A stretch of 64,000 nucleotides of DNA, taken from contig JALSTB010000013.1 of NCBI GenBank assembly GCA_026983955.1, forward strand, positions 17,720 through 81,719. The letters are read 5' to 3'. Within the stretch, counting starts at the first letter, position 1. Every line of letters starts with the position of its first letter. Origin of the DNA: Melioribacteraceae bacterium. Its GTDB lineage: Bacteria; Bacteroidota; Ignavibacteria; Ignavibacteriales; Melioribacteraceae. Shown here one piece after another: positions 1 through 64,000 of this stretch. The notes beneath the pieces were generated by a model. It searched no databases and had not been told where the DNA came from. It saw nothing but the letters and a program-made list of their open reading frames with translations. A program made the position numbers and the translations under genes.

Positions 1-369
1 TAATTTAAGAGCTTCGGAATATTTACCGTTCTTATATCCGGCTATCATTAAAAGAAAACCTATAACTGATAATGCAATGGGGAAGTGTATTACTTTGTTG
101 TGAACATGTTCAAACAAAGTGTCTATGGATATTTCACCCGTTTCCTCCGCCTCTGTCAAAATTTCACTTTCAAGATGTTCTTCAGCAGCTTTTTTGTTTT
201 TATAATTTCCCACAGGTATTCCGTTTATTGCTATTGTGTCATTGCCTACTATGGTTAAAGTATCAGGCTTTTTTGTTCCCTTTTTTTCATGATCACCGTG
301 AGCATAAATTGAGAATGTAAGGAGTAAAACAAATACTGCGGTGTAAACTATAGATTTATAATCATTCAT
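1..369 (-). CDS. DUF2231-like integral membrane protein, N-terminal part only (gene runs off the left edge)
   Basis: Not in the ORF track because there is no stop in the window. My reverse-strand translation from the ATG at 369..367 gives MNDYKSIVYTAVFVLLLTFSIYAHGDHEKKG...TLFEHVHNKVIHFPIALSVIGFLLMIAG, open for 123 codons to position 1. The H-x4-HFPIAL motif resembles DUF2231. The gene starts 3 nt downstream of the preceding gene's stop. Confidence 0.6.
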   Translation of the reverse strand, partial: MNDYKSIVYTAVFVLLLTFSIYAHGDHEKKGTKKPDTLTIVGNDTIAINGIPVGNYKNKKAAEEHLESEILTEAEETGEISIDTLFEHVHNKVIHFPIALSVIGFLLMIAGYKNGKYSEALKL

Positions 370-372
370 AAA

Positions 373-1194
373 TTATATCTCCTTATTTAAACCAATAGAA
401 AATATATAATCAGAAGTTGAAGAATTTAATCCTATTGATAAAATTGTGTTCAATAATAATCCTTGATTTATTAAATAATTATATCCGAACCCCAATTGTT
501 TGGGAGAAGATGTTCCTTGAATAATTGTTGAGTAGGAATCATATCCGATATAAAACGAGTGTTTTTTATTATCCAATATATAAGCGGCTCCGGCGGAAAA
601 TGTGAGGGGGTTCGATATTTCCGTCCCCTCAATTTTACCTAAAAACAAATAACCTAATTGTGCGTAAAACATAAAACCCGACAAATATTTTTTTGCCCCT
701 AATGCAATTTGATAATCATATTCTCCGGTACCAATTCCTAATTTATCGGAAGCGGTAGGCAGCTTTATATAACCGTCCAGTGAAAAAGAAGGAAGTATAT
801 TTTTTTCTTTTATTAATTCGTAACTGGCATTAATGTAAAAATCCCCGATTCCAAAAGCCGGTGAATCCGATGTTCTTCCTTCGCTATCGGACATATGAGG
901 GAAGCCGTTAAACCAGTGGCGCGAGTCTCTTCCCATATGATTATTGGGGATAAAGGTATTTTCAATTTGAGTAAATGTATTTGAAGAGGTAACAACCAAT
1001 GGAAAATTAAAATTCAAATAAACGGGTCCCGATTGATACGTAATGCCGTTGTATAAAAAGAAAGAATTGTGCGACGATCCGTCATCGTATTTGCTGCCTA
1101 CCGTTTGCAGTGAAGAATTAAAATACCATTTCCCTTGTGCAAGAGCGTTATAACGTAACAATAATATTGTCAATAACAACATGATGGTTTTCAT
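373..1194 (-). CDS. Secreted putative outer-membrane beta-barrel protein (family uncertain)
   Basis: 273-aa ORF with signal peptide MKTIMLLLTILLLRYNALAQ. It shows alternating hydrophobic/polar strand patterns with aromatic residues (GYDSYS, GFGYNY, FSIGLN). It has a His/Met-containing loop, HMGRDSRHWFNGFPHMSD. It lies 14 nt downstream of the Met-rich gene. Confidence 0.6.
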   Translation of the reverse strand: MKTIMLLLTILLLRYNALAQGKWYFNSSLQTVGSKYDDGSSHNSFFLYNGITYQSGPVYLNFNFPLVVTSSNTFTQIENTFIPNNHMGRDSRHWFNGFPHMSDSEGRTSDSPAFGIGDFYINASYELIKEKNILPSFSLDGYIKLPTASDKLGIGTGEYDYQIALGAKKYLSGFMFYAQLGYLFLGKIEGTEISNPLTFSAGAAYILDNKKHSFYIGYDSYSTIIQGTSSPKQLGFGYNYLINQGLLLNTILSIGLNSSTSDYIFSIGLNKEI

Positions 1195-1208
1195 GATTTT
1201 GTCCTTGA

Positions 1209-1718
1209 TTATTTATTCAGTTCTTTTTTCCTTTTTTCAAGTTTGTTCAGCATGTTATCATAATTCTTCATCATGTGTTTCATATTTTCCATCATATCAT
1301 TCATGTTTTTCATCATGTCTTTGTCTTGCATCATCTCCTTGTTTTGCATCATTTCCTTCATATGTTCCAGCATTTGTTTCATATTTTCCGACATCATATT
1401 CATATTTCCCATCATGCCAGCCATACCTTGAGAGTGTTGCATACCTTTCATCATGCCTTTATTCATCATTTGTTGTTGCTTACCCTTCATCATATTTTTA
1501 TCCATTCCTTGCATCATGTTTTGCATGCGTGTATGCATTTGATTCATATGTTCCATCATTTTTTCCATATTCATCATATTTTGCTGCATCATGTGTTGCA
1601 TATTTTTCTGCATGTTTTGATGCATGTGATTATTTTGGGCAAATAAGTTAGTTGTGCCGGCAAACAGCAAGAAAACCATACTTGCCGTTAAAACGAGTTT
1701 ATTAATTGCTTTTTTCAT
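1209..1718 (-). CDS. Secreted hyper-methionine-rich protein, putative periplasmic Cu(I)/Ag(I) binder
   Basis: 169 aa with signal peptide MKKAINKLVLTASMVFLLFAGTTNLFAQ. I count about 45 Met and about 8 His in about 141 mature residues, and no Cys. An AAGGAG RBS sits 7 nt upstream of the ATG. It is co-directional with the cus genes. Confidence 0.75.
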   Translation of the reverse strand: MKKAINKLVLTASMVFLLFAGTTNLFAQNNHMHQNMQKNMQHMMQQNMMNMEKMMEHMNQMHTRMQNMMQGMDKNMMKGKQQQMMNKGMMKGMQHSQGMAGMMGNMNMMSENMKQMLEHMKEMMQNKEMMQDKDMMKNMNDMMENMKHMMKNYDNMLNKLEKRKKELNK

Positions 1719-1756
1719 GGTAGTTCTCCTTATATTGTTGTGTTTTTGTTTTACAG

Positions 1757-2305
1757 CTATTTAACTTTATAGCCGTTTTCTTTTAATTTATTTATTGCAT
1801 CTTTAATAGAAACTTCTTTAAGATTCATACCACAGACCGGACATTCACCTGCTTCATCGGAAATTACATTCCAATCCATTTGATCTTGAAAAACTTTCCC
1901 ATCGCCGTTTTCATCAATTGCCTCGACATCAATTACACCTTTCCTAACAATAAAGTTTTTTTTGGCGGCGGCAATTTGTTCTTTATGTGCTTTAGCTTCT
2001 TTCAGGTTCATCATCTGTCCGTTTTTCATCAATCCGCGGTCTTTAACGTTTATGGATACCTCAGCCATTTTCATTCCGCATTCCTGGCAATTACTTTCTT
2101 TGTCGGAGATTTGATTTTTGTGCATTGGACATTGATATACTTTGCCATCTTTGTTTTTGTCGTATTGCATGATTTTTTTAGAGCTTATCTCACCTGATTT
2201 TATATCGGTATTATGTTTGTGATTATGTTCTTGTCCCAATGATTGACTTGTAGCAATTGACATCATCAGTATTGCAAACGATATTAGTTTAATTATCTTT
2301 TTCAT
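1757..2305 (-). CDS. Secreted protein with two heavy-metal-binding (CxxCGM-type, HMBD-like) modules
   Basis: 182 aa with a signal peptide and a His-rich mature N-terminus, QEHNHKHN. Module 1 is DKNKDGKVYQCPMHKNQISDKESNCQECGMKM. Module 2 is DENGDGKVFQDQMDWNVISDEAGECPVCGMNL. The C-terminal ~65 aa are paralogous to the CusB C-terminus. An AAGGAG RBS is present. Confidence 0.8.
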   Translation of the reverse strand: MKKIIKLISFAILMMSIATSQSLGQEHNHKHNTDIKSGEISSKKIMQYDKNKDGKVYQCPMHKNQISDKESNCQECGMKMAEVSINVKDRGLMKNGQMMNLKEAKAHKEQIAAAKKNFIVRKGVIDVEAIDENGDGKVFQDQMDWNVISDEAGECPVCGMNLKEVSIKDAINKLKENGYKVK

Positions 2306-2320
2306 GTTAACTCCTTGGTT

Positions 2321-2656
2321 TTATTTGATTACATTAATTTCACCGGTTTTGATTCTAACCGATTTTTCTATATTTGATACGAAAATCCAGCCGTCGCCGC
2401 TTTTACCTGTTCTTCCGTATTCGGCAATAACATTAACCAGCTCATCGGATTTTTCATCTTCACAAACCAGTTCAATTTTTACCACGGCAGAATATTTCTG
2501 AACATACTTAATTGAAAAGCTGAAAGCGTCTTCATCTGCCCATTCCGATAGGGCGTTGGCATCGAGAAGAGTCATTCCGGTAACCCCGGCTTCTTCCAAT
2601 TTTTGAATAACCAATTCAGCCCGGTCATGCCTGATGTATGCTTTGATTTCTTTCAT
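2321..2656 (-). CDS. PII (GlnB)-like signal-transduction-fold protein associated with metal efflux
   Basis: 111 aa. It aligns by eye to GlnB: MKEIKAYIR, GVTGMT, VKIELV, TGKSGDGWIFVSNIEKSVRIKTGE. The T-loop region is acidic and lacks the GlnB Tyr51 context. Confidence 0.85.
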   Translation of the reverse strand: MKEIKAYIRHDRAELVIQKLEEAGVTGMTLLDANALSEWADEDAFSFSIKYVQKYSAVVKIELVCEDEKSDELVNVIAEYGRTGKSGDGWIFVSNIEKSVRIKTGEINVIK

Positions 2657-2690
2657 GTTTACCTCTTTGATTAATGAACATCATATTCTA

Positions 2691-2792
2691 TTATTTGCAA
2701 CAACTTTTACCATTATTGGCTTTAACAACCTTTCTGTACATTAGCAGTCCGATTAACCCTGCCAATATTACAATGATAATTATCTCCGTCAT
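2691..2792 (-). CDS. Unannotated 33-aa single-TM peptide with C-terminal Cys-Cys (FeoB-associated Cys-rich membrane protein-like)
   Basis: My own translation is MTEIIIIVILAGLIGLLMYRKVVKANNGKSCCK. Its ATG overlaps the cusA TGA as ATGA (2789..2792). It falls below the ORF-track size cutoff. Confidence 0.4.
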   Translation of the reverse strand: MTEIIIIVILAGLIGLLMYRKVVKANNGKSCCK

Positions 2793-5700
2793 TTTTCCGT
2801 TTCTTTATTTGTTTGATTGTTTTCATTTAAATTAAATTCAGGTATTAACTTTTTTAATTCCCTTTTTTTAATTATATAGAATATTGCGGGGAAAAGAGTT
2901 AATTCCATTAACATGCTCGTAATAATTCCACCAACCATCGGGGCAGCAATGCGCTTCATAACATCGGAACCGATACCGGTGCCAATAACGATAGGGAACA
3001 GACCGAGCATAGTTGTCATTACGGTCATCATTTTCGGACGTATACGTTTTACGGCACCTTCGAATATTGCTTCTCTTAAATCCGATACTGATTTCAGAAG
3101 ACCGTTCTTTTTAAATTTATCGTACGCAATGTCCAGGTACAGTAGCATTACAACTCCGGTCTCGGCACTAACACCCAGCAATGCAATAATTCCAACCCAT
3201 ACTGCAACACTGATATTAAAATCTGCCGCATATAAATACCATACGGCGCCAACCATTGAAAAGGGAAGGGCTAAAAGGATTATTCCGGTTTTAATCCATG
3301 ATTTGGTATTGATGTAAAGAAGCAAAATTACAATTAACAAAGTAATGGGAATTACCATTGCCAAGCGTTTGCCAGAACGTTCCATGTATTCGTATTGACC
3401 GCTCCAAATAAGAGAGTATCCCGGGGGCAATTCGATTTTCTCGGCTATAATTTTTTTTGCGTTTTCTACATACGTACCAACATCGATGTCTTTAAGATCA
3501 ATATATACCCAAGCATTCGGACGTGCGTTTTCGGATTTGATTGCAGGTGGACCTTTTTTGATTTCCAAATCGGCCAATTCTGCAAGCGGGACGTATCCGC
3601 CGTTCTTAACCGGTACTCGTACACGTTTCAGTTCTTCTATATTTTCCCTGTAATCCCGCTGATACCGGAGATTAACCGGATAGCGTTCCAATCCTTCAAC
3701 TGTTTTGGTGATATTCATTCCACCAATGGCGGACATAATTACATCTTGTACATCGTCTATTGTTAAACCGTAGCGCGCAATTGCATCACGTTTAATGTTA
3801 AAGTCGATATAATTTCCTCCGGCTGAACGTTCGGCATAAGCAGAGCGTGTACCGGGAATGGTTTTGGCAACCTGTTCGATTTCCTTTCCGATTTTTTGCA
3901 ACACGTTTATATCCGGACCGGCAATTTTAATACCCACCGGTGTTTTAATTCCCGTTGCCAACATATCGATTCTGGTTTTAATAGGCATTGTCCAGGCGTT
4001 TGTCAATCCGGGAAATTGAATAGCCGAGTTCAATTCTTCAACCAAGCTTTCCGGTGTAACGCCGGGCCGCCATTGGTCACGCGGTTTTAGTTGTATGGTT
4101 GTTTCAATCATTGAGAGAGGCGCCGGATCCGTAGCGGTTTCCGCCCGTCCAATTTTTCCGAAAACGGATTCAACTTCAGGGAAAGTTTTAATTATTCTGT
4201 CCGTTTGTTGCAAAATTTCCTTTGCTTTTGTGATTGAGATGCCGGGCAGAGTAGTTGGCATGTAAAGCAAATCACCTTCATACAAAGGAGGCATGAATTC
4301 GGAGCCAAGTTTTGCATACGGGAAGTATGTAATAACCATTATAATGAGAGCTCCAATTAATACCGCCCATCGTTTTTTCATCACAAAATCCACAACAGGA
4401 TGGTATATTTTGGTGAGGAATTTTGTAATCGGGTTATTTTCTTCCGAACGCATTTTACCTCTTACGAAAAATCCGAGCAATACTGGAACGATAGTAACCG
4501 CTAATATTGCTGCAGCTGCCATGGAATAAGTTTTAGTATACGCCAAAGGTTTGAATAACCTGCCTTCTTGTTGTTCCAAAGTAAAAACGGGCAAAAATGA
4601 AACCGTTATTACCAAAAGGGAATAGAATATAGATGGCCCGACTTCTTTTGCGGATTCAAGAATAATTGCCCAGTGCGGTCTTTGTTTTTCTTTGGGAAGT
4701 TCTTGCTCGCGTGCCAAGTGTGTGTGTGCATTTTCCACCATCACAATTGCGGCATCTACCATAGCGCCAATTGCTATTGCAATTCCGCCAAGCGACATAA
4801 TATTGGCGTTTATACCTTGCATTTCCATTATTACGTATGATGCCAATACGGCTGTTGGCAAGGTAAAGATTGCAACCAACGAGCTTCTAACATGTAAGAG
4901 AAAAATCATTATTATTATTGCTACAATTATGCTTTCTTCGGTAAGTGTGTTTTTCAAGTTTGCAATCGCTGCATTAATTAAATCGGATCTGTCGTATGAA
5001 GTAATGATTTCCACATCTTCAGGTAAAGAAGTTTTCAATTCTTCCAATCTTTGTTTAACGCGGTTAATTACTTCCAAAGCATTATCACCGTAACGCATTA
5101 CAATGATTCCCCCTACGGTTTCACCCTCGCCGTTCCAGTCGGCAAGTCCGCGCCGCAATTCGGGACCTATATCGATATTCGCAACATTTTCGAGGTAAAC
5201 GGGTGTACCGGTTTCCGGGTTTACGCCGATAACAATCTTTTTCAAATCTTCCACACTTTTAATATAACCGAGACCTCTGACCATAAATTCCATTTCACCG
5301 ATTTCCAAAAGTCTTCCGCCTACATCATTGTTGCTGCGTTTGATAGCCATTTTAACTTTACTTAAAGGAATACCGAACGATGCCAATTTGTTAGGATCGA
5401 TATTAACTTGATACTGCTTTACGAAGCCGCCGATACTTGCAACTTCCGAAACGCCGGGTAAAGCCGATAATTCATAACGTAAGAACCAATCTTGAATTGA
5501 ACGTAATTCTTGCAAATCCCTTTTATCGGATTTGAGTACGTATTGATAAACCCAACCGAGACCGGTTGCATCGGGTCCGAGCGTGGGGGATACGCCTTCC
5601 GGTAAATCTTTCTGCAAAGAACTTAAATATTCCAAAACACGGCTGCGTGCCCAATAAATATCCGTCCCGTCTTCAAAAATTATATACACCATCGAAAATC

Positions 5701-5995
5701 CGAAGAACGAATAGCCACGTACCACCTTAGCATAAGGAACGGAAAGCATTTTAGTTGTCATCGGGTAGGTTACTTGATCTTCTACAATTTGTGGACCTTG
5801 TCCGGGATATTCGGTAAATATAATAACTTGCACATCACTTAAATCCGGTTGGGCATCAACGGCAATATTATTTATTGCCCAAACGCCGGCTGCTATAAGT
5901 GCAATTGTTAAAATGATAACCATGAATTTATTATTAATCGACCATTCAATTAATTTGGCAATGAGACCATCTTTTTGATTTCCTGCTGGTACCAT
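2789..5995 (-). CDS. cusA: Heavy-metal efflux RND pump, CusA type (Cu(I)/Ag(I))
   Basis: 1068 aa with 12-TM RND architecture. It has the CusA/CzcA-family N-terminus LIAKLIEWSINNKF. The contexts of the three CusA relay methionines are conserved as I recall them from E. coli CusA: DLLYMPTT, SMIETTIQL, IDMLATG. Confidence 0.95.
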   Translation of the reverse strand: MVPAGNQKDGLIAKLIEWSINNKFMVIILTIALIAAGVWAINNIAVDAQPDLSDVQVIIFTEYPGQGPQIVEDQVTYPMTTKMLSVPYAKVVRGYSFFGFSMVYIIFEDGTDIYWARSRVLEYLSSLQKDLPEGVSPTLGPDATGLGWVYQYVLKSDKRDLQELRSIQDWFLRYELSALPGVSEVASIGGFVKQYQVNIDPNKLASFGIPLSKVKMAIKRSNNDVGGRLLEIGEMEFMVRGLGYIKSVEDLKKIVIGVNPETGTPVYLENVANIDIGPELRRGLADWNGEGETVGGIIVMRYGDNALEVINRVKQRLEELKTSLPEDVEIITSYDRSDLINAAIANLKNTLTEESIIVAIIIMIFLLHVRSSLVAIFTLPTAVLASYVIMEMQGINANIMSLGGIAIAIGAMVDAAIVMVENAHTHLAREQELPKEKQRPHWAIILESAKEVGPSIFYSLLVITVSFLPVFTLEQQEGRLFKPLAYTKTYSMAAAAILAVTIVPVLLGFFVRGKMRSEENNPITKFLTKIYHPVVDFVMKKRWAVLIGALIIMVITYFPYAKLGSEFMPPLYEGDLLYMPTTLPGISITKAKEILQQTDRIIKTFPEVESVFGKIGRAETATDPAPLSMIETTIQLKPRDQWRPGVTPESLVEELNSAIQFPGLTNAWTMPIKTRIDMLATGIKTPVGIKIAGPDINVLQKIGKEIEQVAKTIPGTRSAYAERSAGGNYIDFNIKRDAIARYGLTIDDVQDVIMSAIGGMNITKTVEGLERYPVNLRYQRDYRENIEELKRVRVPVKNGGYVPLAELADLEIKKGPPAIKSENARPNAWVYIDLKDIDVGTYVENAKKIIAEKIELPPGYSLIWSGQYEYMERSGKRLAMVIPITLLIVILLLYINTKSWIKTGIILLALPFSMVGAVWYLYAADFNISVAVWVGIIALLGVSAETGVVMLLYLDIAYDKFKKNGLLKSVSDLREAIFEGAVKRIRPKMMTVMTTMLGLFPIVIGTGIGSDVMKRIAAPMVGGIITSMLMELTLFPAIFYIIKKRELKKLIPEFNLNENNQTNKETEK

Positions 5996-6074
5996 ATTTA
6001 TCTCCTAAATTTCTTGATGGTTTTTGCTTCGTATCGCATCAGAATTATTACGGCGAAACAAAAACATTCTTACT

Positions 6075-7703
6075 TTATTTATATTGATATCCGTGTTCTT
6101 TCAAATTTTTCTTTGCTTCTTCAACGGTTACTTCCTGTAAATACATTCCACATACAGGGCATCTTCCTTCCGAATCCGATATGACATTCCAATCCATCAA
6201 ATCTTGATAAACCTTTCCGTCTCCGTTTTTATCAATTGCTTCCAAATCGATAACCCCGGTCCTTACAATATTTTCTCCGCCCATTTCATCCTCACCGGAG
6301 TTTTTATTTTTTTCCATATTCATATTTTTCATTGCACTTTTTGCCGTATCGTTTTCATTCGTTCTAGCCGAAGAGAATAATTTTACCGCAGCCCTTAAAC
6401 TGCTTTCGGAATCTATCATGAATTGACCTGAAACAACGATAATATCCTTTTCTTTAAGTCCATCCAGAACTTGATAATAACCTTTGGAATAATGACCTAA
6501 AGTAACTTCAACAGGTTTGAATTTGCCATCGCCCAACGATAGAATTACAATTGCCGATTTACCGCTTCTTATGACAGCCGTTTCGGGCACAACCGGTGTG
6601 GGTTCGAATTCATTACCGCTAATTTCAACATTGGCAAACATCGAAGGTTTAAGCTCTTCATTTTTATTATCCAAATCGATACGTACTTTAACGGTTCTGG
6701 TAACGGGATCTACAGTCGGGTAGATAAACGAAACTTTACCTGTATAGACTTTACCGGGTTTGTAGCTGAAATAAATTTTCACTTTGTTACCCAATTGTAT
6801 TTTATCCAGTTCACTTTCATAAATATCCGCTTTCAACCAAAGTTTGGTTAAATTGGCAACCTTCATGATTTCGTTTCCTGCTTTTATTCGATCTCCTTGT
6901 AAAACATTTTTGGAGATAACCGTTCCGTTGAACGGTGCATAAAGAGTAATATACTTTTTAACTTTTTTAGTTTTAATTAAGTTATCTATTTCCGGTTTGC
7001 TCACGTCGTATAATTCCAGTTTACGTTTTGCGTTTTCGAGGACAGATGCACCTTTGTTGTACATTAATGCAGTTAACAATTCTTGCTGTGCAGCGACCAA
7101 TTCGGGTGAATAAATGTCAACTAATTTTTGACCTTTAACTACTTTTTGTCCGACATAATTAACATAAAGTTTTTCAATCCACCCGTTAATTTTAGTGGTA
7201 ACGGCATATTCTTTGGTTTCATCGGTATCCAGATAACCGTTTGTGTAAACAACGGGTGAAAGTTTTTTCTTTTCAACCATAGTCATTTTCACGTTCATAC
7301 TTTGAAGAACGGAACCATCGACAGTAACAACTCCCGATGCGCCACCTTCATCTTCGTAAACCGGAACCAAATCCATCCCCATTTTCGACTTACCCGGCGC
7401 ATCATAAATTTCGTTCGGATTCATCGGTGCCCGCCAGTATAAAATTTTTCTTTCACCTTGTTTTGTAGAAGCGGATTTATTTTGTGTACTTTTAATGGGT
7501 GTTAATTTCATTCCGCAAATAGGGCAATTTCCCGGTTCTTTCTCGATTATATCTGGGTGCATACCGCATGAATACAACGTTTCTTCATCTTCGTGCATGT
7601 GGGTTTCGGTTGAGTTGTTGGGAATTATTAAATACAACGCTCCAGCGCCAATTAAAATCCCGATAATAAATATCACTGTGTACGTTAATATTTTATTCTT
7701 CAT
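6075..7703 (-). CDS. cusB: RND periplasmic adaptor, CusB type, with extra N- and C-terminal metal-binding modules
   Basis: 542 aa. The N-terminal HMBD is YSCGMHPDIIEKEPGNCPICGMKL. The CusB three-Met site context is PMNPNEIYDAPGKSKMGMDLVPVY. It has an MFP lipoyl/beta-barrel core, a Met-rich linker (AMKNMNMEKN) and a C-terminal DKNGDGKVYQDLMDWNVISDSEGRCPVCGMYL module. Confidence 0.9.
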   Translation of the reverse strand: MKNKILTYTVIFIIGILIGAGALYLIIPNNSTETHMHEDEETLYSCGMHPDIIEKEPGNCPICGMKLTPIKSTQNKSASTKQGERKILYWRAPMNPNEIYDAPGKSKMGMDLVPVYEDEGGASGVVTVDGSVLQSMNVKMTMVEKKKLSPVVYTNGYLDTDETKEYAVTTKINGWIEKLYVNYVGQKVVKGQKLVDIYSPELVAAQQELLTALMYNKGASVLENAKRKLELYDVSKPEIDNLIKTKKVKKYITLYAPFNGTVISKNVLQGDRIKAGNEIMKVANLTKLWLKADIYESELDKIQLGNKVKIYFSYKPGKVYTGKVSFIYPTVDPVTRTVKVRIDLDNKNEELKPSMFANVEISGNEFEPTPVVPETAVIRSGKSAIVILSLGDGKFKPVEVTLGHYSKGYYQVLDGLKEKDIIVVSGQFMIDSESSLRAAVKLFSSARTNENDTAKSAMKNMNMEKNKNSGEDEMGGENIVRTGVIDLEAIDKNGDGKVYQDLMDWNVISDSEGRCPVCGMYLQEVTVEEAKKNLKEHGYQYK

Positions 7704-9003
7704 CGTTTGTCTCCGTTCTGTTTTTCTCGATGTTAATTAATTCCGTACCGGCAAGGTATTCTATGGTAAATAAGTTTTTGTAATAATCAGTTCTTATTTT
7801 GGCAAGCTCGGTTTTGATGTTAAGAATATCGTTTTCCGCTTTAATTACATTGGCAAAATCGATTTTACCTACTTGGTAATCGGCTATTGCTGCTTTGTAA
7901 GCCTGTTGTGCTTGTGGCAAAAGCTGGTCTGTGATTAATTCTTCACGATTGAACATTTCCAATAATTTCGAATTCACCGTACCGAAAGTTTGTTGCAACT
8001 TTTGAACGGCAAGATTATATTGTTCATTGTATAGCGAGCCCAAATGTACCGCCCGGTTTACTTGTTCGGTTTTTTTGCCTCCATAATTGATAGGCAGCGA
8101 TATTCCAACCAATACCGAAAAGAAATCGACAAAATCCGTTGATGTAACCGAATTGTAATCCCTTTGGGAATATTGAAGTCCAAGTTTGAAATTGGGATAG
8201 AAAGAATATTCCGCTTGTTCCTTCATCAGCTGTGCTTTTTTTACCGATAATTTCAAACTTTGCAACTGAGGCCGGTTTTCCGTTGCAATTCTCACCAGTG
8301 ACTCTGTTGATGTTTCTAAAAATTTTATCGGTTGAATCTTTCCGGTTTGAATTTCTCCGGTTCCGTTTCTTAATAGATAAGCGTTGAGTTTTGCAAGTAA
8401 TGCTCTTTCTTCCGATTTCAATGATTCGATTTTATCTTTAACACGCGTGATTTGAACTTCCACTTGTACAAGGTTTTGCAGACTGGCACTACCCACATCG
8501 TATTTTTGTCTTACAACATCGGATATTTGCTTTAACAAGCCAATACTTTCATTTGCGAATCTGATATTTTCCCTTACGAACTGAAGTGAAAAGTAGAGTC
8601 CGGCAACTTCTTTACGAATTTTATTTTTTAAATCTATAATGTTTTGCCGGATAATTGAGGTATCAACCGCTTTAACACCGGCAGCGGAACTTAATGCGCC
8701 CGGAAACGGAATGGCTTGCGTTAGCCCGATGACTTTTCCCGTCATAGGTTCTTGTGTAAAAGAGAAAGAATTCACAGGTAAATTTGCCAAACCCAAAGTT
8801 AATACCGGATCGGGTAAATTTGTACCGATTTCAATCTGAGATTTGGCCACTCTGTATTTTGCTTCTAGCATTTTAATTTCCGGACTTACCGAAATAGCTT
8901 TGTTAATTAACCATTCCAAATCTTGCTTGTCTGGTGTTTTGTTTTGCGCATTAATAACCGACAATGCCGCTATTAATAGCACAATCAGAATTTTTGAGTT
9001 CAT
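7693..9003 (-). CDS. TolC-family outer-membrane efflux factor of the Cus-type pump
   Basis: 436 aa with signal peptide MNSKILIVLLIAALSVINAQ. It shows a two-fold repeated coiled-coil/barrel pattern typical of OMF proteins. Its stop overlaps the cusB start by 11 nt. Confidence 0.9.
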   Translation of the reverse strand: MNSKILIVLLIAALSVINAQNKTPDKQDLEWLINKAISVSPEIKMLEAKYRVAKSQIEIGTNLPDPVLTLGLANLPVNSFSFTQEPMTGKVIGLTQAIPFPGALSSAAGVKAVDTSIIRQNIIDLKNKIRKEVAGLYFSLQFVRENIRFANESIGLLKQISDVVRQKYDVGSASLQNLVQVEVQITRVKDKIESLKSEERALLAKLNAYLLRNGTGEIQTGKIQPIKFLETSTESLVRIATENRPQLQSLKLSVKKAQLMKEQAEYSFYPNFKLGLQYSQRDYNSVTSTDFVDFFSVLVGISLPINYGGKKTEQVNRAVHLGSLYNEQYNLAVQKLQQTFGTVNSKLLEMFNREELITDQLLPQAQQAYKAAIADYQVGKIDFANVIKAENDILNIKTELAKIRTDYYKNLFTIEYLAGTELINIEKNRTETNDEE

Positions 9004-9103
9004 TTTTCCCTCAAAGATTTATTGTTCTAAAAATATTTTGTTAAAGCTGCGTATTAAAGCTGCTGGTTGTAACCAGGTTTAACAGGGAATTAAACGGGAT
9101 TGA

Positions 9104-9559
9104 TTAAATCAAAAAGGAATGTACGGCAAGGTATATTGGTGTTTTATATTCATTAAACAAGCGACCGGAATTTTCAGTAGAAATAAATTCTTTTCTTTCG
9201 CTTGTCAAATTAAAAGTAAAAACCACAACAAAACTTTGTTCGGAATTATATTTTGGAGTGATGACAAAGTTATTCGTGTCATTTAAATTTTTAACAATCA
9301 TGCAATTGTCATGAGTTAATTCCATGTCGCATGATTGATTTCCTAAGGATGAAAAATCCATGCCGGAATCGCAGCAATTATGTTCACCTTCGTGCATTTC
9401 CATTGAACATGTATGTGTTTCGTTGTATTCCATTGTGCAAGTTCCCGTGCACCGGTTTTGCGGAATGGCAAATAATAAAGGTGAAGCGGCGAAGTATAGC
9501 AGTAATAAAACCGCTACGGCTTTTTTAAGTTTTTCCGGTATGTAATAATTTAATTTCAT
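9104..9559 (-). CDS. Secreted Cys/His/Met-rich protein, first gene of the cus locus
   Basis: I chose the internal Met (MKLNYYIPEKLKKAVAVLLLLYFAASPLLFA) as the start, because the ORF track extends to 9607. After the hydrophobic segment come 7 Cys and 4 His in about 55 residues: CTGTCTMEYNETHTCSMEMHEGEHNCCDSGMDFSSLGNQSCDMELTHDNC. Confidence 0.6.
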   Translation of the reverse strand: MKLNYYIPEKLKKAVAVLLLLYFAASPLLFAIPQNRCTGTCTMEYNETHTCSMEMHEGEHNCCDSGMDFSSLGNQSCDMELTHDNCMIVKNLNDTNNFVITPKYNSEQSFVVVFTFNLTSERKEFISTENSGRLFNEYKTPIYLAVHSFLI

Positions 9560-9686
9560 CAATAGTCGAATTATTGTTAATTTCAAACGCAATATAGTAT
9601 GAGGCAATAAAACAAGCGTTATACAATTTTGGAAAAATGTTACAGAATTTTAATGTGAATTCTTTTACCAAAGTAAAAAAAATAAA

Positions 9687-10631
9687 TCAAATAAGCGAAT
9701 TTATTTTTAGAATTATTATCCCTACGCTTATTGTGATTATGGAAAACAGTGTTGAAACAACAATAATATCGCCTGCCAATTTTGAATTGCCGCCCATGGC
9801 TTCGGCCATTATAAAAGATGCAATAGCGGTTGGACTTGCAAACAGTATAAACAATATTACCATTTCGTTCGAATCGAAATGAAGAAGTATTCCGGTAAAT
9901 ACTGCAATTACAGGGAAAAGAACAATTTTGTTAAACATTACTATGAATGAAATTTTAGAAGCTCCTTTTAATCTTTTTAAGTTTAATGACGCACCTATAC
10001 TTATTAAAGCAAGCGGAAGTGCAATTTTAGCAAGGTAAGTTAATGTTGTTGTAACAACAGAACCAAGTTGTATGTGAAATATTGAAAATGGAGCTGCAAA
10101 AAAAGCAGCCAAAATTAATGGATTCTTTCCAATTTCTTTTACCGTTTGAAGATAATCATATTCTTTTTCATTTTTGAACGGAACGGTTAATGCTATAACG
10201 GCAAGAACATTGTATAGCGGCATTACAAAAGCTAAAACAAGCGAAGCTTTTCCTAATTGTTGTTCTCCAATCAGATTTGCAATTAATGCCAAACCGATAA
10301 TAGCAAAATTACTACGGAAACTTCCTTGAATGAAAACTCCTTTATCCGCCGGCGTTTTGGTAAATATGGAAGATAAACCCCAACTTATTGCTGCAATTGT
10401 AAGAACTAAAATTAAAGATGTTAAAATTAGCTTGCCGTCAAATGCCTTTGTAATTGTTATGGTTGCTATCTTTAAAAAGATTAATGCAGGTAAAGATACC
10501 GTGAAAACAAACTTTGAGCTCTGGGAGACAAACAGGCCGTTTACCAATTTAACTTGTTTTAAAAAATTGCCAATTATTATCAGCAAAAAAATAGGAGAAA
10601 CGATATTAATGGTAAATAGAATTATTGACAT
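9687..10631 (-). CDS. AEC (auxin efflux carrier) family permease
   Basis: 314 aa, about 10 TM segments and a two-halves architecture. The N-terminus MSIILFTINIVSPIFLLIIIGNFLK is typical of AEC/YfdV-like proteins. Confidence 0.8.
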   Translation of the reverse strand: MSIILFTINIVSPIFLLIIIGNFLKQVKLVNGLFVSQSSKFVFTVSLPALIFLKIATITITKAFDGKLILTSLILVLTIAAISWGLSSIFTKTPADKGVFIQGSFRSNFAIIGLALIANLIGEQQLGKASLVLAFVMPLYNVLAVIALTVPFKNEKEYDYLQTVKEIGKNPLILAAFFAAPFSIFHIQLGSVVTTTLTYLAKIALPLALISIGASLNLKRLKGASKISFIVMFNKIVLFPVIAVFTGILLHFDSNEMVILFILFASPTAIASFIMAEAMGGNSKLAGDIIVVSTLFSIITISVGIIILKINSLI

Positions 10632-10848
10632 GACGGTTCAAATCTTTTAACGCAATTTAAAAGTGTTGTTTTGTAAAAATAGCAATTAATTAGGACAGCA
10701 GGGAAGGGAAATCCATATTAATTAATTAAATTACAATGACGATTTAATAAAAAGTTCTGACCTCTTCCGATAAATTAAAGATGCTTTAATATTATTTAAT
10801 ATAATATTTAACATAAAACTGTAATTTGTTTTTATTGCCGGAGTAAAA

Positions 10849-11919
10849 ATGAAATTCAAAAGTCAATTATTTGACTTTGTTTTTAGAGAATGGCTGCTCA
10901 TTATTTCTGCTTTTAGCTTTTTACTAATATCAATTTATGTTAATCAATTACCTTCTTACTCAATACAAGAAATAGAAATACTTTTAATCCTTTTTGCTCT
11001 TTTTGTGACAATTAAAGGGTTCGAGAATAGCGGATTGGTACTGAAAATATCAAAAATTGTTGAGGGAAGTAACTTTGTCGGGTTAAAATTAATTTTATTG
11101 ACTTTTGTTTTGTCCATGTTAGTTACAAATGATGTTGCGTTAATTTTTATAGTACCCTTAACGTTAAAAATTAATTTTAACAAAAAAGATATGATGATTA
11201 TTTTGGAAGCATTGGCAGCAAATGCCGGTTCTGCGCTCACTCCCATCGGAAATCCTCAAAATTTATTTATTTACTGGAATTATAACCTAAAACCGGGACA
11301 GTTTATATCTTCAATATGGTTATTCTCATTTGTTTTTATATTCATTTTATGTTTAACCACTTTTTTGTTGAAAATTAATTCGGATATTTCCGGGCAAACA
11401 TCGTCAAACGGAATAAATAAACTGTCTGTTAGTTATGCCATCTTGTTCGTGTTGGTCATATTAATTGTAGTTCATGCAATACCCGTATATGCAATTTCGT
11501 TTGTTTTTTTATTTGTGTTGTTGTTTGACCGAATAAGTTTAAAAATCGATTATTTATTATTACTGACATTCTTCTTCTTTTTCGGTTTCGCTGAAAATCT
11601 TAAATTTGTGTTAGCCTCGGAAATAAAACATTCGGGACATGTATTTATATTATCGGCTCTTTTAAGTCAAGTAATCAGCAATGTTCCGGCAACGCTAATA
11701 TTCGCAAAATTTACTTCTCATTGGAAAGCTTTATTGTGGGGGAGTAATGCCGGGGGATTCGGCAGTTTATTTGGTTCTTTAGCCAATTTAATAGCCTATC
11801 GATTATATGCTGCAAATGTCAATAACGGTAATATCAAAAATTTCACATTAAAATTTATCGGAATTGGTTACATAGCATTTTTTATTGGTGCCGGGTTATA
11901 TTTTTTCTTTATAGTCTGA
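10849..11919 (+). CDS. ArsB/NhaD-superfamily (SLC13/CitMHS-like) anion permease
   Basis: 356 aa polytopic membrane protein. It carries the motif GSALTPIGNPQNLFIY, characteristic of ArsB/NhaD-type permeases. A GGAG RBS is present. Confidence 0.7.
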   Translation: MKFKSQLFDFVFREWLLIISAFSFLLISIYVNQLPSYSIQEIEILLILFALFVTIKGFENSGLVLKISKIVEGSNFVGLKLILLTFVLSMLVTNDVALIFIVPLTLKINFNKKDMMIILEALAANAGSALTPIGNPQNLFIYWNYNLKPGQFISSIWLFSFVFIFILCLTTFLLKINSDISGQTSSNGINKLSVSYAILFVLVILIVVHAIPVYAISFVFLFVLLFDRISLKIDYLLLLTFFFFFGFAENLKFVLASEIKHSGHVFILSALLSQVISNVPATLIFAKFTSHWKALLWGSNAGGFGSLFGSLANLIAYRLYAANVNNGNIKNFTLKFIGIGYIAFFIGAGLYFFFIV

Positions 11920-12084
11920 AAGTATAGGATTTATATTTATTTTTTTAAAGTAAAGTTATAGTTGTTTTCTTTTTATAACATAACTGAAGTGTTGTCAATT
12001 CTATATTTGTATGAAATATAATCCCACTGAAATTTGTTAAATTTATATATTGATTTAATTTATTGATATAAAGGAATATTTTAA

Positions 12085-12879
12085 TTGAAGATTCTTTTAC
12101 TAAGCATATTATTATTCGTTGCGGCGCTTTTAGCCAGTTTTTTCGGTCAAGGAGGCGGTGTATTATATACACCAATTCAAATATTATTGGGAGTCCCGTT
12201 TCAAACGGCGGCTGCTACAAGTTTATTTTTAATAATGGTCATAGCATTTTCCTCTACACTTGTATATCGTAAAGCGCATACGGTTGATTGGCAAATGGCT
12301 GCCATTATGGAAATACCTACTACCATAGGTGCTTTTATCGGAGGTTTTATTTCAGGTTATTTCCCGGAAAGAATACTAGTATTTATTTTATCCGGTCTTT
12401 TATTAACCGGAGCTTTTGCATTGAACCGCTATCATTCCCCGGCAAGTATTGAAAAAAAAGAAAGGAATGGTTTTTGGATTTGGACCCGTGAAATGAACGG
12501 TATAAAATACCATATTAACATTTTATTATTGATTCCCGTAACTCTTTTGGTAGGTTTCTTAACAAGCATAGTGGGAATAGGCGGTGGACCAATTAAAGTG
12601 CCAATGATGGTTTTGCTTTTTGGCGTACCAATGGATATTGCAATCGGTTCAAGCGCTTTTATGGTTGGTCTTACTGCTACAGCCGGATTTATCGGACATG
12701 CAGCGATTGGCCATTGGGACTGGAAAATTTCGCTAATTCTTGCAATACCTGTTTTTATCGGTGGGCAATTCGGAAGCCATTTTTCCACTCATCTTAAAAA
12801 AGAAAAATTACAGAAGTGGTTCAGCTGGTTTTTGATTCTTATAGCCGTTCTGATATTTATTCAGAAGGTAAATATTTAA
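12085..12879 (+). CDS. TSUP (TauE/SafE) family sulfite/organosulfonate-type exporter
   Basis: 264 aa with a TTG start. It has two 4-TM repeats, each with a Gly-rich motif (FFGQGGGVLYTP; IVGIGGGPIKVP). Confidence 0.8.
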   Translation: MKILLLSILLFVAALLASFFGQGGGVLYTPIQILLGVPFQTAAATSLFLIMVIAFSSTLVYRKAHTVDWQMAAIMEIPTTIGAFIGGFISGYFPERILVFILSGLLLTGAFALNRYHSPASIEKKERNGFWIWTREMNGIKYHINILLLIPVTLLVGFLTSIVGIGGGPIKVPMMVLLFGVPMDIAIGSSAFMVGLTATAGFIGHAAIGHWDWKISLILAIPVFIGGQFGSHFSTHLKKEKLQKWFSWFLILIAVLIFIQKVNI

Positions 12880-13095
12880 TAAATTAATATTAAGAAATTA
12901 TAAAATCGAATCATTATATTATGCTTTTACCCACAAGGCAATATTTGCAACAATTCCGTCTACCGGCATATAAAGTTCACTAAAACTGGGATTATTGTAT
13001 GGCGGTTTAACAATTTCATCATATTTGCTTTGCCGTTCGTCTGGTTTATTTTCAATAATCAAAATAATAACTTATTATAAATATTAAATCAACAA

Positions 13096-15318
13096 TTAAA
13101 TTTTCGCTCTTTTCAATCTTAAAGAATTGCTGATTACCGAAACCGAACTCATGGACATTGCACCTGCGCCAATCATCGGGTTTAGAAAACCTAGTGCCGC
13201 AAACGGAATACCAATCGAATTGTAAACAAACGCCCAAAACAAATTTTGTTTGATTGTTTTAATGGTTGCATGCGATAATTTTATAGCGGAAACCACCGCA
13301 GTCAGTTCACCTTTTATTAATGTAATATCCGATGATTCTATGGCAACATCGGTACCGGTACCAATGGCAATACCAAGATCGGCAGCAGCGAGAGCGGGAG
13401 AATCGTTAATGCCGTCGCCAACCATTGCAACAATTTCACCTTTACTTTGTAAATCTTTTATTATTTTTGATTTCCCGCCCGGTAATACTCCGGCATAATA
13501 ATTATCGAGTCCAACTTTTTCAGCTATGCTTTTGGCGGTTATTTCGTTGTCGCCGGTAACCATATAAACTTTAATACCCATTTGTTTTAATTTTTTAATG
13601 GCTCCGGCAGATGAGGATTTTACAGGATCGGCTATTCCGATAATACCGGCGAGCTTTCCATTGACCGCTACAAAAACAACGGATTTCCCTTCGGAGCTTA
13701 TTGCATTGTAAATCTCTTTTTTATCAATTGTTCGGATATTGTTATTTTCCAGGAAACTTCTGTTACCAATAAATAACTCGTAACCGTTCACTGTAGCGCC
13801 GATTCCGTGACCTTCAAAATTTTTAAAGTGGGAAATTTTTCCGGGTTCAATTTTTCTATCTTTACAATATCTTGTAATCGCTTCCGCAAGAGGATGTTCG
13901 GATCTGTTTTCTGCGGTAAATAATAAACTTAAAAAAGTATTACGGTCGATTCCGAATGTATGAATATCGGTAACCACAGGATTTCCTTCTGTTATAGTAC
14001 CGGTTTTGTCAAACACAACAGCGGTTATCTTGTGAGCTTTTTCGAGGCTTTCGCCGTTCTTAATTAAAATTCCGTTTTGTGCACCCAATCCGGTTCCAAC
14101 CATAATTGCCGTTGGGGTTGCAAGCCCCATTGCACAAGGACAAGCGATAATCATAACAGCGACAAAATTAATCAATGCCGTGTTGAACGATGATGTTTCC
14201 GGAATAATCAACCATCCGAAAAAAGTAAGCGCCGCAATACCGATCACCACGGGGATAAAAACCGCCGCTACTTTATCCGCTATTTTTTGAATTGGTGCCT
14301 TGCTTGCCTGGGCTTCTTCAACCAAGCGGATAATTTGTCCTAAAACGGAATTATCACCCAGTTCCGAAACTTCATATACAAAGGTACCGCTTTTGTTAAG
14401 TGTACCGCCGATAACCGCCGAACCTTTACTTTTTTCTACAGGTAAACTTTCACCTGTTAACATTGATTCGTCAACCGAAGAGTAGCCGTCTAAAATTTTT
14501 CCATCTGACGGAATTTTTTCTCCGGGTTTAACAATTACTTTATCCCCGGTTTTTAAATCATTTAAGTCAATCTTTTGTTCAACTCCACCAACTATCACTG
14601 TTGCTTGTTTCGGTTTCAGTTCCAGCAATTTTTTTATTGCAGAATTTGTTTTGCTTTTGGCTCTACTTTCCAGAACTTTGCCGAGAAGAATTAGTGAAAT
14701 GATTACAGTTGCCGTATCGAAATAAACATGAGAAACATTTTGTTCATTTAACCAAGAAGGGAAAAGGGTAATAACTGTACTGTAAATAAATGCAGCACCG
14801 GTTCCTATTGCTACAAGCGAATCCATGTTTACGGAAAAGTGTTTTATATTTGTCCAAAACGATGAATAAAATCGTTTACCTGAAATAAATATTACCGGCG
14901 TGGTTAGAATCAATAAAATTTTGTTTGTGTAATCATCTGAAAAAGTCCAAAATTCCCGGAAGAATTCAAAACCTCTTAGCATGCTTATAAGAAAGACGGG
15001 CAAAGTAAAGATTAATGCAAAGCGAAAGCTCTTTTTTAATTCGGAGTAATGCTCGTCTTGAAGGGATATTTCTTCGACGTTATCCGCTGCACTGCTTGTG
15101 CCGTCAAGCACTTGTTCGGTTCGTAATTTATAACCGTATTTTTCAACGGCTTTTGCCGCAACGGATAAATCGATATCCGATTTACTCTCTATTGTTACTT
15201 TCTCGGTTGCCAAATTTACGGAAACATTCTCTATGCCTTCGATTTTTCTAAGGGATTTTTCCACTCTTGCGGCACAGCTTGCACAAGTCATTCCTTCAAC
15301 CGGTAAATTGTATTTCAT
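13096..15318 (-). CDS. copA: Copper-translocating P1B-1-type ATPase
   Basis: 740 aa with an N-terminal HMA domain, [15 protein letters not shown]. It has the TM6 CPC motif ([13 protein letters not shown]), [18 protein letters not shown], the TM7 YN motif (FVYNSIGIP) and the TM8 MSxSS-like motif (AMSMSSVSV). Confidence 0.95.
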
Positions 15319-15341
15319 TTTATCAACGTGGTATTTTTTAA

Positions 15342-15542
15342 TTAATTAGCTACTTGGTAACCGGCTTCGGTAATAGCGTTGATTATTTGCTCTTCGGAAA
15401 TTTTATTTTCATCCCATTCAACTACAGCAGAGCCGATTTCAACTTCGTGTGAATAAACACCAAGTTCTTCCAGTTCCACTTCAACTGCTTTCACACAATG
15501 ATGGCAAGTCATTCCGTTAATCTTGAATTCTTTTTTTACCAT
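15342..15542 (-). CDS. copZ: CopZ-type copper chaperone (HMA domain)
   Basis: 66 aa with the motif [14 protein letters not shown]. It lies immediately upstream of copA on the same strand. Confidence 0.9.
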
Positions 15543-15758
15543 GATTTATCTCCTTTTTTTTACATGAGAAAAATAACACCGTATATTTTATGAAGCGTTA
15601 TATTATTTTAAGAAAATGTTATAATATTTTAACATTCGTATCACCTTCACCTTCGCTTGGCTGATAGGGCAATTTTTTTTGGCGTGCATTTAAATCCGAT
15701 TATTATTAATTTGGAATCCAACCTAAAGTAAACCGGTCAATTTATCTTATTTTGCTTA

Positions 15759-16637
15759 ATGACTCGACTTCAACACAAAATATATATATCGTTCTTCGTT
15801 CTTGTAACAATTGGTGTGACTGCATGGTTGATTTATTATGGTTATCCGTATTATTCACTTCCTGTTGAAGAACGATTTTTCTCACCTCTTCACAATCAAC
15901 TTAAACCCGGTGGATTTACCGGGCATGGAATCGGCATTATCGGTTCACTTTTGATGTTAATCGGCGTTGCCGTGTATATGATTAGAAAACGTGTAAAATA
16001 TTTTCACCGTTTCGGAATACTTAAACACTGGCTTGAATTTCATATTTTCTTATGCACGTTAGGTCCGATACTCATAGTTTTTCATACATCGTTCAAATTC
16101 GGCGGACTCGTTGCCGTTAGTTTTTGGAGTATGGTTGCAGTGTTTTTAAGCGGTATAGTCGGGCGGTTTATTTATGTAAGAATTCCCCGGACAATCGAAG
16201 GTGTGGAACTGGATTTGAGACAAGTCCAACAAATAAATGATGAGCTATCGGTGAAATTACGAAATTACTACAATGTCAAAGATGATATTTTACTTGAGAT
16301 TGAGAATATAACAAACAGAAGGCACAAGGGAACGCTCTCGGCAGCTAACATTTTTTTTATAATTGTTAAAGATTTTTTCATTAGAAGGAAAAACATCCGG
16401 ACGATAACAGGCAAACTTAAAAGTTCCGGGGTTTCCAAGAAAAAAATTGCAGAAATAAAATTGTTAGTAAAACAAAAAATGCTTTTAAACAACAGAATTG
16501 AATATCTAAGAGTACTTCAAAATATATTCAAGTTTTGGCATATCGTACATTTGCCGTTCGCCTTAATTATGTTGGTGATAATGATTATTCACATCGGTGT
16601 GGCAATTGCTTTTGGATACGTCTGGATATTCAATTAA
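15759..16637 (+). CDS. Polytopic membrane protein with two bis-His helices, putative di-heme b-type transmembrane cytochrome
   Basis: 292 aa with about 5 TM segments. The TM3 pair is H-IFLCTLGPILIVF-H and the last-TM pair is H-LPFALIMLVIMII-H, each with exactly 13 intervening residues. A Lys/Arg-rich helical loop of about 120 aa separates TM4 and TM5. Confidence 0.65.
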   Translation: MTRLQHKIYISFFVLVTIGVTAWLIYYGYPYYSLPVEERFFSPLHNQLKPGGFTGHGIGIIGSLLMLIGVAVYMIRKRVKYFHRFGILKHWLEFHIFLCTLGPILIVFHTSFKFGGLVAVSFWSMVAVFLSGIVGRFIYVRIPRTIEGVELDLRQVQQINDELSVKLRNYYNVKDDILLEIENITNRRHKGTLSAANIFFIIVKDFFIRRKNIRTITGKLKSSGVSKKKIAEIKLLVKQKMLLNNRIEYLRVLQNIFKFWHIVHLPFALIMLVIMIIHIGVAIAFGYVWIFN

Positions 16638-16813
16638 TTAACAAATTTTCAAGGGCGCTAAACATTAGGTAAAAAATACCGATTAATATACGATTATAGG
16701 ACATATTGTATCATTTTAGATTTATAAATCGGATAACAAATCGTTTTTTGCAATGAAAAAGCGGGTATTTCTGTGGCACTTTTATTGTTTTACCAAAATA
16801 GATAGTTTATAAA

Positions 16814-18142
16814 ATGGAAGTTTTATTAGAAAATATAATTATTTATGCACTTCTTGCCGTAATAATAGCCGGTGTATTTTACATATACCTCAAAACCCAT
16901 AAATACGAATCGGAAAAGAATATCCAAAAAATAAAGCGTGCCAAAGAATACGGTTTTCATGAACCGGTTTCACTGCATCCTGTAATAAATGAAGATATTT
17001 GTATCGGAAGCGGGGCTTGTGTTGTTGCGTGTCCGGAAAACGATATACTCGGCTTGGTTGACGGCAAAGGCAAATTAATTAATGCTTCCCATTGTGTTGG
17101 GCACGGTGCTTGCTTTCATGCTTGTCCGGTAGAAGCAATTACTTTGGTTATGGGCACCGAAAAAAGAGGAGTGGAATTGCCCCATGTAAGTTCCGAATAC
17201 GAAACAAACGTTAGAGGAATTTACATAGCCGGTGAATTAGGTGGTATGGGATTGATAAAAAATGCAATAGAGCAAGGGAAAAAAGCAGTCGACAATATTC
17301 ATAAATCGATTGAAAATAATAATGAAGCAAAATACGATGTGATAATTATTGGCGCAGGTCCTGCAGGAATTGCAGCTACACTTAGAGCAGCTGAATATAA
17401 TTTGAAATTTTTAACAATTGAACAGGACAGTATTGGCGGGACCGTATTTTCATTCCCGCGTGCTAAAGTTGTAATGACTTCACCGGTAGAAATACCGCTT
17501 TACGGGAAGGTGAAATTACATGAAACTTCAAAATCGGAGTTAATCGATTTATGGTCTGAAATTCTTGAAAAAAATAAAATTTCAATTAATGAAAATGAAA
17601 AAGTAAATGAAATAGTCAAATACGAGAAGTATTTTAAGGTAATTACAAACCAAGACGAATACACGGCTCAAAAAGTTTTATTGGCAATCGGGCGCAGAGG
17701 TTCACCCAGAAAATTAGGTGTGCCGGGTGAAAATTCGGAAAAGGTTTATTACAAATTGTTGGAACCGGAACTGATTCACAATAAAAAAATCCTGGTAGTT
17801 GGCGGTGGTGATTCCGCAATTGAATCGGCGCTGCTTTTAGCTGAGGAAGGTAATGAAGTTACTGTTTCTTACCGTTCGGATTCATTCAAAAGGTTAAAGC
17901 CCAAAAATTTCAAAAAGATTGAAGATGCAATAAAACTCAAACTGGTAAATGTTTTATACAATTCAACTGTGAAGGAAATTAAGCCTGATAAAGTTGTGTT
18001 AAATTTTAAAAACGGGTCGGTTGCCGAATTGGAAAACGATTTGGTTTATGTTTTCATTGGTGGTGAATTACCGAATAAATTTCTGGAAAAAATTGGAATA
18101 AAAATTACAAAGAAGTTCGGTGAAGCAATATTAAAACATTAA
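16814..18142 (+). CDS. Membrane-anchored 2x[4Fe-4S] ferredoxin domain fused to a TrxR-like FAD/NAD(P)H oxidoreductase (no redox CxxC)
   Basis: 442 aa with an N-terminal TM helix followed by a basic stretch. It has two cluster motifs, CIGSGACVVACP and CVGHGACFHACP. It has two dinucleotide folds, DVIIIGAGPAGIAA and ILVVGGGDSAIESA. It has no CATC-type disulfide. Confidence 0.85.
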   Translation: MEVLLENIIIYALLAVIIAGVFYIYLKTHKYESEKNIQKIKRAKEYGFHEPVSLHPVINEDICIGSGACVVACPENDILGLVDGKGKLINASHCVGHGACFHACPVEAITLVMGTEKRGVELPHVSSEYETNVRGIYIAGELGGMGLIKNAIEQGKKAVDNIHKSIENNNEAKYDVIIIGAGPAGIAATLRAAEYNLKFLTIEQDSIGGTVFSFPRAKVVMTSPVEIPLYGKVKLHETSKSELIDLWSEILEKNKISINENEKVNEIVKYEKYFKVITNQDEYTAQKVLLAIGRRGSPRKLGVPGENSEKVYYKLLEPELIHNKKILVVGGGDSAIESALLLAEEGNEVTVSYRSDSFKRLKPKNFKKIEDAIKLKLVNVLYNSTVKEIKPDKVVLNFKNGSVAELENDLVYVFIGGELPNKFLEKIGIKITKKFGEAILKH

Positions 18143-18156
18143 TCAAAATATTTGCT

Positions 18157-19722
18157 TTGGTCTTTACATTTGCCGTATGGGGAAATTTGTTTGCCCAAAT
18201 TTCTCCCGGTGATCTTGTTGCGGCTCATTCCGGGTTGGAAGGAATCAGCAATTGTACCAAATGCCATACACTGGGTAAAAGCTTGGATAATGCCAAATGC
18301 TTGAAATGCCATACTGAAATTGCCGGATTGATTAATACAAATCGCGGATTCCATGCAAATAAAAAGGTAGCCAAACAAAATTGTTGGAAATGCCACGGCG
18401 ATCATTTCGGAAGGAAATTTCAAATTATCCGTTTCAACAAAAAAACTTTTAATCATGTTGATGCAGGATATAAATTAAAAGGGGAACATGCAAAGGCCGG
18501 GTGTAATGACTGTCATAAACCTGAATTTATTAATGACAAAAAATTAAAGAATAGAAAAAAAACATATTTGGGGCTCAACACAGAATGCAAAACTTGCCAC
18601 GAAGACGTTCACCAATCGACGCTTGGGAATAATTGTGCCGGTTGCCACACCGAGGAGAAATTTAAACCGGCGGTAAAGTTCAATCATGATAACACAAATT
18701 ATAAATTAACCGGAGCTCACAAAAAAGTTGAGTGCAGAGGTTGCCACACCATTGCCACAAAAAACGGAAAGAAGTTTCAAAAATTTAACGATGTGGAATA
18801 TCAATCTTGCAAATCTTGTCACGAAGATTTCCATAAAGGCAAATTCGGAAACAAGTGCAGCTCTTGCCACACTACCGCCTCGTTCAGAAGGGTAAAAAAC
18901 ATGAGGTCATTTAATCACAGTAAAACAAATTTTCCTTTGGTTGGTAAACACAAACTGGTTGATTGTAAAACATGCCATAAAGGAAATTTGAGCTTCAAAC
19001 CTAAATACAAATTGTGTACGGACTGCCATTCCGATTACCATGAAGGTGAGTTTCAGGATGATGAAGATAACAGCGATTGTTCCGCATGTCATACCGAGAA
19101 AGGTTTCAGTCCCTCCACCTTTACCATTGAAAAACACAACAACACAACATTTAGATTAACGGATGCACACGAAGCATTGCCTTGTTATACTTGTCACCGT
19201 ACCGGCGATAAATGGCATTTTAAGATTGACGGTAAGTATTGTGTAAATTGCCATGAGAATATCCATCAATCTTCAATAAGTGAAAAATATTTTTCGGAGA
19301 AAAAATGTGAAAACTGCCATAATACGGTTACTTGGCAAAATATAACATTTAATCATGAACAAACACAATTTAAATTAACCGGCAAGCATCAAGAACAGAG
19401 ATGTTCCGCTTGTCATTTTAAAAGGGATGAAAAAAGTAATATTGTCCAGCATTTCAAAGATTTACAACCATATTGCAGTCAATGTCATAACGATGTTCAT
19501 GCCGGACAATTCGGAAGTGGCGAAGATGAAACTTGTAACCGCTGCCACACAACGGAGAATTGGGAACCGTCGTTATTCGACCATAACGAAACAAGATTTT
19601 CACTTGAGGGGGCACACGCCAATTTGGAATGTTCGCAATGTCATTTACCGGAAAAAAAGAAGGGCGTAGTGTTTATTCGTTACAAAATTGAGGATACGAG
19701 ATGTATAAGCTGTCATTCATAA
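18157..19722 (+). CDS. Multiheme c-type cytochrome, 20 CxxCH motifs
   Basis: I counted 20 CxxCH motifs in 521 aa. There is a repeating unit F-x-H-x3-F-x-L-x-G-x-H-x4-C-x2-CH ... C-x2-CH-x-D-x-H. The signal-peptide-like end is FAVWGNLFAQ. The true start may lie upstream at a non-canonical codon (see findings). Confidence 0.9.
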   Translation: MVFTFAVWGNLFAQISPGDLVAAHSGLEGISNCTKCHTLGKSLDNAKCLKCHTEIAGLINTNRGFHANKKVAKQNCWKCHGDHFGRKFQIIRFNKKTFNHVDAGYKLKGEHAKAGCNDCHKPEFINDKKLKNRKKTYLGLNTECKTCHEDVHQSTLGNNCAGCHTEEKFKPAVKFNHDNTNYKLTGAHKKVECRGCHTIATKNGKKFQKFNDVEYQSCKSCHEDFHKGKFGNKCSSCHTTASFRRVKNMRSFNHSKTNFPLVGKHKLVDCKTCHKGNLSFKPKYKLCTDCHSDYHEGEFQDDEDNSDCSACHTEKGFSPSTFTIEKHNNTTFRLTDAHEALPCYTCHRTGDKWHFKIDGKYCVNCHENIHQSSISEKYFSEKKCENCHNTVTWQNITFNHEQTQFKLTGKHQEQRCSACHFKRDEKSNIVQHFKDLQPYCSQCHNDVHAGQFGSGEDETCNRCHTTENWEPSLFDHNETRFSLEGAHANLECSQCHLPEKKKGVVFIRYKIEDTRCISCHS

Positions 19723-22079
19723 TTTTGTTCTTAATGTCCGGTATTCTTTATGCACAATCGCCGCACGGTGAAAATTTTAATTACGATTGTGCCGAATGCC
19801 ATTCGACCGATACTTGGAAAATAGATATCAAGAAATTGAAATTCGATCATTCAAAAACCGGTTTCGAACTTGCCGGTCAGCATGCTGTGCTTGATTGCCA
19901 ATCGTGTCATGAATCTCTCGATTTTGTAACAACCAAGAACAGATGTTTCGATTGTCATAACGATATTCACCAAAACACACTTGAAAAGGATTGTCAAAAA
20001 TGCCATAATTCAAACAATTGGTTGGTGGAGAATATTAATGACATTCATAATGCCGGACGTTTTCCTTTGCTTGGAGCACATTCGACCGCGGATTGCCAAC
20101 AATGCCACAAATCGATTGAAAATTTGGTGTTTGAGCAACTTGGAGTCGAATGTATAGATTGCCACTCCGGTGATTATATGAACGCTCAAAATCCCGATCA
20201 TGTGGCTGTCGGTTTTTCGAAGGACTGTGAACAATGTCATTCCGTTACGGATTTACAATGGAGTTCGGCTCAATTTGCACATGATTTTTTCCCGCTGACT
20301 TTAGGGCATGATATCGGTAATTGTTTTGCTTGCCATAGCACACAAGGTTTCGAAGGGTTGTCAACAGATTGTTATTCTTGTCATAAAGAAAATTTTAACA
20401 ATGCGGTTGATCCAAATCATGTAAACTCTAATTTTTCACATGATTGCGTACAGTGCCATACAACCAATCCGGGTTGGAAACCTGCCGATTTCAAAAATCA
20501 CGACCAAGTATTTGCTTTACTAGGCGCACACGATAAAATTCGAAATGATTGTGCAAAATGTCATTCTTCCGGATATTCCGGAACACCAACTGATTGTTAC
20601 AGTTGCCATGAAACCCAGTACAATCAAACAAGTAATCCCGATCATTCCGCAACTGGTTTCGGTACGGATTGCGAATCTTGCCATAATGTAAATGCGTGGA
20701 GTCCTGCAACGTTCGATCATGACAACCAATATTTCCCGATATACTCGGGTAAACATAATAACGAATGGAATAATTGTTCGGATTGCCATACGAATCAAAA
20801 CGATTACAGTGTTTTCTCGTGTATAACATGCCATGAACATTCGCAAAGCAAAATGGATGACGAACACAAAGAAGTTTCCGGTTATGTTTATGAAAGTCAA
20901 GCATGTTTTTCATGCCATCCGCAAGGCGACAAGGAAGGGGCAATAGATCATTCAAAAACGGCATTTCCGTTAACCGGCGCACATCAAAATGCAGAATGTT
21001 CACAATGTCATGCAAACGGTTATGCGAACACACCGTTGGAATGTTACTCATGCCACGATGACAAATACACAAGTGCGGCAAATCCGAAACATACTGATGC
21101 CGGTATATCGACGAAGTGTGAAGATTGTCATACAACTACAGCGTGGAAACCGTCAACTTTTAATCACGGCAGTACTGGATTTGAGTTGGCGGGCGGACAT
21201 CAATTGCCGCAATGTTCGAGTTGTCATCAAGGGAGCACATCCGGAACTTCTCCGCTATGTTACAGTTGTCATCAAGCCCAGTACAACAATGCAGAAAATC
21301 ATGTAGCACAAAATTATCCAACTACGTGCGAACAATGTCACAATACGACGAAATGGGATGATGCGGATTTTGATCATAACAACACGAATTTCCCGTTGAC
21401 CGGAGCACATGTAAATACGGATTGTTCGTCATGTCACACGAACGGTTATTCGGGAACTCCGTCCGATTGTAATTCGTGTCATAATGCAAATTACCAGAAC
21501 ACAACGAATCCAAGTCACACAAATTTGGGATTATCGAGACAGTGCGAGACTTGTCACACAACAGAACCTGGTTGGAAGCCAGCGGAATTTCCTGTGCACA
21601 ACGATTATTATGTGCTGAACGGAGCACATGCGTCAATTTCCGGTGACTGTGCGACGTGCCATAACGGAGATTACAACAACACACCGAACACATGTTACGG
21701 TTGTCATCAAGCGGATTATGAAGGTACGAACGATCCACCGCATCAAAGTACGGGATTCGGAACCGATTGCGAAACATGTCATACCGAAACTGCGTGGAAA
21801 CCTTCGACGTTCGATCATGACAACCAATATTTCCCGATATACTCGGGTAAACATAATAACGAATGGAATAATTGTTCGGATTGCCATACGAATCAAAACG
21901 ATTACAGTGTTTTCTCGTGTATAACATGCCATGAACATTCGCAAAGCAAAATGGATGACGAACACAAAGAAGTTTCCGGTTATGTTTATGAAAGTACCGC
22001 TTGTTATGACTGTCATCCGAATGGCAAAGAAGAAGGCGGAATTCCTTCTCCCGCTCATATTAAAAGAATGAGGTACTGA
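19701..22079 (+). CDS. Giant multiheme c-type cytochrome, 31 CxxCH motifs, modular
   Basis: I counted 31 CxxCH motifs in 792 aa. The signal peptide is MYKLSFIILFLMSGILYAQ, with no lipobox Cys. A GAGGA RBS is present. The start overlaps the upstream cytochrome gene by 22 nt. The stop overlaps the next gene's ATG. Confidence 0.95.
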   Translation: MYKLSFIILFLMSGILYAQSPHGENFNYDCAECHSTDTWKIDIKKLKFDHSKTGFELAGQHAVLDCQSCHESLDFVTTKNRCFDCHNDIHQNTLEKDCQKCHNSNNWLVENINDIHNAGRFPLLGAHSTADCQQCHKSIENLVFEQLGVECIDCHSGDYMNAQNPDHVAVGFSKDCEQCHSVTDLQWSSAQFAHDFFPLTLGHDIGNCFACHSTQGFEGLSTDCYSCHKENFNNAVDPNHVNSNFSHDCVQCHTTNPGWKPADFKNHDQVFALLGAHDKIRNDCAKCHSSGYSGTPTDCYSCHETQYNQTSNPDHSATGFGTDCESCHNVNAWSPATFDHDNQYFPIYSGKHNNEWNNCSDCHTNQNDYSVFSCITCHEHSQSKMDDEHKEVSGYVYESQACFSCHPQGDKEGAIDHSKTAFPLTGAHQNAECSQCHANGYANTPLECYSCHDDKYTSAANPKHTDAGISTKCEDCHTTTAWKPSTFNHGSTGFELAGGHQLPQCSSCHQGSTSGTSPLCYSCHQAQYNNAENHVAQNYPTTCEQCHNTTKWDDADFDHNNTNFPLTGAHVNTDCSSCHTNGYSGTPSDCNSCHNANYQNTTNPSHTNLGLSRQCETCHTTEPGWKPAEFPVHNDYYVLNGAHASISGDCATCHNGDYNNTPNTCYGCHQADYEGTNDPPHQSTGFGTDCETCHTETAWKPSTFDHDNQYFPIYSGKHNNEWNNCSDCHTNQNDYSVFSCITCHEHSQSKMDDEHKEVSGYVYESTACYDCHPNGKEEGGIPSPAHIKRMRY
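20709..20897 (+). repeat. Copy 1 of a 189-bp perfect intragenic direct repeat
   Basis: Base-by-base comparison with 21807..21995 shows identity over 189 bp. The offset is 1098 bp (366 codons, in frame). It encodes TFDHDNQYFPIYSGKHNNEWNNCSDCHTNQNDYSVFSCITCHEHSQSKMDDEHKEVSGYVYES. Confidence 0.9.
21807..21995 (+). repeat. Copy 2 of the 189-bp perfect intragenic direct repeat
   Basis: Identical to 20709..20897. The flanking homologous sequence is diverged, for example CESCHNVNAWSPA versus CETCHTETAWKPS upstream and QACFSCHPQG versus TACYDCHPNG downstream. Confidence 0.9.
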
Positions 22080-23686
22080 TGAAAAAAATACTGGCTTGTT
22101 TTTTTCTGATTACAATAACCATATCCGGTCAAAATGCGGGTAAAGTAAAACTCGTTGGAAAAGTCGATTACATTTCGGCACAATATTATTACATTAACTT
22201 TACGAACACGGAAAGAATTAACATTGGCGATACTTTGTTCATCAAGTACCGGAAAAAATATTATCCCAAACTTATTGTTGAAAAAAAATCTTCGAGAACA
22301 TGCGCAACAAAATTGTTAGGCAAAAAAATAAAAAAGGGCAGGAGAGTTTATGCTTTTGTTGACAAATTAAACGTAACCCGGGAAAAAACACAGCAAACGA
22401 AAAAATTAAAAGTATTAACGGCTGAAAACGGCTCACCGAAGATGAACACCGGTAAGGCGAAAAAATTTGTTAAAGTTAATCCGGAGTATTACGGTAAATA
22501 CAGTCTTTCAGGTTATTCCAATTTTTCGAATGTTATTGCACAAAGCGATTATCATCATTGGAGACATTCTTTATCTTTTTATGCAAACAACATTAAAGGC
22601 AGCAAACTTTCTTTTTCTTCATACATAATGTTCAGGTATAGAAGCGATAAATGGAGTTACGTTCACCGTCATTTGGGAAGTGCATTGAAAATTTACGATT
22701 TCTCAGTCCGGTACGACATCAATAAAACAACAAAATTAAGCTTCGGTAGGAAAATAAACAGAAAATTATCGAATATCGGAGCGATTGACGGACTGCAAAT
22801 GGAAACGGAATACAAGGGATTTTTTATCGGGGGTATTTTGGGTTCGAGACCGAATATTCAAGACTACGGTTATAATTTTAAATTGCTTGAAATGGGAGTT
22901 TACATAAGCAGCGAAGATTCCTTGGGCTACGGTAAAATGACAAATACTTTATCGGTTGTGCAACAAATGAATGATAACACGACCGACCGGAGATTCTTTT
23001 ATTTTCAACATTCCAGTCACATTTTAAAATCGCTTCATCTTTTCTTTTCTTCGGAAATAGATTTTTTCAAACATTATCATAATACAACTTCACACGATCC
23101 GTATTTGACAAACATTTTTGTTTCCCTCCGATATTCACCGACACGTTGGATATCTTTCAATACTTCCTACGATGCAAGAAAAAATGTAATTTATTACGAA
23201 ACATACAAAAGTCATCTTGACCGATTGTTGCAAAATGCAATGCGGCAAGGGTTCAGGTTGCGGGTAAACTTAAAGCCGGTTAAATTTATTTTCGCATCGG
23301 TTTATGCGGGATACAGATTCAGAAAAGATGACAAGGTTCCCACGAAAAATCTTGGGCTTTCTCTAACCCATTCAAGGATTCCTTTCTTACATTTATCGGC
23401 AAATTTAAGTTATATCAATTTGAAGACGAATTATCTTAACGGTGAAATTTTCGGATTGCGTTTGTCAAAAGATTTGTTCGACGGTTTATTGTATGCAACG
23501 CTTGGGTTCCGGAATTTGAATTACGAATTCACTTCATTCCAACAAAGTTTAAACCGGAACACGGCTTTACTGGATTTATCCTTCCGCTTGACAAGGAAAT
23601 TATCTTTTTCAATTAGTTACGAAGGAACGTTTGAAGAGAAATCTTCTTACTCGAATTTATTTTTCAATATTACACAAAGATTTTAA
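22079..23686 (+). CDS. Outer-membrane beta-barrel protein translationally coupled to the cytochrome genes (putative porin of a porin-cytochrome complex)
   Basis: 535 aa with signal peptide MKKILACFFLITITISGQNAG. An N-terminal soluble domain of about 110 aa and a Lys-rich linker come first. Then follow about 400 aa of alternating-polarity strands rich in Y/F/R/S. The C-terminal residue is Phe (FFNITQRF). The start codon overlaps the upstream stop (TGATG). Confidence 0.8.
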   Translation: MKKILACFFLITITISGQNAGKVKLVGKVDYISAQYYYINFTNTERINIGDTLFIKYRKKYYPKLIVEKKSSRTCATKLLGKKIKKGRRVYAFVDKLNVTREKTQQTKKLKVLTAENGSPKMNTGKAKKFVKVNPEYYGKYSLSGYSNFSNVIAQSDYHHWRHSLSFYANNIKGSKLSFSSYIMFRYRSDKWSYVHRHLGSALKIYDFSVRYDINKTTKLSFGRKINRKLSNIGAIDGLQMETEYKGFFIGGILGSRPNIQDYGYNFKLLEMGVYISSEDSLGYGKMTNTLSVVQQMNDNTTDRRFFYFQHSSHILKSLHLFFSSEIDFFKHYHNTTSHDPYLTNIFVSLRYSPTRWISFNTSYDARKNVIYYETYKSHLDRLLQNAMRQGFRLRVNLKPVKFIFASVYAGYRFRKDDKVPTKNLGLSLTHSRIPFLHLSANLSYINLKTNYLNGEIFGLRLSKDLFDGLLYATLGFRNLNYEFTSFQQSLNRNTALLDLSFRLTRKLSFSISYEGTFEEKSSYSNLFFNITQRF

Positions 23687-24270
23687 TTGACCGAATCGAT
23701 AAACTTGCGGGGCAGTTTCATATTGTTTTTGAATTCGCTTGCAGTTAAACCGGTCACTTGCTTGAACTGCCTCGATAAATGCTGTACGGAGCTGTAACCG
23801 AGCCGGTATGCGATTTCACTTAAAGTAAGTTCGCCGTATTTCAGAAGCTCCTTTGCTTTTTCTATTTTTTGGAGTATTATGAAATGTTCGATTGTAATAC
23901 CTTCCGTTTTGGAAAACAATGAGCTTAAATAATTATAATCTTTATGAAACGTTTTGCTGAGGTGCTTGGAAAAATTAAGTTTTTCCAAATCTTCGTCCTT
24001 GTATTTTTGAATTAAACTGATTATCTCGGTCTTTATGGAATCAATAAGTTTTGCTTTTGTATCTTCTATCAACTCGAAACCTTCTTTGGAAAGGACGTCT
24101 TTAATAGCTTCAACATCCAAACCGCTTTTACTTTGTGCCAATTTTACTTGTCCGAGTTCGATATGCAAAACCTCATATCCTAATTTTTGCAATTCTTCCC
24201 GTACCACCTTTATACAGCGGGGACAAACCATATTTTTTATATGTAAAACCGTTTCTTCCATAATCATCAC
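23683..24270 (-). CDS. AraC-family transcription regulator with N-terminal heavy-metal-associated (HMA) domain
   Basis: 195 aa with an HMA-like N-terminus, LHIKNMVCPRCIKVVREEL. The C-terminal AraC-type HTH is LSEIAYRLGYSSVQHLSRQFKQVTGLTASEF. The start is ambiguous among three N-terminal Met codons. Confidence 0.85.
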   Translation of the reverse strand: MMIMEETVLHIKNMVCPRCIKVVREELQKLGYEVLHIELGQVKLAQSKSGLDVEAIKDVLSKEGFELIEDTKAKLIDSIKTEIISLIQKYKDEDLEKLNFSKHLSKTFHKDYNYLSSLFSKTEGITIEHFIILQKIEKAKELLKYGELTLSEIAYRLGYSSVQHLSRQFKQVTGLTASEFKNNMKLPRKFIDSVN

Positions 24271-24341
24271 CGTTTTTTACATAAAATATAAAAAATATTG
24301 TTATTTTGAAATCAAACAGAAAACAGGTTATGGAGACATCT

Positions 24342-24983
24342 ATGAAAATTAGTTTGAAATTCTTAATAGTTTTAATATCGGGAATAATATTTAATTGTTC
24401 CGGAAGCACAAAATTGCTTAACCCAAGTGATGAAGATTTAGGAATGAAGGCACCGGAAAAGTTCACTGTCGTATTCGTAACAACAAAAGGTGATATTAAA
24501 ATTGATGTAAAGCGAGAATATTCACCACTTGGAGTTGACAGATTTTATTTTTTGGCGAAAAATCATTATTACGATGGCAACAGGTTTTTCAGAGTTGTGC
24601 CGGATTTTGTAGTACAATGGGGTATTAACGGTAATCCGGAAATTAACAAGGTTTGGGAGAATGCGGGTATCGAAGACGAACCGGTAAAACTTAGTAACAA
24701 GAAAGGTACGATGGCTTTTGCCAGAGGCGGACCGGATACCCGGTCAAATCAATTGTTTATAAATTTAAAAGATAACTTGCGCCTCGATACCACGAATTTT
24801 ATGGGTGTAAAAGGGTTTCCTGCTTTCGGAAAAGTTGTCGATGGAATGAATGTGGTCGAATCGATCTACTCCGGTTACAGGGAATTACCAAACCAGGATT
24901 CAATTCAAATAAAAGGAAACGAATATTTGATGCGGAACTTTCCCGAATTGGATTACATTATTACTACGAAAATTATTGAATAA
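24342..24983 (+). CDS. Cyclophilin-type peptidyl-prolyl cis-trans isomerase, secreted
   Basis: I chose the start at the ATG preceded by GGAGA, because the ORF track begins at a TTG at 24306. Cyclophilin motifs are present: FFRVVPDFVVQWG, GTMAFARGGPDTRSNQLFINL. Confidence 0.85.
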   Translation: MKISLKFLIVLISGIIFNCSGSTKLLNPSDEDLGMKAPEKFTVVFVTTKGDIKIDVKREYSPLGVDRFYFLAKNHYYDGNRFFRVVPDFVVQWGINGNPEINKVWENAGIEDEPVKLSNKKGTMAFARGGPDTRSNQLFINLKDNLRLDTTNFMGVKGFPAFGKVVDGMNVVESIYSGYRELPNQDSIQIKGNEYLMRNFPELDYIITTKIIE

Positions 24984-25013
24984 ATTATAAAATATTAAAA
25001 AAAGGTTAATCAA

Positions 25014-25625
25014 ATGAAATATAAATTAATTTTTGTTTATCTTGCCGTATTTGCATTTATTTTGTTGGCGATAGTTTTTTTCGATAGCAGGAATAATAAT
25101 AGCGAACGTACAAAGAAAATACCCGCGGACATCCAACAAAAAGAAATGCCGCAAGATGCAATACATAAAGGACTTGGAAATCCGGCAGCCGGACAACCGT
25201 CGCGCGAGAATGTTTTGGCCTCTGTAAAAGAAAAAATGAAAAAACTGGAAGAGGCAATAGCCAATAATCCGGACGATACCGTAAAAATCCGTGAATATGC
25301 CAATTTCCTGCTAGCTGCTCACAAACCTGAAAAAGCTTTGAAGTATTATAATATGATTCTCGATAAAAATCCCGAAAGGACTGATATTCTGCTTTCGGTA
25401 ACTTCAATTTATTTCAACAAAGGTGATTACAAGAAAGCCGAAGAAACCACAAGGCAAATACTCCGTTATGATAAAAACAATCTCGAAGCACAATATAATT
25501 TGGGCGTAATTTTTGCAGTAACCGGTAAAAAGAGTGAAGCTGAAATCATATGGAAAGATTTGATTGAAAAACATCCGGGTACGGAAGTGGCCAACTTGGC
25601 TAAAAGTGCATTACAAAAATTATAA
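25014..25625 (+). CDS. Membrane-anchored TPR-repeat protein
   Basis: 203 aa with an N-terminal TM helix. It has TPR-like repeats (ALKYYNMILDKNPERTD, YFNKGDYKKAEE, AQYNLGVIFAVTGKKSEA). Confidence 0.75.
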   Translation: MKYKLIFVYLAVFAFILLAIVFFDSRNNNSERTKKIPADIQQKEMPQDAIHKGLGNPAAGQPSRENVLASVKEKMKKLEEAIANNPDDTVKIREYANFLLAAHKPEKALKYYNMILDKNPERTDILLSVTSIYFNKGDYKKAEETTRQILRYDKNNLEAQYNLGVIFAVTGKKSEAEIIWKDLIEKHPGTEVANLAKSALQKL

Positions 25626-25630
25626 AAGAT

Positions 25631-25652
25631 AAGGGCGCAGTAAAGCGCCCTT
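25631..25652. terminator. Bidirectional rho-independent-type hairpin between convergent genes
   Basis: AAGGGCGC-agtaaa-GCGCCCTT, a perfect 8-bp GC-rich stem. It lies between the TPR gene stop (25625) and the POT transporter stop (25658). Confidence 0.7.
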
Positions 25653-25657
25653 AATGT

Positions 25658-27157
25658 TTATTCGGTAGCTTCTTTCAATCTTTTCAAAAATATTAAAATC
25701 AATCCTGCTGAGATAAGTGAAGTAATTACAAGCAAACCGAAGAATTGCCAAAGTTCCCAGTTCTGGTAAAATCTTCCAATAAAACCGGAAAGGTAATTAC
25801 CAACGGCAGTAGCTCCAAACCACAAACCCATCATCAAACCTTTGATTTTAGGTGGGGCAACCTTCGATACAAAGGACAAACCCATAGGACTCAAATGCAG
25901 CTCGCCAATGGTTACAACGAAATATGATGAAATTAACCAGAAAGGTGAAACCGTAACGGGTGATGCACCGCTTAACGAATAAGCCGGTGGCAAACCTACA
26001 GAAGCAATTACCATTATTAAAAAAGCCAATGCGGTATAAAGCATTCCCAAACCTATTTTGGCTGGAGAGGAAGGTTCTTTTCCTTTTTTATTCAAATAGC
26101 GGAAAAAGCCGACAATTATAGGCGTAAGCAAAACAATAAACATCGGATTAAAAACTTGGAATTGCTCGGGGGCAATCTCATTATGGTCGCCTAGCGTGGA
26201 AATTTTGATTGCCAAAATTACCAAACCTATAACAACAGCAATTCCGGCAAATGTTTTGGCTTTCCCGTTGGCATTTTTCGAAAGCAAATAACCTCCGCCC
26301 AAAAGTACGGCTAGCAAGCCGTGAATTCCGAAGAAATCGAACAATACGAACACATATTTGCTAACAATGTGATTCGTATAATCTCGGGCAAATAATGTTA
26401 ACGCCGCTCCGTTCTGATGGAAAGACATCCAAAAGAAAATTACAATTGCGAATATTGTCAACAAAGCCCAGATACGGGAACGTTCTTGTTCTTTGGTCAA
26501 CACTATGTCTTTTTCGTGATTTGTTTCGTGTTTGGATTGATAATCCGCTTCTTTGTAGTATTTTTTGAAAACCGTGAAAATAATTAAGGAAATCAACATG
26601 CCGATACCGGCAACGGCAAAACCGGCATTGTAACCTTCCGCTAATGTGGCGCCGAAATGATCCATCATAAATTGTTTTATACCACTTGCAGCTTGCGGCG
26701 CGTAAAATGCTCCGATATTTATTCCCATATAAAAAATATTGTAACCCGCATCTTTAATTGAGCCGTCTTTATGTGAATAAAGGTTACCGACCAATACCGA
26801 AATGTTGGCTTTAAATAACCCGTTGCCTATTACAACAACGGCAAGTGCAATATATAATTGAAAAGGCTCGCTTGTGGGAATTGCCATCAGCAAATATCCG
26901 ATTGCCATGGTAATGGCGCCGATTGTTATTGTTTTTCCGTATCCTAAAAGATTATCCGCAATCCATCCGCCGAGAATCGGTGCGAAATAAACTGCGGCAA
27001 GGAATGTACCGTAAACACTTGTAACTGTGGTAGTATCCCATTTGAAATTTTCTTGAAGATACAAAACAAAAATTGCCAGCATGGTGTAAAAACCGAAGCG
27101 TTCCCACATTTCGGTGAAAAACAGTACCGGAAGACCTTTCGGATGATTTTTAAACAT
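25658..27157 (-). CDS. POT/PTR-family proton-dependent di/tripeptide transporter
   Basis: 499 aa MFS-type protein. It has the N-terminal signature FFTEMWERFGFYTMLAIFVLYL (ExxERFxYY motif). Confidence 0.9.
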   Translation of the reverse strand: MFKNHPKGLPVLFFTEMWERFGFYTMLAIFVLYLQENFKWDTTTVTSVYGTFLAAVYFAPILGGWIADNLLGYGKTITIGAITMAIGYLLMAIPTSEPFQLYIALAVVVIGNGLFKANISVLVGNLYSHKDGSIKDAGYNIFYMGINIGAFYAPQAASGIKQFMMDHFGATLAEGYNAGFAVAGIGMLISLIIFTVFKKYYKEADYQSKHETNHEKDIVLTKEQERSRIWALLTIFAIVIFFWMSFHQNGAALTLFARDYTNHIVSKYVFVLFDFFGIHGLLAVLLGGGYLLSKNANGKAKTFAGIAVVIGLVILAIKISTLGDHNEIAPEQFQVFNPMFIVLLTPIIVGFFRYLNKKGKEPSSPAKIGLGMLYTALAFLIMVIASVGLPPAYSLSGASPVTVSPFWLISSYFVVTIGELHLSPMGLSFVSKVAPPKIKGLMMGLWFGATAVGNYLSGFIGRFYQNWELWQFFGLLVITSLISAGLILIFLKRLKEATE

Positions 27158-27364
27158 ATATTCTCCTTAGCTGTTTACGAAAAATTGACATTTCCGGGAT
27201 AGCTGAATATCAACCCGTTGAAGTTTCGGCAAAAATACATAATTAATGATAAATATAAAACATACAAAACAAGGAAACTTTCACTAATTCCGGCTGTAGC
27301 ACAACATAAAAGGGTTTTATTTGAATATTTGTCAATCTGAAATTCGCTTGCTATATTTGGTTTT

Positions 27365-28096
27365 ATGAAAAAGATAATTAAAAGAATTTTAATTGCGCTG
27401 ACTTCAATTGTTTTGCTTTTTGCCGCGGTAGTAATTATTGCCGATAAAGTAATAATGCCGGAAGTTGTTGACCGTCCGGAAGTTGTGGTTCCGGATTTGG
27501 TTGGAATGCACAAAGACGAAGCGGTAAAGAAATTGGAAGAATTGGATCTCATCCCCGTGTTGGAAGGACCCCGCTACAATAACAAATTTCCGAAAGACCA
27601 CGTTATTTTTCAGAAGCCGCTGAAAAACACAACTGTGAAAGTTAAACGCAGAATTTACTTGGCAATAAGCGGCGGCGATCCGTTGGTGAAGGTTCCCGAC
27701 TTGGAATACAAAACCCTTCGTGATGCGAAAATTACAATCGAAAGATTGGGGTTGAAGGTAGGAAATATCCGGGAAGTCCGTTCGGAAGCAAAGTCCGGTA
27801 TGATTGTCGGGCAAAATCCGCACCCCGGTTTAAATGTGGAAAAGGGATCGGTAATAGATTTAAAAGTCAGTATTGGACCGAACGTAGGGAAAGTACGAGT
27901 ACCCGATTTGATGGGGAAAACATTACACGAGGCAGAGAGGGAATTGAGAAACAATTCATTGTACCTCGGCAAAGTGAATTATCAGGAGTCACCGAATCTT
28001 TTACCTAATACCGTAATAGCCCAGTATCCCAGTAAAGGTACTTTGGTTGAAACTGGCGAAACGGTTGATGTATTCGTAACAAAAAGTTCCAAATAA
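27365..28096 (+). CDS. Membrane-anchored stand-alone PASTA-domain protein (three PASTA repeats)
   Basis: 243 aa with an N-terminal TM helix. It has three repeats of about 65 aa, beginning VPDLVGMHKDEA, VPDLEYKTLRDA and VPDLMGKTLHEA. No kinase or transpeptidase domain is present. Confidence 0.8.
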   Translation: MKKIIKRILIALTSIVLLFAAVVIIADKVIMPEVVDRPEVVVPDLVGMHKDEAVKKLEELDLIPVLEGPRYNNKFPKDHVIFQKPLKNTTVKVKRRIYLAISGGDPLVKVPDLEYKTLRDAKITIERLGLKVGNIREVRSEAKSGMIVGQNPHPGLNVEKGSVIDLKVSIGPNVGKVRVPDLMGKTLHEAERELRNNSLYLGKVNYQESPNLLPNTVIAQYPSKGTLVETGETVDVFVTKSSK

Positions 28097-28104
28097 CGGA
28101 GAAA

Positions 28105-28764
28105 TTGTTGAAATTATTAGCACCTTCAATCTTATCGGCCGATTTTTCCAACTTATCCAGGGAAATCCGGTATGTAGAATTAGCCGGAGCGGATATTATT
28201 CACTGCGATGTAATGGACGGCAAATTTGTACCGAATATTACTTTCGGTCCGCTAGTGGTTTCGGCTGTAAATAAAATTACCGGTTTACCTCTCGATGTTC
28301 ATTTAATGATTGAAAATCCCGACTTGCATCTCGAAGCATTTGTGAATGCCGGTGCCGATTACATTACCGTACATCAAGAGGAAGTTATCCACTTAAACAG
28401 AACACTGAACAAAATTAAAGAATTGGGAGCCAAAGCAGGTGTTGCAATTAATCCTGCCACACCGGTGGAAACTCTCACGGAAGTTCTAGATTTGGCAGAC
28501 TTGATTTTGGTTATGTCGGTCAATCCGGGTTTCGGTGGTCAACAATTCATACCAAATTCGATTACTAAAATCCGGAAGTTAAGCGACTTGAAACAAAAAT
28601 ACGGTTATAAATACTTAATCGAAGTTGACGGAGGTATAAATAAAAATACTATTCAACAAGCTTCGGATGCGGGATGTAATGTTTTTGTTGCCGGGTCGTC
28701 GATTTTTTCAGCCGATAATATTTCTGCAGCTGCTACGGAACTGAAAAATTTAATTCAACAATAA
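28105..28764 (+). CDS. rpe: Ribulose-phosphate 3-epimerase
   Basis: 219 aa with the motifs APSILSADF, HCDVMDGKFVPNITFG, DVHLM, MSVNPGFGGQ and EVDGGIN. The start is TTG at 28105 or 28108. Confidence 0.95.
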   Translation: MLKLLAPSILSADFSNLSREIRYVELAGADIIHCDVMDGKFVPNITFGPLVVSAVNKITGLPLDVHLMIENPDLHLEAFVNAGADYITVHQEEVIHLNRTLNKIKELGAKAGVAINPATPVETLTEVLDLADLILVMSVNPGFGGQQFIPNSITKIRKLSDLKQKYGYKYLIEVDGGINKNTIQQASDAGCNVFVAGSSIFSADNISAAATELKNLIQQ

Positions 28765-28771
28765 ACTCCGC

Positions 28772-29959
28772 TTAAAATACGTTGGAAATAATTTTATAAG
28801 CACCGACGTAGGTTCCCAATGCACTGCCCAGACTAGTTAGAATGAAAACCAAAAAAACTTTCAGAAGGCGGTTTTTCCACCACATTGAAATTTTATTGAA
28901 ATCATCTGTTAGAGTTTCAAACTCTTTAACCTTCGGGGGACTGAAATAAGCTTGAACAAAAGCGGCAACATATCCGGCACCGATAACCGGAGTTAAACTT
29001 GTAAGCGGAGCTGCGAAAAATACGGAAATAATGGTTACCGGATGTGCCAATGCAATTATTGCTCCTATTGCGCTTGGAATTCCGTTTGCCAAAATCCAAA
29101 ACAGTGAATTAGCTTTTGCAGCAAGAATTCCTTGCGTAAAACCTATATAAATTAATGACCCGATTATTACTGCCGGTATGCCCCAACCGATAATTTTCAG
29201 TAATGGGGAAGGCGGTGGAATTTGAACTATTTCTTCCAAATCAAAAGTTTGCGCCGATTTAAGTTTTTCAATGATTCCTTTTACATGCCCGGCGCCAACA
29301 ACCGCAACAATATTTTTGCCTTCTGCATTACGCATTTTTTCGGTGATGTATGTATCGCGTTCATCAATCAATACTTCTTTCAACACAGGCATAACTTTGC
29401 CAAGTTCAGCCATAAGTTCGTTGAGTATGTCTTTTTCTTTTAGCTTTTCCAGCTCTTCTTCAGTAATTTCCTGTTTTTCGAAAACACCGGCCAAACCGGA
29501 AAAGAGAAATTTAAGTTTTTGGAAAAGCGACATCTTATTCCACGCACGTTTAAGCGTTATTTTTACATCCCGGTCGCACAGAACAATTGGAATATTGTTA
29601 TCTTGTGCAACTTGAGTGGCAACCAATAATTCCGTACCTGGTGATACCCCCAATTTTTTTCCTAATTTTTTCTGGTATGATGCAAGGATTAAATTAACTA
29701 CAAGAGTGGTAAGTTGCTTGTTTTTGATTATCTCTTTTATATCGAGTTCTTGCCAACGTTTTTTATTCGATAAAGCTTCATACCTTTGTTTGTCAAGTTC
29801 CACGCAAACAGTGTCGGGCTTTTCTTCTTCAATTACTTTCTTTACCAAATCCGCCGATTTTTGCGAGATGTGCGCAGTTCCGATGATAGTGAAATTTTTA
29901 CCGCTTACATTAATTCTTGTAATGTCATCAGAAACAATTTTAATATTTTTATATTCCAA
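28772..29959 (-). CDS. TraB/GumN-family protein
   Basis: 395 aa with the N-terminal motif FTIIGTAHISQKSADLV. The middle region has VAVVGAGHVKGI. C-terminal TM segments are present. Confidence 0.8.
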   Translation of the reverse strand: MEYKNIKIVSDDITRINVSGKNFTIIGTAHISQKSADLVKKVIEEEKPDTVCVELDKQRYEALSNKKRWQELDIKEIIKNKQLTTLVVNLILASYQKKLGKKLGVSPGTELLVATQVAQDNNIPIVLCDRDVKITLKRAWNKMSLFQKLKFLFSGLAGVFEKQEITEEELEKLKEKDILNELMAELGKVMPVLKEVLIDERDTYITEKMRNAEGKNIVAVVGAGHVKGIIEKLKSAQTFDLEEIVQIPPPSPLLKIIGWGIPAVIIGSLIYIGFTQGILAAKANSLFWILANGIPSAIGAIIALAHPVTIISVFFAAPLTSLTPVIGAGYVAAFVQAYFSPPKVKEFETLTDDFNKISMWWKNRLLKVFLVFILTSLGSALGTYVGAYKIISNVF

Positions 29960-29979
29960 TATTAACCTTAAAATATTAA

Positions 29980-30402
29980 TTACATAAATTGTCTTTTAAA
30001 CTTATCAGGTGTACTTGCAATTTTTTTTGTTTGCATATCAAAAAACACGATTCCGGTTTTAACGGCCGCAACCATTTTGCCGGTTTCTTTGTTGGAAATT
30101 TTGTAAAAAATGTCGCAGCCTTTGTTTTCAATATTACCAACGTTTATTTCGATTATTAAAACATCCCCGTAAAAACTTTCCCGGATGAAATTGATAAGTG
30201 CATCAACCATCAAAATACTTTTGCCGTCGATATCGAGTTCCGTAAAACCCAAATGATTGAAAAACCGCACCCGGGCTTCGTGAACAATTGAAAGTACCGA
30301 ATCGTTACCGAGGTGACCGCCGTAATTCAAATCGGTTACCCTTACGGGTATTTCAGTTTCGAAAATATATTTATCCGGTAAATTTACTTTTATTCTGGGC
30401 AT
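29980..30402 (-). CDS. 4HBT/hotdog-fold acyl-CoA thioesterase
   Basis: 140 aa. The pattern VRVTDLNYGGHLGNDSVLSIVHEARVRFF is typical of YbgC-like thioesterases. Confidence 0.75.
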   Translation of the reverse strand: MPRIKVNLPDKYIFETEIPVRVTDLNYGGHLGNDSVLSIVHEARVRFFNHLGFTELDIDGKSILMVDALINFIRESFYGDVLIIEINVGNIENKGCDIFYKISNKETGKMVAAVKTGIVFFDMQTKKIASTPDKFKRQFM

Positions 30403-30414
30403 AAAATTTTAATC

Positions 30415-31863
30415 TCAATATTTCCGTTTCCAAGTTGAAGGAAGGAAAAAGATAATAAGTCCGTATATTTCCAATCTTCCTAAAATCATAGTTAATGAAT
30501 AAACCCATTTGCCGAGGGCGGGTATTGCGGAATAATTTTCCAAAGAACCTACGATTCCCAAACCGGGACCCACATTCCCCATCATTGCGGCGGCGCCGGA
30601 GTAAGCAGAAATCATATCCACTCCCATAGCTGTAACAGATAAACCCGAGAGGGCAACTACAAAAATGTAAGTCAAAATATAAAGTATGGTTGAATTAACC
30701 AACTCTTCATCAACTTTCTTTTTATCCATGGTAATGGTAATAACGGCATTGGGATGCAATGTTTGTTTGATTTTTTTCTCAAGTGATTTGATGAAAATAA
30801 TTATTCTGTCAACTTTAATTCCGCCCGAAGTGGAGCCAGCGGATGCGCATTGTAAAGTTAAAATTACCAGAATCATTTGGGAAAACGGCGGCCATACGGA
30901 CGAATCGGCATTGGCGAATCCCGTTGACGTACCGACAGATAAAACTTGAAAGGCACTGTAGCGTAACGCTTCCCAATAACTGCTGTAGTTGTTTGAATAG
31001 GTATTCAGACTAACCAAAAAGATTACGATAATATTTATCCCAACATAATATTTTGCCACTGTGGAAACTTTAACATCTTCGAACTTACCGGTAACCGCAG
31101 AAAACAACAAAGCGAAATTCATTCCGGAAAGAAGCATAAATATCATTATGATAATTTCAACCGTTAACGAGTGGAATGCAGCCACACTTGAATTTTTGGT
31201 GGAAAAACCCCCGGTTGCAACCGTTGAAAATGCGTGCGTGATTGCATCGAATAGATTTAATCCCGCCAATAACAACAAAGACGTTTCTATAACAGTTATA
31301 CCCAAGTAAATCCATAGAATTAATCTTACGGCATCGCGACTTCTCATTTTAAATTGACGCAAAGCCGCGGGTGACATTTCCGACCGGTAAAGAATCATAC
31401 CTGCACTGCCCAGCGAAGGCATTACCGATAACACGAAAATGATTATGCCCATTCCGCCAATCCAGTGTGTGGAAGCGCGCCAGAATAGAATTCCAAGCGG
31501 TAAAGACTCAATTTCAGTAAGAATGGAAGCGCCTGTTGTGGTATATCCCGAAACGCTTTCGAACCATGCATTTGTAATTGTAAACTCTCCGCCCCACATA
31601 ACGTAAGGAATCATTCCCAATAAACAAGAAAGCAGCCAACTGCCCACCACAATCAGCAAACCCTCAATATGTGTTATATCGTCAACAGCAGGCACAAAAA
31701 TTATCGGGAAAATACCGAATAAGACAGCAATGATTGTGGTGTACAACAACGGGAAGAGGGAAGATTCGTTATAATAAAATGAAATTCCGCTTGAAACCAA
31801 TAGGAATAATGCATTCAACAAAATTACAAAACCGATATACCGGAAGATAACGTACAGCCTCAT
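30415..31863 (-). CDS. trkH: TrkH/KtrB-family potassium uptake membrane subunit
   Basis: 482 aa polytopic protein with repeated pore-loop motifs (SGYTTTGAS, VATGGFST, VGTSTGFA, SAGSTSGGIK). Confidence 0.9.
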   Translation of the reverse strand: MRLYVIFRYIGFVILLNALFLLVSSGISFYYNESSLFPLLYTTIIAVLFGIFPIIFVPAVDDITHIEGLLIVVGSWLLSCLLGMIPYVMWGGEFTITNAWFESVSGYTTTGASILTEIESLPLGILFWRASTHWIGGMGIIIFVLSVMPSLGSAGMILYRSEMSPAALRQFKMRSRDAVRLILWIYLGITVIETSLLLLAGLNLFDAITHAFSTVATGGFSTKNSSVAAFHSLTVEIIIMIFMLLSGMNFALLFSAVTGKFEDVKVSTVAKYYVGINIIVIFLVSLNTYSNNYSSYWEALRYSAFQVLSVGTSTGFANADSSVWPPFSQMILVILTLQCASAGSTSGGIKVDRIIIFIKSLEKKIKQTLHPNAVITITMDKKKVDEELVNSTILYILTYIFVVALSGLSVTAMGVDMISAYSGAAAMMGNVGPGLGIVGSLENYSAIPALGKWVYSLTMILGRLEIYGLIIFFLPSTWKRKY

Positions 31864-32621
31864 TATTCTTGGATATCCTTATCAACGTGCGAAGTTAGTA
31901 AGTAGATTGATTCGGTCAATCTTGCAATTTCATCATCGGTTACAGGCCGGAATGTAAGCGGCACTCCTTTCGAAATAAAATCGTCAACTTGCTTTTTCAA
32001 TATTATTATAGGTTTAATCATGTAATGATTGACGAAATAATTGAAGAGCAATGTGAATACGATCGCAGCGATAATTGCAACAACTCCGGGAATAATTGCC
32101 CTCCGTGTTCTGTCCTTTATTTCCTGCGCGGTTGAAATCATTTTGACCTGATTGATTTCAATCAGTTTGTTGATTTTTTCCTGCACACTGTCGAATAACG
32201 GTTTTACGTTCTCTTTATACCATTTTAATTTCTCACCGCTGGTATGTGAAGGATTATTGAATGTGTGCCAGTTAGCATAATATTTTTTGTAGAGCCTTTC
32301 TATTTGGCTTAATAGTTCCTTTTCTTCTTTTGTAATTTTATATTTTTCAATTTGATTAAGAATACTTAAAAAATCATTACCGTACTTATCGAAGTTGAAT
32401 TGTGAGGAATTCTCCAAAAAATTCAATAATGCTTTCCGGTCGTTACTTTCCAAGAGTTCATTGATCGATTTTGCGAAACCTATTTTCTCGTAGCGTGAGC
32501 CGATAATATCTTCCAAGCTCTCACTGAAATATTTCATCTGAAAAATGGACCAGGCTCCAGCAACAAATAGCATAATTGCCAATATTGCAAAACCGGAAAG
32601 AATTTTATATCTGAGTTTCAT
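31863..32621 (-). CDS. Sensor stub: four-helix-bundle periplasmic domain, TM helix and HAMP domain, with no output domain
   Basis: 252 aa with an MCP-like N-terminus, MKLRYKILSGFAILAIMLFVAGAWSIF. It has a second TM helix, then a HAMP-like segment KPIIILKKQVDDFISKGVPLTFRPVTDDEIARLTESIYLL. Its stop overlaps the trkH ATG (TAATG). Confidence 0.7.
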   Translation of the reverse strand: MKLRYKILSGFAILAIMLFVAGAWSIFQMKYFSESLEDIIGSRYEKIGFAKSINELLESNDRKALLNFLENSSQFNFDKYGNDFLSILNQIEKYKITKEEKELLSQIERLYKKYYANWHTFNNPSHTSGEKLKWYKENVKPLFDSVQEKINKLIEINQVKMISTAQEIKDRTRRAIIPGVVAIIAAIVFTLLFNYFVNHYMIKPIIILKKQVDDFISKGVPLTFRPVTDDEIARLTESIYLLTSHVDKDIQE

Positions 32622-32800
32622 AAAAACACCGAATTTTATTCATTTCCAAAATTAAAATATAACAAAACCAGCGAAAATAATTTTATTACTTTACGTTATT
32701 TCTATGCGAAATCCACAAAATTTATTGAATCCTTTACCGCTAAACAGCATCAAATCAATTTGGTTTGAATTATTTTACATCATAAAACAAAGGGAGTAAA

Positions 32801-33151
32801 ATGTTACAGACAAATCTTACCCACATCACATCAGAAGAACAATTCAACGAAATTTTACAAAATAACGAAAACGTAATGATATGCTGCGGCAGAATGGGTC
32901 CGATGTGTGTGCCGGTTTACGAAATTATGGAAGAATTGGAAAATGAATATACCCATGTGAAATTTGCCGATATGGAATTTGATATTCCGGCTGCACATGT
33001 AATAAGAAATTTACCGGAATGCCGGTCTTTTACCGGTTTGCCTTTCACGGTGTATTACAAAAACGGGAAGGTGGTGAAAGCTACAAGCAGCATCCAAAAC
33101 ATGGAACAAGTAACCTCAATATTGGATAGTGAATTCGGTAAAAACGAATAA
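32801..33151 (+). CDS. Thioredoxin-fold protein with non-canonical active-site region
   Basis: 116 aa with Trx-like topology and a conserved cis-Pro context (TGLPFTVYYKNGK). The WCGPC position reads CCGRMGPMC. Confidence 0.75.
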   Translation: MLQTNLTHITSEEQFNEILQNNENVMICCGRMGPMCVPVYEIMEELENEYTHVKFADMEFDIPAAHVIRNLPECRSFTGLPFTVYYKNGKVVKATSSIQNMEQVTSILDSEFGKNE

Positions 33152-33164
33152 CGGAAGAAAAATT

Positions 33165-34112
33165 ATGAGAAAATACGATTTTGATGTAATTGTGCTCGGC
33201 GGCGGTCCTGCCGGATTGACCGCCGGTATTTATCTATCGCGTGCGCGTGTGGATACGGCAATATTGAACGAGGGCACCGTTGGCGGTCAAACCGTTCTTA
33301 CCCATGAAATTGCAAATTATCCTGGTGTTGAAAATATTAACGGGTATCAGCTTGCAAGAATAATGAAGAACCAAGCTATACGGTTCGGCTGCACTGTCCG
33401 TTCTAACATAAAAGTAACGGGACTCGCTTTAACCGGCTCATTAAAAAAGATAGAAATCAATAATAAAGAAACATACACGGCAAAAGCAGTGATTATTGCA
33501 TCGGGCGGCCGCTCCCGTACACTTAACGTACCCGGTGAAGAAAAGTTCAAGGGACACGGAATTTCATATTGTGCCACATGCGATGGGGATTTTTTCACAG
33601 ACCAAAACATAATTGTAGTAGGGGGCGGTAATTCAGCTTTGGAAGAAGCCGTTGCACTTACCAAATATGCAAAGTCCGTTACAGTCGTTCATCAGTTCGA
33701 TCATTTTCAAGCATTTCCGCATGCGGTTAAGGAAGCAAAAGAAAATCCCAAAATAAATTTCATTATGGAATCGGAGATAATTGAATTTTTGGGTAGCGAT
33801 AAATTGGAATCTGTTAAAATAATCGATAAGAAAACCGGTAATGTTTCCACTATGAAAATAGACGGGGTTTTCATATTGATTGGTTATGTGCCTAATACGG
33901 AAATATTCAAGGAAATAATCGAATTGAATGAAAAGAACGAAATCATTGTTGATGAAAATTTAAAAACCAACATAGACGGAGTTTATGCTGCGGGTGATTC
34001 AATTCAAAAAAAATACCGCCAAATAACTACTGCGGTTGCCGACGGAACAATTGCCGCACTGAATACAATCGAATATCTAAACAAACAAAAACAAGAACCG
34101 GTAGAAGTTTAA
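33165..34112 (+). CDS. trxB: Thioredoxin-disulfide reductase
   Basis: I chose the start at MRKYDFDVIVLGGGPAGL, preceded by GGAAG, because the ORF track begins at 33129. It has the redox motif YCATCDGDFF, a second GxGxxA fold (IIVVGGGNSALEEA) and GVYAAGD. Confidence 0.95.
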   Translation: MRKYDFDVIVLGGGPAGLTAGIYLSRARVDTAILNEGTVGGQTVLTHEIANYPGVENINGYQLARIMKNQAIRFGCTVRSNIKVTGLALTGSLKKIEINNKETYTAKAVIIASGGRSRTLNVPGEEKFKGHGISYCATCDGDFFTDQNIIVVGGGNSALEEAVALTKYAKSVTVVHQFDHFQAFPHAVKEAKENPKINFIMESEIIEFLGSDKLESVKIIDKKTGNVSTMKIDGVFILIGYVPNTEIFKEIIELNEKNEIIVDENLKTNIDGVYAAGDSIQKKYRQITTAVADGTIAALNTIEYLNKQKQEPVEV

Positions 34113-34125
34113 CCTTAAAATTTTT

Positions 34126-34165
34126 GAAGAGGCAAGTTATAACTTGTCTCTTCACCCTCATTTTT
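34126..34165 (+). terminator. Rho-independent terminator after trxB
   Basis: GAAGAGGCAAGT-tata-ACTTGTCTCTTC, a 12-bp stem with one G-U pair. ACCCTCATTTTT follows it. Confidence 0.65.
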
Positions 34166-34295
34166 GAAAAACGTCATTCCCTCGAAATATTTGGATTTAC
34201 GTCTAATTATTTTCTCTTTATTCTTGCAAATAACGACCTAAAAGTATAGTTTTCAAAATTCATTCAGTTAAAATATTCACCAAAAAGAGGATAAG

Positions 34296-36128
34296 ATGCA
34301 CGAAAAATTAATCGAATGCGTCCCGAATTTCTCCGAAGGGAGAAACATGGATATTATAAAACAGATTACCGCTGAAATAGAAAAAGTGGAAGGTGTAAAA
34401 TTACTTGATGTTGATCCCGGTGCCGATATGAACAGAACGGTTGTTACATTCATTGGAAATCCGGAAGGGGTAAAAGAAGCTGCGTTCAATGCGATAAAAA
34501 AAGCATCGGAATTGATTGATATGTCGAAACATCACGGATCGCATCCGAGAATGGGTGCCACCGACGTTTGTCCGTTTGTTCCGGTAAGCGGCGTTACTAC
34601 GGAAGAGTGTATCGAAATTTCAAAAGAAGTTGCAAAACGTGTGGGCGAAGAATTGAAAATTCCAGTTTACCTTTATGAAAAGTCCGCCACTTCACCCGAA
34701 AGGGAAAACTTGGCTTTTATCCGTCAAGGTGAATATGAAGCATTACCAGAAAAATTAAAGAAACCCGAATGGAAACCCGATTACGGTCCGGCTGAATTTA
34801 ATCCTAAAGCCGGTGCAACAGTAATCGGTGTAAGGGAATTTTTAATTGCATACAATATTAGCTTGAACACAAGGGAAAAATTGCATGCCACGGATATCGC
34901 ATTCGAATTAAGGGAAAAGGGAAGATCGGCAAGGCGCCCCGTATCGAAACCGTTTTATTACAAAGGTACGAATATCCTTAAATACAAAAAGGGTGAATAT
35001 CCTTGTGGCGAATGTGACTTTATTGGTAAAACAATTCAGGAAACGATTGATCATTGTAAAAATGTTCATAATTACGATTTGACGGAGCTTCTGAAATTGA
35101 ACGGAATAGATCCCGCTAAGCCCGAAGGAAAATCTGTGAAGAAACGGGGTAAGTTCAAATATTGTAAGGCGATAGGCTGGTTAGTTAAAGAATATGACCG
35201 TGCACAGATTTCAATAAATCTGACAAATTATAAAGTAACATCTATGCATCACGTAATGGAAGAAGCAAGAAAATTGGCCGCGGAAAGGGGATTGGTGGTG
35301 ACCGGAAGTGAAATTGTCGGTCTCGTTCCGTATCCGGCATTGCTCGAAACCGGGAAATATTATCTGAAAAAACAAGGAAGGTCAACTGGAGTACCCATTA
35401 AAGATATTTTGGAGACAGCCGTCCAATCTCTCGGATTAAGAGATGTATCCGATTTTGTAATCGAAGAAAGGGTGCTTGGCTTACCCAAGTTCGAAAAAGA
35501 TGCTTTGGTAGAGATGAAATTGAATGATTTTATCGATGAAGTATCTCGTGAATCTCCTGCTCCGGGTGGCGGATCAATTGCCGCATTGGCGGGAGCATTG
35601 GGAGCATCCCTTTCGAGCATGGTGAGTAATTTGACTGCAAACAAAAGAGGCAGTGAAAAAGTGGACGATATTCTCAATGATGCGGCGGATAAAGCCCAGG
35701 AAATTAAAAATAAATTGGTTAAAGCTATTGATGACGATACAAACGCTTTTAATGCCTTTATGGATGCAAAAAGACTTCCCGCCAAAACCGTTGAGCAAAA
35801 AGCTGAACGTGAAAAAGCCATGCTGGAAGGACTAAAACAAGCTGTTATGGTTCCATTTAATACGGCAGTTCAAAGTATGGAAGCCATAAAAATAGCCGGA
35901 ACGGTAGTGGAATACGGAAATCCGAACTCAATTACAGATGTCGGGGTTGGTGCTCAAATTGCTTATACCGGTGTTAAAGGAGGAATTTATAACGTGCTGA
36001 TTAATCTGAAAGATATTTCCGATGAAAATTTTGTTAAAGAAATGAAAGAAAAATGTGAAAGGTTGGAAAAAGAAGCAAAATCAGCCGTTGAGAAAGTTTT
36101 ATCGAAAGTTGAAAGTAGAATAAATTAG
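34296..36128 (+). CDS. Bifunctional glutamate formimidoyltransferase / formiminotetrahydrofolate cyclodeaminase with an inserted Cys2-His2 segment
   Basis: 610 aa. FT motifs are present: ECVPNFSEGRN, HPRMGATDVCPF. The cyclodeaminase motif is SPAPGGGSIAALAGALGASL. The inserted segment contains YPCGECDFIGKTIQETIDHCKNVH. Confidence 0.9.
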   Translation: MHEKLIECVPNFSEGRNMDIIKQITAEIEKVEGVKLLDVDPGADMNRTVVTFIGNPEGVKEAAFNAIKKASELIDMSKHHGSHPRMGATDVCPFVPVSGVTTEECIEISKEVAKRVGEELKIPVYLYEKSATSPERENLAFIRQGEYEALPEKLKKPEWKPDYGPAEFNPKAGATVIGVREFLIAYNISLNTREKLHATDIAFELREKGRSARRPVSKPFYYKGTNILKYKKGEYPCGECDFIGKTIQETIDHCKNVHNYDLTELLKLNGIDPAKPEGKSVKKRGKFKYCKAIGWLVKEYDRAQISINLTNYKVTSMHHVMEEARKLAAERGLVVTGSEIVGLVPYPALLETGKYYLKKQGRSTGVPIKDILETAVQSLGLRDVSDFVIEERVLGLPKFEKDALVEMKLNDFIDEVSRESPAPGGGSIAALAGALGASLSSMVSNLTANKRGSEKVDDILNDAADKAQEIKNKLVKAIDDDTNAFNAFMDAKRLPAKTVEQKAEREKAMLEGLKQAVMVPFNTAVQSMEAIKIAGTVVEYGNPNSITDVGVGAQIAYTGVKGGIYNVLINLKDISDENFVKEMKEKCERLEKEAKSAVEKVLSKVESRIN

Positions 36129-36390
36129 ATTGGGATTGTTAAAATTCGAATTTTAATAAACGTTTAATATGCCGGTTTATATTTACAATCCGGAAGTTCA
36201 TTCACACTAAGAGAAAAACCGGTTTGGTGAATTAAATATAACCGGTAAACTGAATTTGTATAACATAATAAATAACCGTCAATATATTTAACCTTTTCCG
36301 GTTTGTGCAACGATGAGTTCAACCCTATGAATATTTACATAATTTTTTTATTTTGATTCCCAATAATTTAATTATCGTACAACTAACATT

Positions 36391-37425
36391 ATGGCTTCGG
36401 AAACTTCAAGCAGAAAAGACGACCAACTCGAAATTGTTCTGAACGGACAAGTCACTTTTCTCGATAAGAGCAACGGTTTCGATAATTATGAATTCTTACA
36501 CGATGCAACCACCGGTGTTGAAATTGAAAAAATAGATCTTACAACGGAATTTTTCGGGCATAAAATTAATCTTCCGTTTATGATTTCGAGCATGACCGGC
36601 GGTTCGGAGAAATCCACCGGAATAAATGAAAAACTTGCCGTTGTTGCATCGGAGCTGGGAATACCGATTGGAATCGGCAGCCAAAGACAAGCACTTGAAA
36701 ACAACAATTATCACAATTCTTATAAAATCATCAGAAAAAATGCTTCCGATGTACCCGTTTTTGCAAATATCGGTGCAGCGGAAATTTCACTGAAATTTAA
36801 TAGAGATGATATTATAAAAATTATCGATTTGGTTGAAGCTGACGGTTTGATAATTCACATTAATCCTTTACAGGAATTAATTCAGAAAGAAGGAAATCCG
36901 CAGTTCAAAGATTTCTTGCAAAATTTATCACTTATTACAGCCGAATTTGATTTTCCCGTAATTGTTAAAGAAGTCGGAGCTGGAATAAGTAAACACGCAG
37001 CGAAAAAATTGTTGGATAGCGGAGCCAGAGGAATCGACGTTGCCGGTGCCGGCGGTACAAGCTGGGCTGGTGTTGAGCTTTTACGGAAAGGTGAAGAAAA
37101 ATCCGATTTTTGGGATTGGGGTTTGCCGACTTCATATTGCGTGAGAACGGTTAGCGAATTAAAAGCCGATTACAATTTTACATTAATCGGTTCGGGCGGA
37201 TTAAAAAACGGATTCGACATTGCAAAAGCCATTGCACTTGGCGCAGATATTACCGCTTCGGCAAAACCTCTGTTGGATTCGTTATCAAGCAATGGTGCCG
37301 GAAGCGTAATTGATCTAATTAACGGTTGGTTCGATACGGTAAGAAAAATTATGTTTCTTACCGGTTCGCAGACTCTCTCCGAACTCGATAAAACAAAACT
37401 TATTCCGAAAAAAAATCTTCATTGA
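36391..37425 (+). CDS. fni: Type 2 (FMN-dependent) isopentenyl-diphosphate delta-isomerase
   Basis: 344 aa with the motifs MISSMTGG, GIGSQR, VKEVGAGIS and GGTSWA. Confidence 0.9.
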   Translation: MASETSSRKDDQLEIVLNGQVTFLDKSNGFDNYEFLHDATTGVEIEKIDLTTEFFGHKINLPFMISSMTGGSEKSTGINEKLAVVASELGIPIGIGSQRQALENNNYHNSYKIIRKNASDVPVFANIGAAEISLKFNRDDIIKIIDLVEADGLIIHINPLQELIQKEGNPQFKDFLQNLSLITAEFDFPVIVKEVGAGISKHAAKKLLDSGARGIDVAGAGGTSWAGVELLRKGEEKSDFWDWGLPTSYCVRTVSELKADYNFTLIGSGGLKNGFDIAKAIALGADITASAKPLLDSLSSNGAGSVIDLINGWFDTVRKIMFLTGSQTLSELDKTKLIPKKNLH

Positions 37426-37427
37426 GA

Positions 37428-38408
37428 ATGAAAAATTATCAGAAAATTTACGATAGCGAAATAAACAAATTAAACAAGCGATTCAACAAATTATTCGGTA
37501 ATAAAAAACCGGAATCGTTATACGGACCGAGCCAATATATAATCGGTAGCGGCGGAAAGCGGCTTCGCCCTTTTAGCGTTATGGTTTCGGCTCTTGCAGT
37601 TGGCGGTAATTTCCGCAATGTTTATAACGCTGCCGTTGCCGTTGAGCTTTTGCACAATTTTACTTTGGTGCACGATGACATAATGGATCACGCCGATAAG
37701 CGAAGAGGTAAAACCACCGTACATATCAAATATGATTTGCCTACCGCAATATTGACCGGAGACAATTTAATTGCTTATGCGTATAAAAGTTTGCTAAAAG
37801 ACTGCAAAAACGATTGTGAGAAAGTCTTCGAAAAATTCACACAAGGAATAATTGAAGTTTGCGAAGGACAAAGTTTGGACGAATTATATGAGGAAAAACA
37901 AGATGTTTCCATTGCCGATTACAAAAAAATGATACGGAAAAAAACCGCTTCTTTAATTTCAATGTGCTGTTCAATCGGTGCCAGACTTGGCGGCGGAAAA
38001 GAAAATGAAATAAAAGCATTGGAAAAATACGGTATGAATCTCGGAATGGCATTTCAAATTCAAGATGATTATCTCGACCTTTTCGGCGATGAAAAAAAAT
38101 TCGGCAAAGCTCTTGGCGGGGATTTAATTGAAGGCAAAAAAACTTATTTGTTGCTCAGAGCTTTGGAAAAAGCCCGAGGCAACGAAAAGAAAAAATTGTT
38201 GAAGTTGTTACGTAACAAAGGAATCTCGAAAAACGAAATTTCATCTTATAAAAAAATATTTATAAAATTGAATGTAGCTTCCGACGCACGCAAGGAAATC
38301 GAAAGATATACCAATTTGGCTTTAAAGTCGGTGGATTTTGTAAAAAATCCGTATCCAAAAGAATTTTTATTGTGGTTCGCTAATTTTCTATTAAAAAGAA
38401 ACTTCTGA
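37428..38408 (+). CDS. Polyprenyl diphosphate synthase (FPP/GGPP synthase class)
   Basis: It has the first Asp-rich motif LVHDDIMD and the second FQIQDDYLD. I chose the ATG at 37428. A TTG at 37422 overlapping the fni stop is an alternative start. Confidence 0.9.
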   Translation: MKNYQKIYDSEINKLNKRFNKLFGNKKPESLYGPSQYIIGSGGKRLRPFSVMVSALAVGGNFRNVYNAAVAVELLHNFTLVHDDIMDHADKRRGKTTVHIKYDLPTAILTGDNLIAYAYKSLLKDCKNDCEKVFEKFTQGIIEVCEGQSLDELYEEKQDVSIADYKKMIRKKTASLISMCCSIGARLGGGKENEIKALEKYGMNLGMAFQIQDDYLDLFGDEKKFGKALGGDLIEGKKTYLLLRALEKARGNEKKKLLKLLRNKGISKNEISSYKKIFIKLNVASDARKEIERYTNLALKSVDFVKNPYPKEFLLWFANFLLKRNF

Positions 38409-38674
38409 TGATTGAAAAAAAAGTTAAAATTATAAACAATGCCGGATTGCATACACGACCGGCGGCAACAATAGTAAAAATAGCCGCAAAATATAAAAGT
38501 GATTTCTATATTTATAAAGACGGCTTGAAAATAAACGGGAAAAGTATAATTGGAGTAATGACTTTGGCTGCTGAAAAAGGTTCGGAGCTCACATTGGTTT
38601 TCGATGGCGAAGATGAAAAAGAAGCTGCCGAAGAGATTGTAAAGTATTTTGAAGAAGGTTTCGGGGAATTATGA
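38408..38674 (+). CDS. ptsH: Phosphocarrier protein HPr
   Basis: 88 aa with the His15 context NAGLHTRPAA and the Ser46 context NGKSIIGVM. The ATG overlaps the upstream stop (TGATG). Confidence 0.9.
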   Translation: MIEKKVKIINNAGLHTRPAATIVKIAAKYKSDFYIYKDGLKINGKSIIGVMTLAAEKGSELTLVFDGEDEKEAAEEIVKYFEEGFGEL

Positions 38675-40428
38675 AAAAACCTGTTACCAAAAATATTTTA
38701 AGCGGAATTCCGGCTGCCCCGGGAATTGCAATAGGCAAAGCATATCTTTATCAAAAAGACAAAGAATACGTTGAAAAAGAAGCAATCGAAAATACAGATG
38801 CCGCGGTCGAAAGTTTAAAAGAAGCCCTTGAGAAATCGAAAAAAGAGTTGAAAAAAATTTTCGGTCTTGCTGTAGATAAAATGGGCGATAAACGCGCCGG
38901 AATTTTCGAAGCACAAATGATGATTCTTGACGATCCCGTTTTAATTAAAAATATTGTGGATCGCATTCAAACCGAAAAATTGAGTCCCGAATACATCGTT
39001 AATGATGAAATATCGAAATACCAAAAAATAATGAGCGAATCTTCCGAACCCTACATGAAAGAACGCTCGCACGATATCGAAGATATTAAAAACCGGATAA
39101 TAAGGAATTTACGGAAGAAAAAATGGGTATCGAGAATTGAATCGGATGTGATTGTTGTAACCGATGTAATTACTCCGGCCGATACCGTTCTGTTTACCCG
39201 CGTAAATGTAAAAGGTTACGTAACCAACTTCGGCGGATTAACATCGCATGCGGCAATAGTTGCGCGGTCGTTAAACATACCTGCTGTTGTTGGTGTTCAC
39301 GATGCAACCGAGAATATCAAAAACGGTGATATTTTGATACTCGACGGTATTCACGGAAAAGTGATAATTAATCCGGACGAAGACCAGCTTGCGGAATATA
39401 AAAAGAGAATTGAGAAGCTCAATGAACTCGATACGCAGCTTGCAAAATTGAAGAATGAACCTGCTGTTACAATAGACGGAAAAAAAATACTTTTGCAATC
39501 GAATTTGGATTTAATTGAGGAACTCGATTTCGTAGTTGAACACGGCTCGGAAGGAATCGGTCTGGTAAGAACCGAACAGATTTTCGATGTTACAAATTCC
39601 TTCCCCGATGAAGAAGAGCAATACGAAATGTATTCCAAAATTGCACAAAAACTTTATCCTGAATTTGTTGTATTTCGTACCTTCGATATCGGAGGTGATA
39701 AATATTTACCGGTAGATATTAAAGAACCCAATCCTTTTTTAGGCTGGCGCGGAATCAGATTTCTTCTCGATAACATTAATTTGCTCAAAACACAATTGCG
39801 GGCTATGCTTCGTGCTTCTGCATTCAAAAATGTAAAAATTATGTTACCTATGATAAGCTCCATCGAAGAAGTACGCAAAACAAAAGAAATTTTGGATGAG
39901 TGTAAAACCGGACTTGAACGTGAAGGGAAACAATTCGACCAAAATATCGAATTGGGTATAATGATAGAAGTACCTTCTGCTGCGGTTTTAAGCAAGGAAT
40001 TTTCGGACGAAGTTGATTTCTTCAGCATCGGAACGAACGATTTGATTCAATACATCCTTGCGGTCGACAGAGGTAACGAAAATGTTTCCGAACAATATCA
40101 GGAATTTCACCCGGCTGTTGTTAAAGCACTCGATTACATCATCAAGGAAGGAAAAAAAGGTAATATTTCGGTAAGCATTTGCGGTGAAATGGCAGCAGAC
40201 CTTCTGGCGGTTCCACTTTTAATCGGTTTGGGTCTAGATGCTCTAAGCGTTTCCGCTTCAACATTGCCGCGCATTAAAAAGACTATCCGTTCAATAAAAT
40301 TTGAAGATGCCAAACGGCTGGCAAATCAATGTTTATCGCTGAAAACCGAAAAGGAAATTAAGGAAAAAGTTTACGCATTTTATAAAACCCACTTTACGGA
40401 CGAAATAGAAAATTTATTGGAGGAATAA
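38671..40428 (+). CDS. ptsI: Phosphoenolpyruvate-protein phosphotransferase (PTS enzyme I)
   Basis: 585 aa with the active-site His context GGLTSHAAIVARSLNIPAVVG. The PEP-utilising C-terminal domain has FFSIGTNDLIQY. It shows an ATGA overlap with ptsH. Confidence 0.95.
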   Translation: MKKPVTKNILSGIPAAPGIAIGKAYLYQKDKEYVEKEAIENTDAAVESLKEALEKSKKELKKIFGLAVDKMGDKRAGIFEAQMMILDDPVLIKNIVDRIQTEKLSPEYIVNDEISKYQKIMSESSEPYMKERSHDIEDIKNRIIRNLRKKKWVSRIESDVIVVTDVITPADTVLFTRVNVKGYVTNFGGLTSHAAIVARSLNIPAVVGVHDATENIKNGDILILDGIHGKVIINPDEDQLAEYKKRIEKLNELDTQLAKLKNEPAVTIDGKKILLQSNLDLIEELDFVVEHGSEGIGLVRTEQIFDVTNSFPDEEEQYEMYSKIAQKLYPEFVVFRTFDIGGDKYLPVDIKEPNPFLGWRGIRFLLDNINLLKTQLRAMLRASAFKNVKIMLPMISSIEEVRKTKEILDECKTGLEREGKQFDQNIELGIMIEVPSAAVLSKEFSDEVDFFSIGTNDLIQYILAVDRGNENVSEQYQEFHPAVVKALDYIIKEGKKGNISVSICGEMAADLLAVPLLIGLGLDALSVSASTLPRIKKTIRSIKFEDAKRLANQCLSLKTEKEIKEKVYAFYKTHFTDEIENLLEE

Positions 40429-40430
40429 AT

Positions 40431-41480
40431 TTGGAAATATCAGATTATGTAAAAAATTATGATCCGCAAAATCAATTCGATGTTCTTAAAAACTCGTTTG
40501 AACAAATAATCTACGCCGAACAGAACAAATACGATATTACAGGAATCGATAAAGAAGCAATTAAAAATATTGTGCTTACCGGTTTGGGAGGGTCGGCTAT
40601 AAGCGGAGATGTATTTGCAAACATGTTCGGACGCAAACTAACTGTTCCTTTTGTCGTGAACAGAAATTACACCATGCCGGCTTTTGTAAACAAATCGTCT
40701 TTGGTTATTGCATCTTCATATTCCGGCAATACAGAAGAAACACTCTCAGCCGTTAAAGAAGCTTCCGGGAGAGAAGCGCAAGTAATTTGTGTTACTACGG
40801 GTGGCCGGTTGGAAGAGTATGCAAATGAAAAAGGTCTGACGTTAATTAAATTGCAAAAAGGATTTCAACCGCGGTTTGCTTTTTGGTTATCCATTTTTAC
40901 ATTGATTAAGTTCTTTGAAATGCTCAATTTTATTGGTGATCAACGGAATTTGATTAATAATGCAATTGAATTGTTAAGAACAAAAGGTGAAACCTTATCG
41001 AAAGAGGAAAATAATTTTGCGCTGAGAACGGCAAAATCGTTAATCGGCTTTATTCCCGTGATTTACAGCGCCGATACTTATTCTTCGGGAGCAGGCTTGA
41101 GATTGAAAGGGCAATTTAACGAAAATTCGAAAGTACATGCTTTTCATAACGTGATTCCGGAAATGAATCATAATGAAATTATAGGGTGGGAGGCTTTCGA
41201 AGAATCGAAATTTCCGGTTAAATTAATATTCATAACCGACAATGAGTATCATCACAGAATAAAATTAAGATTTGAAATATTAAAATCAATAATTCAAAAA
41301 CTTAATATTGAAATTATTAACTTGGAAAGCCATGAGGAAGATTTTGAATTACGCATTTTGGATTTGATTTATACCGGCGATTGGATTTCATATTATTTGG
41401 CGGTATTGCGAAAACACGATCCTTCCGAAATAAATAATATCAATTATTTGAAAGAAGAGCTTGCTAAGAGGAAAACTTAA
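40431..41480 (+). CDS. Bifunctional phosphoglucose/phosphomannose isomerase (SIS domain)
   Basis: 349 aa with a TTG start preceded by GGAGG. SIS motifs are present: LTGLGGSAISGD, ASSYSGNTEETL. Confidence 0.85.
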   Translation: MEISDYVKNYDPQNQFDVLKNSFEQIIYAEQNKYDITGIDKEAIKNIVLTGLGGSAISGDVFANMFGRKLTVPFVVNRNYTMPAFVNKSSLVIASSYSGNTEETLSAVKEASGREAQVICVTTGGRLEEYANEKGLTLIKLQKGFQPRFAFWLSIFTLIKFFEMLNFIGDQRNLINNAIELLRTKGETLSKEENNFALRTAKSLIGFIPVIYSADTYSSGAGLRLKGQFNENSKVHAFHNVIPEMNHNEIIGWEAFEESKFPVKLIFITDNEYHHRIKLRFEILKSIIQKLNIEIINLESHEEDFELRILDLIYTGDWISYYLAVLRKHDPSEINNINYLKEELAKRKT

Positions 41481-44280
41481 ATACATTGCGGTTTTACTTA
41501 TTTGTTTAACCGGCACCACGTATTCCCAATTTTATTTTTTCGGAAGGAATAAAGTTCATTACGAAAAATTTAATTGGAAAATATTAAAAACAAAACATTT
41601 TGATATTTATTATTATGACGGATTTGAAGAAATTGCGGAGATAGGAGCCAAATTTGCAGAAGATTCTTATGATGTTCTGAAGGTGAAGTTCAATCATGTT
41701 GTAACAAGAAGAATCCCTCTGATTTTTTACAATACACACATTCATTTCCAGCAAACAAACACCTTGCCAGGCTTTATACCGGAAGGGGTCGGTGGTTTTT
41801 TCGAATTTCTAAAGGGAAGAGTGGTTATTCCGTATCTTGGCTCAATTTCAAAATTCAAGCATGTAATAAGGCACGAACTCGTTCATGTTTACATGTCAAG
41901 CAAACTTTCGAATGTCATCAGAACGCACCGCGTTGTTTCCGATAGATATCCACCGTTGTGGTTTGTTGAAGGTCTGGCGGAATATTGGTCTTATTACTGG
42001 GATGCACAAGCCGAAATGGTAATGCGCGATGCGGTTCTAAATAACTTGTTTGTCCCGATAAAACAAATCAGCAAAATTTACGGCTCTTTCCTTTTATATA
42101 AAGAAGGTCAAAATTTTCTGCAATTTGTTTCCGAAACTTACGGAGAAGATAAAATTTTATTGCTGATGGAAAATTTCTGGAGATTTACAAAATTCACTGA
42201 TGTTATCGAATTTACATTGGGGGAACCGATTGAAAGGATTGACGAACGGTGGACGTATTATTTGAAGAAAAAATATTATCCGTTATACGAAAAGAATTAT
42301 CCGTATTCCATAAAAACCAAAAAATTGACAAGTGAAGGTTTTAACTTTTCACCGGTATATTATAAAAAAGACACTACCGATTTTATTTACTTTATCGGGA
42401 ATCATACGGGGTATACTTCCATTTACGAAATGAAATATGATTCTGCTTCAAGCGAAATTGCAGAGCCCGAAGTTGTAATCGAAGGTGAAAGGGAAAAAGT
42501 GTTCGAAGCATTTCACCTTCTTCGTCCTTCCATTGCGGTTTCATCAAAAGGACTGTTGGCTTTCGTAAACAAATCCGGACCCTCCGATGTAATTAATTTC
42601 TATTCTCTGGAGAAACGGGAACTGCAGCTTACCAAGCGTTTCGAAAATTTGATTACAATCTCTTCACCGGCTTTTTCTTCCGACGGAAACAGTCTGGTGT
42701 TTTCGGCAAACGACAAAAAAGGCTTCACCGACCTTTTTATTTATTCGTTGGAAAACAAAAAATTAATAAGATTAACAAACGACTATTACGACGATACCGG
42801 ACCGGTTTTCGGAAAAGGCAATGAAACTATTGTCTTTGCTTCGGATAGAACGGACGGGGAGTTTGCGCGTAAGTACAATCTTTTTGAATACGACCTTAAA
42901 ACCCATCAAATCAAATATTTAACTTATTCGAATTCCAATTCCGTAAATCCGGTCTTTTCCCCCGATTTCAAAAGCCTCTATTTTGAAAACGATTTCGACG
43001 GTACAAATAATATTTGGAAACTTGTAACCGGAAAAAATGGTGAACCGTTAGGAATGAAACAGTGTACAAAGTTTTTTACAAGCGTTTTCGATTTTACATT
43101 CCTTAATGAACGGAAAGTAATTCTTTCAAGTTTTGAAAATTTCTCATTTCAATTTTATGAATTGAACTTAAATGATTTGGACACCGGTTCCCATCAAATA
43201 AAAAGATTCGATTTTACCAAAACCGGCAATAAGTGGTTGGCGGGAAAAATTAAAGTTAATCCGGCAAAACAAAAATTAAAATACGAAAGGACATATACTT
43301 TGGATTACGCGGTAAGCCAAGTAGCGGTCGATCCCGTTTACGGTTCACGCGGTGGAGCTGTGTTTGCATTAAGCGATTTGCTTGGCGACGATAAATACTA
43401 CTTCCTTATTTACAATACAGCGGAAGTTCAAAGTGAAATATTGGATAATTTCAATGTAGCATTGTCGCGAATAAATACTTCGTCAAGAAGCAATTACGGT
43501 TACGGTGTTTTTCATTTCAGCGGCAGAAGATACGATTTGCGGCAGTCAGATGAATTTTTTTACGAAAGGGTTTTCGGCGGTTACTTCAGTATGATTTATC
43601 CTTTTTCAAGTTTCGACAGATTGGAAGTGTCAACATCGCTTGCAAACTCGGACAGGGATTTGATAACCGAATTACTGGCAAGAAAAGCTCTTTTGCTTTC
43701 AAATACGATTTCTTTTGTTCATGATAACTCGATTTGGGGTCCAACGGGTCCGCTCGACGGTTCCCGCTACCGGGTTCTTCTCGGTTATACTACCGACATC
43801 AAATACAATAACGCAAATTATTATTCCGTTATTGCGGATTTCCGTCAATACTTCAGGTTATCGCTTCGTTCCACACTTGCAATTAGAGCCGCAATATTTA
43901 TTAATCAAGGTAAAGAAGCATACAGATATATAGCCGGCGGCAGTTGGGATTTGCGCGGATGGCCCCGCTGGTCGCTCCGGGGGAAAAAACTTTGGATTAC
44001 TTCAATTGAATTGCGTTATCCTTTAATTGACCGGATTTATATAAAATTGCCTTTTCTCGGAATTAACTTTTCAAGTTTAAGAGGTGCGGTTTATTTCGAT
44101 GCCGGCAATGCTTGGGACGATGTTTATACAGAAACCCTCGGAAGTCTGGGGGTTGGTGTGCGTTTCAATCTTTTGGGCGCTGTAACTTTCCGTTACGACG
44201 TCGGAAAGAAAATTGAACATAATTTTACGAAATTACAACCGGGATTGTTTTATCAATTTTTCTTCGGGTGGGATTTTTGA
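41461..44280 (+). CDS. Outer-membrane fusion protein: HExxH peptidase-like domain, PD40/TolB-like beta-propeller and Omp85-type C-terminal barrel
   Basis: 939 aa with a TTG start and a signal peptide ending TGTTYSQ. The zincin-like motif is HELVHVY, with a downstream FVEGLAEYW. PD40-like repeats are present (PAFSSDGNSLVFSAND, NPVFSPDFKSLYFEND). The BamA-like C-terminus is GAVYFDAGNAW...GVGVRF...FFFGWDF. Confidence 0.85.
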   Translation: MLRGKLKYIAVLLICLTGTTYSQFYFFGRNKVHYEKFNWKILKTKHFDIYYYDGFEEIAEIGAKFAEDSYDVLKVKFNHVVTRRIPLIFYNTHIHFQQTNTLPGFIPEGVGGFFEFLKGRVVIPYLGSISKFKHVIRHELVHVYMSSKLSNVIRTHRVVSDRYPPLWFVEGLAEYWSYYWDAQAEMVMRDAVLNNLFVPIKQISKIYGSFLLYKEGQNFLQFVSETYGEDKILLLMENFWRFTKFTDVIEFTLGEPIERIDERWTYYLKKKYYPLYEKNYPYSIKTKKLTSEGFNFSPVYYKKDTTDFIYFIGNHTGYTSIYEMKYDSASSEIAEPEVVIEGEREKVFEAFHLLRPSIAVSSKGLLAFVNKSGPSDVINFYSLEKRELQLTKRFENLITISSPAFSSDGNSLVFSANDKKGFTDLFIYSLENKKLIRLTNDYYDDTGPVFGKGNETIVFASDRTDGEFARKYNLFEYDLKTHQIKYLTYSNSNSVNPVFSPDFKSLYFENDFDGTNNIWKLVTGKNGEPLGMKQCTKFFTSVFDFTFLNERKVILSSFENFSFQFYELNLNDLDTGSHQIKRFDFTKTGNKWLAGKIKVNPAKQKLKYERTYTLDYAVSQVAVDPVYGSRGGAVFALSDLLGDDKYYFLIYNTAEVQSEILDNFNVALSRINTSSRSNYGYGVFHFSGRRYDLRQSDEFFYERVFGGYFSMIYPFSSFDRLEVSTSLANSDRDLITELLARKALLLSNTISFVHDNSIWGPTGPLDGSRYRVLLGYTTDIKYNNANYYSVIADFRQYFRLSLRSTLAIRAAIFINQGKEAYRYIAGGSWDLRGWPRWSLRGKKLWITSIELRYPLIDRIYIKLPFLGINFSSLRGAVYFDAGNAWDDVYTETLGSLGVGVRFNLLGAVTFRYDVGKKIEHNFTKLQPGLFYQFFFGWDF

Positions 44281-45419
44281 AAAAGCTAAGGACATTTATA
44301 ATTTTTATTGCCGTTCTATCGGTTGCGGTTTCTTGCAGTAAACCTTTAATGTTTAAAAATAAAATATTCATGAATTTCAATGCCTATTCCTTCGGCAGAT
44401 TTTCGCAAAGAATATTTTTCATACCGAGAACTCTTAACGATTCACTCGAGTTAAGTTGGTCGGCTGAAACCCACGGCAGCTATTCAAATACTTCTTTTAT
44501 TGCGTCCGACAGTGTTTTATATGTTGGGGATTTGTCCGGTAGAATAACCGCTTTTAACTTGTTTAACGGAAAAGAAATAGGTGTAATTAAAAACAAAGGC
44601 GAAATAAAAATCGCTCCGGTTGTAAAAGGGAAAACAATAATATTCGTTCTTAACGAATTGAAAGAAGGAATTTTTACAATTCATTTTTATGATTTACGGA
44701 CCGGTAAGGAAACCGTTAAAGAATTCCCCGGTAGCTGTGGAAATGAAATGTTGGTTTATAATAAAAAACTTTATGTATTGACCGATAACGGTGTTCTTCA
44801 CCAATTCGGTTTCGACGGTAAAAAAAATTGGGAGGTTAACACAAATATATTTACCGCTTGTTCACCGGCAGGTCAACAAAATGCCATTTGGTGGGGAAAC
44901 GGCGAAGGTGAAATTATCGGTGTGAATAAGAAAGGGGAAATAATCTACAGGGCAAAACATGCTTCCGGTTTCGAAGGAGGTATCTCGGTAAGGGATGTTT
45001 ATTTGTTTGCGTCCACTGAAAACGGTACGGTTATTAAGTTCGATTTGGTAAAAAAGCAAATTGCTTGGCGGTTCGAAACGAACGGAAAAATCAAAAACTT
45101 CATTGTGTTTAACGATAAAAAATTATTCGCCGGAAATTTAAACGGCACCGTGTATTGCTTGAATATTAATGACGGAAAACCCGTTTGGAAAACGGAGACC
45201 GGCGGGCTAATAAATTCCACACCGCTCTTGTTCAGAAATTTACTTGTTCAACCGGATCTTTTCAAAAAAGTGGATTTGATAACCGTTGATGACGGTAAAA
45301 TAGTTAAAACTATTAAATTTGAAAATAGAGTTAAAACCAGTCCGGTTTACACGGGCAATATGATTTTTTTCGGAACGGACTACGGTGAAATTTTTGCTTA
45401 CAAAATTTCGACAAAATGA
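44268..45419 (+). CDS. PQQ-like beta-propeller lipoprotein (BamB-like)
   Basis: 383 aa with the lipobox-like sequence LSVAVSC. It has repeated motifs of PQQ/BamB-type propellers (GKPVWKTETGGLINSTPL, LYVGDLSGRITAFN). The start is GTG at 44268 or TTG at 44274, overlapping the upstream gene. Confidence 0.8.
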   Translation: MGFLKKLRTFIIFIAVLSVAVSCSKPLMFKNKIFMNFNAYSFGRFSQRIFFIPRTLNDSLELSWSAETHGSYSNTSFIASDSVLYVGDLSGRITAFNLFNGKEIGVIKNKGEIKIAPVVKGKTIIFVLNELKEGIFTIHFYDLRTGKETVKEFPGSCGNEMLVYNKKLYVLTDNGVLHQFGFDGKKNWEVNTNIFTACSPAGQQNAIWWGNGEGEIIGVNKKGEIIYRAKHASGFEGGISVRDVYLFASTENGTVIKFDLVKKQIAWRFETNGKIKNFIVFNDKKLFAGNLNGTVYCLNINDGKPVWKTETGGLINSTPLLFRNLLVQPDLFKKVDLITVDDGKIVKTIKFENRVKTSPVYTGNMIFFGTDYGEIFAYKISTK

Positions 45420-46126
45420 AACCGGTATTTAATTTCATATTGATTTTTTTGATTACAATTCCGGCTTTTGCCGGAGACGGGAAAACAGGTTTAACAATTA
45501 AAACCAACCGGGATGCCGTAATTATTTTCGATGGGAAAGTATTTTGCGGGAAAAAACTTTTTGTCAATGTTGAAAAGGGAATTCACATAGTTAAAATTAA
45601 AAACAACTTGCGCTTGTGGGATTTCGATACCATTATCGATACGTTGAAAATAGATGGTAGTGTGAATGAAATAAATAAAGAATATTTTTTATCCGTGCCG
45701 GTTTTTCTTCAAACCGTTCCCGATGATGCCCTTGTATTTGCCGGTCGGAAGCCAATCGGTTATACGCCTCTGTATCTTCCCGGTGGTTTACGGAAAGTTA
45801 AATTAATTAAAAACAATTTTGAAAAGACAATCCGTTTGAACAAAAAGAAAATATTTTTGAATTTGGGAATTCCGGTGAATAAAGTTGAAGAAACAAATTT
45901 CACCGATGATGTTTGGTTCAAAGTATTGCTAGGCGGAATTGTAGGGTTCGGCGCAACTTCGGCATATTTTAAATTAAAAGCGGATGAGTATTACGACCGT
46001 TATTTGAAAACAAAGGACGAAACATTTTTGAATAAAACCAACAATTACGATTTAATAAGTGGAATAGCATTGGGTGTACTTCAAATAAACTTCGGAATTT
46101 TAATTTATCATTTCCTCATCGAATAA
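45416..46126 (+). CDS. PEGA-domain protein with C-terminal TM segments
   Basis: 236 aa with a signal peptide. The PEGA-like segment is ALVFAGRKPIGYTPLYLPGGLRKVKLIKNNFE. It shows an ATGA overlap with the upstream gene. Confidence 0.7.
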   Translation: MKPVFNFILIFLITIPAFAGDGKTGLTIKTNRDAVIIFDGKVFCGKKLFVNVEKGIHIVKIKNNLRLWDFDTIIDTLKIDGSVNEINKEYFLSVPVFLQTVPDDALVFAGRKPIGYTPLYLPGGLRKVKLIKNNFEKTIRLNKKKIFLNLGIPVNKVEETNFTDDVWFKVLLGGIVGFGATSAYFKLKADEYYDRYLKTKDETFLNKTNNYDLISGIALGVLQINFGILIYHFLIE

Positions 46127-46127
46127 G

Positions 46128-48902
46128 TTAATGTGCCTCTAGCCAATTGCCGCCAATTCCGGTATCAACAACAACCGGTACGGAAAGTGGCAGAGCCGTT
46201 TCCATTAAATTTTTAATTACCGGCATCAACAATTCCAATTCGTCTTTGTACGCATCGAAAAGAAGTTCGTCGTGCACTTGCAAAACCATACGGGTTTTGG
46301 CTTTTCTTTTCTCCAACTCTTTATGAATTTTAATCATCGCAAGTTTAATCATATCGGCTGCAGTACCTTGGATAGGCATATTAACGGCTACCCGTTCCTC
46401 AAATTGACGCACGGTGTAATTTTTACTGTTTATGTTTTTCAAATATCTTCTTCTTCCAAGAATGGTTTCGGCATAACCGAGAGCCTTAGCTTTCGCAATA
46501 CTTTCGTCGATGAAATTTTTCACACTCTTGAATGTACGGAAATAAGTATCAATAATTTCTTTTGCATGCGTTTGCGAAATTCCGAGTCTGCTTTTTAATC
46601 CGAAAGGACCTAAACCGTATAAAATTCCGAAATTAACCTCTTTTGCTTTCCGGCGCATATCGTCTGTAACTTCTTCGGGAGAAACCATAAACACTTTTGC
46701 CGCCGTGCTGCGGTGAATGTCTTCACCGTTACGGAAAGCCTCAATTAGCGATTCATCTTTTGAAAGATGTGCCAATATTCTCAATTCTATTTGACTGTAA
46801 TCTGCACTGAGAATAACGTAATTTTCATCAGTCGGCACAAATGCTTTTCTGATTTCCTTGCCCATTTCACTACGGATTGGAATATTCTGCAAATTCGGAT
46901 CGATGCTCGAAAGTCTTCCGGTTGAAGCAATGGTTTGATTAAACGTGGTATGAATTCTGTTTGTTTCCGGATCGGCAAGTTTCGGCAGCGCATCGGTATA
47001 AGTCGATTTCAATTTGCTGACCGTCCGGTAATTCAAAAGGTAATCGATAATGTCATGCTCTCCCCGCATTGCTTCCAACGTGCGTGCATCGGTTGAAAAT
47101 CCCGTTTTTGTTTTTCTTACTGGTTGCAATTTCAGCTTTTCAAACAGAATGTACTGAAGTTGTTTGGTTGAATTAATATTGAATTGTTCGCCGGCAAGAT
47201 TAAAAATCCGTTCCGCATAACTGTCCATTAGCGTTTGCAGTTCTTTACTAAGCTCCCGTAGAAATTCTGGGTCTATCTTTATTCCGGTCCGTTCCATATT
47301 TTCAAGAACTTCCACAAGAGGGAATTCCACATCGTAAGCCACTTTGCGAAGTTTGTGTTTGGTTAACTCTTCATCCAGAATATGATAAAGACGGTAAGTG
47401 ATATCCGCATCCTCACATGAGTAGTCGGAAAGTTGTTTTACATCAACTTCAAATATTTTAATTGCATCTTTTTTCTTCCCGATTAAATTTGTGAGAGGAA
47501 TGGGCGAGTAGTTCAAGTATTTTTTTGAGAGTGCATCCATGTTATGTTTTTGGTCCGGATCGAGCACATAACTGGCAAGCATCGTATCGAAGTAAAAATT
47601 CTTAACATCCATTCCGTTTGTTCTCAATACGGCAATGTCGAATTTTCCGTTTTGACAAATCTTTTTGATTTTTTTGTTTTTGAATACCGGTGAAAATATT
47701 TTCACGAAATCTTCCAACGGCAACCGGTCGTTTACCTCTTGCGAGAAAAATCCGGCACCGGTAGTTTCGGGATTAACGGCAACAAAATATCCCGTCGATG
47801 GTTTCAAGCTGAAGGCAACGCCTGCAAGATTGGCTTTAAGAGGATTAAGCGAATCGGTTTCCGTATCGAAAACGAACTCTTTGCATTCTTTAAGTTTGGC
47901 AGCCAGTTCCTTCGCTTTTCCAGCCGTTACAATTAATTCGTACTTCACTTTCGATTTATCGAAAACCGTATTTTCCTTATCAACTGTATGTTCGCTGCCG
48001 TCACCGGAAATTTCCATGTTGAAAATTTTATAAACGCGCGGGAGTAATTTTTTGAAATCCAACTCGTTGAAAATTTCTTTAATTTTATCGAAATCCGGTT
48101 TACGTAATTTGGCTTCTTCCAAATTTATTTCCAGAGGAACGTCGGTATGAATGGTGGCAAGTTCTTTCGAGAGGAAAGCGTTCTCTTTGTTTTCCAACAA
48201 TTTTTTCTTGATGCTTTCCCTCTCTATTTCATCAAGGTTTTCATACAGATTTTCCACGGAACCGAATTTTTGGATAAGCGGAGTGGCAGTTTTAGGTCCT
48301 ATTCCCGCAACACCGGGTATGTCATCGGAGCTGTCACCGACCAAAGCCAAAAAATCAATCATTTGTTCCGGTTCAAATCCGTAATTTTTCAATACGGCAT
48401 CTCTGTCGATTATCATCAAATTGTCTGCGGTTTTACCGGGCTTAATAATTTTAACATGATCGTTTACTATTTGAACGAAATCTTTATCCGGTGTAATTGC
48501 AAAAGATTCCAACCCCATTTTCGCAGCTTTTTTTACAGCGGTTCCAATTATATCGTCGGCTTCGTACTTCGGTAAAATATAAGTTTTGATATTAAAAGCA
48601 TCAACAATTTGTTTAATACGTTCAATTTGCGGAATCATGTCTTCGGGCATTTCGGCTCTGCTCGATTTATAATTTTCGTATCGGTCGTGCCGGAATGTTT
48701 TTTCTTTCGAATCGAACGCAACAGCAATGTAATCGGGTTGTGTATCTTCTATTATTTTTAAAAGTTGAACAACAAAACCGTAAACTGCTGAAGTCGGCTC
48801 TCCCTTGGTTGAATGAAGCGGGCGTGATATAAAAGCGTAATATGCTTTATATGCAAGCGACATTGCATCAATTATAACAAATTTACCTTTCTTTTTCGTC
48901 AT
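46128..48902 (-). CDS. polA: DNA polymerase I
   Basis: The 5' nuclease N-terminus is FVIIDAMSLAYKAYYAF. It has a 3'-5' exo region, polymerase motif B (RRKAKEVNFGILYG) and motif C (LQVHDELLFD). I chose the ATG at 48902, preceded by AAGG. The ORF track extends to a TTG at 48932. Confidence 0.95.
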   Translation of the reverse strand: MTKKKGKFVIIDAMSLAYKAYYAFISRPLHSTKGEPTSAVYGFVVQLLKIIEDTQPDYIAVAFDSKEKTFRHDRYENYKSSRAEMPEDMIPQIERIKQIVDAFNIKTYILPKYEADDIIGTAVKKAAKMGLESFAITPDKDFVQIVNDHVKIIKPGKTADNLMIIDRDAVLKNYGFEPEQMIDFLALVGDSSDDIPGVAGIGPKTATPLIQKFGSVENLYENLDEIERESIKKKLLENKENAFLSKELATIHTDVPLEINLEEAKLRKPDFDKIKEIFNELDFKKLLPRVYKIFNMEISGDGSEHTVDKENTVFDKSKVKYELIVTAGKAKELAAKLKECKEFVFDTETDSLNPLKANLAGVAFSLKPSTGYFVAVNPETTGAGFFSQEVNDRLPLEDFVKIFSPVFKNKKIKKICQNGKFDIAVLRTNGMDVKNFYFDTMLASYVLDPDQKHNMDALSKKYLNYSPIPLTNLIGKKKDAIKIFEVDVKQLSDYSCEDADITYRLYHILDEELTKHKLRKVAYDVEFPLVEVLENMERTGIKIDPEFLRELSKELQTLMDSYAERIFNLAGEQFNINSTKQLQYILFEKLKLQPVRKTKTGFSTDARTLEAMRGEHDIIDYLLNYRTVSKLKSTYTDALPKLADPETNRIHTTFNQTIASTGRLSSIDPNLQNIPIRSEMGKEIRKAFVPTDENYVILSADYSQIELRILAHLSKDESLIEAFRNGEDIHRSTAAKVFMVSPEEVTDDMRRKAKEVNFGILYGLGPFGLKSRLGISQTHAKEIIDTYFRTFKSVKNFIDESIAKAKALGYAETILGRRRYLKNINSKNYTVRQFEERVAVNMPIQGTAADMIKLAMIKIHKELEKRKAKTRMVLQVHDELLFDAYKDELELLMPVIKNLMETALPLSVPVVVDTGIGGNWLEAH

Positions 48903-48990
48903 TTTATTACCTTTGTAAAATAGAATTTTCAAAAATAAGATTTACACACGAAAATAAATATTGTTTAACCAAATAACCAACAGAACGGAT

Positions 48991-50013
48991 ATGAAAATAT
49001 ACAAATTTGTTTTTCTATTGTTATTTATTCTTAACACCGCTTGCGCAAATCAAAATTCTTCAAAAACACTTTTTGTTGCAAACTGGAATGTGGAAAATCT
49101 TTTCGATACGGTTGACGATCCGGGAAAAGCTGATGAAGAATTTCTGCCCGGTAGCCCGAGAAGGTGGACGGAAAACAGATTGGAAGTGAAACTTAATCAT
49201 CTGGCAAAAGTAATAAAATTCATGAACGATTTTGAAGGTCCGGATATTTTAGGTTTGGAAGAAGTGGAACATAAATCTTTATTGAACAGACTTATCAATT
49301 CTTACTTGAATGAAAAAAATTATCAAGCAGTTGAATTTGAGTCGCCCGACAAAAGGGGAATCGATTGTGCTTTGATTTACAATGCACGTAAATTAAAATT
49401 AATTGCATCGGAGCCGGTAAAAATCGATTTGCCGGGCGGCAAAACAACACGGGATATTTTGCATGCCGAATTTTTGCTTAACGGTAAAATCAAACTGCAT
49501 GTTTTTGTAAATCACTGGCCCTCGCGAAGGGAAGGCTTGAAAAAAACCGAACCGAAAAGAATTGCAGCCGCAACGGTTCTGAAAAAAAATATTGAAAAAA
49601 TATTAAGTGCAAATAAAAATTCTAAAATATTCATACTCGGCGATTTCAACGATCTTCCCTCAAATATTTCAATAAGTAAAGTTCTTGGAGCCAAACCTTT
49701 TTATTGTAAAAATGAATCCGCAACAACGGACACCGGACTGTACAATCTTTCGTATGAACTTTTTCAACAAGGAAAAGGAACGTATAAATACAAAACTCAT
49801 TGGAATATGTTGGATCAAATAATAGTAAGCGGAAGTATAATTAAAAACGGGGAAATACGGTATGAATGTAATTCGTTTCAAATAATAAAACCAGTATATA
49901 TGATAACAAAATCGTCAAGGCACAAAGGCAAACCCAAACCGACTTACGGCGGAAGAAAATATTTAGGTGGTTTCGCCGATCATTTTCCCGTTGGTGCAAA
50001 ATTTATTTTCTAA
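48991..50013 (+). CDS. Secreted endonuclease/exonuclease/phosphatase (EEP) family protein
   Basis: The start is at MKIYKFVFLLLFILNTACA. EEP motifs are present: FVANWNVENLF, LGLEEVE, FILGDFND, SDHFPV-like ADHFPV. Confidence 0.85.
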   Translation: MKIYKFVFLLLFILNTACANQNSSKTLFVANWNVENLFDTVDDPGKADEEFLPGSPRRWTENRLEVKLNHLAKVIKFMNDFEGPDILGLEEVEHKSLLNRLINSYLNEKNYQAVEFESPDKRGIDCALIYNARKLKLIASEPVKIDLPGGKTTRDILHAEFLLNGKIKLHVFVNHWPSRREGLKKTEPKRIAAATVLKKNIEKILSANKNSKIFILGDFNDLPSNISISKVLGAKPFYCKNESATTDTGLYNLSYELFQQGKGTYKYKTHWNMLDQIIVSGSIIKNGEIRYECNSFQIIKPVYMITKSSRHKGKPKPTYGGRKYLGGFADHFPVGAKFIF

Positions 50014-50216
50014 CAAATATATACTTTTTTATTTTAGAAGAATTTTCGTATTTTAGCAACCAATCAGATTTGATTACGCCTTAAGCAAAAATGCCCGGGC
50101 AGAATAATTAAATTTACTTATTGACTTTTTTTTATTAAATCCTTAATCTTACTCAGTTTATTTTTACGATTAAAGGAAACAATTAATTACAATAAATTCA
50201 TCGGAGGATATTTCAA

Positions 50217-50912
50217 ATGCAATTATTAGCAATTCTGGGATTTATTTATGAAGTTATTGCTCAAGTAGAATCTAACAGCGGAGGAGCATTAAGTTACTTG
50301 CAGGAAAAATTTGTTCAAGGCGGCGGGTTCATGTGGCCTATTCTTTTCTGTTTGATTTTGGGTCTTGCTTTCTCTATTGAAAGATTCTGGACATTATCAA
50401 GAGCAAGTGTAAATACAAAAAAGTTCATCGTTCAAGTTAAAGATGCACTTAAAAACGGTGGTATTCCGGAAGCAATTAAATTATGCGAAAACTCGAGAGG
50501 TTCCATCGCTTCCGTATTCCATGCCGGACTTTTGAGAGCCGATGAAGGTATCGAAGCGGCGGAAAAAGCCATTATGGCTTACGGGGCAATCGAAATGAGT
50601 TTCTTGGAAAGAGGACTTGTTTGGATTTCCTTGTTTATCAGCTTGGCACCGATGCTCGGATTTACCGGAACGGTTCAAGGTATGATTGTTGCCTTCGAAG
50701 ATATTGCCTCGGCTAACCAAATGTCGCCCGCTATTGTTGCAAACGGTATTTCAATAGCGATGTTAACCACGTTGTTCGGTCTAATCGTTGCTATGATTCT
50801 TCAATTCTTTTACAATTATTTTGTTGCCAAAATCGATAAACTTGTTGGCGATATGGAAGAAAGCTCGATTGAACTTATCGATACTTTGTATGAATTGCAA
50901 AAAAACAAATAA
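50217..50912 (+). CDS. exbB: MotA/TolQ/ExbB proton-channel family protein
   Basis: 231 aa with a GGAGG RBS. The conserved C-terminal channel region is LAPMLGFTGTVQGMI...ISIAMLTTLFGLIVA. Confidence 0.9.
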   Translation: MQLLAILGFIYEVIAQVESNSGGALSYLQEKFVQGGGFMWPILFCLILGLAFSIERFWTLSRASVNTKKFIVQVKDALKNGGIPEAIKLCENSRGSIASVFHAGLLRADEGIEAAEKAIMAYGAIEMSFLERGLVWISLFISLAPMLGFTGTVQGMIVAFEDIASANQMSPAIVANGISIAMLTTLFGLIVAMILQFFYNYFVAKIDKLVGDMEESSIELIDTLYELQKNK

Positions 50913-50938
50913 TTTATTAAAAGTCACGAGTTGGTAAC

Positions 50939-51478
50939 ATGATACATTTAAAAAGAAGAAAAAGAGAAGGTGCAGGCGAATTTTCAACGGCTTCAATGGC
51001 AGATATCACTTTTTTGCTGTTGCTGTTCTTCCTTGTATCGACCGTTATTGACGTTGATACGGGTATCGGTCTTACCTTGCCGGAATATATTCCGCCGGAA
51101 GAACAAGAACTTGCACCTCTTTCAAAAGATAGATTGGCAGCCTTGCTCATCAATGAAAACGGGGATGTTTTGCTTAACGGTGAAATAATCGCTATTCCTC
51201 AAATTCAAGACAATTTGATTGAGAGAATTAAGAGCAAGATTGATTTGCCGAAAAACAAAAAGCTTGTTGTTTCGATTAAAACGGATAGAAAAACGAATTA
51301 TAATCTTTATATACAAGCTCTCGATGAGGTGAAAAGCGCTTATTTCAAAGTCCGCGAAGAATATGCCCTCAGCCATTGGGGGAAAAAGGTTAAAGATTTA
51401 ACGGATGATCAAATTAAAGAACTGCGTGAAAAAATTCCTATTATAATTTCTATTGCCGAACCTGAGCAAGTAAAATAG
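50939..51478 (+). CDS. exbD: ExbD/TolR-family biopolymer transport protein
   Basis: 179 aa with an N-terminal TM helix and the ExbD signature SMADITFLLLLFFLV. A periplasmic domain follows. Confidence 0.85.
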   Translation: MIHLKRRKREGAGEFSTASMADITFLLLLFFLVSTVIDVDTGIGLTLPEYIPPEEQELAPLSKDRLAALLINENGDVLLNGEIIAIPQIQDNLIERIKSKIDLPKNKKLVVSIKTDRKTNYNLYIQALDEVKSAYFKVREEYALSHWGKKVKDLTDDQIKELREKIPIIISIAEPEQVK

Positions 51479-51493
51479 TTATTTGAGGTATTA

Positions 51494-51907
51494 ATGAAAT
51501 TTCAAAAGAAAAGAGCAGCTACTAAACAAGGTATTCCGACTTCTTCAATGCCGGATATCATCTTTATGCTATTGTTGTTTTTCATGGTTGCTACCACCCT
51601 GAGGGAACAGGAAGTATATGTTTCTTTTACTTTGCCCGAAGCGAAAGCAATCGAAAAAATCGAGAACAAAAGATTGATATCCTACATTTATGTCGGTAAA
51701 AACGGTAGAATTCAAATTGACGACGCTATCGTTCAATTGAAAGATATTCAAGATATTATGTATAAGAAAAGAGTTGCCTTACCCAATGTGATCGTTTCAC
51801 TAAGAATTGACAAGAATACTAATATGGGTTTGGTTACCGATATTCAGCAAGCGTTGAGAAAAGCGGATGCCAGAAGAATAAATTATTCAGCCAGAATGAA
51901 AGAATAA
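51494..51907 (+). CDS. exbD: ExbD/TolR-family biopolymer transport protein (second copy)
   Basis: 137 aa with the signature SSMPDIIFMLLLFFMV. Confidence 0.85.
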   Translation: MKFQKKRAATKQGIPTSSMPDIIFMLLLFFMVATTLREQEVYVSFTLPEAKAIEKIENKRLISYIYVGKNGRIQIDDAIVQLKDIQDIMYKKRVALPNVIVSLRIDKNTNMGLVTDIQQALRKADARRINYSARMKE

Positions 51908-51928
51908 TAACTTATTTGGAATAATTTC

Positions 51929-51964
51929 AAGCAGGTTATTATTTTTAGTAACCTGCTTTTTTTA
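51929..51964 (+). terminator. Rho-independent terminator after the exbB-exbD-exbD operon
   Basis: AAGCAGGTTA-ttatttttag-TAACCTGCTT, a perfect 10-bp stem that runs into a T-tract (TTTTTTT). Confidence 0.8.
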
Positions 51965-51982
51965 TTTATGCGAGGATAAAAA

Positions 51983-52429
51983 ATGAATTTGAAAGAGAAA
52001 ATAAACGAGGATTTAAAATCCGCATTAAAAGAAAAGGATAAGGTTAAACTCGAAACCATCCGTTCGATAAGAGCTTTAATTCTTGAATTTGAAAAAAGCG
52101 GAAAAGACAAAGAATTGAAACCTGAAGATGAAATAAACTTACTCTCCACCGCCGCCAAAAAACGTAAAGAAGCAATTGAGCAATACAAAAACGCCGGAAG
52201 GGAAGACCTTGCCGCAAAGGAAGAAGCGGAACTGAAAATAATTCAGACTTATCTTCCCGAGCAATTATCCGTGGAAGAACTTGAGGAAAAAATAAAAGAA
52301 CTTGCATCGGAAATAGGAGCGAAAGATAAATCCGATTTTCCAAAATTAATGCCTCAAGCAATTAAAAAATTTAAAGGGCAAGCCGACGGAAAAACAATTA
52401 AAGAAATTGTGGAGAAGGTTTTGTCATAA
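51983..52429 (+). CDS. GatB/YqeY-domain protein
   Basis: 148 aa. MNLKEKINEDLKSALKEKDKVKLETIRSIRA is typical of the YqeY family. Confidence 0.85.
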   Translation: MNLKEKINEDLKSALKEKDKVKLETIRSIRALILEFEKSGKDKELKPEDEINLLSTAAKKRKEAIEQYKNAGREDLAAKEEAELKIIQTYLPEQLSVEELEEKIKELASEIGAKDKSDFPKLMPQAIKKFKGQADGKTIKEIVEKVLS

Positions 52430-52989
52430 TGAATTATATTGATTATACATTACTCGGCGTTTTATTAACCGGATTCATTTTAGGATACAAAGACGGAATC
52501 GTAAGAAAAATTATTGGGGTGGCGGGTTTTGTTATAGGAATTTATCTCGCCGTTAAACTTTCCGGACCCGCCAGCGTGTTTTTGACCCCGGTTTTTAACA
52601 ACGAACAATATCTTGCTCAAATTATCGGCGGTTTGATAATTTTCCTCGGAATAATTTTGCTGTCTTCGGTACTTAAAAGAATTTTACATCCTGCAGACAA
52701 GGTAAATAATTTCATAAACCAGTTAATCGGCGGAATTGCCGGAGCTCTGCAAATACTAATCTTTGCCAGTTTATTTCTGCTTTTTTTGAATGTTTTTGAA
52801 TTTCCCTCCGAAAAAGATAGAAAAGAATCGGTTCTTTATTCAAGTGTTTATTCCGTTGTTCCTTCTATAATCGATTTTATCTTAGGCAAAGGTGTCGATG
52901 CCAACAGTTTCATTAACGATTATATTGAAAGTGCCGGCAGTTCAGATTCTCTGAAGTCCGTCGATTCAACAAAAACTCCGGCCGAATAA
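52429..52989 (+). CDS. cvpA: CvpA-family membrane protein
   Basis: 186 aa. The N-terminus IDYTLLGVLLTGFILGYKDGIVRKIIGVAGFVIGIYLA is typical of CvpA. It has 4 TM segments. Confidence 0.8.
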   Translation: MNYIDYTLLGVLLTGFILGYKDGIVRKIIGVAGFVIGIYLAVKLSGPASVFLTPVFNNEQYLAQIIGGLIIFLGIILLSSVLKRILHPADKVNNFINQLIGGIAGALQILIFASLFLLFLNVFEFPSEKDRKESVLYSSVYSVVPSIIDFILGKGVDANSFINDYIESAGSSDSLKSVDSTKTPAE

Positions 52990-52995
52990 TCCGAT

Positions 52996-55341
52996 ATGAT
53001 TTCACAAGAATCACTTGAGAAACTTGAATACCGCAAAATTCTAAATTACATTTCCACATTCTCGGCAACCGAACAAGGGAAGGAGGAAATCCGGACATTA
53101 ACACCTTTGAATTCCTTGCAATTAATCATCGAAGAGGGCAAACTTGTATCCGAAGCAAAAGAGATTTTAATTGAAAAAGATTACCCGCCCTTTGTGTACT
53201 TACCCGATTTATCGGACGTTTTAAGCAAAAGCCGGATCGAAGGAATAATTCTTCATGTTAAAGATATTAGAAATGTTGCCAAATTAGCCGGAAATTCGAG
53301 GCAGCTCAGAACTTTTTTCCGTGATTTACAAGAAAGTGGTATCAAATCAAAGTACGCTGGCAGGTTATTTGTCGATAAGGTTTTCGAAAAGCACTTGAAT
53401 TCAGTATTTAGTCCCACCGGGGAAATCGTCGATTCGGCAAGCAAGGAATTGACTTCGATAAGGCGGGAAATAAGGGAAAAAGAAGATTTGCTTAAAAAAA
53501 CGGTGGGGAAAATACTAAAAAAATTAAGCGATTCATACTTGGTACGCGAAGAATATGTAACGCAAAGAGACGGGAGAATCGTGCTCCCGATTAAAGCGGA
53601 GCACAAACGGCATGTGAAAGGCTTTATTCATTCCGAATCGGCAACCGGTCAAACCGTTTACATAGAACCGGAAGAAACTTTGGAGTTGAACAATGAAATA
53701 TTAACGTTGAAATTTGCCGAAAAAAGGGAAATAGAGAGAATATTAAAAAGATTGACTCAGCTCATCGGAGCAAGGAGCATGGAATTATCGGAAACATTGC
53801 AAATTATTACCAAACTGGATTCTCTTTTTGCCAAAGCACGCTATTCCCTCGAAATTATAGGAAGTTTTCCTGCGTTTAATAACTCAAAACCGTTAAAAAT
53901 AATTCAAGGCTACCATCCGATTTTGAAAAAGAGATTGGGACACGAAAAAACCGTTCCCTTGAATTTGGAAATAGGGAAAGATAAAATAATTGTAATTACG
54001 GGTCCGAATGCCGGTGGTAAAACGGTTGTGCTGAAAACGGTAGGTTTACTTGTTGCTCTTGCACAATCCGGCATTCACATTCCGGTACATCCCGATTCAA
54101 ATCTTCATTTCTTTAACAAAATTTTCATCGATATTGGCGATGAGCAGTCTATTGAAAACGATCTGAGTACTTTTAGTTCACATCTTTCAAATTTAAATTA
54201 CATTGTTAATAATGCAACACCCGACTCTTTAATTCTTTTGGATGAAATTGGAACCGGTACCGATCCGGCCGAAGGCTCTGCGCTTGCTACTGCTATTTTA
54301 TTGCGTTTACTGGAAATTGGTGCTACGGTTCTTGCTACAACACACCACGGAAATTTGAAAATGCTTGCCACCGCATTTGAGGGAATACAAAACGCTTCGA
54401 TGAAATTCGATACGGAACGATTAATACCGACGTACGAATTTTATCAGGGTTTGCCCGGTTCAAGCTATGCTTTCGAAGTTGCAAGAAAGATTGGATTGGA
54501 TAATAAGATTATTACCGAAGCAAAAAAACATTTGGACGTTAACAAAGACAAGTTGGAAAATTTCCTTGTAGAGATAGAAAAAAAATCGAATGAACTTACA
54601 CGGAAATTAAGAAATATGGAATTGGAAAATACGAGATTGAAGGGGCTTGCCAATTTGTATCAAAATAAAATTGAAGACTTAAAGAAAAAGCAAAAAGAAA
54701 TTTTATTGAAAACGGAAGCAAAAGCGGAAAGTTTTTTGGATGAAATTAACAAAAGTTTCGAAAAAACGGTTAAACGTATCAGAGAAACATCAGCCGATTC
54801 CAAAGTAATAAAAGAAGAAAAACAAAAAATTCTAAAATTAAAAGAAAAAAAAGAAAAATATTTTACGGTTGAAGAACCCCGGCAAGAAACCGGGCAAAAC
54901 TTTAAGGTGGGTGATTATGTACGGATTAAAGATTCCGCCACAACCGGTGAAATTATTGAACTGGATGATAATAAAAATATCGCCGTAATTGTATCCGGAA
55001 ATCTGAAATTGAAGGTCAAGTTAAAAAGTCTGCTACACGAAAGCAAAACCGGCAAAGAGAATTTTGTAAAAAGTGCAAAATACTCGCCTTCAGTTGAAAC
55101 TCTGAGATTGGATATCCGCGGTAAAAAGCCGGAAGAAATAGAGCACAAACTTTTGAATTATCTCGATAACGCCTACGCATCGAATCTTGAACGTGTTGAA
55201 ATACTTCACGGAAAAGGCACCGGAGTATTAAAGCAATTTGTGAAAAACACCCTCGAAAATCATCCCAAAGTGAAAAAATTCTATTTTGCAGATATTGAAA
55301 GCGGTGGCGATGGTGTGACCGTCGTGGAATTTGAGGATTAA
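52996..55341 (+). CDS. mutS2: Endonuclease MutS2 (MutS domain plus C-terminal Smr)
   Basis: 781 aa with Walker A (ITGPNAGGKTV), LLDEIGTGTDP and the Smr domain (LDIRGKKPEEI...VEILHGKGTGVLK). Confidence 0.95.
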   Translation: MISQESLEKLEYRKILNYISTFSATEQGKEEIRTLTPLNSLQLIIEEGKLVSEAKEILIEKDYPPFVYLPDLSDVLSKSRIEGIILHVKDIRNVAKLAGNSRQLRTFFRDLQESGIKSKYAGRLFVDKVFEKHLNSVFSPTGEIVDSASKELTSIRREIREKEDLLKKTVGKILKKLSDSYLVREEYVTQRDGRIVLPIKAEHKRHVKGFIHSESATGQTVYIEPEETLELNNEILTLKFAEKREIERILKRLTQLIGARSMELSETLQIITKLDSLFAKARYSLEIIGSFPAFNNSKPLKIIQGYHPILKKRLGHEKTVPLNLEIGKDKIIVITGPNAGGKTVVLKTVGLLVALAQSGIHIPVHPDSNLHFFNKIFIDIGDEQSIENDLSTFSSHLSNLNYIVNNATPDSLILLDEIGTGTDPAEGSALATAILLRLLEIGATVLATTHHGNLKMLATAFEGIQNASMKFDTERLIPTYEFYQGLPGSSYAFEVARKIGLDNKIITEAKKHLDVNKDKLENFLVEIEKKSNELTRKLRNMELENTRLKGLANLYQNKIEDLKKKQKEILLKTEAKAESFLDEINKSFEKTVKRIRETSADSKVIKEEKQKILKLKEKKEKYFTVEEPRQETGQNFKVGDYVRIKDSATTGEIIELDDNKNIAVIVSGNLKLKVKLKSLLHESKTGKENFVKSAKYSPSVETLRLDIRGKKPEEIEHKLLNYLDNAYASNLERVEILHGKGTGVLKQFVKNTLENHPKVKKFYFADIESGGDGVTVVEFED

Positions 55342-55450
55342 AGAAACCGCTTTTACAATTTGCGTATTTTCTTACTATATATTATTTTGAAAAATACTTA
55401 TTGTGCAATTATTTTATTGGATAAAATTATTCCGGTTAAATTTTACGAGA

Positions 55451-56956
55451 ATGCAGAGAATTAAAAAAATTTTAATTGTAAATCGCGGTGAAATTGCCGT
55501 AAGAATTATTTCTGCTTGCCGGGAATTGGGAATAACAAGCGCAACGGTTTATTCCGAAGCCGATACTACATCTCTTCACACCAGGCTATCCGATGAAACA
55601 TACTTAATAGGTCCGGCGCCGGCGGCTGAATCTTACCTTAACATAAATAAAATAATTCGCCTTGCGAAAGAAATTGACGCCGATGCAATTCATCCGGGAT
55701 ATGGATTTTTATCTGAAAATCCGGAATTTATTAAAGCGGTTGAAGATGCGGGAATTATTTTTATCGGTCCGTCATCGAAATCCGTTGAATTGATGGGTAA
55801 TAAAACCGCCGCCCGTGAATTGATGCAAATGAATAACGTGCCGATTGTTCCTGGTACTACGAAAAGAATTGAAAGTGTGGAGGAAGCTATTGCCTCGGCA
55901 AAGGAAATCGGTTTCCCCGTTATGTTGAAAGCCGCTGCCGGTGGCGGTGGGAAAGGGATGAGACTCGTTCACTCCGAAAACGATTTGGCCGGTTCGCTTG
56001 AACGGGCTCAAAACGAATCACTCAAAGCATTCGGCAGTTCCGAAATTTATATGGAAAAATTCATTGAAAATCCGAAACATATCGAAGTGCAAATTCTTGG
56101 AGATAAACACGGAAATTATATCCATCTTTTCGAAAGGGAATGTTCCATTCAACGAAGGCACCAAAAGGTTGTGGAAGAATCGCCTTCAACTTTCCTCGAT
56201 GGTGAGGTGAGACGGAAAATTACGGAAGCCGCAATCAATGCAGCAAAGGCTTGCGAATATTATAATGCCGGCACAATCGAATTTTTAATGGATAAAGATC
56301 ACAATTTTTATTTTTTGGAAATGAATACCAGACTTCAAGTAGAACACCCGGTAACCGAATTGATAACCGGTGTGGATTTGGTTAAAGAACAAATTAATAT
56401 TGCCGGAGATAATGAGCTTTCCTACAAACAGCGTGATATAAAAATGCACGGGCACGCAATTGAGTGCCGTGTTTATGCAGAAGACATTGAAAACAACTTT
56501 GCACCTTCAACCGGAAAAATCAAGTATCACTCTTTGCCTGCCGGTCCGGGAATCCGTGTGGACCGGGGAATCGACTTCGAATCGGAAGTTCCAATCTATT
56601 ACGATCCGCTTCTTTCCAAAGTTATAACTTGGGGAAGTACACGCAGTGAAGCAATCGAGAGAATGAAAAAAGCTTTATCCGAATACAAAATAGTCGGCGT
56701 AACAACAAACGTTGAATTGTTTAATTGGATTCTTAACCACAAAACTTTTTTGGAAGGGACTTTTGACAATAACTTTCTTGATAAAGAATTTTTACCGTTG
56801 GTTGAAAACGGAAAATTTAAAACCGGAACTTCCGGAGTGAATAACGAAATAGCCGCACTGGCAGCTGTAATAATTTCGGAAAAGGAAAAGCAACATATTT
56901 TAACTGATATGAAAATTAACGGTAGGAACAATTGGGTAACTGCAAGATATGAATGA
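55451..56956 (+). CDS. accC: Biotin carboxylase subunit of a biotin-dependent carboxylase, with a C-terminal extension of about 50 aa
   Basis: The start is at MQRIKKILIVNRGEIAVRII. ATP-grasp motifs are present: MLKAAAGGGGKGMR, EMNTRLQVEHPVTE. The ORF track begins earlier, at 55403. Confidence 0.9.
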   Translation: MQRIKKILIVNRGEIAVRIISACRELGITSATVYSEADTTSLHTRLSDETYLIGPAPAAESYLNINKIIRLAKEIDADAIHPGYGFLSENPEFIKAVEDAGIIFIGPSSKSVELMGNKTAARELMQMNNVPIVPGTTKRIESVEEAIASAKEIGFPVMLKAAAGGGGKGMRLVHSENDLAGSLERAQNESLKAFGSSEIYMEKFIENPKHIEVQILGDKHGNYIHLFERECSIQRRHQKVVEESPSTFLDGEVRRKITEAAINAAKACEYYNAGTIEFLMDKDHNFYFLEMNTRLQVEHPVTELITGVDLVKEQINIAGDNELSYKQRDIKMHGHAIECRVYAEDIENNFAPSTGKIKYHSLPAGPGIRVDRGIDFESEVPIYYDPLLSKVITWGSTRSEAIERMKKALSEYKIVGVTTNVELFNWILNHKTFLEGTFDNNFLDKEFLPLVENGKFKTGTSGVNNEIAALAAVIISEKEKQHILTDMKINGRNNWVTARYE

Positions 56957-57449
56957 ATATGTTGTAACAACCGGTGATTCGAAGAAAAAGATAAAAATCC
57001 TTTCCACCGGGGAAGCGGTAATTGACGGTAAAACAGTCCATTACGAAGTTGTGAAATTAAATAATAATACTTTATATCTACGGACCGGAAATAAGTTACA
57101 TGAAATTATTTATGAGAAAACCACAGGAAACAATTATTTCATTTATGTAAATGGACAAAAAATAAAAACCACAGTGCGAACGGAACTTGAAGAAAAAGTA
57201 AACGAACTTCTTGAAAGAAAAAAAGACGGAGTGGAGGAATCGGAAATTACAGCTCCTATGCCGGGTTTGCTGCTTAAAATATTAAAGAAAGAAGGAGAGG
57301 AAGTTTCTGCCGGAGAACCCGTTGCTATTCTGGAAGCCATGAAAATGGAAAATGAAATCAGAGCACAATTAAACGGTAAAATAGGTAAGATTTATATCCG
57401 TGAAGGTCAATCCGTTGATAAAGGAGAATTAATACTTAAAATAAATTAA
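56949..57449 (+). CDS. Biotin carboxyl carrier protein (biotinyl domain)
   Basis: 166 aa with the biotinylation motif EAMKMENEI near the C-terminus. It overlaps the accC stop by 8 nt. Confidence 0.85.
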   Translation: MNEYVVTTGDSKKKIKILSTGEAVIDGKTVHYEVVKLNNNTLYLRTGNKLHEIIYEKTTGNNYFIYVNGQKIKTTVRTELEEKVNELLERKKDGVEESEITAPMPGLLLKILKKEGEEVSAGEPVAILEAMKMENEIRAQLNGKIGKIYIREGQSVDKGELILKIN

Positions 57450-57480
57450 TTTTATTATTTCAACAAATATAGGAGGATTC

Positions 57481-58746
57481 GTGTTAAAGAAAATTAACGT
57501 TACAATCTTCGGAATTCTATTTGCTGCAACTCAATTGTTTGCAAGCGGATTCCAAATTAATGAACACGGCGCACGAGCGATGGCGCTTGGCGGTGCATTC
57601 ACCGGTTTGGCAAACGACCCTTCGGCTGTTTATTTTAACCCCGCCGGAATTACTCAATTAAACGGAACACACGTTATGGGCGGAGTTACATTAATTATTC
57701 CCAAGTCAACTTTCCGCGGTCCCAGTCCTTCAGTTACCGAATGGGAACTGGAAAAACAAATATTCAATCCGATCAATTTTTATGTCACTCACCAATTGTC
57801 CGAAAAATTACATTTCGGCTTTAGCGTTAACAATCCGTATGGTCTGGGAACCAAATGGCCGAGTGATTGGGTCGGAAAATATATGGCTGTTGAAACGGAA
57901 ATTAAAACTTTCTACTTCAATGCAGTTGCCGCTTACGAGGTATCCAAAGAATTTTCTTTGGGATTCGGTTTCACTTATGCATACGGTGATGTTCTAATTT
58001 CCCGGATGCAAAATTTGAGCCCGTTTAAGGCGGAAGCCGAAATTAATTTGGAAGGAAACGGTAGCGGAGCAGGATTTAATTTCGGATTATTATTCAAACC
58101 GAGTAAGAACTTTTCAATAGGTGCGGCTTATAAAAGCAGGGTACATTTCAATTTTAAAGGCGATGCCACAGCATCTGCACCGAAACAATTTAACGGATTA
58201 TTACCTACGGGCAAAATTGAAGCACCGTTAACCGCTCCGGATATATTGTCGGTTGGTATTGGTGCTAAAGCCGGCGAAAATTTGACTTTCTCTGCAGATT
58301 TTCAATATACAATGTGGTCAACATACGACAAATTGGAAATTACATTCAAAGATTTTATCGATGACGAAACCGGTAAACCGCTTGTTTCCACATCCGTAAG
58401 GGATTATGACAACAGCTATATCGGCCGTTTTGGCGCCGAATACAAAGCAAGCGATATGTTTTCGTTACGTGCAGGATTTTTGTATGATAAAAATCCTGTC
58501 AAAGATGAAAGAGTTGATCCTACATTGCCCGATGCCGATAGATTAGGGTTTAATGCCGGCGTTGGAATTAAATTGGCAGATAATCTTTCCCTCGATTTGG
58601 CGTATTTATTCTTAAGATTCAGTGAAAGAAAAATCGAAAATTCACTCGAAAGTTACAGCGGAATTGAAAACAGTATAGCTCCGATGAACGGAGTTTATAA
58701 TTCCGTGGCTCATCTGTTTGCCGTAAATTTATCGGTTAATTTATAA
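57481..58746 (+). CDS. FadL/OmpP1/TodX-family outer-membrane transporter of hydrophobic compounds
   Basis: 421 aa with a GTG start after AGGAGG. After the signal peptide comes the FadL hatch motif ASGFQINEHGARAMALGGAFTG, then NPAG. Confidence 0.85.
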   Translation: MLKKINVTIFGILFAATQLFASGFQINEHGARAMALGGAFTGLANDPSAVYFNPAGITQLNGTHVMGGVTLIIPKSTFRGPSPSVTEWELEKQIFNPINFYVTHQLSEKLHFGFSVNNPYGLGTKWPSDWVGKYMAVETEIKTFYFNAVAAYEVSKEFSLGFGFTYAYGDVLISRMQNLSPFKAEAEINLEGNGSGAGFNFGLLFKPSKNFSIGAAYKSRVHFNFKGDATASAPKQFNGLLPTGKIEAPLTAPDILSVGIGAKAGENLTFSADFQYTMWSTYDKLEITFKDFIDDETGKPLVSTSVRDYDNSYIGRFGAEYKASDMFSLRAGFLYDKNPVKDERVDPTLPDADRLGFNAGVGIKLADNLSLDLAYLFLRFSERKIENSLESYSGIENSIAPMNGVYNSVAHLFAVNLSVNL

Positions 58747-58765
58747 AAGGAGGGAAAAGAAAATT

Positions 58766-60178
58766 ATGAAAAAATTAAATAAATATTTGGTATTTACTTT
58801 CTTAATCGTTGCTCTCGCTCTTTGGAGTTGCGAAGACAGAACGGATTTAACCGGACCGGCTGCTCCTTCGTTGGGTAATGCCGATTTTTCAACCTTCGTT
58901 ACTTTGGGGAACAGTTTAACTGCAGGTTACCAAAGTGGTGCACTTTATGAAAGTTCACAAGAATATTCTATTGGAAACATGATTGCAAAACAAGTCGGCG
59001 CAACATTCGAACAACCGTTAATTTCCGATCCTGGTGTACCGGGAAGAATTGAAGTAAAATCGATTGCGCCTTTCGAAACCGTTACCAATACTACATTAGG
59101 TCAACCGGTTAACACTAATTACCCGAAACCGTACAACAACCTGGGTGTTCCCGGAGCTTGGTTGGCAGATGTTTTACAAGCAACGGATGCCGCTTCCAGT
59201 ATTCCAGGCGACAATATATTTTTCGATATAATTTTAAGAGGACAAGGCACTCAACTCCAGCAAGCGCTTTCGCTTAAACCTACGTTAATGACCTTGTGGA
59301 TTGGAAATAATGATATTCTGGGATATGCCACAAGAGGCGGAACGGTACCGCATACACCAACAGACGTGTTTGCACAAGTTTACGGTCAATTGGCCGGAGC
59401 AATAGCTTCGCAATCAAGTGCCAAAGTTGTTGTGGCAAATCTTCCTGATGTCAGCGCTATTCCGTATTTTACCACAGTTGGTCCCGGTGTGGCAAAGGCA
59501 ATAAAACCTGCCGTCGATGCCGGTCTTGCTTTCGGAATATTTTATAACACTAACGGTCAAGTAGGTCCGGCTTCACAAACCAGTGTTGCCACTGTCGATG
59601 CTTTGCTTAAAGGAGATGTATTATTAACTTTAACTTTAAGTGCATACGGATACACCGATTTAATCGGCAAACCTACCGGAAAATTTTATACGGATAACGG
59701 AATTGATCCGGCTTTGGTTGGTGTTGATACTACACAACCGTTCGGTTTACATCCGTTGAATCCGATTCCCGATGCATTTGTTTTGGATCCGGCCGAAATT
59801 CAAGAAGTGAAATCCACAATTTCAAGCTACAACCAAACAATTGCAAATACGGCTGCATCTTTCGGATGGCCCGTGGTTGATATCAATTCCTTTTTCAACA
59901 ATGTTGCTGCGAAAGGTTATGTATCGGACGGAATTAAATTCACAACGGAATACGTAACCGGCGGCATATTCAGTCTCGATGGCGTTCATCCGACAAGTCA
60001 AGGGTACGCCGTTGTTGCCAATTTGTTCATCGATAAAATTAACCAAACATTCGGTGCGAAAATTCCGCACATAAATGTTTCAACAATTCCAGGCAGTTTG
60101 GTTCTCGCGAAAGTAGCTTTCAATAAATACGGATTACCGAAACTGGATAAAAATGCTTTTGCAAATTTTCCTTTTTAA
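58766..60178 (+). CDS. SGNH/GDSL-family hydrolase lipoprotein
   Basis: 470 aa with the lipobox LALWSC. SGNH blocks are present: TLGNSLTAGY (block I), GNNDIL (block III), DGVHPT (block V). Confidence 0.8.
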   Translation: MKKLNKYLVFTFLIVALALWSCEDRTDLTGPAAPSLGNADFSTFVTLGNSLTAGYQSGALYESSQEYSIGNMIAKQVGATFEQPLISDPGVPGRIEVKSIAPFETVTNTTLGQPVNTNYPKPYNNLGVPGAWLADVLQATDAASSIPGDNIFFDIILRGQGTQLQQALSLKPTLMTLWIGNNDILGYATRGGTVPHTPTDVFAQVYGQLAGAIASQSSAKVVVANLPDVSAIPYFTTVGPGVAKAIKPAVDAGLAFGIFYNTNGQVGPASQTSVATVDALLKGDVLLTLTLSAYGYTDLIGKPTGKFYTDNGIDPALVGVDTTQPFGLHPLNPIPDAFVLDPAEIQEVKSTISSYNQTIANTAASFGWPVVDINSFFNNVAAKGYVSDGIKFTTEYVTGGIFSLDGVHPTSQGYAVVANLFIDKINQTFGAKIPHINVSTIPGSLVLAKVAFNKYGLPKLDKNAFANFPF

Positions 60179-60187
60179 TTAATTAAC

Positions 60188-60214
60188 ACCGTCCCGGTTT
60201 TAAGCCGGGGCGGT
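60188..60214 (+). terminator. Probable terminator hairpin after the SGNH hydrolase gene
   Basis: ACCGTCCCGG-ttttaag-CCGGGGCGGT, a 10-bp stem with one G-U pair. The T-tract that follows is weak (TACTTGTTTT). Confidence 0.5.
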
Positions 60215-60224
60215 TACTTGTTTT

Positions 60225-60710
60225 ATGAGATTGATGATAATTACATATTTAGTCATTTTTCTTCTTTCCGGATGTGCGGCTGTAAAACAGCAATCGGCCG
60301 GAAATGAAACGGAAGGGAAAGAAGATGTTTATGTATTCGATGATGTAACAAATATCGATACAGTTGCGGTTGAAAACATTCCGGTTCAAGATTCGACTGA
60401 AGCAGTTTACGGTAAAAATTTATCTGCACCGGACGAAACGGACCCGGTGAAAACCGCAAAAAATTTAAATCCGCCAGAAAGTAAGTTTTCCGTCCAGCTC
60501 GGAGCGTTTTCATCATTGGAAAATGCAAATAATTTTGTGAACGATATTCAATCGCAGTTCGATTTTCCTCTGGAAATTTTTTTCAACGAGAAAGTGAATT
60601 TGTACACGGTAAGAACAAAAACTTTCGACACCAGGGAAGAAGCGGAACAATTAAGAGACAAATTAAGAAAAACCAAAAAATTTTCCGATGCGTTTATCGT
60701 TACGGAATAA
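60225..60710 (+). CDS. SPOR-domain lipoprotein
   Basis: 161 aa with the lipobox LLSGC. The C-terminal SPOR pattern is FSVQLGAFSSLENANNFV...YTVRTKTFDTREEAEQL. Confidence 0.8.
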   Translation: MRLMIITYLVIFLLSGCAAVKQQSAGNETEGKEDVYVFDDVTNIDTVAVENIPVQDSTEAVYGKNLSAPDETDPVKTAKNLNPPESKFSVQLGAFSSLENANNFVNDIQSQFDFPLEIFFNEKVNLYTVRTKTFDTREEAEQLRDKLRKTKKFSDAFIVTE

Positions 60711-60822
60711 AACGGTAAACGATTACCACCCGAATTTTTCATGATAAAAAAACACTTGCAAATTATTTTTTTATTCATAAATTTAATTTCAATAAAAAAC
60801 AAAATACCTTAGTGAGGGAAAA

Positions 60823-61242
60823 ATGGCTTTTTCATTAAACAAAGTAATGTTAATCGGTAATTTGGGGCAAGATGCCGAACACCGGTTCACAACAAATAAC
60901 ACGGAAGTTACATCTTTTTCCGTTGCAACAACACACAGCTACAAGAACAGGGAAGGCAATTGGGTGAACGAAACCACATGGCATAATGTGGTTGCTTTCG
61001 GTTTATCCGATTTTTATAAAAACGTGTTGAAAAAAGGCAAAAAAGTTTATGTTGAAGGGAGAATAAGCAAGCGCGATTACGAAAATAAAGACGGGCAAAA
61101 AATATACGTTACCGAAATAATTGCAGATAGAAACGGGATTATTCCACTGGACAGCCGTGATGACGGTTATCAAAGCAGCGCCGCTGCTCCGGATGAACCG
61201 GTTGATTCTCCTACGCCGGAAGATGACGACTTGCCGTTTTAA
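60823..61242 (+). CDS. ssb: Single-stranded DNA-binding protein
   Basis: 139 aa with an OB-fold N-terminus, NKVMLIGNLGQDAEHRFT. The acidic C-terminal tip is DDDLPF. Confidence 0.95.
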   Translation: MAFSLNKVMLIGNLGQDAEHRFTTNNTEVTSFSVATTHSYKNREGNWVNETTWHNVVAFGLSDFYKNVLKKGKKVYVEGRISKRDYENKDGQKIYVTEIIADRNGIIPLDSRDDGYQSSAAAPDEPVDSPTPEDDDLPF

Positions 61243-61276
61243 TTGATTTGTATAACAACTGGGACTTGAACTCTAT

Positions 61277-62551
61277 TTGGATACTGATTGGTATTCCCAT
61301 ATCTTGATTTTAATCGGACTCCTTTCACTCTCGGCATTATTTTCAGGCTCCGAAGTAGCTTTATTTTCTCTGAATTCGAAAAAGCTTGAAGAAACCGGGA
61401 ACAAGAGAAGTTTTACGGTAAGATATATCCTTAAACTCTTAAACCAACCGAAAAAATTGTTGGTATCCATTCTAATCGGAAATACAATCACTAACGTAGC
61501 GGCATCCATTATTTCGGTCTCGCTTGCATTAAAAGTTGCCGAAGTGTACGGTTATCAAAAAGATTTTGTATTGGTGGTTCAAATTATCGTCCTTACAATT
61601 TTAATTCTCCTTTTTGCCGAAGTTACCCCGAAAGTTTGGGCGTCTAAAAATCCGTTGCGATTTGCAAAATTTGCCGTGCTCCCGATTTATTGGACAAATT
61701 TCCTGCTTTCACCCGTTTCAAAATTTCTAAGTGAAACGCTTAAGTTTTTTGCCGAATCGCTTAGTTACGATAAGAAAAAATCTGCTTTATCTACCGAAGA
61801 TTTTGTTCAACTGGCAGATATCGGCGTGGAAAAGGGAATGATTGAAGAAGAGGAACAAGAATTAATTCAAGGTGTCGTTTCTTTCAGAACCATTACTGTC
61901 CAAGAAATAATGACTCCACGGGTTGATATTGTCGCGGTTTCCGTCGATACTACCTTCGATCAATTGTTGGATATTATAACCGAATCCGGACACAGCCGCC
62001 TCCCGCTTTATGAAAAATCTTTGGATAACATTCTCGGGATAATTTACGCAAAAGATTTGCTGCCATACATTGCCGATGAAAAGCTCCGTGTAAACTTTTC
62101 ACTTAAAAAGATTGCACGTGAATGCTTCTTTGTACCCGAAACCAAACTGATAAGCGAATTGATGAATGAATTTCAAGAAAAGAAAATGCACATCGGCATT
62201 GTTGTGGATGAGTACGGCGGAACTTCGGGGTTAATTTCACTTGAAGATATTCTTGAAGAAATTGTCGGCGAAATCAGAGATGAACACGATAAAGAAGAAG
62301 ACAAAATTATCAAGTTGGAAGAAAATAAATATATTGCCGACGGTAAGATCATGATTGACGAACTAAACGAATTTATGGGAATAAAACTGCTCGAAGAAAA
62401 TGAAGACTACGATTCGCTCGGTGGATTTATCTTTCAACATGCCGGTGCCATTCCCGAAAAAGGCTATTCTTTTGAACATAACGGGTACCGGTTTTCTGTA
62501 AAAGATATTAAAAACAATAGAATTCATAAAGTATTAATCGAAAAATTATAG
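61277..62551 (+). CDS. CNNM/hemolysin-family protein (DUF21, CBS pair and CorC_HlyC domains)
   Basis: 424 aa with a TTG start. Motifs are LFSGSEVALFSL, a CBS pair and VVDEYGGTSGLISLEDILEEIVGEIRDEHD. Confidence 0.9.
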   Translation: MDTDWYSHILILIGLLSLSALFSGSEVALFSLNSKKLEETGNKRSFTVRYILKLLNQPKKLLVSILIGNTITNVAASIISVSLALKVAEVYGYQKDFVLVVQIIVLTILILLFAEVTPKVWASKNPLRFAKFAVLPIYWTNFLLSPVSKFLSETLKFFAESLSYDKKKSALSTEDFVQLADIGVEKGMIEEEEQELIQGVVSFRTITVQEIMTPRVDIVAVSVDTTFDQLLDIITESGHSRLPLYEKSLDNILGIIYAKDLLPYIADEKLRVNFSLKKIARECFFVPETKLISELMNEFQEKKMHIGIVVDEYGGTSGLISLEDILEEIVGEIRDEHDKEEDKIIKLEENKYIADGKIMIDELNEFMGIKLLEENEDYDSLGGFIFQHAGAIPEKGYSFEHNGYRFSVKDIKNNRIHKVLIEKL

Positions 62552-62563
62552 TATCATTGCACT

Positions 62564-62941
62564 ATGAAAAAAGGTTGCTTCATAAGTTTTGTTGTACTTC
62601 TCTTCCTACTGATTGCCGCCGGCATATACGTTTACAAATTTCATAAAGAGGAATTTCTGAATTTCGGAAAGAAAACCCTTTTCAGCATGATTAAAAGCGA
62701 ATTGGAAGACGAGTTTGAAAACGTTCGATATTCACCACAAAAAGATTCTTTAAAAATTTTAACTTTTAATTTTCTCGAAAAATTGAAAAACGATAATTTT
62801 GAGAAGAGAAAAACCGAAATTGAAGAATTAAGTAAACTGATTAAGGAAACCCTGGAAGATAAAGAAATTACTCCGGACGAACTAAGCAAAATAAGAAAAT
62901 TGATAAGGAATTATGAAGCAAACGAAAAAAACCGAAATTAA
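62564..62941 (+). CDS. Membrane-anchored hypothetical protein
   Basis: 125 aa with an N-terminal TM helix, then a highly charged helical region. I recognise no motif. It overlaps the MlaD-like gene start by 29 nt. Confidence 0.5.
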   Translation: MKKGCFISFVVLLFLLIAAGIYVYKFHKEEFLNFGKKTLFSMIKSELEDEFENVRYSPQKDSLKILTFNFLEKLKNDNFEKRKTEIEELSKLIKETLEDKEITPDELSKIRKLIRNYEANEKNRN

Positions 62942-63821
62942 AGTTGGTATTACCGTAGCAGTAGGAATAATTTTATTCTTGTGGATATTTGGCTGGGCGA
63001 AAAATTACCGCCTCAATTCCGAAAGGAAAATTGTGAAAGTCGAATTCGGTTCGGTGGCAGGATTGGAAACGGGTGATGCGGTTACAATCAACGGTGTGAG
63101 AAAAGGATACGTTGAAGACATACGGAACAGCGGCAATTCTGTTCTTGTAACGGTAAACCTGGACGATGACGTAAAATTAAAAAAAGATGCAACGTTTTCC
63201 ATTCTTATGCTCGATTTGATGGGTGGTAAAAAAATCGAAATTAACCCCGGTAATGATACGCGGGAACTCAATTATTCCGAAATACAAACCGGTAAATTTC
63301 TCGGCGATATATCCACTGCCATGGCAATGCTAAGCTCGGTTCAAAACGATTTGGTTGACGTGATCAAAGAAGTGAAAATTTCATTGACAAACTTAAACGA
63401 TGTGTTCGGTAAAAAAGAATTTTTCGAAAATTTGGAAAACACGGTTAACAATCTTTCCGAGTTAACCGTCGAGTTTAAGAGCTTGCTGAAAAACCAAAAA
63501 CCGGAAATCGAAAAACTTGTAAAAAACAGCAACGCTCTGGCTGAAAACGTGAACAATATGATTCTTGAAAACAAAAACAATTTGCGCACTACAGTTGAAA
63601 GTGCTTCCACGGTTTTACATGAAATGAAAAAATTGATTACAAAAATTAACAGACTTTCCGATGAAACCGTTAACCGGAAAAATAATTTGGGGAAAATTTT
63701 GTACGATGAAAATTTGATAAAGAACTTAAAATCTTCATTGGAAAAACTGAACAAACTCTCCGGAATTTTAATCGAGCAACTTCAAAACGAAGGTGTTAAT
63801 GTTGATGCAAATATTTTTTGA
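62913..63821 (+). CDS. MlaD/MCE-domain protein
   Basis: 302 aa with an N-terminal TM helix. The MCE domain is VEFGSVAGLETGDAVTINGVRKGYVEDI. A long helical C-terminus follows. Confidence 0.85.
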   Translation: MKQTKKTEIKVGITVAVGIILFLWIFGWAKNYRLNSERKIVKVEFGSVAGLETGDAVTINGVRKGYVEDIRNSGNSVLVTVNLDDDVKLKKDATFSILMLDLMGGKKIEINPGNDTRELNYSEIQTGKFLGDISTAMAMLSSVQNDLVDVIKEVKISLTNLNDVFGKKEFFENLENTVNNLSELTVEFKSLLKNQKPEIEKLVKNSNALAENVNNMILENKNNLRTTVESASTVLHEMKKLITKINRLSDETVNRKNNLGKILYDENLIKNLKSSLEKLNKLSGILIEQLQNEGVNVDANIF

Positions 63822-63830
63822 GATGATCGA

Positions 63831-64000
63831 ATGATTTTCGGAATCGGAATTGACATAATAGAAATTGACAGAATACAAAACAGTGTTGAAAAATATAAAG
63901 ATCATTTCCTCAATAAAATCTTTACACAAGTTGAATTGGAATATTGCCTTGGTAAAAAAAACAAATACCAGCACCTTGCCGCACGTTTTGCCGCCAAAGA
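63831..64000 (+). CDS. acpS: Holo-[acyl-carrier-protein] synthase, N-terminal part (runs off the right edge)
   Basis: Not in the ORF track because there is no stop. My translation from the ATG at 63831 is MIFGIGIDIIEIDRIQNSVEKYKDHFLNKIFTQVELEYCLGKKNKYQHLAARFAAK. This matches the AcpS N-terminal signature GIGxDIxEIxRI...LAxRFAAKE. Confidence 0.85.
   Translation, partial: MIFGIGIDIIEIDRIQNSVEKYKDHFLNKIFTQVELEYCLGKKNKYQHLAARFAAK

Follow-up and report, generated by a model that had tools for sequence, protein, structure and literature searches.

The first 9,559 nucleotides of the window, that is, of the whole 64,000-nucleotide stretch of DNA that was analyzed, which comes from an uncultured bacterium of the Ignavibacteria group, carry ten genes on the minus strand, as given by the list of open reading frames and the sequence itself. 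The junctions computed from the coordinates, in order from the leader gene to the DUF2231 gene, were 100, −11, 79, −4, 34, 15, 38, 14, and 3 nt. These numbers reproduced every junction size given in the original prediction, along with its ten minus-strand genes. Domain searches of the locus proteins, with matches to OEP, HlyD_D23, CusA/CzcA, P-II, HMBD, Phenol_MetA_deg, and DUF2231, agreed as well with the family calls made there from the letters alone. No terminator-like site was found on the coding strand in any of the intergenic gaps. The locus continues past the edge of the window; in L001, a locus of the same genome, the DUF2231 gene is followed by a gene for a cytochrome c and then by a gene for a 394-aa protein. 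Features of the locus and its surroundings are listed in Table 1, where the strand of the Mem_trans/AEC gene corrects an earlier account.

Table 1. Positions in the window of the genes and putative operator copies discussed in the text.
Feature	Position	Strand	Size and main evidence
DUF2231 membrane protein, truncated	1-369	-	N-terminal 123 aa
Outer-membrane barrel	373-1194	-	273 aa; PF13557 Phenol_MetA_deg, 39 bits
Secreted Met-rich protein	1209-1718	-	169 aa; composition
Secreted twin-HMBD protein	1757-2305	-	182 aa; PF19335 twice, 68 bits
PII-like protein	2321-2656	-	111 aa; PF00543, 55 bits
Cys-tailed single-pass peptide	2691-2792	-	33 aa; MTEIIIIVILAGLIGLLMYRKVVKANNGKSCCK
CusA-type HME-RND permease	2789-5995	-	1068 aa; TIGR00914
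CusB-type adaptor	6075-7703	-	542 aa; HlyD_D23, 248 bits; HMBD x3
OMF (TolC/CusC-like)	7693-9003	-	436 aa; PF02321 OEP, 151 bits
Leader gene	9104-9559	-	151 aa
Putative operator, copy 1	9618..9651	-	34-bp direct repeat AAAATTCTGTAAC-N8-AAAATTGTATAAC, 58 nt upstream of leader ATG
Mem_trans/AEC gene, next upstream of leader	9687-10631	-	outside the ten-gene locus
P1B copper ATPase (copA)	13096-15318	-	ATPase domains
copZ-like gene	15342-15542	-	66 aa; HMA-type MTCHHC motif
Putative operator, copy 2	15597..15630	-	54 nt upstream of copZ-like gene

By homology, the OMF, CusB, and CusA proteins make up a proton-driven tripartite Cu(I)/Ag(I) pump with a three-methionine site. The permease scored 1188.6 bits against the CusA/CzcA model TIGR00914 (cutoff 701) and 1212 bits against E. 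coli CusA (3k07) in a phmmer search. In the 3k07 alignment its residues M579, M629, and M678 fall on E. coli M573, M623, and M672, the functional three-methionine Cu(I)/Ag(I) site of CusA. The same alignment showed conservation of E625, D405, E412, M391, M403, M410, M486, and E939 (E. coli numbering). Among these, D405 and E939 belong to the proton relay, for which the K984-containing RPK motif was read in the ORF sequence. The motif AIGAMVDAAIVMVEN is conserved as well. The adaptor scored 210 bits against the CusB model NF007303 and aligned to E. coli CusB (3ne5_B) with its N-terminal Met site kept (APM...KMGMDL aligned with PM...FMDMDL). The OMF, whose gene overlaps the start of the CusB gene by 11 nt, has a signal peptide and lacks a lipobox Cys. 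With the Met triad, D405, E939, and AIGAMVDAAIVMVEN in CusA and the Met site in CusB all retained, the earlier assignment of the pump to the Cus type stood.

The locus shares with E. coli CusCFBA the same three components, the three-Met site and proton relay of CusA, and the Met site of CusB. The differences are that E. coli has CusF, while the locus has none and carries an additional Cys-type and a C-terminal HMBD on CusB; that the OMF is not a lipoprotein; that no cusRS genes are adjacent in this genome; and that six to eight extra genes are present.

The original prediction had stated that no CusF homologue was apparent, and the searches bore this out. In tblastn searches with a CusF query, which were of limited sensitivity, we obtained only noise in the window at E ≤ 10 and no hit in 118 related loci at E ≤ 0.01; Pfam gave no CusF match on any protein of the locus. 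HMBD modules are present on two proteins of the locus. In CusB they add up to 91 bits in three stretches (gathering threshold 23.6). The first module is of the Cys type (C46, M48, C60, C63, and M65), the second is the canonical Met-type site of CusB (M94, M108, and M110), and the third occupies the C-terminus (aa ~478-542), with M503, C515, C518, and M520. The secreted twin-HMBD protein, well above the same threshold for PF19335, consists of two modules of ~65 aa, each with a DxNxDG loop and a rubredoxin-knuckle metal site; the predicted sites are M61/C76/M78 and M143/C158/M160. We found 645 homologues of this protein, and the Met-Cys-Met ligands of both modules were invariant in the 26 sequences aligned. 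The module in the C-terminal tail of CusB is a paralogue of the second module of the twin-HMBD protein, with which the tail shares 69% identity. In a set of 44 related loci, which was anchored on HMBD and is thus biased towards its presence, the C-terminal HMBD tail was present on 38 of the CusB proteins, and a stand-alone HMBD gene was located within 2.5 kb of CusA in 40 loci.

The twin-HMBD protein might therefore capture periplasmic Cu(I) or Ag(I) on trigonal Met-Cys-Met sites in place of CusF, and pass the metal to the paralogous HMBD modules at both ends of CusB, which in turn would feed or activate CusA. The original prediction had suggested both the twin-HMBD protein and the Met-rich protein as substitutes for CusF. 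For the twin-HMBD protein the conserved Met-Cys-Met site and the paralogous module on CusB lend real support to this role; the Met-rich protein is tied to the barrel (see below).

A partly parallel arrangement is known from SilCBA of Cupriavidus metallidurans, where SilB, the adaptor, carries a metal-binding domain at either end and the C-terminal one has a free counterpart in the periplasm. The rubredoxin-knuckle fold is shared with the N-MBD of SilB (PMC11970713; CusB matched 5a4g). The sil operon, with SilE and SilF, differs in that the fused and free domains have the CusF-type OB fold, where the locus has HMBD. The HMBD modules are also homologous to the MBD of Legionella pneumophila CopA (8OVL), with which they share the CPMH...CxxCGM motif and the Met-Cys-Met site. 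In comparison with the LpCopA domain, the modules of the twin-HMBD protein are periplasmic, duplicated, free-standing, and preceded by the DxNxDG loop; module 2 has lost the first Cys.

The LpCopA homology leads to another reading of the HMBD modules. The LpCopA MBD binds Ag+ through Met-Cys-Met (M44/C59/M61), LpMBDcore failed to stimulate a truncated ATPase, and CXXC mutants lost ~70% of activity, from which the authors proposed a sensor function (PMC11970713). Since this domain is a regulatory sensor that did not deliver metal in vitro (PMC11970713), the HMBD modules may sense metal rather than carry it. They would then act as sensors or regulators, with metal releasing an autoinhibited adaptor or pump, and CusA would take Cu(I) straight from the periplasm. 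The position of the modules on the flexible ends of CusB fits such a role, and the N-MBD of SilB has likewise been proposed as a sensor (PMC11970713). However, a separate secreted two-module protein beside the pump, as observed in most of the 44 loci, is a poor fit to a tethered autoinhibitor. Moreover, SilB carries a CusF-like domain (PMC11970713), and the parallel of a free CusF with the CusF-like tail of SilB favors metal transfer. All in all, we consider the purely regulatory role unlikely, and the twin-HMBD protein stays a candidate metal carrier.

Two accessory genes lie directly downstream of CusA. The gene for the 33-aa peptide overlaps the CusA stop codon by 4 nt. In at least 12 distinct lineages the peptide is kept after CusA, with an invariant CC and a variable hydrophobic helix. 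Its tail reads ...NGKSCCK and is predicted to be cytoplasmic because of the positive-inside rule. The family of FeoB-associated peptides (PF12669) matched 10 of 12 copies of the peptide at E ≤ 0.1 (best 1.3e-5), all below the gathering score; the copy in the window reached 21.8 bits, with the threshold at 27. Like the peptide, members of PF12669 span the membrane once, number ~30 residues, end in a Cys motif, and have their gene immediately behind that of a metal transporter. The peptide departs from them in two respects: its gene adjoins cusA and not feoB, and it has the Cys-Cys doublet only, without Cx3-5Cx2-3Cx6-8C. A small partner of an RND pump is known in AcrZ.

The PII-like protein has a divergent T-loop and aligns to PII structures. 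Its gene follows CusA in 22 of the 44 HMBD-anchored loci. The linkage of PII-NG proteins to HME-RND pumps such as czc has already been described in the literature, as for the PII-fold gene with czcABC in Geobacter (GSU2134-2137). Two marks of PII-NG proteins, a match to a PII fold or HMM and a gene beside an HME-RND pump, are present in the PII-like protein, a candidate member of the PII-NG clade of Sant'Anna et al. 2009. The locus differs from the Geobacter case in that the gene is downstream of a Cus-type pump, in Ignavibacteriota and not in Proteobacteria, and often after the Cys-tailed peptide. The PII-like protein is cytoplasmic, and so, by prediction, is the Cys tail of the peptide; neither is periplasmic, and regulators or partners of CusA are the more probable role for the two. 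The peptide, translationally coupled to CusA, and the PII-like trimer may act on CusA from the cytoplasm, where they would gate the pump or deliver metal. The earlier count of six extra metal-handling proteins thus did not hold for this pair; unlike things had been grouped together.

The Met-rich protein and the barrel have to be discussed together. The former contains 47 Met in 169 residues (45 of 142, or 32%, after the signal peptide), spaced at i+3/i+4/i+7. Searches of Pfam and NCBIfam gave no family for it beyond a spurious match of the coiled-coil type. The family of Met-rich proteins is a genuine one, with conserved N- and C-terminal blocks around an expandable, low-complexity middle rich in M, N, Q, and K. 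In 46 out of 46 informative loci, at barrel identities down to 25%, the Met-rich gene was directly upstream of the barrel gene; the protein is an obligate partner of the barrel. Two such pairs lie in loci without Cus genes. One of them neighbors a Tat-exported multicopper oxidase; the other is accompanied by genes for a P-type ATPase, for a MerR regulator, and for a different RND pump.

For the barrel, the PF13557 match (39.3 bits, threshold 22) was accompanied by an AF2 model (pLDDT 76.8) with 12 strands, the first of which begins directly behind the signal peptide. Conserved His and Met are found in a long loop (aa ~70-112). The best Foldseek matches were FapF (E 1e-11, TM ~0.65) and the COG4313 channel 4rl8, within a TM range of ~0.62-0.69. 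Both FapF and the COG4313 protein Pput2725 share the 12-stranded fold and PF13557; they differ from the barrel, which has no N-terminal plug or coiled coil, has the long His/Met loop, and occurs in a copper context. We rejected membership in the PcoB/CopB family, given that there was no CopB Pfam match and that PcoB did not appear among the top 50 Foldseek matches. Relatives of the barrel on proteobacterial plasmids had no metal context.

Among known systems, PcoA/PcoB (CopA/CopB) is similar in having an outer-membrane barrel and a Met-rich segment, located at the N-terminus in PcoB, and one of the related loci has a multicopper oxidase as well. In the window, though, the Met-rich part has a gene of its own, and the barrel is of the PF13557/COG4313 type and not of the CopB family. 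To SilE/PcoE the Met-rich protein is not related in sequence (no Pfam match), and it is paired with a barrel. The two genes may constitute an obligate two-gene outer-membrane copper module, like a split PcoB/CopB, in which the Met-rich protein would be a helical sponge for metal, lined with Met, that docks to the barrel channel or is passed through it. A further path across the outer membrane, at which the original prediction hinted, stays speculative, as the closest folds belong to FapF, which exports polypeptides, and to a channel for hydrophobic substrates (COG4313), with no metal channel among them.

The same structural matches, to an exporter and to an uptake channel, would also suit a pair with no part in efflux. 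Like FapF, the barrel could bring its polypeptide partner to the cell surface, where the Met-rich protein would soak up Cu/Ag outside the cell, or the pair could import copper for cuproenzymes. The low-complexity, expandable middle of the Met-rich protein, the pair beside the multicopper oxidase without Cus, and the cytochrome c and DUF2231 genes near the pair are in line with such roles. Against export, the barrel lacks the N-terminal coiled coil and plug of FapF, having its first strand immediately behind the signal peptide, and the Met spacing suits a folded helical protein better than an unfolded secretion substrate. Against uptake, the pair sits in an efflux operon with an operator common to copZ-copA. 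Consequently, a role of the pair outside efflux appears quite improbable to us, and the outer-membrane copper module is retained as the proposed function.

At the other end of the operon, 7 of the 151 residues of the leader protein are Cys and 5 are His, with C37, C41, C51, C63, and C86 invariant, and its C-terminus reads ...PIYL.VQSFL. A 20-residue hydrophobic helix (aa 9-29) behind a long charged N-region suggests a membrane anchor, instead of the secretion assumed earlier, and the predicted periplasmic part is rich in Cys, His, and Met. Anchored in the inner membrane, the protein may offer one more thiol-based acceptor for metal there. Neither Pfam, NCBIfam, nor PDB gave a match, and the structure model (pLDDT 39.6) gave no usable fold. 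The family is very small, with 5 word-index homologues and 40 HMM matches in 1.84e9 representatives; in relatives the leader gene is always directly upstream of the OMF gene.

The DUF2231 gene follows the barrel gene in many related loci. The full-length copy in L001 (208 aa) matched PF09990 with 36 bits (threshold 26.4), while the 123-aa fragment in the window did not match it by itself. A sub-threshold match of the full-length protein to the cytochrome b561 type (E 0.007), together with gene adjacency, led us to propose that DUF2231 and the downstream cytochrome c might supply a periplasmic redox step.

The direct-repeat element upstream of the leader gene was kept in all 10 leader-bearing lineages aligned. 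One second match was found in the 64-kb window, compared to 0.01 expected by chance, and it precedes the copZ-like gene. The element before copZ was also present in L007 and L009; the orthologous 66-aa genes of these two loci gave the HMA matches on which, along with the motif, the copZ-like call rests. The ten-gene operon and copZ-copA are thus probably in one regulon, and transcription of the operon probably starts shortly before the leader gene. The element shared with copZ-copA gives indirect support to the putative co-transcription and metal induction of the locus.

Across Ignavibacteriota MAGs, the genes follow the modular order OMF-CusB-CusA-(33-aa peptide)-(PII)-HMBD protein-(Met-rich/barrel/DUF2231/cytochrome c). 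The accessory parts are separable: in the HMBD-anchored set, no more than 11 of 44 loci contain the barrel gene, and only half contain the PII-like gene. Taking all the observations into account, we think it likely, with ample room for doubt, that the locus elaborates the known CusCBA efflux of Cu(I) and Ag(I) in a modular way specific to Ignavibacteriota, working by the steps proposed above, all of whose mechanisms we infer. As far as the sequences tell, the novelty is that of a lineage-specific variant of a known pump and not of a new kind of machine.

It is very improbable that the accessory genes are merely conserved neighbors with unrelated functions, kept in synteny by descent: the complete set is indeed confined to a narrow clade of close relatives, the Mem_trans gene is equally conserved there although the operator separates it from the operon, and gaps of 79-100 nt leave space for internal promoters, yet several junctions overlap or are at most 15 nt, every accessory protein has Cys, Met, or His motifs or belongs to a family tied to metal pumps, and the modules reshuffle while remaining in copper contexts. 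The linkage holds with CusA identity down to 65% and barrel identity of 25-30%. Scattering of the accessory orthologues away from RND pumps, which the original prediction had named as an objection to itself, did not refute it, because the orthologues stay linked to Cus pumps in many Ignavibacteriota lineages, in the HMBD-anchored and, independently, in the barrel-anchored comparison.

The original prediction of ten consecutive minus-strand genes was reproduced exactly from the ORF coordinates, with junctions, from the leader to the truncated gene at the window edge, of 100, -11, 79, -4, 34, 15, 38, 14 and 3 nt. The gene map was compiled from the ORF list over positions 1-13000, the minus-strand sequence over positions 1-420, and searches of Pfam and NCBIfam. 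We found no terminator-like hairpin on the coding strand in the intergenic gaps of the operon and no Rfam match at gathering scores within window positions 1-16000, while a sigma-70 promoter scan gave a result no better than shuffled sequence.

Genes of the cus-like operon and copies of the 34-bp direct-repeat element (window positions)
Feature	Position	Strand	Basis
Leader (Cys/His-rich first gene)	9104-9559	minus	ORF list; no Pfam/NCBIfam match
Outer-membrane factor (OMF)	7693-9003	minus	OEP, 151 bits
CusB (adaptor)	6075-7703	minus	HlyD_D23, 248 bits; three HMBD stretches
CusA (RND permease)	2789-5995	minus	TIGR00914 CusA/CzcA, 1189 bits
33-aa ORF	2691-2792	minus	FeoB_associated, sub-threshold
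PII-like protein	2321-2656	minus	P-II, 55 bits
Twin-HMBD protein, 182 aa	1757-2305	minus	two HMBD domains
Met-rich protein	1209-1718	minus	no Pfam/NCBIfam match
Outer-membrane barrel	373-1194	minus	Phenol_MetA_deg, 39 bits
Truncated gene (DUF2231)	1-369	minus	minus-strand sequence of 1-420
34-bp element, cus-like operon copy	9618-9651	minus	
34-bp element, copZ-copA copy	15597-15630	minus	

The closest named relatives were uncultured Melioribacteraceae and Ignavibacteriales MAGs, and copies of the leader with 100% identity were found in contigs of GCA_054021415.1 and in several metagenomes. In GCA_054021415.1 the full-length DUF2231 protein has 208 aa; a gene for a class-I cytochrome c lies 146 nt downstream, and a 394-aa protein is encoded next. 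No terminator was evident between DUF2231, the cytochrome c and the 394-aa gene, so the unit extends past the window at its 3' end. In L001, the locus with full-length DUF2231, the 394-aa gene probably encodes the same Porin_O_P-like barrel as the related locus L016, where positions 12732-14236, past the cytochrome c, hold a 402-aa barrel of this type together with a protein of 95 aa that has a CxxCH haem motif and matches cytochrome c weakly.

The Cus system is the textbook model of periplasmic metal efflux, with CusF counted as part of it. The TM4 motif of the query CusA is AIGAMVDAAIVMVEN, which we take to be the Cu/Ag-type signature of Nies's HME classification. A phmmer alignment to E. 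coli CusA (3k07) showed that the three-methionine site is kept (E. coli M573/M623/M672 correspond to query M579/M629/M678), as are E625, D405, E412, E939, M391, M403, M410 and M486; E. coli M501 and M271 are replaced by leucine. CusB could be aligned with E. coli CusB from residue 73 on, and its N-terminal PM...MxM motif is intact (M94, M108 and M110). The apparent lack of a CusF homologue was borne out, since tblastn with an E. coli CusF query matched nothing, neither in the window nor across 118 related loci. The pump core belongs to the CusCBA family; for lack of CusF it falls short of the complete E. coli-type CusCFBA definition.

We found 645 homologues of the twin-HMBD protein, mostly in Ignavibacteria, Melioribacteraceae and Chlorobiota-labelled MAGs. 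Their alignment showed a repeat unit of ~65 aa, each repeat opening with an EF-hand-loop-like I-D-K-N-K-D-G-K-V stretch; EF-hand proteins in PDB gave only insignificant matches to the protein. The loop is followed by Q-C-P-M-H...C-x-x-C-G-M, the first part of which reads Q-D-M-M-D-W in module 2. The HMBD is homologous to the N-terminal metal-binding domain (MBD) of Legionella CopA (8ovl, 3rfu), a three-stranded sheet with a rubredoxin knuckle that binds Ag+ trigonally by M44, C59 and M61 and resembles the N-terminal domain of SilB (PMC11970713). The equivalents of this site in the twin-HMBD protein, M61/C76/M78 and M143/C158/M160, are invariant in the alignment.

CusB itself carries three modules. 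The first, at aa 44-69, is of the Cys type, the second is the canonical Met-type CusB site, and the third, at the C-terminus (aa ~478-542), shares 69% identity with module 2 of the free twin-HMBD protein. The SilB/CusF system of Cupriavidus likewise combines a free periplasmic domain with a paralogous copy fused to the adaptor; the C-terminal domain of SilB is CusF-like (PMC11970713). This parallel in layout is the best argument that the HMBD modules take the role of CusF, which they may replace functionally. The original prediction of the twin-HMBD protein as a CusF replacement thus gains from the layout and from the metal-site residues; its reading as a chaperone carries a caveat from the Legionella CopA study, which favoured a sensor role for that domain (PMC11970713). 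A whole phylum-level lineage works without CusF, with a different small domain, both free and adaptor-fused, apparently in its place. In a plasmid collection, every HMBD tandem seen formed the N-terminus of a copper ATPase or of an adaptor. We also observed that the predicted mature N-terminus of the twin-HMBD protein, aa 24-30 (window 2214-2235), reads Q-E-H-N-H-x-H in many homologues, and its His at position 3 is reminiscent of the ATCUN Cu(II) motif.

A genome scan with the twin-HMBD alignment yielded 75 loci, all in Ignavibacteriota-type genomes. Searches by tblastn with the window proteins gave a modular gene order, OMF-CusB-CusA-[peptide]-[PII]-HMBD-[Met-rich-barrel-DUF2231-(cytochrome c)]. 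In a set of 44 loci whose CusA orthologue is at least 60% identical and that extend 1.5 kb or more downstream, a stand-alone HMBD gene was present in 40 and a CusB with an HMBD tail in 38, HMBD presence being biased because the loci were themselves retrieved by HMBD; PII was found in 22 of the 44, the barrel in 11 and DUF2231 in 10. A second, independent scan, of metagenomes and with the barrel as anchor, recovered 31 loci, with CusA, PII and HMBD present wherever the contig extends far enough upstream. The predicted linkage of the accessory set to an RND pump therefore held in both scans, with orthologues recurring beside the pump rather than scattered. Parts of the system are also carried by the cultured relatives Melioribacter sp. 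Ez-97, Rosettibacter primus and Stygiobacter electus, which makes experiments feasible.

Several related loci showed variant arrangements. At L011 (10242-13124) a single-module HMBD protein, a family-less 194-aa ORF and a protein of 525 aa bearing a type IX secretion C-terminal sorting domain precede the Met-rich/barrel pair, and in L016 the HMBD and Met-rich genes are separated by one (9630-10172) for a zinc-ribbon/TM/CcmH-like protein. A single 1453-aa ORF in L005 (3243-7604) and L051 (3-4307) would be an inner-membrane/outer-membrane fusion: a full RND permease occupies aa 6-1034 (ACR_tran, 926 bits), and matches to an outer-membrane factor domain (OEP, 83 bits) extend in stretches up to aa 1445. 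This ORF has a CzcB-like adaptor on one side and a two-component system of the CusRS type on the other. The two-component system of L005 was considered, but the window has no homologue of it at E<1e-3.

The Met-rich protein has 47 methionines in 169 residues (45 in 142 after the signal peptide). An ORF ending ~50 nt or less before the barrel start encoded such a protein in all 46 barrel loci with upstream sequence, a 47th being left out since it had only 48 nt upstream. These proteins have 145-215 aa and 17-32% Met, even where barrel identity is 25-30%. They align as a family with a signal peptide, conserved N-terminal (...NMQQMMEHMNQM...) and C-terminal (...MMKNYD.ML...) blocks and an expandable middle. 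Distances between methionines in the query protein peak at 3, 4 and 7 residues, a spacing that would fit helices with a Met face or core.

For the barrel, an AF2 model (24 sequences) had 12 strands at pLDDT 76.8 and a long, poorly predicted loop at aa ~70-112 with a nearly invariant His-Met. Foldseek matched the model to FapF (E 1e-11, TM ~0.65) and to the COG4313 channel 4rl8. A PcoB-like fold was rejected, as PcoB was outside the top 50 matches, and so only a functional analogy to PcoB is kept. Both of the two barrel loci that lacked Cus were still in a copper context: in L116 the pair adjoins a Tat-exported multicopper oxidase, an arrangement that parallels PcoA/PcoB, as well as a protein with a YHS domain, and in L100 the pair has a P-type ATPase with a MerR regulator on one side and another RND pump on the other. 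The Met-rich/barrel pair therefore behaves as a portable copper module. The L116 YHS metal-binding domain (11337-12434), beside the pair and the oxidase, is fused to a lactate/malate dehydrogenase. Sphingomonad relatives of the barrel in the plasmid collection had no metal context.

The 33-aa ORF is a real gene: at least 12 distinct lineages have an ORF of 30-33 aa after CusA, whose product joins a hydrophobic helix that varies to a basic stretch and always ends in ...G-K-S-C-C-K. The positive-inside rule would put the Cys-Cys tail in the cytoplasm. In a few lineages the gene follows the barrel instead of CusA; such a Cys-tailed ORF lies directly after the barrel in L106-L109 (e.g., L107 10838-10930), and hence the peptide moves within the operon. 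Ten of 12 copies matched PF12669 below threshold, a family of small Cys-rich peptides downstream of feoB (PMC8749426). The PII-like protein has the length and core of PII with a different T-loop. PII proteins beside czc pumps are the PII-NG proteins of Sant'Anna et al. (2009), as cited in PMC7726332.

Beyond the identity of the pump, we infer all mechanistic steps. We consider it rather unlikely that two undescribed mechanisms are joined to the Cus pump, an outer-membrane copper device and gating from the cytoplasm. In such a scheme, the Met-rich protein would be a helical 'methionine zipper' with Met at core positions, forming with the FapF/COG4313-type barrel a portable two-gene device, found with Cus pumps, other RND pumps and multicopper oxidases, that might either display a Cu/Ag sponge on the cell surface or make a Met-lined conduit through the outer membrane. 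The 33-aa peptide and the PII-like trimer would gate the RND pump as GlnK plugs AmtB. Testable questions raised by the locus are which role PII-like proteins play beside metal pumps, a question that dates from their first notice in 2009, whether small membrane peptides are partners of metal RND pumps, and what job a one-third-methionine protein locked to an outer-membrane barrel has.

We found no description of this gene arrangement in the literature, judged by title or abstract, and on DUF2231 only a general DUF/cysteine database paper. Four accessory parts belong to described families or domains (PII-NG-like, HMBD, the PF13557 barrel and DUF2231), with no established function in this setting. 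The peptide appears to be a borderline relative of a described peptide family, and the leader and the Met-rich protein are two new small families.

The leader (151 aa) has a confident N-terminal helix at aa 9-29; in its family five Cys are invariant, and a His, a Met-Glu and the C-terminus are conserved. Its profile retrieved only 40 proteins at E<=0.001 among 1.84 billion representatives; ten members had no Pfam match at E<=10, and a PDB sequence search at E<=10 gave none either. AF2 modelling from 5 sequences reached a pLDDT of 39.6, too low to be of use. All five leader homologues in the database have the same gene architecture. As a weakly founded guess, the leader may be a thiol-based metal acceptor tethered to the membrane.

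Upstream of ten leader genes (180 nt aligned), we found a conserved direct repeat, AAAATTnTRTAAC-N8-AAAATTnTRTAAC, with a period of 21 bp, ending 58 nt before the leader ATG. It is kept in L005, L007, L009, L011, L015, L017, L019, L023, L051 and L075. Its position puts the cus-like promoter in the interval from the leader to a Mem_trans/AEC-family transporter gene (9687-10631, minus strand). This gene lies directly 5' of the operon and keeps that place in every close relative (66-92% identity). Because the conserved element stands between this gene and the leader, we rejected it as a member of the operon, outside which it probably lies.

The 64-kb window had one further match to the element, compared to 0.01 expected by chance. 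It lies 54 nt before the gene for a 66-aa CopZ-like protein, which in turn precedes a P1B ATPase. The same arrangement was repeated in L007 and L009. The element is a candidate copper-regulon operator, and its sharing suggests one regulator for the cus-like and copZ-copA operons. Divergent from copZ (15759-22079, plus strand) are a family-less 292-aa membrane ORF, a 4Fe-4S/FAD oxidoreductase and two multihaem cytochromes c with MtrC/MtrF-like domains, a cluster that also adjoins copZ-copA in L007 and L009.

Follow-up and report, generated by a model that had tools for sequence, protein, structure and literature searches.

What role could be played by a secreted protein in which almost every third residue is methionine, and is the gene that seems to encode it a gene at all? 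Both questions are raised by an open reading frame at 1209..1718 of the window, by which we mean the whole stretch of 64,000 nucleotides from a Melioribacteraceae bacterium that was analysed; the frame runs on the minus strand, as do all window features given below unless a plus strand is named, and specifies 169 aa before a stop codon at 1209-1211 (ORF listing and translation). Here we argue that its product probably represents a Cu(I)/Ag(I) binder of a new kind, one that would act jointly with an outer-membrane barrel.

The Met-rich ORF is a real, conserved gene for a secreted protein. A Shine-Dalgarno-like AAGGAG can be read from the sequence 7 nt 5' of the ATG (1726..1731), and residues 1-27 (1638..1718) form a Sec-type signal peptide with the usual n/h/c layout (n-region MKKAINK, h-region LVLTASMVFLLFAG, c-region TTNLFA/Q); cleavage at LFA/QN was deduced from the sequence and from the alignment, where the A27-Q28 pair is nearly invariant over 22 family members. 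An identical protein, in the same operon, is present on 9 public contigs, and intact diverged orthologues with 29-67% identity to it occur at 12 further loci in genome bins of Melioribacteraceae, Calditrichota and Balneolaceae, with the signal peptide and the AQ site kept in intact orthologues from 4 lineages. Differences from the relatives fall most often at codon position 3, less often at position 1 and least often at position 2 of the ORF's own frame, as expected of a coding frame. Alignment scores lie 4.5-34 SD above composition-matched shuffles, values that taken alone overstate homology because shuffling destroys the heptad periodicity described below, and conserved synteny with the barrel gene provides independent support.

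The sequence might otherwise have been taken for a low-complexity, ATG/CAT-rich stretch that is open by chance and yields no protein, since the opposite strand is open too (plus-strand ORFs 1181-1651 and 1275-1646 are mirror His/Ser-rich frames) and a word-index search with the single Met-rich protein returned no homologue. We consider such an artefact extremely improbable, given that the frame starts with a signal peptide, follows a ribosome-binding site and is spaced tightly within an operon, and that the protein is conserved down to 29% identity in several phyla, next to the same neighbours and with its length, AQ site and C-terminal motif retained. The mirror-strand reading was rejected on the coding-frame substitutions and the alignment scores above shuffles. 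The initial annotation had described a canonical signal peptide, an AAGGAG ribosome-binding site and a location between a twin-HMBD gene and an outer-membrane barrel gene, all of which hold, the last by matches to PF19335 and PF13557; it had also allowed for a degenerate locus, and no frameshifted or missing copy was seen among close relatives.

How is the methionine arranged? The mature chain of 142 aa contains 45 Met (31.7%; 27.8% of the full-length protein), 21 Asn, 19 Lys, 17 Gln, 9 Glu, 8 His, 7 Gly, 5 Asp and 4 Leu, together with one Tyr and no Cys, Trp, Pro, Phe, Ile or Val, close to the ~141 aa, ~45 Met and absence of Cys first counted. Gaps between successive Met are mostly 3 (15×), 1 (14×) and 4 (8×) residues, which bears out the i+3/i+4 spacing and the MM doublets noted earlier, and Met recurs most strongly at 98-100 degrees per residue, where its periodicity exceeds the 95th percentile of shuffled sequences. 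AlphaFold2, run with the family alignment, predicts three helices with a pLDDT of 78 and a pTM of 0.55, in a model that does not discriminate between apo disorder and a folded state: helix 1 at aa 30-85 (1464..1631; 20 Met in 56 residues), helix 2 at aa 94-125 (1344..1439) and helix 3 at aa 133-168 (1215..1322), the last of which shows a clean xxMMxxM heptad. Exactly 3 of the 7 heptad columns of helices 2 and 3 are taken by Met or Leu, in agreement with the proposal that Met lines one helix face, and the DNA carries tandem periodicities of 18, 21, 12 and 24 nt, all multiples of three, with 21 nt equal to the heptad length. Foldseek against the PDB gave no match for a single-sequence model and only non-significant generic bundles (best E 1.2) for the alignment-based one.

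The family alignment places 30 of the 45 Met in columns where 14 or more of 21 relatives have a hydrophobic residue, and about 15 further Met in columns that are polar in most relatives. Within the Met-rich clade the sum of M+L+I+V+F remains steady at ~32-35% of the mature chain while Met alone ranges over 16-32%, which indicates that Met replaces aliphatic core residues. Met thus stands in for Leu, Ile and Val at the heptad core of what is modelled as a three-helix bundle. The initial picture needs amending here, in that Met falls mainly on the core positions of a conserved heptad-repeat family and is no free-standing novelty.

Judged by its sequence, the protein is an extreme member of this family, which has no name. 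It shares all of the family's traits, namely a signal peptide ending in A/Q, a mature part of ~130-175 aa made of heptad repeats, an adjoining barrel gene and the C-terminal motif M-M-x-[DN]-x-x-M-x-x-[DN]-[PK]-[ED]-M...M-E-x-L/M...H...M-E, and one orthologue (L024) is even richer, at 32.4% Met. The most conserved family motif, MMQNKEMMQDKDMM (aa 123-136; 1311..1352), lies at the junction of helix 2, loop and helix 3; it recurs as MMQNKEMMRNKEM in the Balneolaceae member and grades into DPxMQxEMERLRxH in Gemmatimonadota members. Relatives were recovered exclusively by exhaustive phmmer searches (E 2e-12 to 9e-4 among 1.84 billion cluster representatives) and by profile searches, the word-index search having found none. 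The profile search yielded 55 family members, and the wider family comprises 52 further members with 4.5-15.7% Met, mostly from Gemmatimonadota. Pfam and NCBIfam hold no family for the Met-rich protein, no member bears a meaningful name in the sources examined, and literature searches returned no description of the family or of the two-gene module that it forms with the barrel. There was likewise no tblastn match in 72,556 plasmids, a profile search of PDB sequences retrieved only designed antiparallel coiled coils and chemoreceptor bundles, and neither Pfam/NCBIfam scans nor BLASTP or hhalign pointed to homology with any protein shown to bind Cu or Ag. The low-Met relatives (>50 cluster representatives, mostly from Gemmatimonadota) make up an unannotated, conserved envelope module.

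The surroundings of the gene form a copper/silver island. Directly upstream lies a gene for a secreted protein with twin HMBDs, CxxC-type heavy-metal-binding domains (1757..2305; PF19335, 2 stretches, E 5.8e-19), which also precedes the Met-rich gene in L015-18 and L023-26. A P-II-family gene (2321..2656; PF00543, E 8e-15), kept in related islands and adjoining P0003, separates it from CusCBA-like heavy-metal RND efflux genes (2789..9003), in which Pfam matches distinguish a CusA-like pump (2789-5995), a CusB-like adaptor with three HMBD stretches (6075-7703) and an OEP/TolC-like gene (7693-9003). The island also encodes a CopB-type P1B ATPase with a His-rich N-terminus and a CPH motif, and a multicopper oxidase without a Met-rich insert (3% Met overall, at most 4 Met per 30-residue window) that carries a T9SS sorting domain, so that copper oxidation is probably extracellular. 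On the other side, the barrel gene is followed by a DUF2231 membrane-protein gene, the 5' part of which (~123 codons; 1..369) runs off the window start; the full gene is present in L001, and the order Met-rich gene, barrel, DUF2231 is kept in L009-11, L015-18 and L025. With weak similarity to cytochrome b561, the DUF2231 protein makes up a putative redox module together with c-type cytochromes.

A redox module after the barrel gene would suit a protein whose methionines serve as a sacrificial sink for reactive oxygen or chlorine species arising from periplasmic Cu(I), and which is then degraded or repaired. In the available part of the respective reports, Met-rich, Cys-free proteins are oxidised readily and reversibly (PMC3514235), and copper stress oxidises periplasmic Met, with MsrPQ repairing CusF (PMC9302797). 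Still, a role as antioxidant seems very unlikely to us, since it leaves both the barrel partnership and the heptad-core placement of Met without a reason. The Pfam assignments of the 20-kb island include none of the MsrA, MsrB or MsrP-type families, and an Msr-coupled antioxidant system was rejected as the main role on this ground.

Among the relatives, Met content differs between genomic contexts. Wherever the flanks are informative, members with 19% Met or more adjoin copper or other metal genes (CusCBA-like pump, HMBD, CopB-type ATPase, multicopper oxidase), and members with at most 15% Met and readable flanks have no metal genes nearby, in a sample that is small (~18 informative loci) and not phylogenetically independent; the exception is one member with 18.5% Met, which has no metal genes alongside. 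The difference persists at matched GC, with 29% Met in L019 (43% GC, copper island) versus 15% in L020 and L028 (42% GC, no metal genes), and at high GC, where L022 (60% GC, HMA-DUF2933 neighbour) has 22% Met versus 5-9% in loci without metal genes. We therefore rejected the explanation that Met-richness stems from AT-rich DNA, as the copper-island members have ~2× the Met at matched GC and are depleted of Ile, Leu and Phe. That Met content follows the metal-island context at matched GC argues that selection for metal chemistry shaped the Met load.

The companion of the family at nearly all loci is the barrel. The barrel gene of the window (373..1194; 273 aa), of a 12-strand type, starts 14 nt after the stop codon of the Met-rich gene and belongs to the COG4313/Phenol_MetA_deg-FapF superfamily (PF13557, E 9.8e-10; 39.3 bits against a cut-off of 22, which the barrels of L009 and L028 also pass). 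It carries a His/Met-bearing loop, NNHMGRDSRHWFNGFPHMSD, and its profile matches FapF (5o67; E 3e-5) across GD...LP...vKxPta/g, the region of the K-x-P-T-A/G motif. A homologous barrel adjoins the family gene in L007, L009-11, L015-20, L021, L023-25, L027-28, L029, L031 and L032 (independent hmmsearch E-values for adjoining barrels of 1.6e-44, 1.2e-39, 7e-12 and 4.9e-52), and the two genes overlap by 4-8 nt at several loci; P0004 and P0005, which have no adjoining barrel, are the sole two exceptions among family loci with readable flanks. The initial annotation had listed the barrel gene as a neighbour, and while the adjacency stands, a mere neighbour it is not, the family being tied to it. 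Since low-Met members outside metal islands keep the same barrel, the pair may originally have served a purpose unrelated to metals.

This raises the possibility that the Met-rich protein belongs to the barrel as a structural or gating subunit and does in trans what the periplasmic coiled-coil platform does in FapF, with Met as a tolerated substitute for Leu, no metal bound and some other substrate passing the barrel. Methionine forms helices well and is acceptable in a protein core, and nearly every family member is paired with the barrel, also where it is poor in Met and lies outside a metal island. In FapF, a 12-strand plugged barrel, the periplasmic coiled coil is needed for transport (PMC5557850). 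A purely structural part is nevertheless quite unlikely in our judgement: it would leave open why Met, and not the equally AT-encoded Ile, Leu or Phe, fills almost the entire core only in metal-island members at matched GC, and it explains neither the ~15 extra Met in columns that are polar in most relatives nor the place of the gene between HMBD and copper-pump genes.

Alternatively, the protein could be the cargo of the barrel, threaded unfolded through it to the cell surface as FapC is through FapF, in which case the Met-rich form would be an extracellular Cu/Ag coat beside the T9SS-exported oxidase. FapF, which the barrel profile matches, is a dedicated exporter of unfolded, Q/N-rich, Cys-free substrates (PMC5557850), and the tight adjacency of the two genes fits a substrate-transporter pair. 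The mature chain, lacking Cys, Pro, Trp, Phe, Ile and Val and with one Tyr, has few bulky residues, and the probable extracellular site of copper oxidation would agree with a surface location. However, the family is predicted to form a stable heptad helical bundle and nothing amyloid-like, the island has no FapD/FapE-type accessory or other fap-like genes, the match to FapF is confined to short conserved barrel motifs, and for COG4313 relatives an import of hydrophobic molecules has been described (PMC4493636). Export as cargo is thus unlikely.

The best explanation, and on balance a likely one, is that the protein is a thioether-lined Cu(I)/Ag(I) binder, which would represent a copper-island specialisation of a barrel-paired helical family. 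In this reading, the Sec-exported, Cys-free three-helix protein has almost all of its interior (a/d/e) positions occupied by Met, with further Met and 8 His alongside, and these 45 thioethers and the His could form many low-coordination soft sites for Cu(I)/Ag(I) in the periplasm. The captured metal would come from the CopB-type P1B ATPase of the island or leak in from outside; the protein would buffer it and hand it on to the adjoining barrel and possibly to the HMBD/CusCBA route, and would thereby correspond in function to SilE/PcoE and to a Met/His-rich N-terminal tail of PcoB provided in trans. We infer metal binding, its stoichiometry, the contact with the barrel and the direction of the hand-off. 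The thioether 'zipper' or sponge suggested in the initial annotation is partly supported, all features open to checking being in agreement with it. A point against this reading concerns the fold, in that a buried all-Met core must open or breathe before it can ligate metal.

A bolder and rather doubtful extension is a 'FapF in two pieces', in which a 12-strand COG4313/FapF-type barrel serves the secreted heptad protein as a docking site or as a passage. With the all-Met version of the copper islands, Cu(I)/Ag(I) would then leave the periplasm, or reach the surface, along a path lined by thioethers, which would feed the T9SS-exported oxidase and be independent of the TolC-type CusC duct. If true, this would be a previously unrecognised two-gene outer-membrane system, and its helical bundle the first in nature to have an essentially all-Met core.

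Periplasmic buffering of Cu(I)/Ag(I) and its crossing of the outer membrane are known mainly from Proteobacteria (CusF, SilE/PcoE, PcoB), and the locus suggests that Ignavibacteriota, Calditrichota and related lineages have an unrelated solution, in which the Met-converted heptad core of a stand-alone protein is genetically coupled to a FapF/COG4313 barrel. If binding is confirmed, few natural Cu(I)/Ag(I) binders would exceed the protein in ligand density, with 53 Met+His in 142 residues. It would also allow helical cores made of Met alone to be studied in a natural protein, and its gene could serve as a marker of copper/silver resistance islands in uncultured bacteria.

Among known systems, the closest in kind are SilE and PcoE of the sil and pco islands of Enterobacteria, periplasmic 'molecular sponges' with Met and His spaced on helices (PMC5008109). 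Like these, the Met-rich protein is Sec-exported, Cys-free and ~120-140 aa long in its mature form, has Met/His every 3-4 residues on helices, is encoded in a Cu/Ag island by a CusCBA-type pump, and is proposed to act in first-line Cu(I)/Ag(I) buffering. With 45 Met against 10 in SilE and 15 in PcoE (PMC5008109), it is also far denser in Met, as had been noted at the outset. SilE and PcoE have ten positionally conserved His and repeated MxxHxxxxxHxxMxx/HxxMxxxHxxMxx motifs (PMC5008109), whereas the Met-rich protein has 8 His, 2 M..H and 2 H..M matches and neither long motif. Furthermore, they are disordered in the apo form and fold on ~6-9 Ag+/Cu+, whereas AlphaFold2 predicts a heptad three-helix bundle here, and the Met-rich family is paired with an outer-membrane barrel gene at nearly all loci. 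Homology to SilE was rejected at an hhalign probability of 0.2% with the family alignment and a BLASTP E of 1.8 for the window protein, the SilE reference being 100% identical to annotated silE on plasmids; Pfam and NCBIfam scans gave no SilE/PcoE model at E≤1.

PcoB/CopB resembles the pair in that a small outer-membrane barrel goes together with a periplasmic element rich in Met and His at a locus for copper resistance, and its N-terminal His/Met region is required for copper resistance (PMC12509749). There, the 12-strand barrel and the tail share one chain and the tail is disordered; here, two separate genes are involved and the Met-rich protein is predicted to be helical with heptad repeats. 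The barrel was rejected as a PcoB homologue (hhalign probability 0.1% against PcoB of plasmid CP082383.2). The likeness of the barrel to FapF and the COG4313 channels (Pput2725, TcpY, SphA) lies in PF13557 and in the match to FapF at the P-T-G/A motif. FapF, encoded in the fapA-F operon, has its plug helix and its coiled coil, an N-terminal domain, on the barrel chain, in contrast to the 273-aa barrel here, which has no coiled-coil region and next to which the coiled-coil-like protein is a separate secreted gene product; no metal role is known for these channels.

CopM of Synechocystis, which binds copper with a helical bundle rich in Met and His and has its gene alongside an HME-RND system, is proposed in the available part of its description to be a periplasmic 'metal sponge' (PMC4335983; bioRxiv 10.1101/013581), and in these respects resembles the Met-rich protein. 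No family member matches DUF305 (PF03713) in Pfam, and homology to DUF305/CopM was rejected at an hhalign probability of 0.5% against a DUF305 protein from a sil island. CopM reportedly occurs outside the cell as well, which would suit the cargo reading. A Pfam match to a CusF-type domain is likewise absent, CusF/SilF being a small, OB-like beta-barrel and the Met-rich protein predicted all-helical. Membership in the Spy/CpxP/ZraP/CnrX group (LTXXQ, Metal_resist) was rejected, as 1 of 9 members gave a sub-threshold Metal_resist match (E 0.016), and profile searches of the PDB returned no chain of this group. In the multicopper oxidases CueO and CopA/PcoA, Met-dense helical or disordered inserts are Cu(I) recruiters (PMC11494321, PMC12041951), the Met-rich domain of CueO recruiting Cu+ (PMC11494321); there the Met-rich part is an insert in the enzyme, whereas here it is a stand-alone protein and the island oxidase has no such insert.

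As for composition, a Met content above 20% was counted in ~170 nr proteins in 2012, the highest tabulated value being 33%, that of a Nostoc protein (PMC3514235). From the same work by Gladyshev's group come MRP1-6, of which MRP4-6 are secreted, (nearly) Cys-free bacterial hypotheticals with 21-25% Met; these proteins were used as redox reagents, with neither a physiological role nor a gene context given in that part of the report (PMC3514235). The class of Liang et al. (2012), with >20% Met and little Cys, takes in the Met-rich protein on both counts, the likeness being one of composition and not of a homology family, and a Met content above 20% is rare but not unprecedented.

The Met-rich protein is encoded by a 169-codon ORF on the reverse strand (1209–1718), preceded by the AAGGAG ribosome-binding site that the initial annotation had claimed, which we located 7 nt 5′ of the ATG. 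Its N-terminus is laid out like that of a Sec substrate (MKKAINK / LVLTASMVFLLFAG / TTNLFA|Q), in keeping with the canonical signal peptide originally described, and the Ala-Gln at the predicted cleavage site shows almost no variation across the family alignment (22 sequences). The composition first reported for the mature chain, about 45 Met in about 141 aa, was borne out by a count of 45 Met (31.7%) in the predicted 142 aa. The remainder is indeed mostly Q/N/K/E/H (21 Asn, 19 Lys, 17 Gln, 9 Glu and 8 His), alongside 7 Gly, 5 Asp and 4 Leu, and the absence of Cys, Trp, Pro, Phe, Ile and Val agrees with the claim of no Cys and almost no aliphatic residues. Met-to-Met gaps are mostly 1, 3 or 4 residues, as expected from the i+3/i+4 spacing and MM doublets noted earlier, and Met periodicity is maximal at ~100 degrees per residue, with a signal stronger than in 95% of shuffled sequences.

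Comparison across genomes indicates that this ORF is a real gene. An identical protein was called on nine public contigs, which derive from several samples and from two genome bins, in the same operon every time. Diverged orthologues sharing 29–67% of residues turned up in scans of genome and metagenome collections, namely in Melioribacteraceae, a ‘Chlorobiota’ bin, Calditrichota and Balneolaceae. Degeneration or frameshifting in relatives had been a concern; each diverged orthologue is an intact ORF that has both a signal peptide and the AQ site. Substitutions between the window gene and its orthologues are most frequent at codon position 3, then 1, then 2 of the Met-rich frame, and alignment scores exceed those of composition-matched shuffles by 4.5–34 SD. 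That the ORF is an artefact is extremely improbable. The + strand frames 1181–1651 and 1275–1646 were rejected as genes, being mirror images of ATG-rich sequence (ATG reads CAT). One of these long frames opposite the Met-rich gene is very His-rich, and gene callers could be misled by both.

No Pfam or NCBIfam model matches the protein or its family. Searched exhaustively with phmmer, 1.84 billion cluster representatives yielded only 8 relatives, and a profile search gave 55 members, 140–243 aa long throughout, only two of which have an organism-bearing source name (‘hypothetical protein’, Gemmatimonadota). Members share an A|Q-ended signal peptide, a long helical segment at the N-terminus in which Met recurs every 3–4 residues, a variable middle and a well-conserved C-terminal helix-loop-helix, whose motif is MMQNKEMMQDKDMMKNMNDMMENMKHMM in the window protein versus DPxMQxEMERLRxH in Gemmatimonadota. 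AlphaFold2 run on the family alignment predicts helices at 30–85, 94–125 and 133–168 (pLDDT 78, pTM 0.55); Met and Leu in predicted helices 2 and 3 occupy exactly three of the seven heptad columns, and 21-nt DNA periodicities of the gene match the heptad. PDB profile and fold searches with the family found nothing beyond generic or designed antiparallel coiled coils. Homology to SilE was ruled out (hhalign probability 0.2%, BLASTP E 1.8; reference sequence checked against annotated plasmid genes), as was kinship of the family with DUF305/CopM by hhalign comparison and with Spy/CpxP/ZraP-type proteins by Pfam scan and PDB profile searches. In the member P0004 (loci L013 and L014), a lipobox-like LFC replaces the A|Q site, and this protein may represent a lipoprotein branch within the family.

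Thirty of the 45 Met occupy alignment columns where 14 or more of 21 relatives have a hydrophobic residue; in the columns of the other ~15, most relatives are polar, and these Met usually come second in an MM doublet. Because M+L+I+V+F stays at about one third of the chain in the Met-rich clade even as the Met share varies between 16 and 32%, we conclude that Met took the place of the aliphatic core. The ‘zipper’ first envisaged suits this model, a predicted heptad bundle whose core would be almost entirely thioether.

Across the family, Met content tracks genomic context, and GC content is not the explanation. Every member that has informative flanks and 19% Met or more (19–32%; the window, L015–L019, L024, P0002, P0003 and P0005) lies near Cu or other metal genes; P0004, the one near-exception at 18.5%, has neither metal genes nor a barrel. 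The members without metal genes (L020/L027/L028, P0007, P0014 and P0046) contain at most 15% Met where individually computed, P0046 falling within the wider family’s range of 4.5–15.7%. Met reaches 29% in L019 (43% GC, Cu island) versus 15% in L020/L028 (42% GC, no metal genes), and 22% in L022 (60% GC, HMA-DUF2933 neighbour) versus 5–9% in loci of 67–73% GC without metal genes. AT bias was rejected as the source, since it should raise Ile, Leu and Phe no less than Met, yet these are nearly absent. The Met load thus looks selected.

The flanking genes are those originally named, a secreted protein with two heavy-metal-binding domains (HMBDs) upstream and an outer-membrane barrel downstream. 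The barrel (373–1194, reverse strand; 273 aa) starts 14 nt 3′ of the Met-rich gene and matches Phenol_MetA_deg (COG4313) above the Pfam threshold, and a profile of the neighbouring barrels matches FapF over the GD...LP...K-x-P-T-A/G region. The structural relative reported as closest to FapF is the COG4313 channel Pput2725, both being 12-strand plugged barrels (PMC5557850). Homology of the barrel to PcoB was ruled out by profile comparison (hhalign). A barrel homologue adjoins the helical-protein gene in nearly all family loci with readable flanks, including those of Ignavibacteriota, Calditrichota and Balneolaceae and that of P0002, as well as distant low-Met Gemmatimonadota-type members (hmmsearch E 1.6e-44, 1.2e-39, 7e-12 and 4.9e-52); it is absent beside P0004 and P0005. 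The two genes overlap by 4–8 nt in several loci, and in Ignavibacteriota a DUF2231 membrane-protein gene lies 3′ of the barrel gene. Genetic coupling to a FapF/COG4313-type barrel, with specialisation in Cu/Ag islands, is supported, as is an exported, helical protein with a predicted Met-lined face or core. That the protein serves solely as a subunit for gating or as a platform, and binds no metal, is quite unlikely.

Barrel residues ~83–103 form a loop (NNHMGRDSRHWFNGFPHMSD) with His and Met. Across the aligned barrels, it is rich in both in most of those from Cu islands (L015, L024, L019 and L009); L016 has it in reduced form, L017 has it deleted, and the barrels of the non-metal loci L020 and L007 have neither residue there. 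At L018:10225-11010, tblastn aligns 268 barrel residues (54% identity), yet simple ORF extension from where the match starts gives only 32 aa, reflecting either a genome-bin frameshift or assembly error or the frame chosen. At the P0002 locus (L009:807-4202), the Met-rich/barrel/DUF2231 cassette comes after an HMBD protein, two zinc-ribbon proteins, one FtrD-like, and, in place of an RND pump, a MacB-type ABC transporter; immediately upstream there is also another, divergent paralogue of the barrel.

The window operon (reverse strand) encodes a 151-aa Cys/His-rich protein, a TolC-like OEP, a CusB-like adaptor with three HMBD stretches and a CusA-like pump, followed by a P-II homologue, the twin-HMBD protein, the Met-rich protein, the barrel and DUF2231. 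The 151-aa protein at its head (9104–9559, reverse strand) carries an N-terminal hydrophobic segment and then a Cys/His/Met-dense stretch (CTGTCTMEYNETHTCSMEMHEGEHNCCDSGMDFSSLGNQSCDMELTHDNCM), matches no Pfam or NCBIfam model, has weak homologues at the corresponding place in both L017 and L018, and may serve as a sensor or chaperone for metal. The P-II-family (GlnB-like) protein (2321–2656, reverse strand), which has no signal peptide, lies between the CusA-like pump and HMBD genes; this position is kept in all related Ignavibacteriota islands, and a P-II gene also adjoins the Met-rich homologue P0003.

On longer contigs the operon extends through genes for c-type cytochromes, a porin-like protein and a SHOCT protein, then a P1B ATPase, DUF302 and an NDH-2-like enzyme, and the island ends with a multicopper oxidase and a CDF transporter. 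The DUF2231 protein has weak cytochrome b561-like similarity; with the two c-type cytochrome-like proteins and the 394-aa porin-like protein that likewise follow the barrel gene (window 1–369, reverse strand, and L001:11350-14044 on the longer contig), it suggests a redox module joined to the Cu island. In the P1B ATPase (L001:14648-16750) the N-terminus is very rich in His (HNHAEMKNHKHNTSHEHHEHK...) and the transmembrane motif is CPH, both being features of the CopB-type (P1B-3) subgroup. The multicopper oxidase (L001:18439-20139, beyond the window start) lacks a Met-rich insert and combines a twin-arginine signal with a C-terminal T9SS sorting domain; Cu(I) oxidation in this organism therefore probably occurs at the cell surface. 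Export of the Met-rich protein itself as the barrel’s cargo, like FapC, coating the cell near this surface oxidase, is unlikely. A sacrificial Met sink against Cu-driven oxidants is very unlikely, and none of the island’s Pfam assignments is to an Msr family.

We consider it fairly probable that the Met-rich protein is a barrel-partnered, multi-ion Cu(I)/Ag(I) binder and periplasmic buffer. Its Met thioethers and eight His would bind multiple Cu(I)/Ag(I) ions, buffering the periplasm and handing metal to the barrel. A bolder alternative, in which these ions take a two-piece FapF-like route across the outer membrane or are held in a surface coat, is rather unlikely. Were each ion bound by three to four ligands, as in known Met sites, we estimate that a chain could hold ~10–15 ions.

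Met/His-rich envelope Cu/Ag binders are already known as a kind, and Met-rich composition alone is rare, not unique. The family, its near-total Met core and its obligate pairing with a FapF/COG4313-type barrel appear undescribed in the literature and libraries searched. In function, we propose a likeness to SilE/PcoE (PMC5008109) and to the His/Met-rich tail of PcoB, but acting in trans (PMC12509749). CueO-type oxidases recruit Cu+ through a Met-rich domain (PMC11494321), for which, by analogy, the Met-rich protein may substitute.

Follow-up and report, generated by a model that had tools for sequence, protein, structure and literature searches.

A conserved five-gene unit for a putative quinone-independent electron conduit across the bacterial cell envelope

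Five consecutive genes (g1 to g5, Table 1) in the 64-kb window, which is the whole stretch of DNA analysed, form a real and conserved unit. On balance, we favour the reading that this unit is a putative quinone-independent, outward trans-envelope electron conduit, drawing its electrons from pyridine nucleotides or ferredoxin in the cytoplasm and not from quinol. Gene content, motifs, synteny, the arithmetic of the haem modules and the exchange of one partner protein were read directly from the sequences. The best reading of the unit among known systems is a new form of porin-cytochrome system.

Table 1. Genes of the unit in the window and their products
Gene	Coordinates	Strand	Product
g1	15759..16637	+	292-aa inner-membrane protein, putative di-haem b transmembrane electron carrier
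g2	16814..18142	+	442-aa membrane-anchored flavoprotein, putative cytoplasmic dehydrogenase for NAD(P)H (or ferredoxin) that supplies g1
g3	18157..19722	+	20-haem c-type cytochrome, putative periplasm-spanning wire
g4	19701..22079	+	31-haem c-type cytochrome, putative distal variable-length wire
g5	22079..23686	+	535-aa outer-membrane protein, C-terminal RF
Sixth gene	25014..25625	+	203-aa N-terminally anchored TPR protein, accessory component

The five genes follow each other on the same strand, and their open reading frames begin and end precisely where the first-pass annotation had placed them. The tight coupling that it described was also confirmed: 14 nt separate the g2 stop from the TTG start of g3, g3 and g4 overlap by 22 nt, and the g4 stop and g5 start share TGATG. 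Across loci, the g3/g4 overlap measures 22 nt in 33 cases, 25 nt in 11 and 19 nt in one. The true start of g3 may be an in-frame ATT at 18130, upstream of the TTG. No convincing internal terminator was found within the cluster, and a sigma-70 promoter scan was uninformative (37 sites, 37.3 expected). Within the window, g3 and g4 are the only open reading frames with two or more CxxCH motifs.

We found a long g4-like cytochrome gene directly upstream of the barrel gene (g5) in 76 of 76 barrel homologues. A barrel gene with no adjacent cytochrome, which had been named beforehand as an observation that would speak against the conduit, occurred in 0 of 76. The order g1 to g5 is colinear in 44 of the 49 loci with enough flanking sequence, which come from Ignavibacteria and Bacteroidia (Prolixibacter, Saccharicrinis). 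Since the arrangement recurs in dozens of species, it is not due to chance. In a third arrangement, g2 lies after the barrel gene (L150, L154, L157). Barrel homologues numbered 1473 at E<=0.001 among 8000 candidates scored, and a genome scan confirmed at least 532 barrel-encoding stretches.

Judged by sequence comparison, the sixth gene, encoding a TM helix and TPR repeats, is part of the unit. Its product matched only TPR families in a profile search, and shares 37-47% identity (E 1e-40 to 1e-66) with the product of the gene lying between g1 and g2 in L010, L014, L017, L018, L036 and L081. An orthologue of this TPR gene is located between g1 and g2 in many Ignavibacteria, and it takes this position in L152, L155, L156, L159, L162 and L164 as well. 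In the window, the gene sits outside the span of the first-pass annotation (15759-23686).

In the g2 protein, a TM helix at the N-terminus precedes a Fer4 dicluster domain and a TrxR/YpdA-like FAD/NAD(P)H domain (Pyr_redox_3). Pfam matches to Pyr_redox_3 (1e-47, 163.4 bits) and Pyr_redox_2 (117 bits) exceeded their cut-offs and were accompanied by Fer4 families, and g2 has the two-dinucleotide-binding-domain flavoprotein fold. It scored below the NCBIfam equivalog cut-offs for YpdA (179.6 vs 339.9 bits) and TrxR (114.9 vs 343 bits). The Fe-S motifs, C-x2-S/T-x2-C-x3-CP and C-x2-H-x2-C-x3-CP, are kept in 51 orthologues. The gene had been described as encoding a membrane-anchored 2x[4Fe-4S]-FAD/NAD(P)H oxidoreductase. 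Its membrane anchor, ferredoxin-like dicluster domain and FAD/NAD(P)H domain stand, but 2x[4Fe-4S] is not established because the motifs are non-canonical, with three Cys each.

Acidobacteriota use a different partner at this position. There, 39 of 43 g1 homologues are preceded by a FAD_binding_6/NAD_binding_1/Fer2 flavoprotein unrelated to g2, and a g3-like cytochrome follows 42 of 42 g1 homologues. The replacement is an FNR-like [2Fe-2S] flavoprotein encoded by a separate gene. As far as sequence can tell, this swap strongly supports an electron entry driven by NAD(P)H.

The g1 protein had been annotated as a 5-TM protein with two bis-His helices, and our analysis agrees. Two HX13H helices carry H95/H109 and H264/H278, each pair spaced 14, and these are the sole invariant His of g1 across relatives of about 30% identity. 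The AF2 model, of moderate confidence (pLDDT 71), has five long TM helices and a cytoplasmic helical insert of about 110 aa. His95 and His264 are predicted on the cytoplasmic side and His109 and His278 on the periplasmic side, with the pairs at matching membrane depths, and the topology derived from sequence obeys the positive-inside rule. No Pfam family, including Ferric_reduct (PF01794) and DUF4405 (PF14358), matched the g1 of the window above threshold, and these two gave no match at all. Among 20 relatives, 14 matched DUF4405 weakly (best E 1.6e-5; the one printed bit score, for relative P0341, is 19.2 against a cut-off of 26.7), and nine matched PF01794 below threshold (best 2.6e-4, 20.6 vs 28 bits). 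Neither Foldseek nor sequence-profile searches of the PDB returned a match. The g1 family has 3488 representatives at 50% clustering, and two homologues are named 'predicted ferric reductase' by JGI. DUF4405 proteins were shown to bind haem b, and a role as transmembrane electron carriers was proposed for them (PMC11334425).

Four conserved His on two helices, placed for two b-haems, are likewise found in MsrQ, DUF4405 and PepSY-like (FoxB) proteins and in NOX/ferric reductases. The NOX/FRD pattern, in which each of two helices carries a pair of His separated by 13-14 residues, is present in g1, where haem binding itself is putative. Because all Pfam matches are sub-threshold, it is the four His that point to haem, and g1 would be a putative holder of two b-haems across the inner membrane. 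The earlier proposal of a split NOX-like inner-membrane module is borne out by these four invariant His, by the sub-threshold Ferric_reduct and DUF4405 matches and by the FNR-like swap for g2 in Acidobacteriota. The unit also shares the logic of Fre-MsrQ-MsrP, in which a cytoplasmic NAD(P)H flavoprotein is the donor and a periplasmic redox protein the acceptor. There are also differences. NOX/MsrQ-type membrane cytochromes have six TM helices, whereas g1 has five plus the large insert. NOX/FRD proteins have an FNR-type dehydrogenase fused to the membrane domain, whereas here the dehydrogenase is a separate, TrxR-like Fe-S protein (g2), and in Acidobacteriota it is FNR-like but separate as well. 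Unlike in MsrQ/NOX-type systems, the acceptor here would be a giant multihaem wire.

The two cytochromes contain 20 (g3) and 31 (g4) CxxCH motifs, 51 together, which matches the count given before, and no CxxxCH or CxxCK variants. With 42 His in g3 and 66 in g4, bis-His ligation is possible for every haem. Cytochrome_C7 (PF14522, cut-off 24.8 bits) matched both proteins (g3, 88.6 bits; g4, 98.6 bits), and repeated triheme c7 modules are present in both. No sequence relatives of either were found in the PDB. In NCBIfam, g3 weakly matches ExtN, a cytochrome encoded in the operon for selenite/tellurite reduction.

The g3 protein has a Sec signal and a basic, Lys-rich mature part of about 505 aa. 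Its orthologues in about 55 loci carry 20 CxxCH motifs without exception, at a constant mature length of 500-508 aa and a pI of 8.3. In the g4 protein, a single haem at the N-terminus comes before 10 triheme modules, each about 72 aa long. All intact g4 orthologues follow a 1+3n rule, with 13 to 91 CxxCH motifs, and the g4 of the window contains a 1098-nt internal duplication (20652-20944 vs 21750-22042). In Acidobacteriota, g3 and g4 are a single fused protein, indicating that they form one wire. After haem 20, the fusion has a 'DxHLGQLGxxCxxCH' segment, the counterpart of the g4 N-terminus 'SPHGxxFxxxCxxCH'. For the FCB loci (Ignavibacteria/Bacteroidia), we rejected a g3-g4 fusion through frameshifting, given that a signal peptide of its own is conserved in g4. 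Chained triheme c7-type modules, with haems rising in threes, also make up the Geobacter poly-c7 'nanowire' cytochromes (GSU1996 family). The chains here are far longer, up to 91 haems, and differ in consisting of two proteins, one constant and one variable, whose genes are coupled to those of a barrel and an inner-membrane entry module. The Geobacter nanowire triheme model TIGR04257 (cut-off 40 bits) gave 23.2 bits for g3 and no match for g4.

The claim that g5 is an outer-membrane beta-barrel ending in Phe, with an extra N-terminal domain, agrees with the AF2 model (pLDDT 80.8). A signal peptide is followed by a small beta domain (22-95), predicted to be periplasmic, a disordered linker (98-132) and a 22-strand barrel (137-534). 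Since 22 strands are predicted, the barrel would not be narrow, which had been raised as a possible objection. Acidobacterial loci also carry a barrel ending in RF. No family in Pfam or NCBIfam matched g5. The MtrB profile PF11854 had no match even at E<=10 among 27 barrel family members, and MtrB was absent from the top 50 Foldseek matches of g5 in the PDB. Those matches were generic large barrels alone, with the FimD usher on top (TM 0.3-0.45).

Several known systems resemble the unit in part. In MtrCAB of Shewanella and in MtoAB/PioAB, an outer-membrane beta-barrel gene is likewise tightly linked to genes for multihaem c-type cytochromes, and the logic of MtrCAB, an insulated haem wire across the outer membrane, is held in common. 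The MtrC/MtrF pentahaem domain of Pfam matched g4 above threshold (66.8 vs 30 bits). However, the parts differ. MtrB is a 26-strand barrel around a decahaem cytochrome, whereas g5 has 22 predicted strands, an N-terminal domain and no MtrB_PioB match. The MtrCAB cytochromes have 10 + 10 haems, in contrast to 20 and 1+3n here, and scores for MtrA/DmsE TIGR03508 (cut-off 192.2 bits) were far below threshold (g3, 43.6; g4, 26.3). MtrC/OmcA is a surface decahaem lipoprotein, whereas neither cytochrome here has a lipobox Cys. Electrons enter Mtr through a CymA-type quinol dehydrogenase, whose place would be taken here by g1 and g2.

The Geobacter Pcc (OmbB-OmaB-OmcB) and the Pcc of Ignavibacterium album, which belongs to the same phylum as the cluster here, share the combination of a porin-like protein with periplasmic and outer cytochromes. 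By their published description, the Geobacter cytochromes are set apart by having 8 and 12 haems, against 20 and 1+3n and no lipobox here. The I. album cluster (IALB_1837-1840) includes a 400-aa periplasmic cytochrome with 14 haems and an outer cytochrome with atypical haem motifs (PMC4245776), whereas the unit here has CxxCH motifs only and includes g1 and g2. We rejected identity with the I. album cluster on haem number and protein size, and the two look like different loci. The EET1-4 clusters from peat (bioRxiv 2026.05.27.727921) are not this unit either, their cytochromes having 8-13 haems. The multi-omics paper on M. roseus makes no reference to the cluster. The view that this five-gene combination is not a described system was upheld: g5 matches neither MtrB nor any Pfam or NCBIfam family, relatives of g3 and g4 are absent from the PDB, and a paper describing the combination was not found in the literature searched.

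Under the outward conduit that we favour, g2 would act on the cytoplasmic face, where its FAD would oxidise NAD(P)H and pass single electrons on via two Fe-S clusters. Two stacked b-haems on the HX13H helices of g1 would then move the electrons over the inner membrane, and the fixed-length, 20-haem g3 would span the periplasm. The single N-terminal haem of g4 would complete the truncated last triheme module of g3, so that both proteins would form one continuous bis-His haem chain. This chain may thread, or dock on, the 22-strand barrel g5, and the variable part of g4, which comprises 4 to 30 modules of three haems in relatives, would offer haems to an external acceptor, for which Fe(III)/Mn(IV) minerals, humics, electrodes and partner cells are candidates. 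In this scheme, we infer the cofactors of g1 and g2, the protein contacts, the localisation of g4, the direction of flow and the acceptor. Among the carriers is Prolixibacter bellariivorans, isolated from a sediment fuel cell (cited in PMC8368055), which speaks for the outward reading; the attribution of Prolixibacter corrosion to nitrite (PMC8368055) and locus L070, where g1-g3 are not near the cytochrome and barrel, speak against it. The likely role would be an electron sink that regenerates NAD(P)+ in fermentative or facultative anaerobes because, on thermodynamic grounds, export from NAD(P)H would dissipate and not build membrane potential.

The location of g4 bears on a different explanation. 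As noted in the first-pass annotation, g3 and g4 lack a lipobox: no Cys occurs near the predicted signal cleavage sites (AQ|ISPG, AQ|SPHG), and no surface-export signal was recognisable on either protein. For this reason, a position of g4 at the cell exterior is putative, and g4 may instead be a long periplasmic cytochrome. The whole system could then be periplasmic, with g3 and g4 as an electron store or broad-specificity reductase and g5 as a porin admitting soluble oxidants or metals, the candidate substrates being Cu(II), chromate, selenite, humic analogues and reactive oxygen species. The ExtN matches of g3 fit this idea, as do the genes for a CopA ATPase and an HMA-domain AraC regulator that flank the cluster in the window and in its two closest relatives (L002, L003). 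However, these copper genes are missing from all other loci, and a copper-specific role was therefore rejected. A g4 of 13-91 haems also fits poorly in a defined periplasmic space, and its acidic, Lys/Arg-poor composition (Lys+Arg 4%, against 14.5% in g3) suggests a different compartment. Moreover, the barrel is translationally coupled to g4 and never occurs without it, which is not expected of an ordinary porin. We consider a periplasmic system unlikely.

Multihaem conduits are reversible in principle, as is established for Mtr/Mto. The same proteins could thus take up electrons from Fe(II), Fe0, a cathode or a syntrophic partner and deliver them via g1/g2 to NAD(P)+ or ferredoxin. All haems are apparently bis-His and so probably of low potential, which would suit this direction, and the carriers include two species of Prolixibacter that have been linked to the corrosion of Fe0 and to anodes of fuel cells. 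However, most carriers are fermentative heterotrophs, and inward flow would oppose the membrane potential and run uphill to NAD(P)+, which on energetic grounds would restrict it to very low-potential donors. Corrosion by Prolixibacter was ascribed to nitrite rather than to direct electron transfer (PMC8368055). This reversed flow appears improbable.

Quite improbable, too, is that g1 and g2 serve maturation or redox maintenance, for instance by supplying reductant over the membrane so that the 102 haem-binding cysteines stay reduced, with respiratory electrons reaching g3 from the quinol pool by way of an unlinked dehydrogenase. In favour of this, the nearest models for the flavin domain of g2 are those of thiol-disulfide reductase-type enzymes (YpdA and TrxR), the TM-TPR protein of the unit has an apocytochrome-chaperone-like domain layout, and locus L070 has a cytochrome and barrel with g1-g3 not nearby. 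Against it, g2 lacks a redox-active CxxC pair, since its six Cys are all part of the Fe-S motifs, g1 has one conserved Cys against four invariant His, and the FNR-like [2Fe-2S] protein that replaces g2, with g1 and the cytochrome still side by side, is devoid of thiol chemistry.

To our knowledge, the characterised Gram-negative EET routes (CymA, ImcH, CbcL, CbcBA) all draw on the quinol pool. In its fullest form, to which we give slightly less than an even chance, the outward conduit would be an unrecognised, phylum-spanning EET machine that bypasses quinones. Here, a split NOX-like module, made of an interchangeable flavoprotein and a new di-haem b protein, would feed a c7-type cable. This cable would have a 20-haem periplasmic part and a 13-91-haem distal part tuned by module duplication, with one triheme module split over two polypeptides, and would run through 22-strand barrels of a new family.

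If true, a NOX-like gate fed directly by NAD(P)H would represent another kind of bioenergetic solution, serving as an electron sink for fermenters and not as respiration, and the scoring of 'iron reduction' in metagenomes would change. The strict 20 and 1+3n haem arithmetic and the split-or-fused junction lend themselves naturally to studies of how haem wires are assembled and extended. The unit is directly testable in cultured carriers, which include Prolixibacter, Saccharicrinis and probably Ignavibacterium. It is abundant and occurs in Ignavibacteria, Bacteroidia and Acidobacteriota. These groups are frequent inhabitants of sediments, aquifers, bioreactors and anode biofilms, and their part in metal and humic reduction has so far been poorly explained.

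The five co-directional ORFs that the first-pass annotation had reported at 15759-23686 were recovered exactly, all on the plus strand. They encode a membrane protein (g1), a flavoprotein (g2), two multihaem cytochromes (g3 and g4) and a barrel (g5). The junctions (a 14-nt gap between g2 and g3, a 22-nt overlap between g3 and g4, and a TGATG overlap between g4 and g5) and the haem-motif counts were also correct. No variant haem motif was found among the 20 + 31 CxxCH sites of g3 and g4, and their His totals (42 and 66) are sufficient for bis-His ligation at every haem. These two are the only ORFs with two or more CxxCH motifs in the 64-kb window. Among the matches listed, the nearest relatives were Melioribacteraceae MAGs, and the source is therefore an Ignavibacterium-class organism.

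Genes of the cluster and its flanks in the window
Feature	Coordinates	Strand	Remarks
TauE/SafE-family sulfite/anion exporter	12085-12879	+	upstream of copA
CopA-type Cu P-type ATPase	13096-15318	-	brackets cluster
g1	15759-16637	+	292 aa ORF
g2	16814-18142	+	442 aa ORF
g3	18157-19722	+	521 aa ORF, 20 CxxCH
g4	19701-22079	+	792 aa ORF, 31 CxxCH
g5	22079-23686	+	535 aa ORF, barrel
AraC-family regulator	23683-24270	-	N-terminal HMA (CopZ-like) domain; brackets cluster
Cyclophilin-type peptidyl-prolyl isomerase	24306-24983	+	lipoprotein-like signal (..FNCSG); between AraC and TPR genes
TM-anchored TPR protein	25014-25625	+	window orthologue of the gene between g1 and g2, 37-47% identity

No ATG or GTG lies upstream of the listed TTG start of g3 at 18157 (window 18124-18160), and with this start the signal peptide would be 14 aa long and lack a basic n-region. 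Starting instead at the in-frame ATT at 18130 ('IKTLIKIFALVF..'), g3 would have a normal signal peptide and a 13-nt overlap with the g2 stop. The same 'ATT AAA' was also found in L002 and L003, the two closest relatives.

We scanned one genome per species for the barrel and confirmed at least 532 encoding stretches, of which the best 80 were used for synteny counts. No barrel was found without an adjoining cytochrome: a g4-like gene was directly upstream in 76/76 loci (those of the best 80 with at least 300 nt upstream of the barrel). Among those of the best 80 with at least 9 kb of upstream sequence, 44/49 had g1, g2, g3, g4 and the barrel colinear on one strand. Two of the five exceptions were L070, without g1-g3 upstream, and L058, with g1 and g2 inverted. 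The three others look technical in cause: L060 and L077 have a long g4 and no g1 match inside the flank, and in L057 the g4 match extends into the barrel start, so that it fails the test of the counting script. In L070 (6655-11524, a Bacteroidota MAG), a 43-haem g4-like gene and a barrel follow unrelated genes; the entry module may be encoded elsewhere, or the locus may be a second, partial copy. Carriers belong to Ignavibacteria and Bacteroidia, and include the cultured Prolixibacter denitrificans, P. bellariivorans and a Saccharicrinis species.

In many Ignavibacteria, g1 and g2 are separated by an additional gene of about 200 aa. Judged by sequence, its window orthologue, the TPR protein, is a predicted sixth component of the unit, beyond the span first proposed. 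A strong bidirectional terminator-like hairpin (25630-25653; 9 bp, 6 GC) is located directly 3' of the TPR gene; no other convincing terminator was found between 15200 and 25800.

The cluster seems to lie between the gene for a copper pump and the AraC gene, which probably encodes the regulator of that pump and overlaps with the barrel stop by 4 nt at its 3' end. Outside the window, this bracket was found in L002 and L003 only, among the matches listed. The cyclophilin gene, which could possibly help fold the cytochromes, was likewise kept in L001, L002 and L003 only. The TauE/SafE exporter appears unrelated to the cluster.

Both cytochromes passed the Pfam Cytochrome_C7 threshold. Across about 55 loci, g3 carries 20 CxxCH (19 in one), and its mature length is constant at 500-508 aa. 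Its haem pattern is 3 + 5x3 + 2 with the C-terminus within two residues of haem 20, so the last module is without its third haem. The CxxCH count of g4 ranges from 13 to 91 in these loci, and is 1 mod 3 in every intact copy (13, 16, 22, 25, 28, 31, 34, 40, 43, 46, 49, 52, 55, 58, 61, 70, 79 and 91). The window g4 consists of one N-terminal haem and ten triheme modules of about 72 aa each. In every locus, the N-terminus of mature g4 reads 'SPHGxxFxxxCxxCH', matching the third-haem segment of g3-type modules. The g3/g4 overlap measures 22 nt (33 loci), 25 nt (11) or 19 nt (1), and its conservation points to translational coupling. g3 is basic (Lys/Arg 14.5%, pI 8.3) and g4 is acidic (Lys/Arg 4%, pI 5.9) and rich in N/S/T/Q, which is consistent with, but does not prove, different compartments.

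We also identified a direct repeat of 293 nt in g4 (20652-20944 and 21750-22042; spacing 1098 nt, 89% nucleotide identity), which we take to be the trace of a recent 1098-nt duplication that copied five modules (15 haems). Repeats of this kind are the probable source of the variation in length from 13 to 91 haems, and they may mislead short-read assembly. In several MAG loci (L065, L044, L068), the g4 region is split into numerous short ORFs with CxxCH motifs; the most likely cause is frameshift errors in the repetitive sequence, not true pseudogenes.

Pfam and NCBIfam searches assigned no family to g5. Its AF2 model (pLDDT 80.8) contains a small beta domain at residues 22-95, which accounts for the extra N-terminal domain noted earlier, a disordered linker and a barrel ending in RF. 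The concern that the barrel might be too narrow is countered by the 22 strands predicted. Foldseek returned generic large barrels only, with the protein-translocating FimD usher first at low TM-scores, and MtrB was not among the top 50 matches. Of the 8000 candidates scored, 1473 were homologues at E<=0.001, and every one of these was unnamed or 'hypothetical'.

No Pfam or NCBIfam family was assigned to g1 either. The AF2 model (pLDDT 71) is all-helical, with five helices that are long and hydrophobic, plus a charged insert of about 110 aa on the cytoplasmic side; Foldseek against the PDB found no similar solved structure, and the family profile matched no PDB sequence. Seven His are invariant among close homologues, and at about 30% identity these are reduced to four, forming two HX13H pairs on TM3 (H95/H109) and TM5 (H264/H278). 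Positive-inside topology puts H95 and H264 close to the cytoplasmic side of the membrane, and H109 and H278 close to its periplasmic side, the geometry expected of two putative b-haems stacked across the membrane. Sub-threshold but recurrent Pfam matches among g1 relatives were DUF4405 (14/20) and Ferric_reduct (9/20), and JGI annotates two homologues as 'predicted ferric reductase'. For DUF4405 proteins, haem b binding was demonstrated and a role as transmembrane electron carrier proposed (PMC11334425). The g1 family comprises 3488 representatives at 50% clustering. In one member (P0300, 418 aa), the first 224 residues of a g1 homologue are joined to a Pyr_redox domain; this may be a true g1-g2 fusion, or else an artefact of assembly or gene calling.

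The flavoprotein g2 consists of a TM helix at the N-terminus, a dicluster domain of ferredoxin type and a flavin domain resembling TrxR/YpdA, and was the equivalog of no named enzyme in Pfam/NCBIfam profile searches. It contains six Cys in total, in the motifs C-x2-S/T-x2-C-x3-CP and C-x2-H-x2-C-x3-CP, whose His is invariant in 51 orthologues. Of the 2x[4Fe-4S] assignment made earlier, the two clusters stand; the [4Fe-4S] type was dropped because both motifs lack the second Cys, leaving three each. One of the two clusters is probably His-ligated.

A distant g1 member is preceded by an N-terminally anchored FAD_binding_6/NAD_binding_1/Fer2 protein and followed by a multihaem cytochrome with an N-terminus ('LLSPGPLSAAHAKLEG..C..CH') homologous to the g3 N-terminus. 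With this clade as seed, a metagenome scan yielded 63 high-GC loci, assigned to Acidobacteriota because the named close homologues of the seed belong there (mostly Thermoanaerobaculales). An FNR-like flavoprotein was immediately upstream of g1 in 39/43 loci with upstream sequence, and a g3-like cytochrome immediately downstream in 42/42 loci with downstream sequence. In these loci g3 and g4 are fused into one protein of 39-65 haems, with 'xDxHLGQLGxxCxxCH', the counterpart of the g4 N-terminus in Ignavibacteria and Bacteroidia, after haem 20, and with the same special terminal module as the window g4. Given this fusion, the g3/g4 boundary of the Ignavibacteria and Bacteroidia loci cuts a triheme module of an otherwise continuous chain. 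The fused cytochrome is followed by a signal-peptide-bearing protein of about 445-510 aa that ends '..RF'; one matches the barrel profile (E 6e-4). In a third arrangement (L150, L154, L157), g1, g3, g4 and the barrel (E 1e-19 to 1e-43) precede a g2-like gene. In a high-GC sub-clade (L099, L107, L110, L117), a 23-haem cytochrome follows g1, with a ~360-aa protein, a 4-haem protein and a barrel-like protein of ~600-700 aa further on; this may be another variant of the system.

From these arrangements, membrane protein, wire and barrel emerge as the conserved core, and the dehydrogenase as an exchangeable part, drawn from either of two Fe-S flavoprotein families that oxidise NAD(P)H and are unrelated to each other. 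No other observation supports as strongly as this non-orthologous replacement a role of g2 as electron donor to g1, with NAD(P)H (or ferredoxin) as the source. The replacement also speaks against a thiol-reductase or maturation role.

In functional terms, the cluster would be a porin-cytochrome conduit. It does not qualify as an Mtr system: g5 shows no match to the MtrB profile and has 22 predicted strands versus 26 in the Mtr barrel. Mtr uses decahaems and a lipoprotein cytochrome, whereas g3 and g4 are neither; the unit contains no lipoprotein, in line with the absence of a lipobox noted at first. The cluster also differs from the Ignavibacterium album Pcc, whose periplasmic cytochrome has 14 haems and 400 aa (PMC4245776). 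Like Geobacter GSU1996, g3 and g4 are c7-type polymers, yet fall outside that curated family. The g1-g2 module would work like Fre-MsrQ or split NOX, with sub-threshold evidence of family membership in sequence and fold. Surveys of Ignavibacteria mention large multihaem cytochromes and 'PCC-like' clusters in general terms only (PMC7399161, PMC6137239). The g1-g5 set was not found in openly accessible full-text literature, in agreement with the view that this combination is not a described system.

In the proposed mechanism, g2 would oxidise NAD(P)H at the cytoplasmic face and pass electrons via its Fe-S clusters to the g1 haem on the cytoplasmic side. They would traverse the membrane via the two g1 b-haems to g3, which may span the periplasm, a role that its invariant length would suit. 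Transfer to g4 would occur at the split triheme module, and g4 would associate with the 22-strand barrel, its variable part forming the external end. We consider a trans-envelope conduit fed by g1 and g2, with putative cofactors and contacts, quite likely; outward, extracellular electron flow is favoured with less assurance, direction and localisation both being putative. Reversed flow, with electrons taken up and passed to NAD(P)+, would be opposed by both potential and voltage.

Taken together, the conduit interpretation of the first-pass annotation was supported and extended. Because export of NAD(P)H electrons would dissipate membrane potential, the system may serve fermentative or facultative anaerobes as an electron sink rather than in energy-conserving respiration. 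Its putative new features are the barrel family, the haem cable, which is modular and split, and the NOX-like electron entry, which would be independent of quinones.
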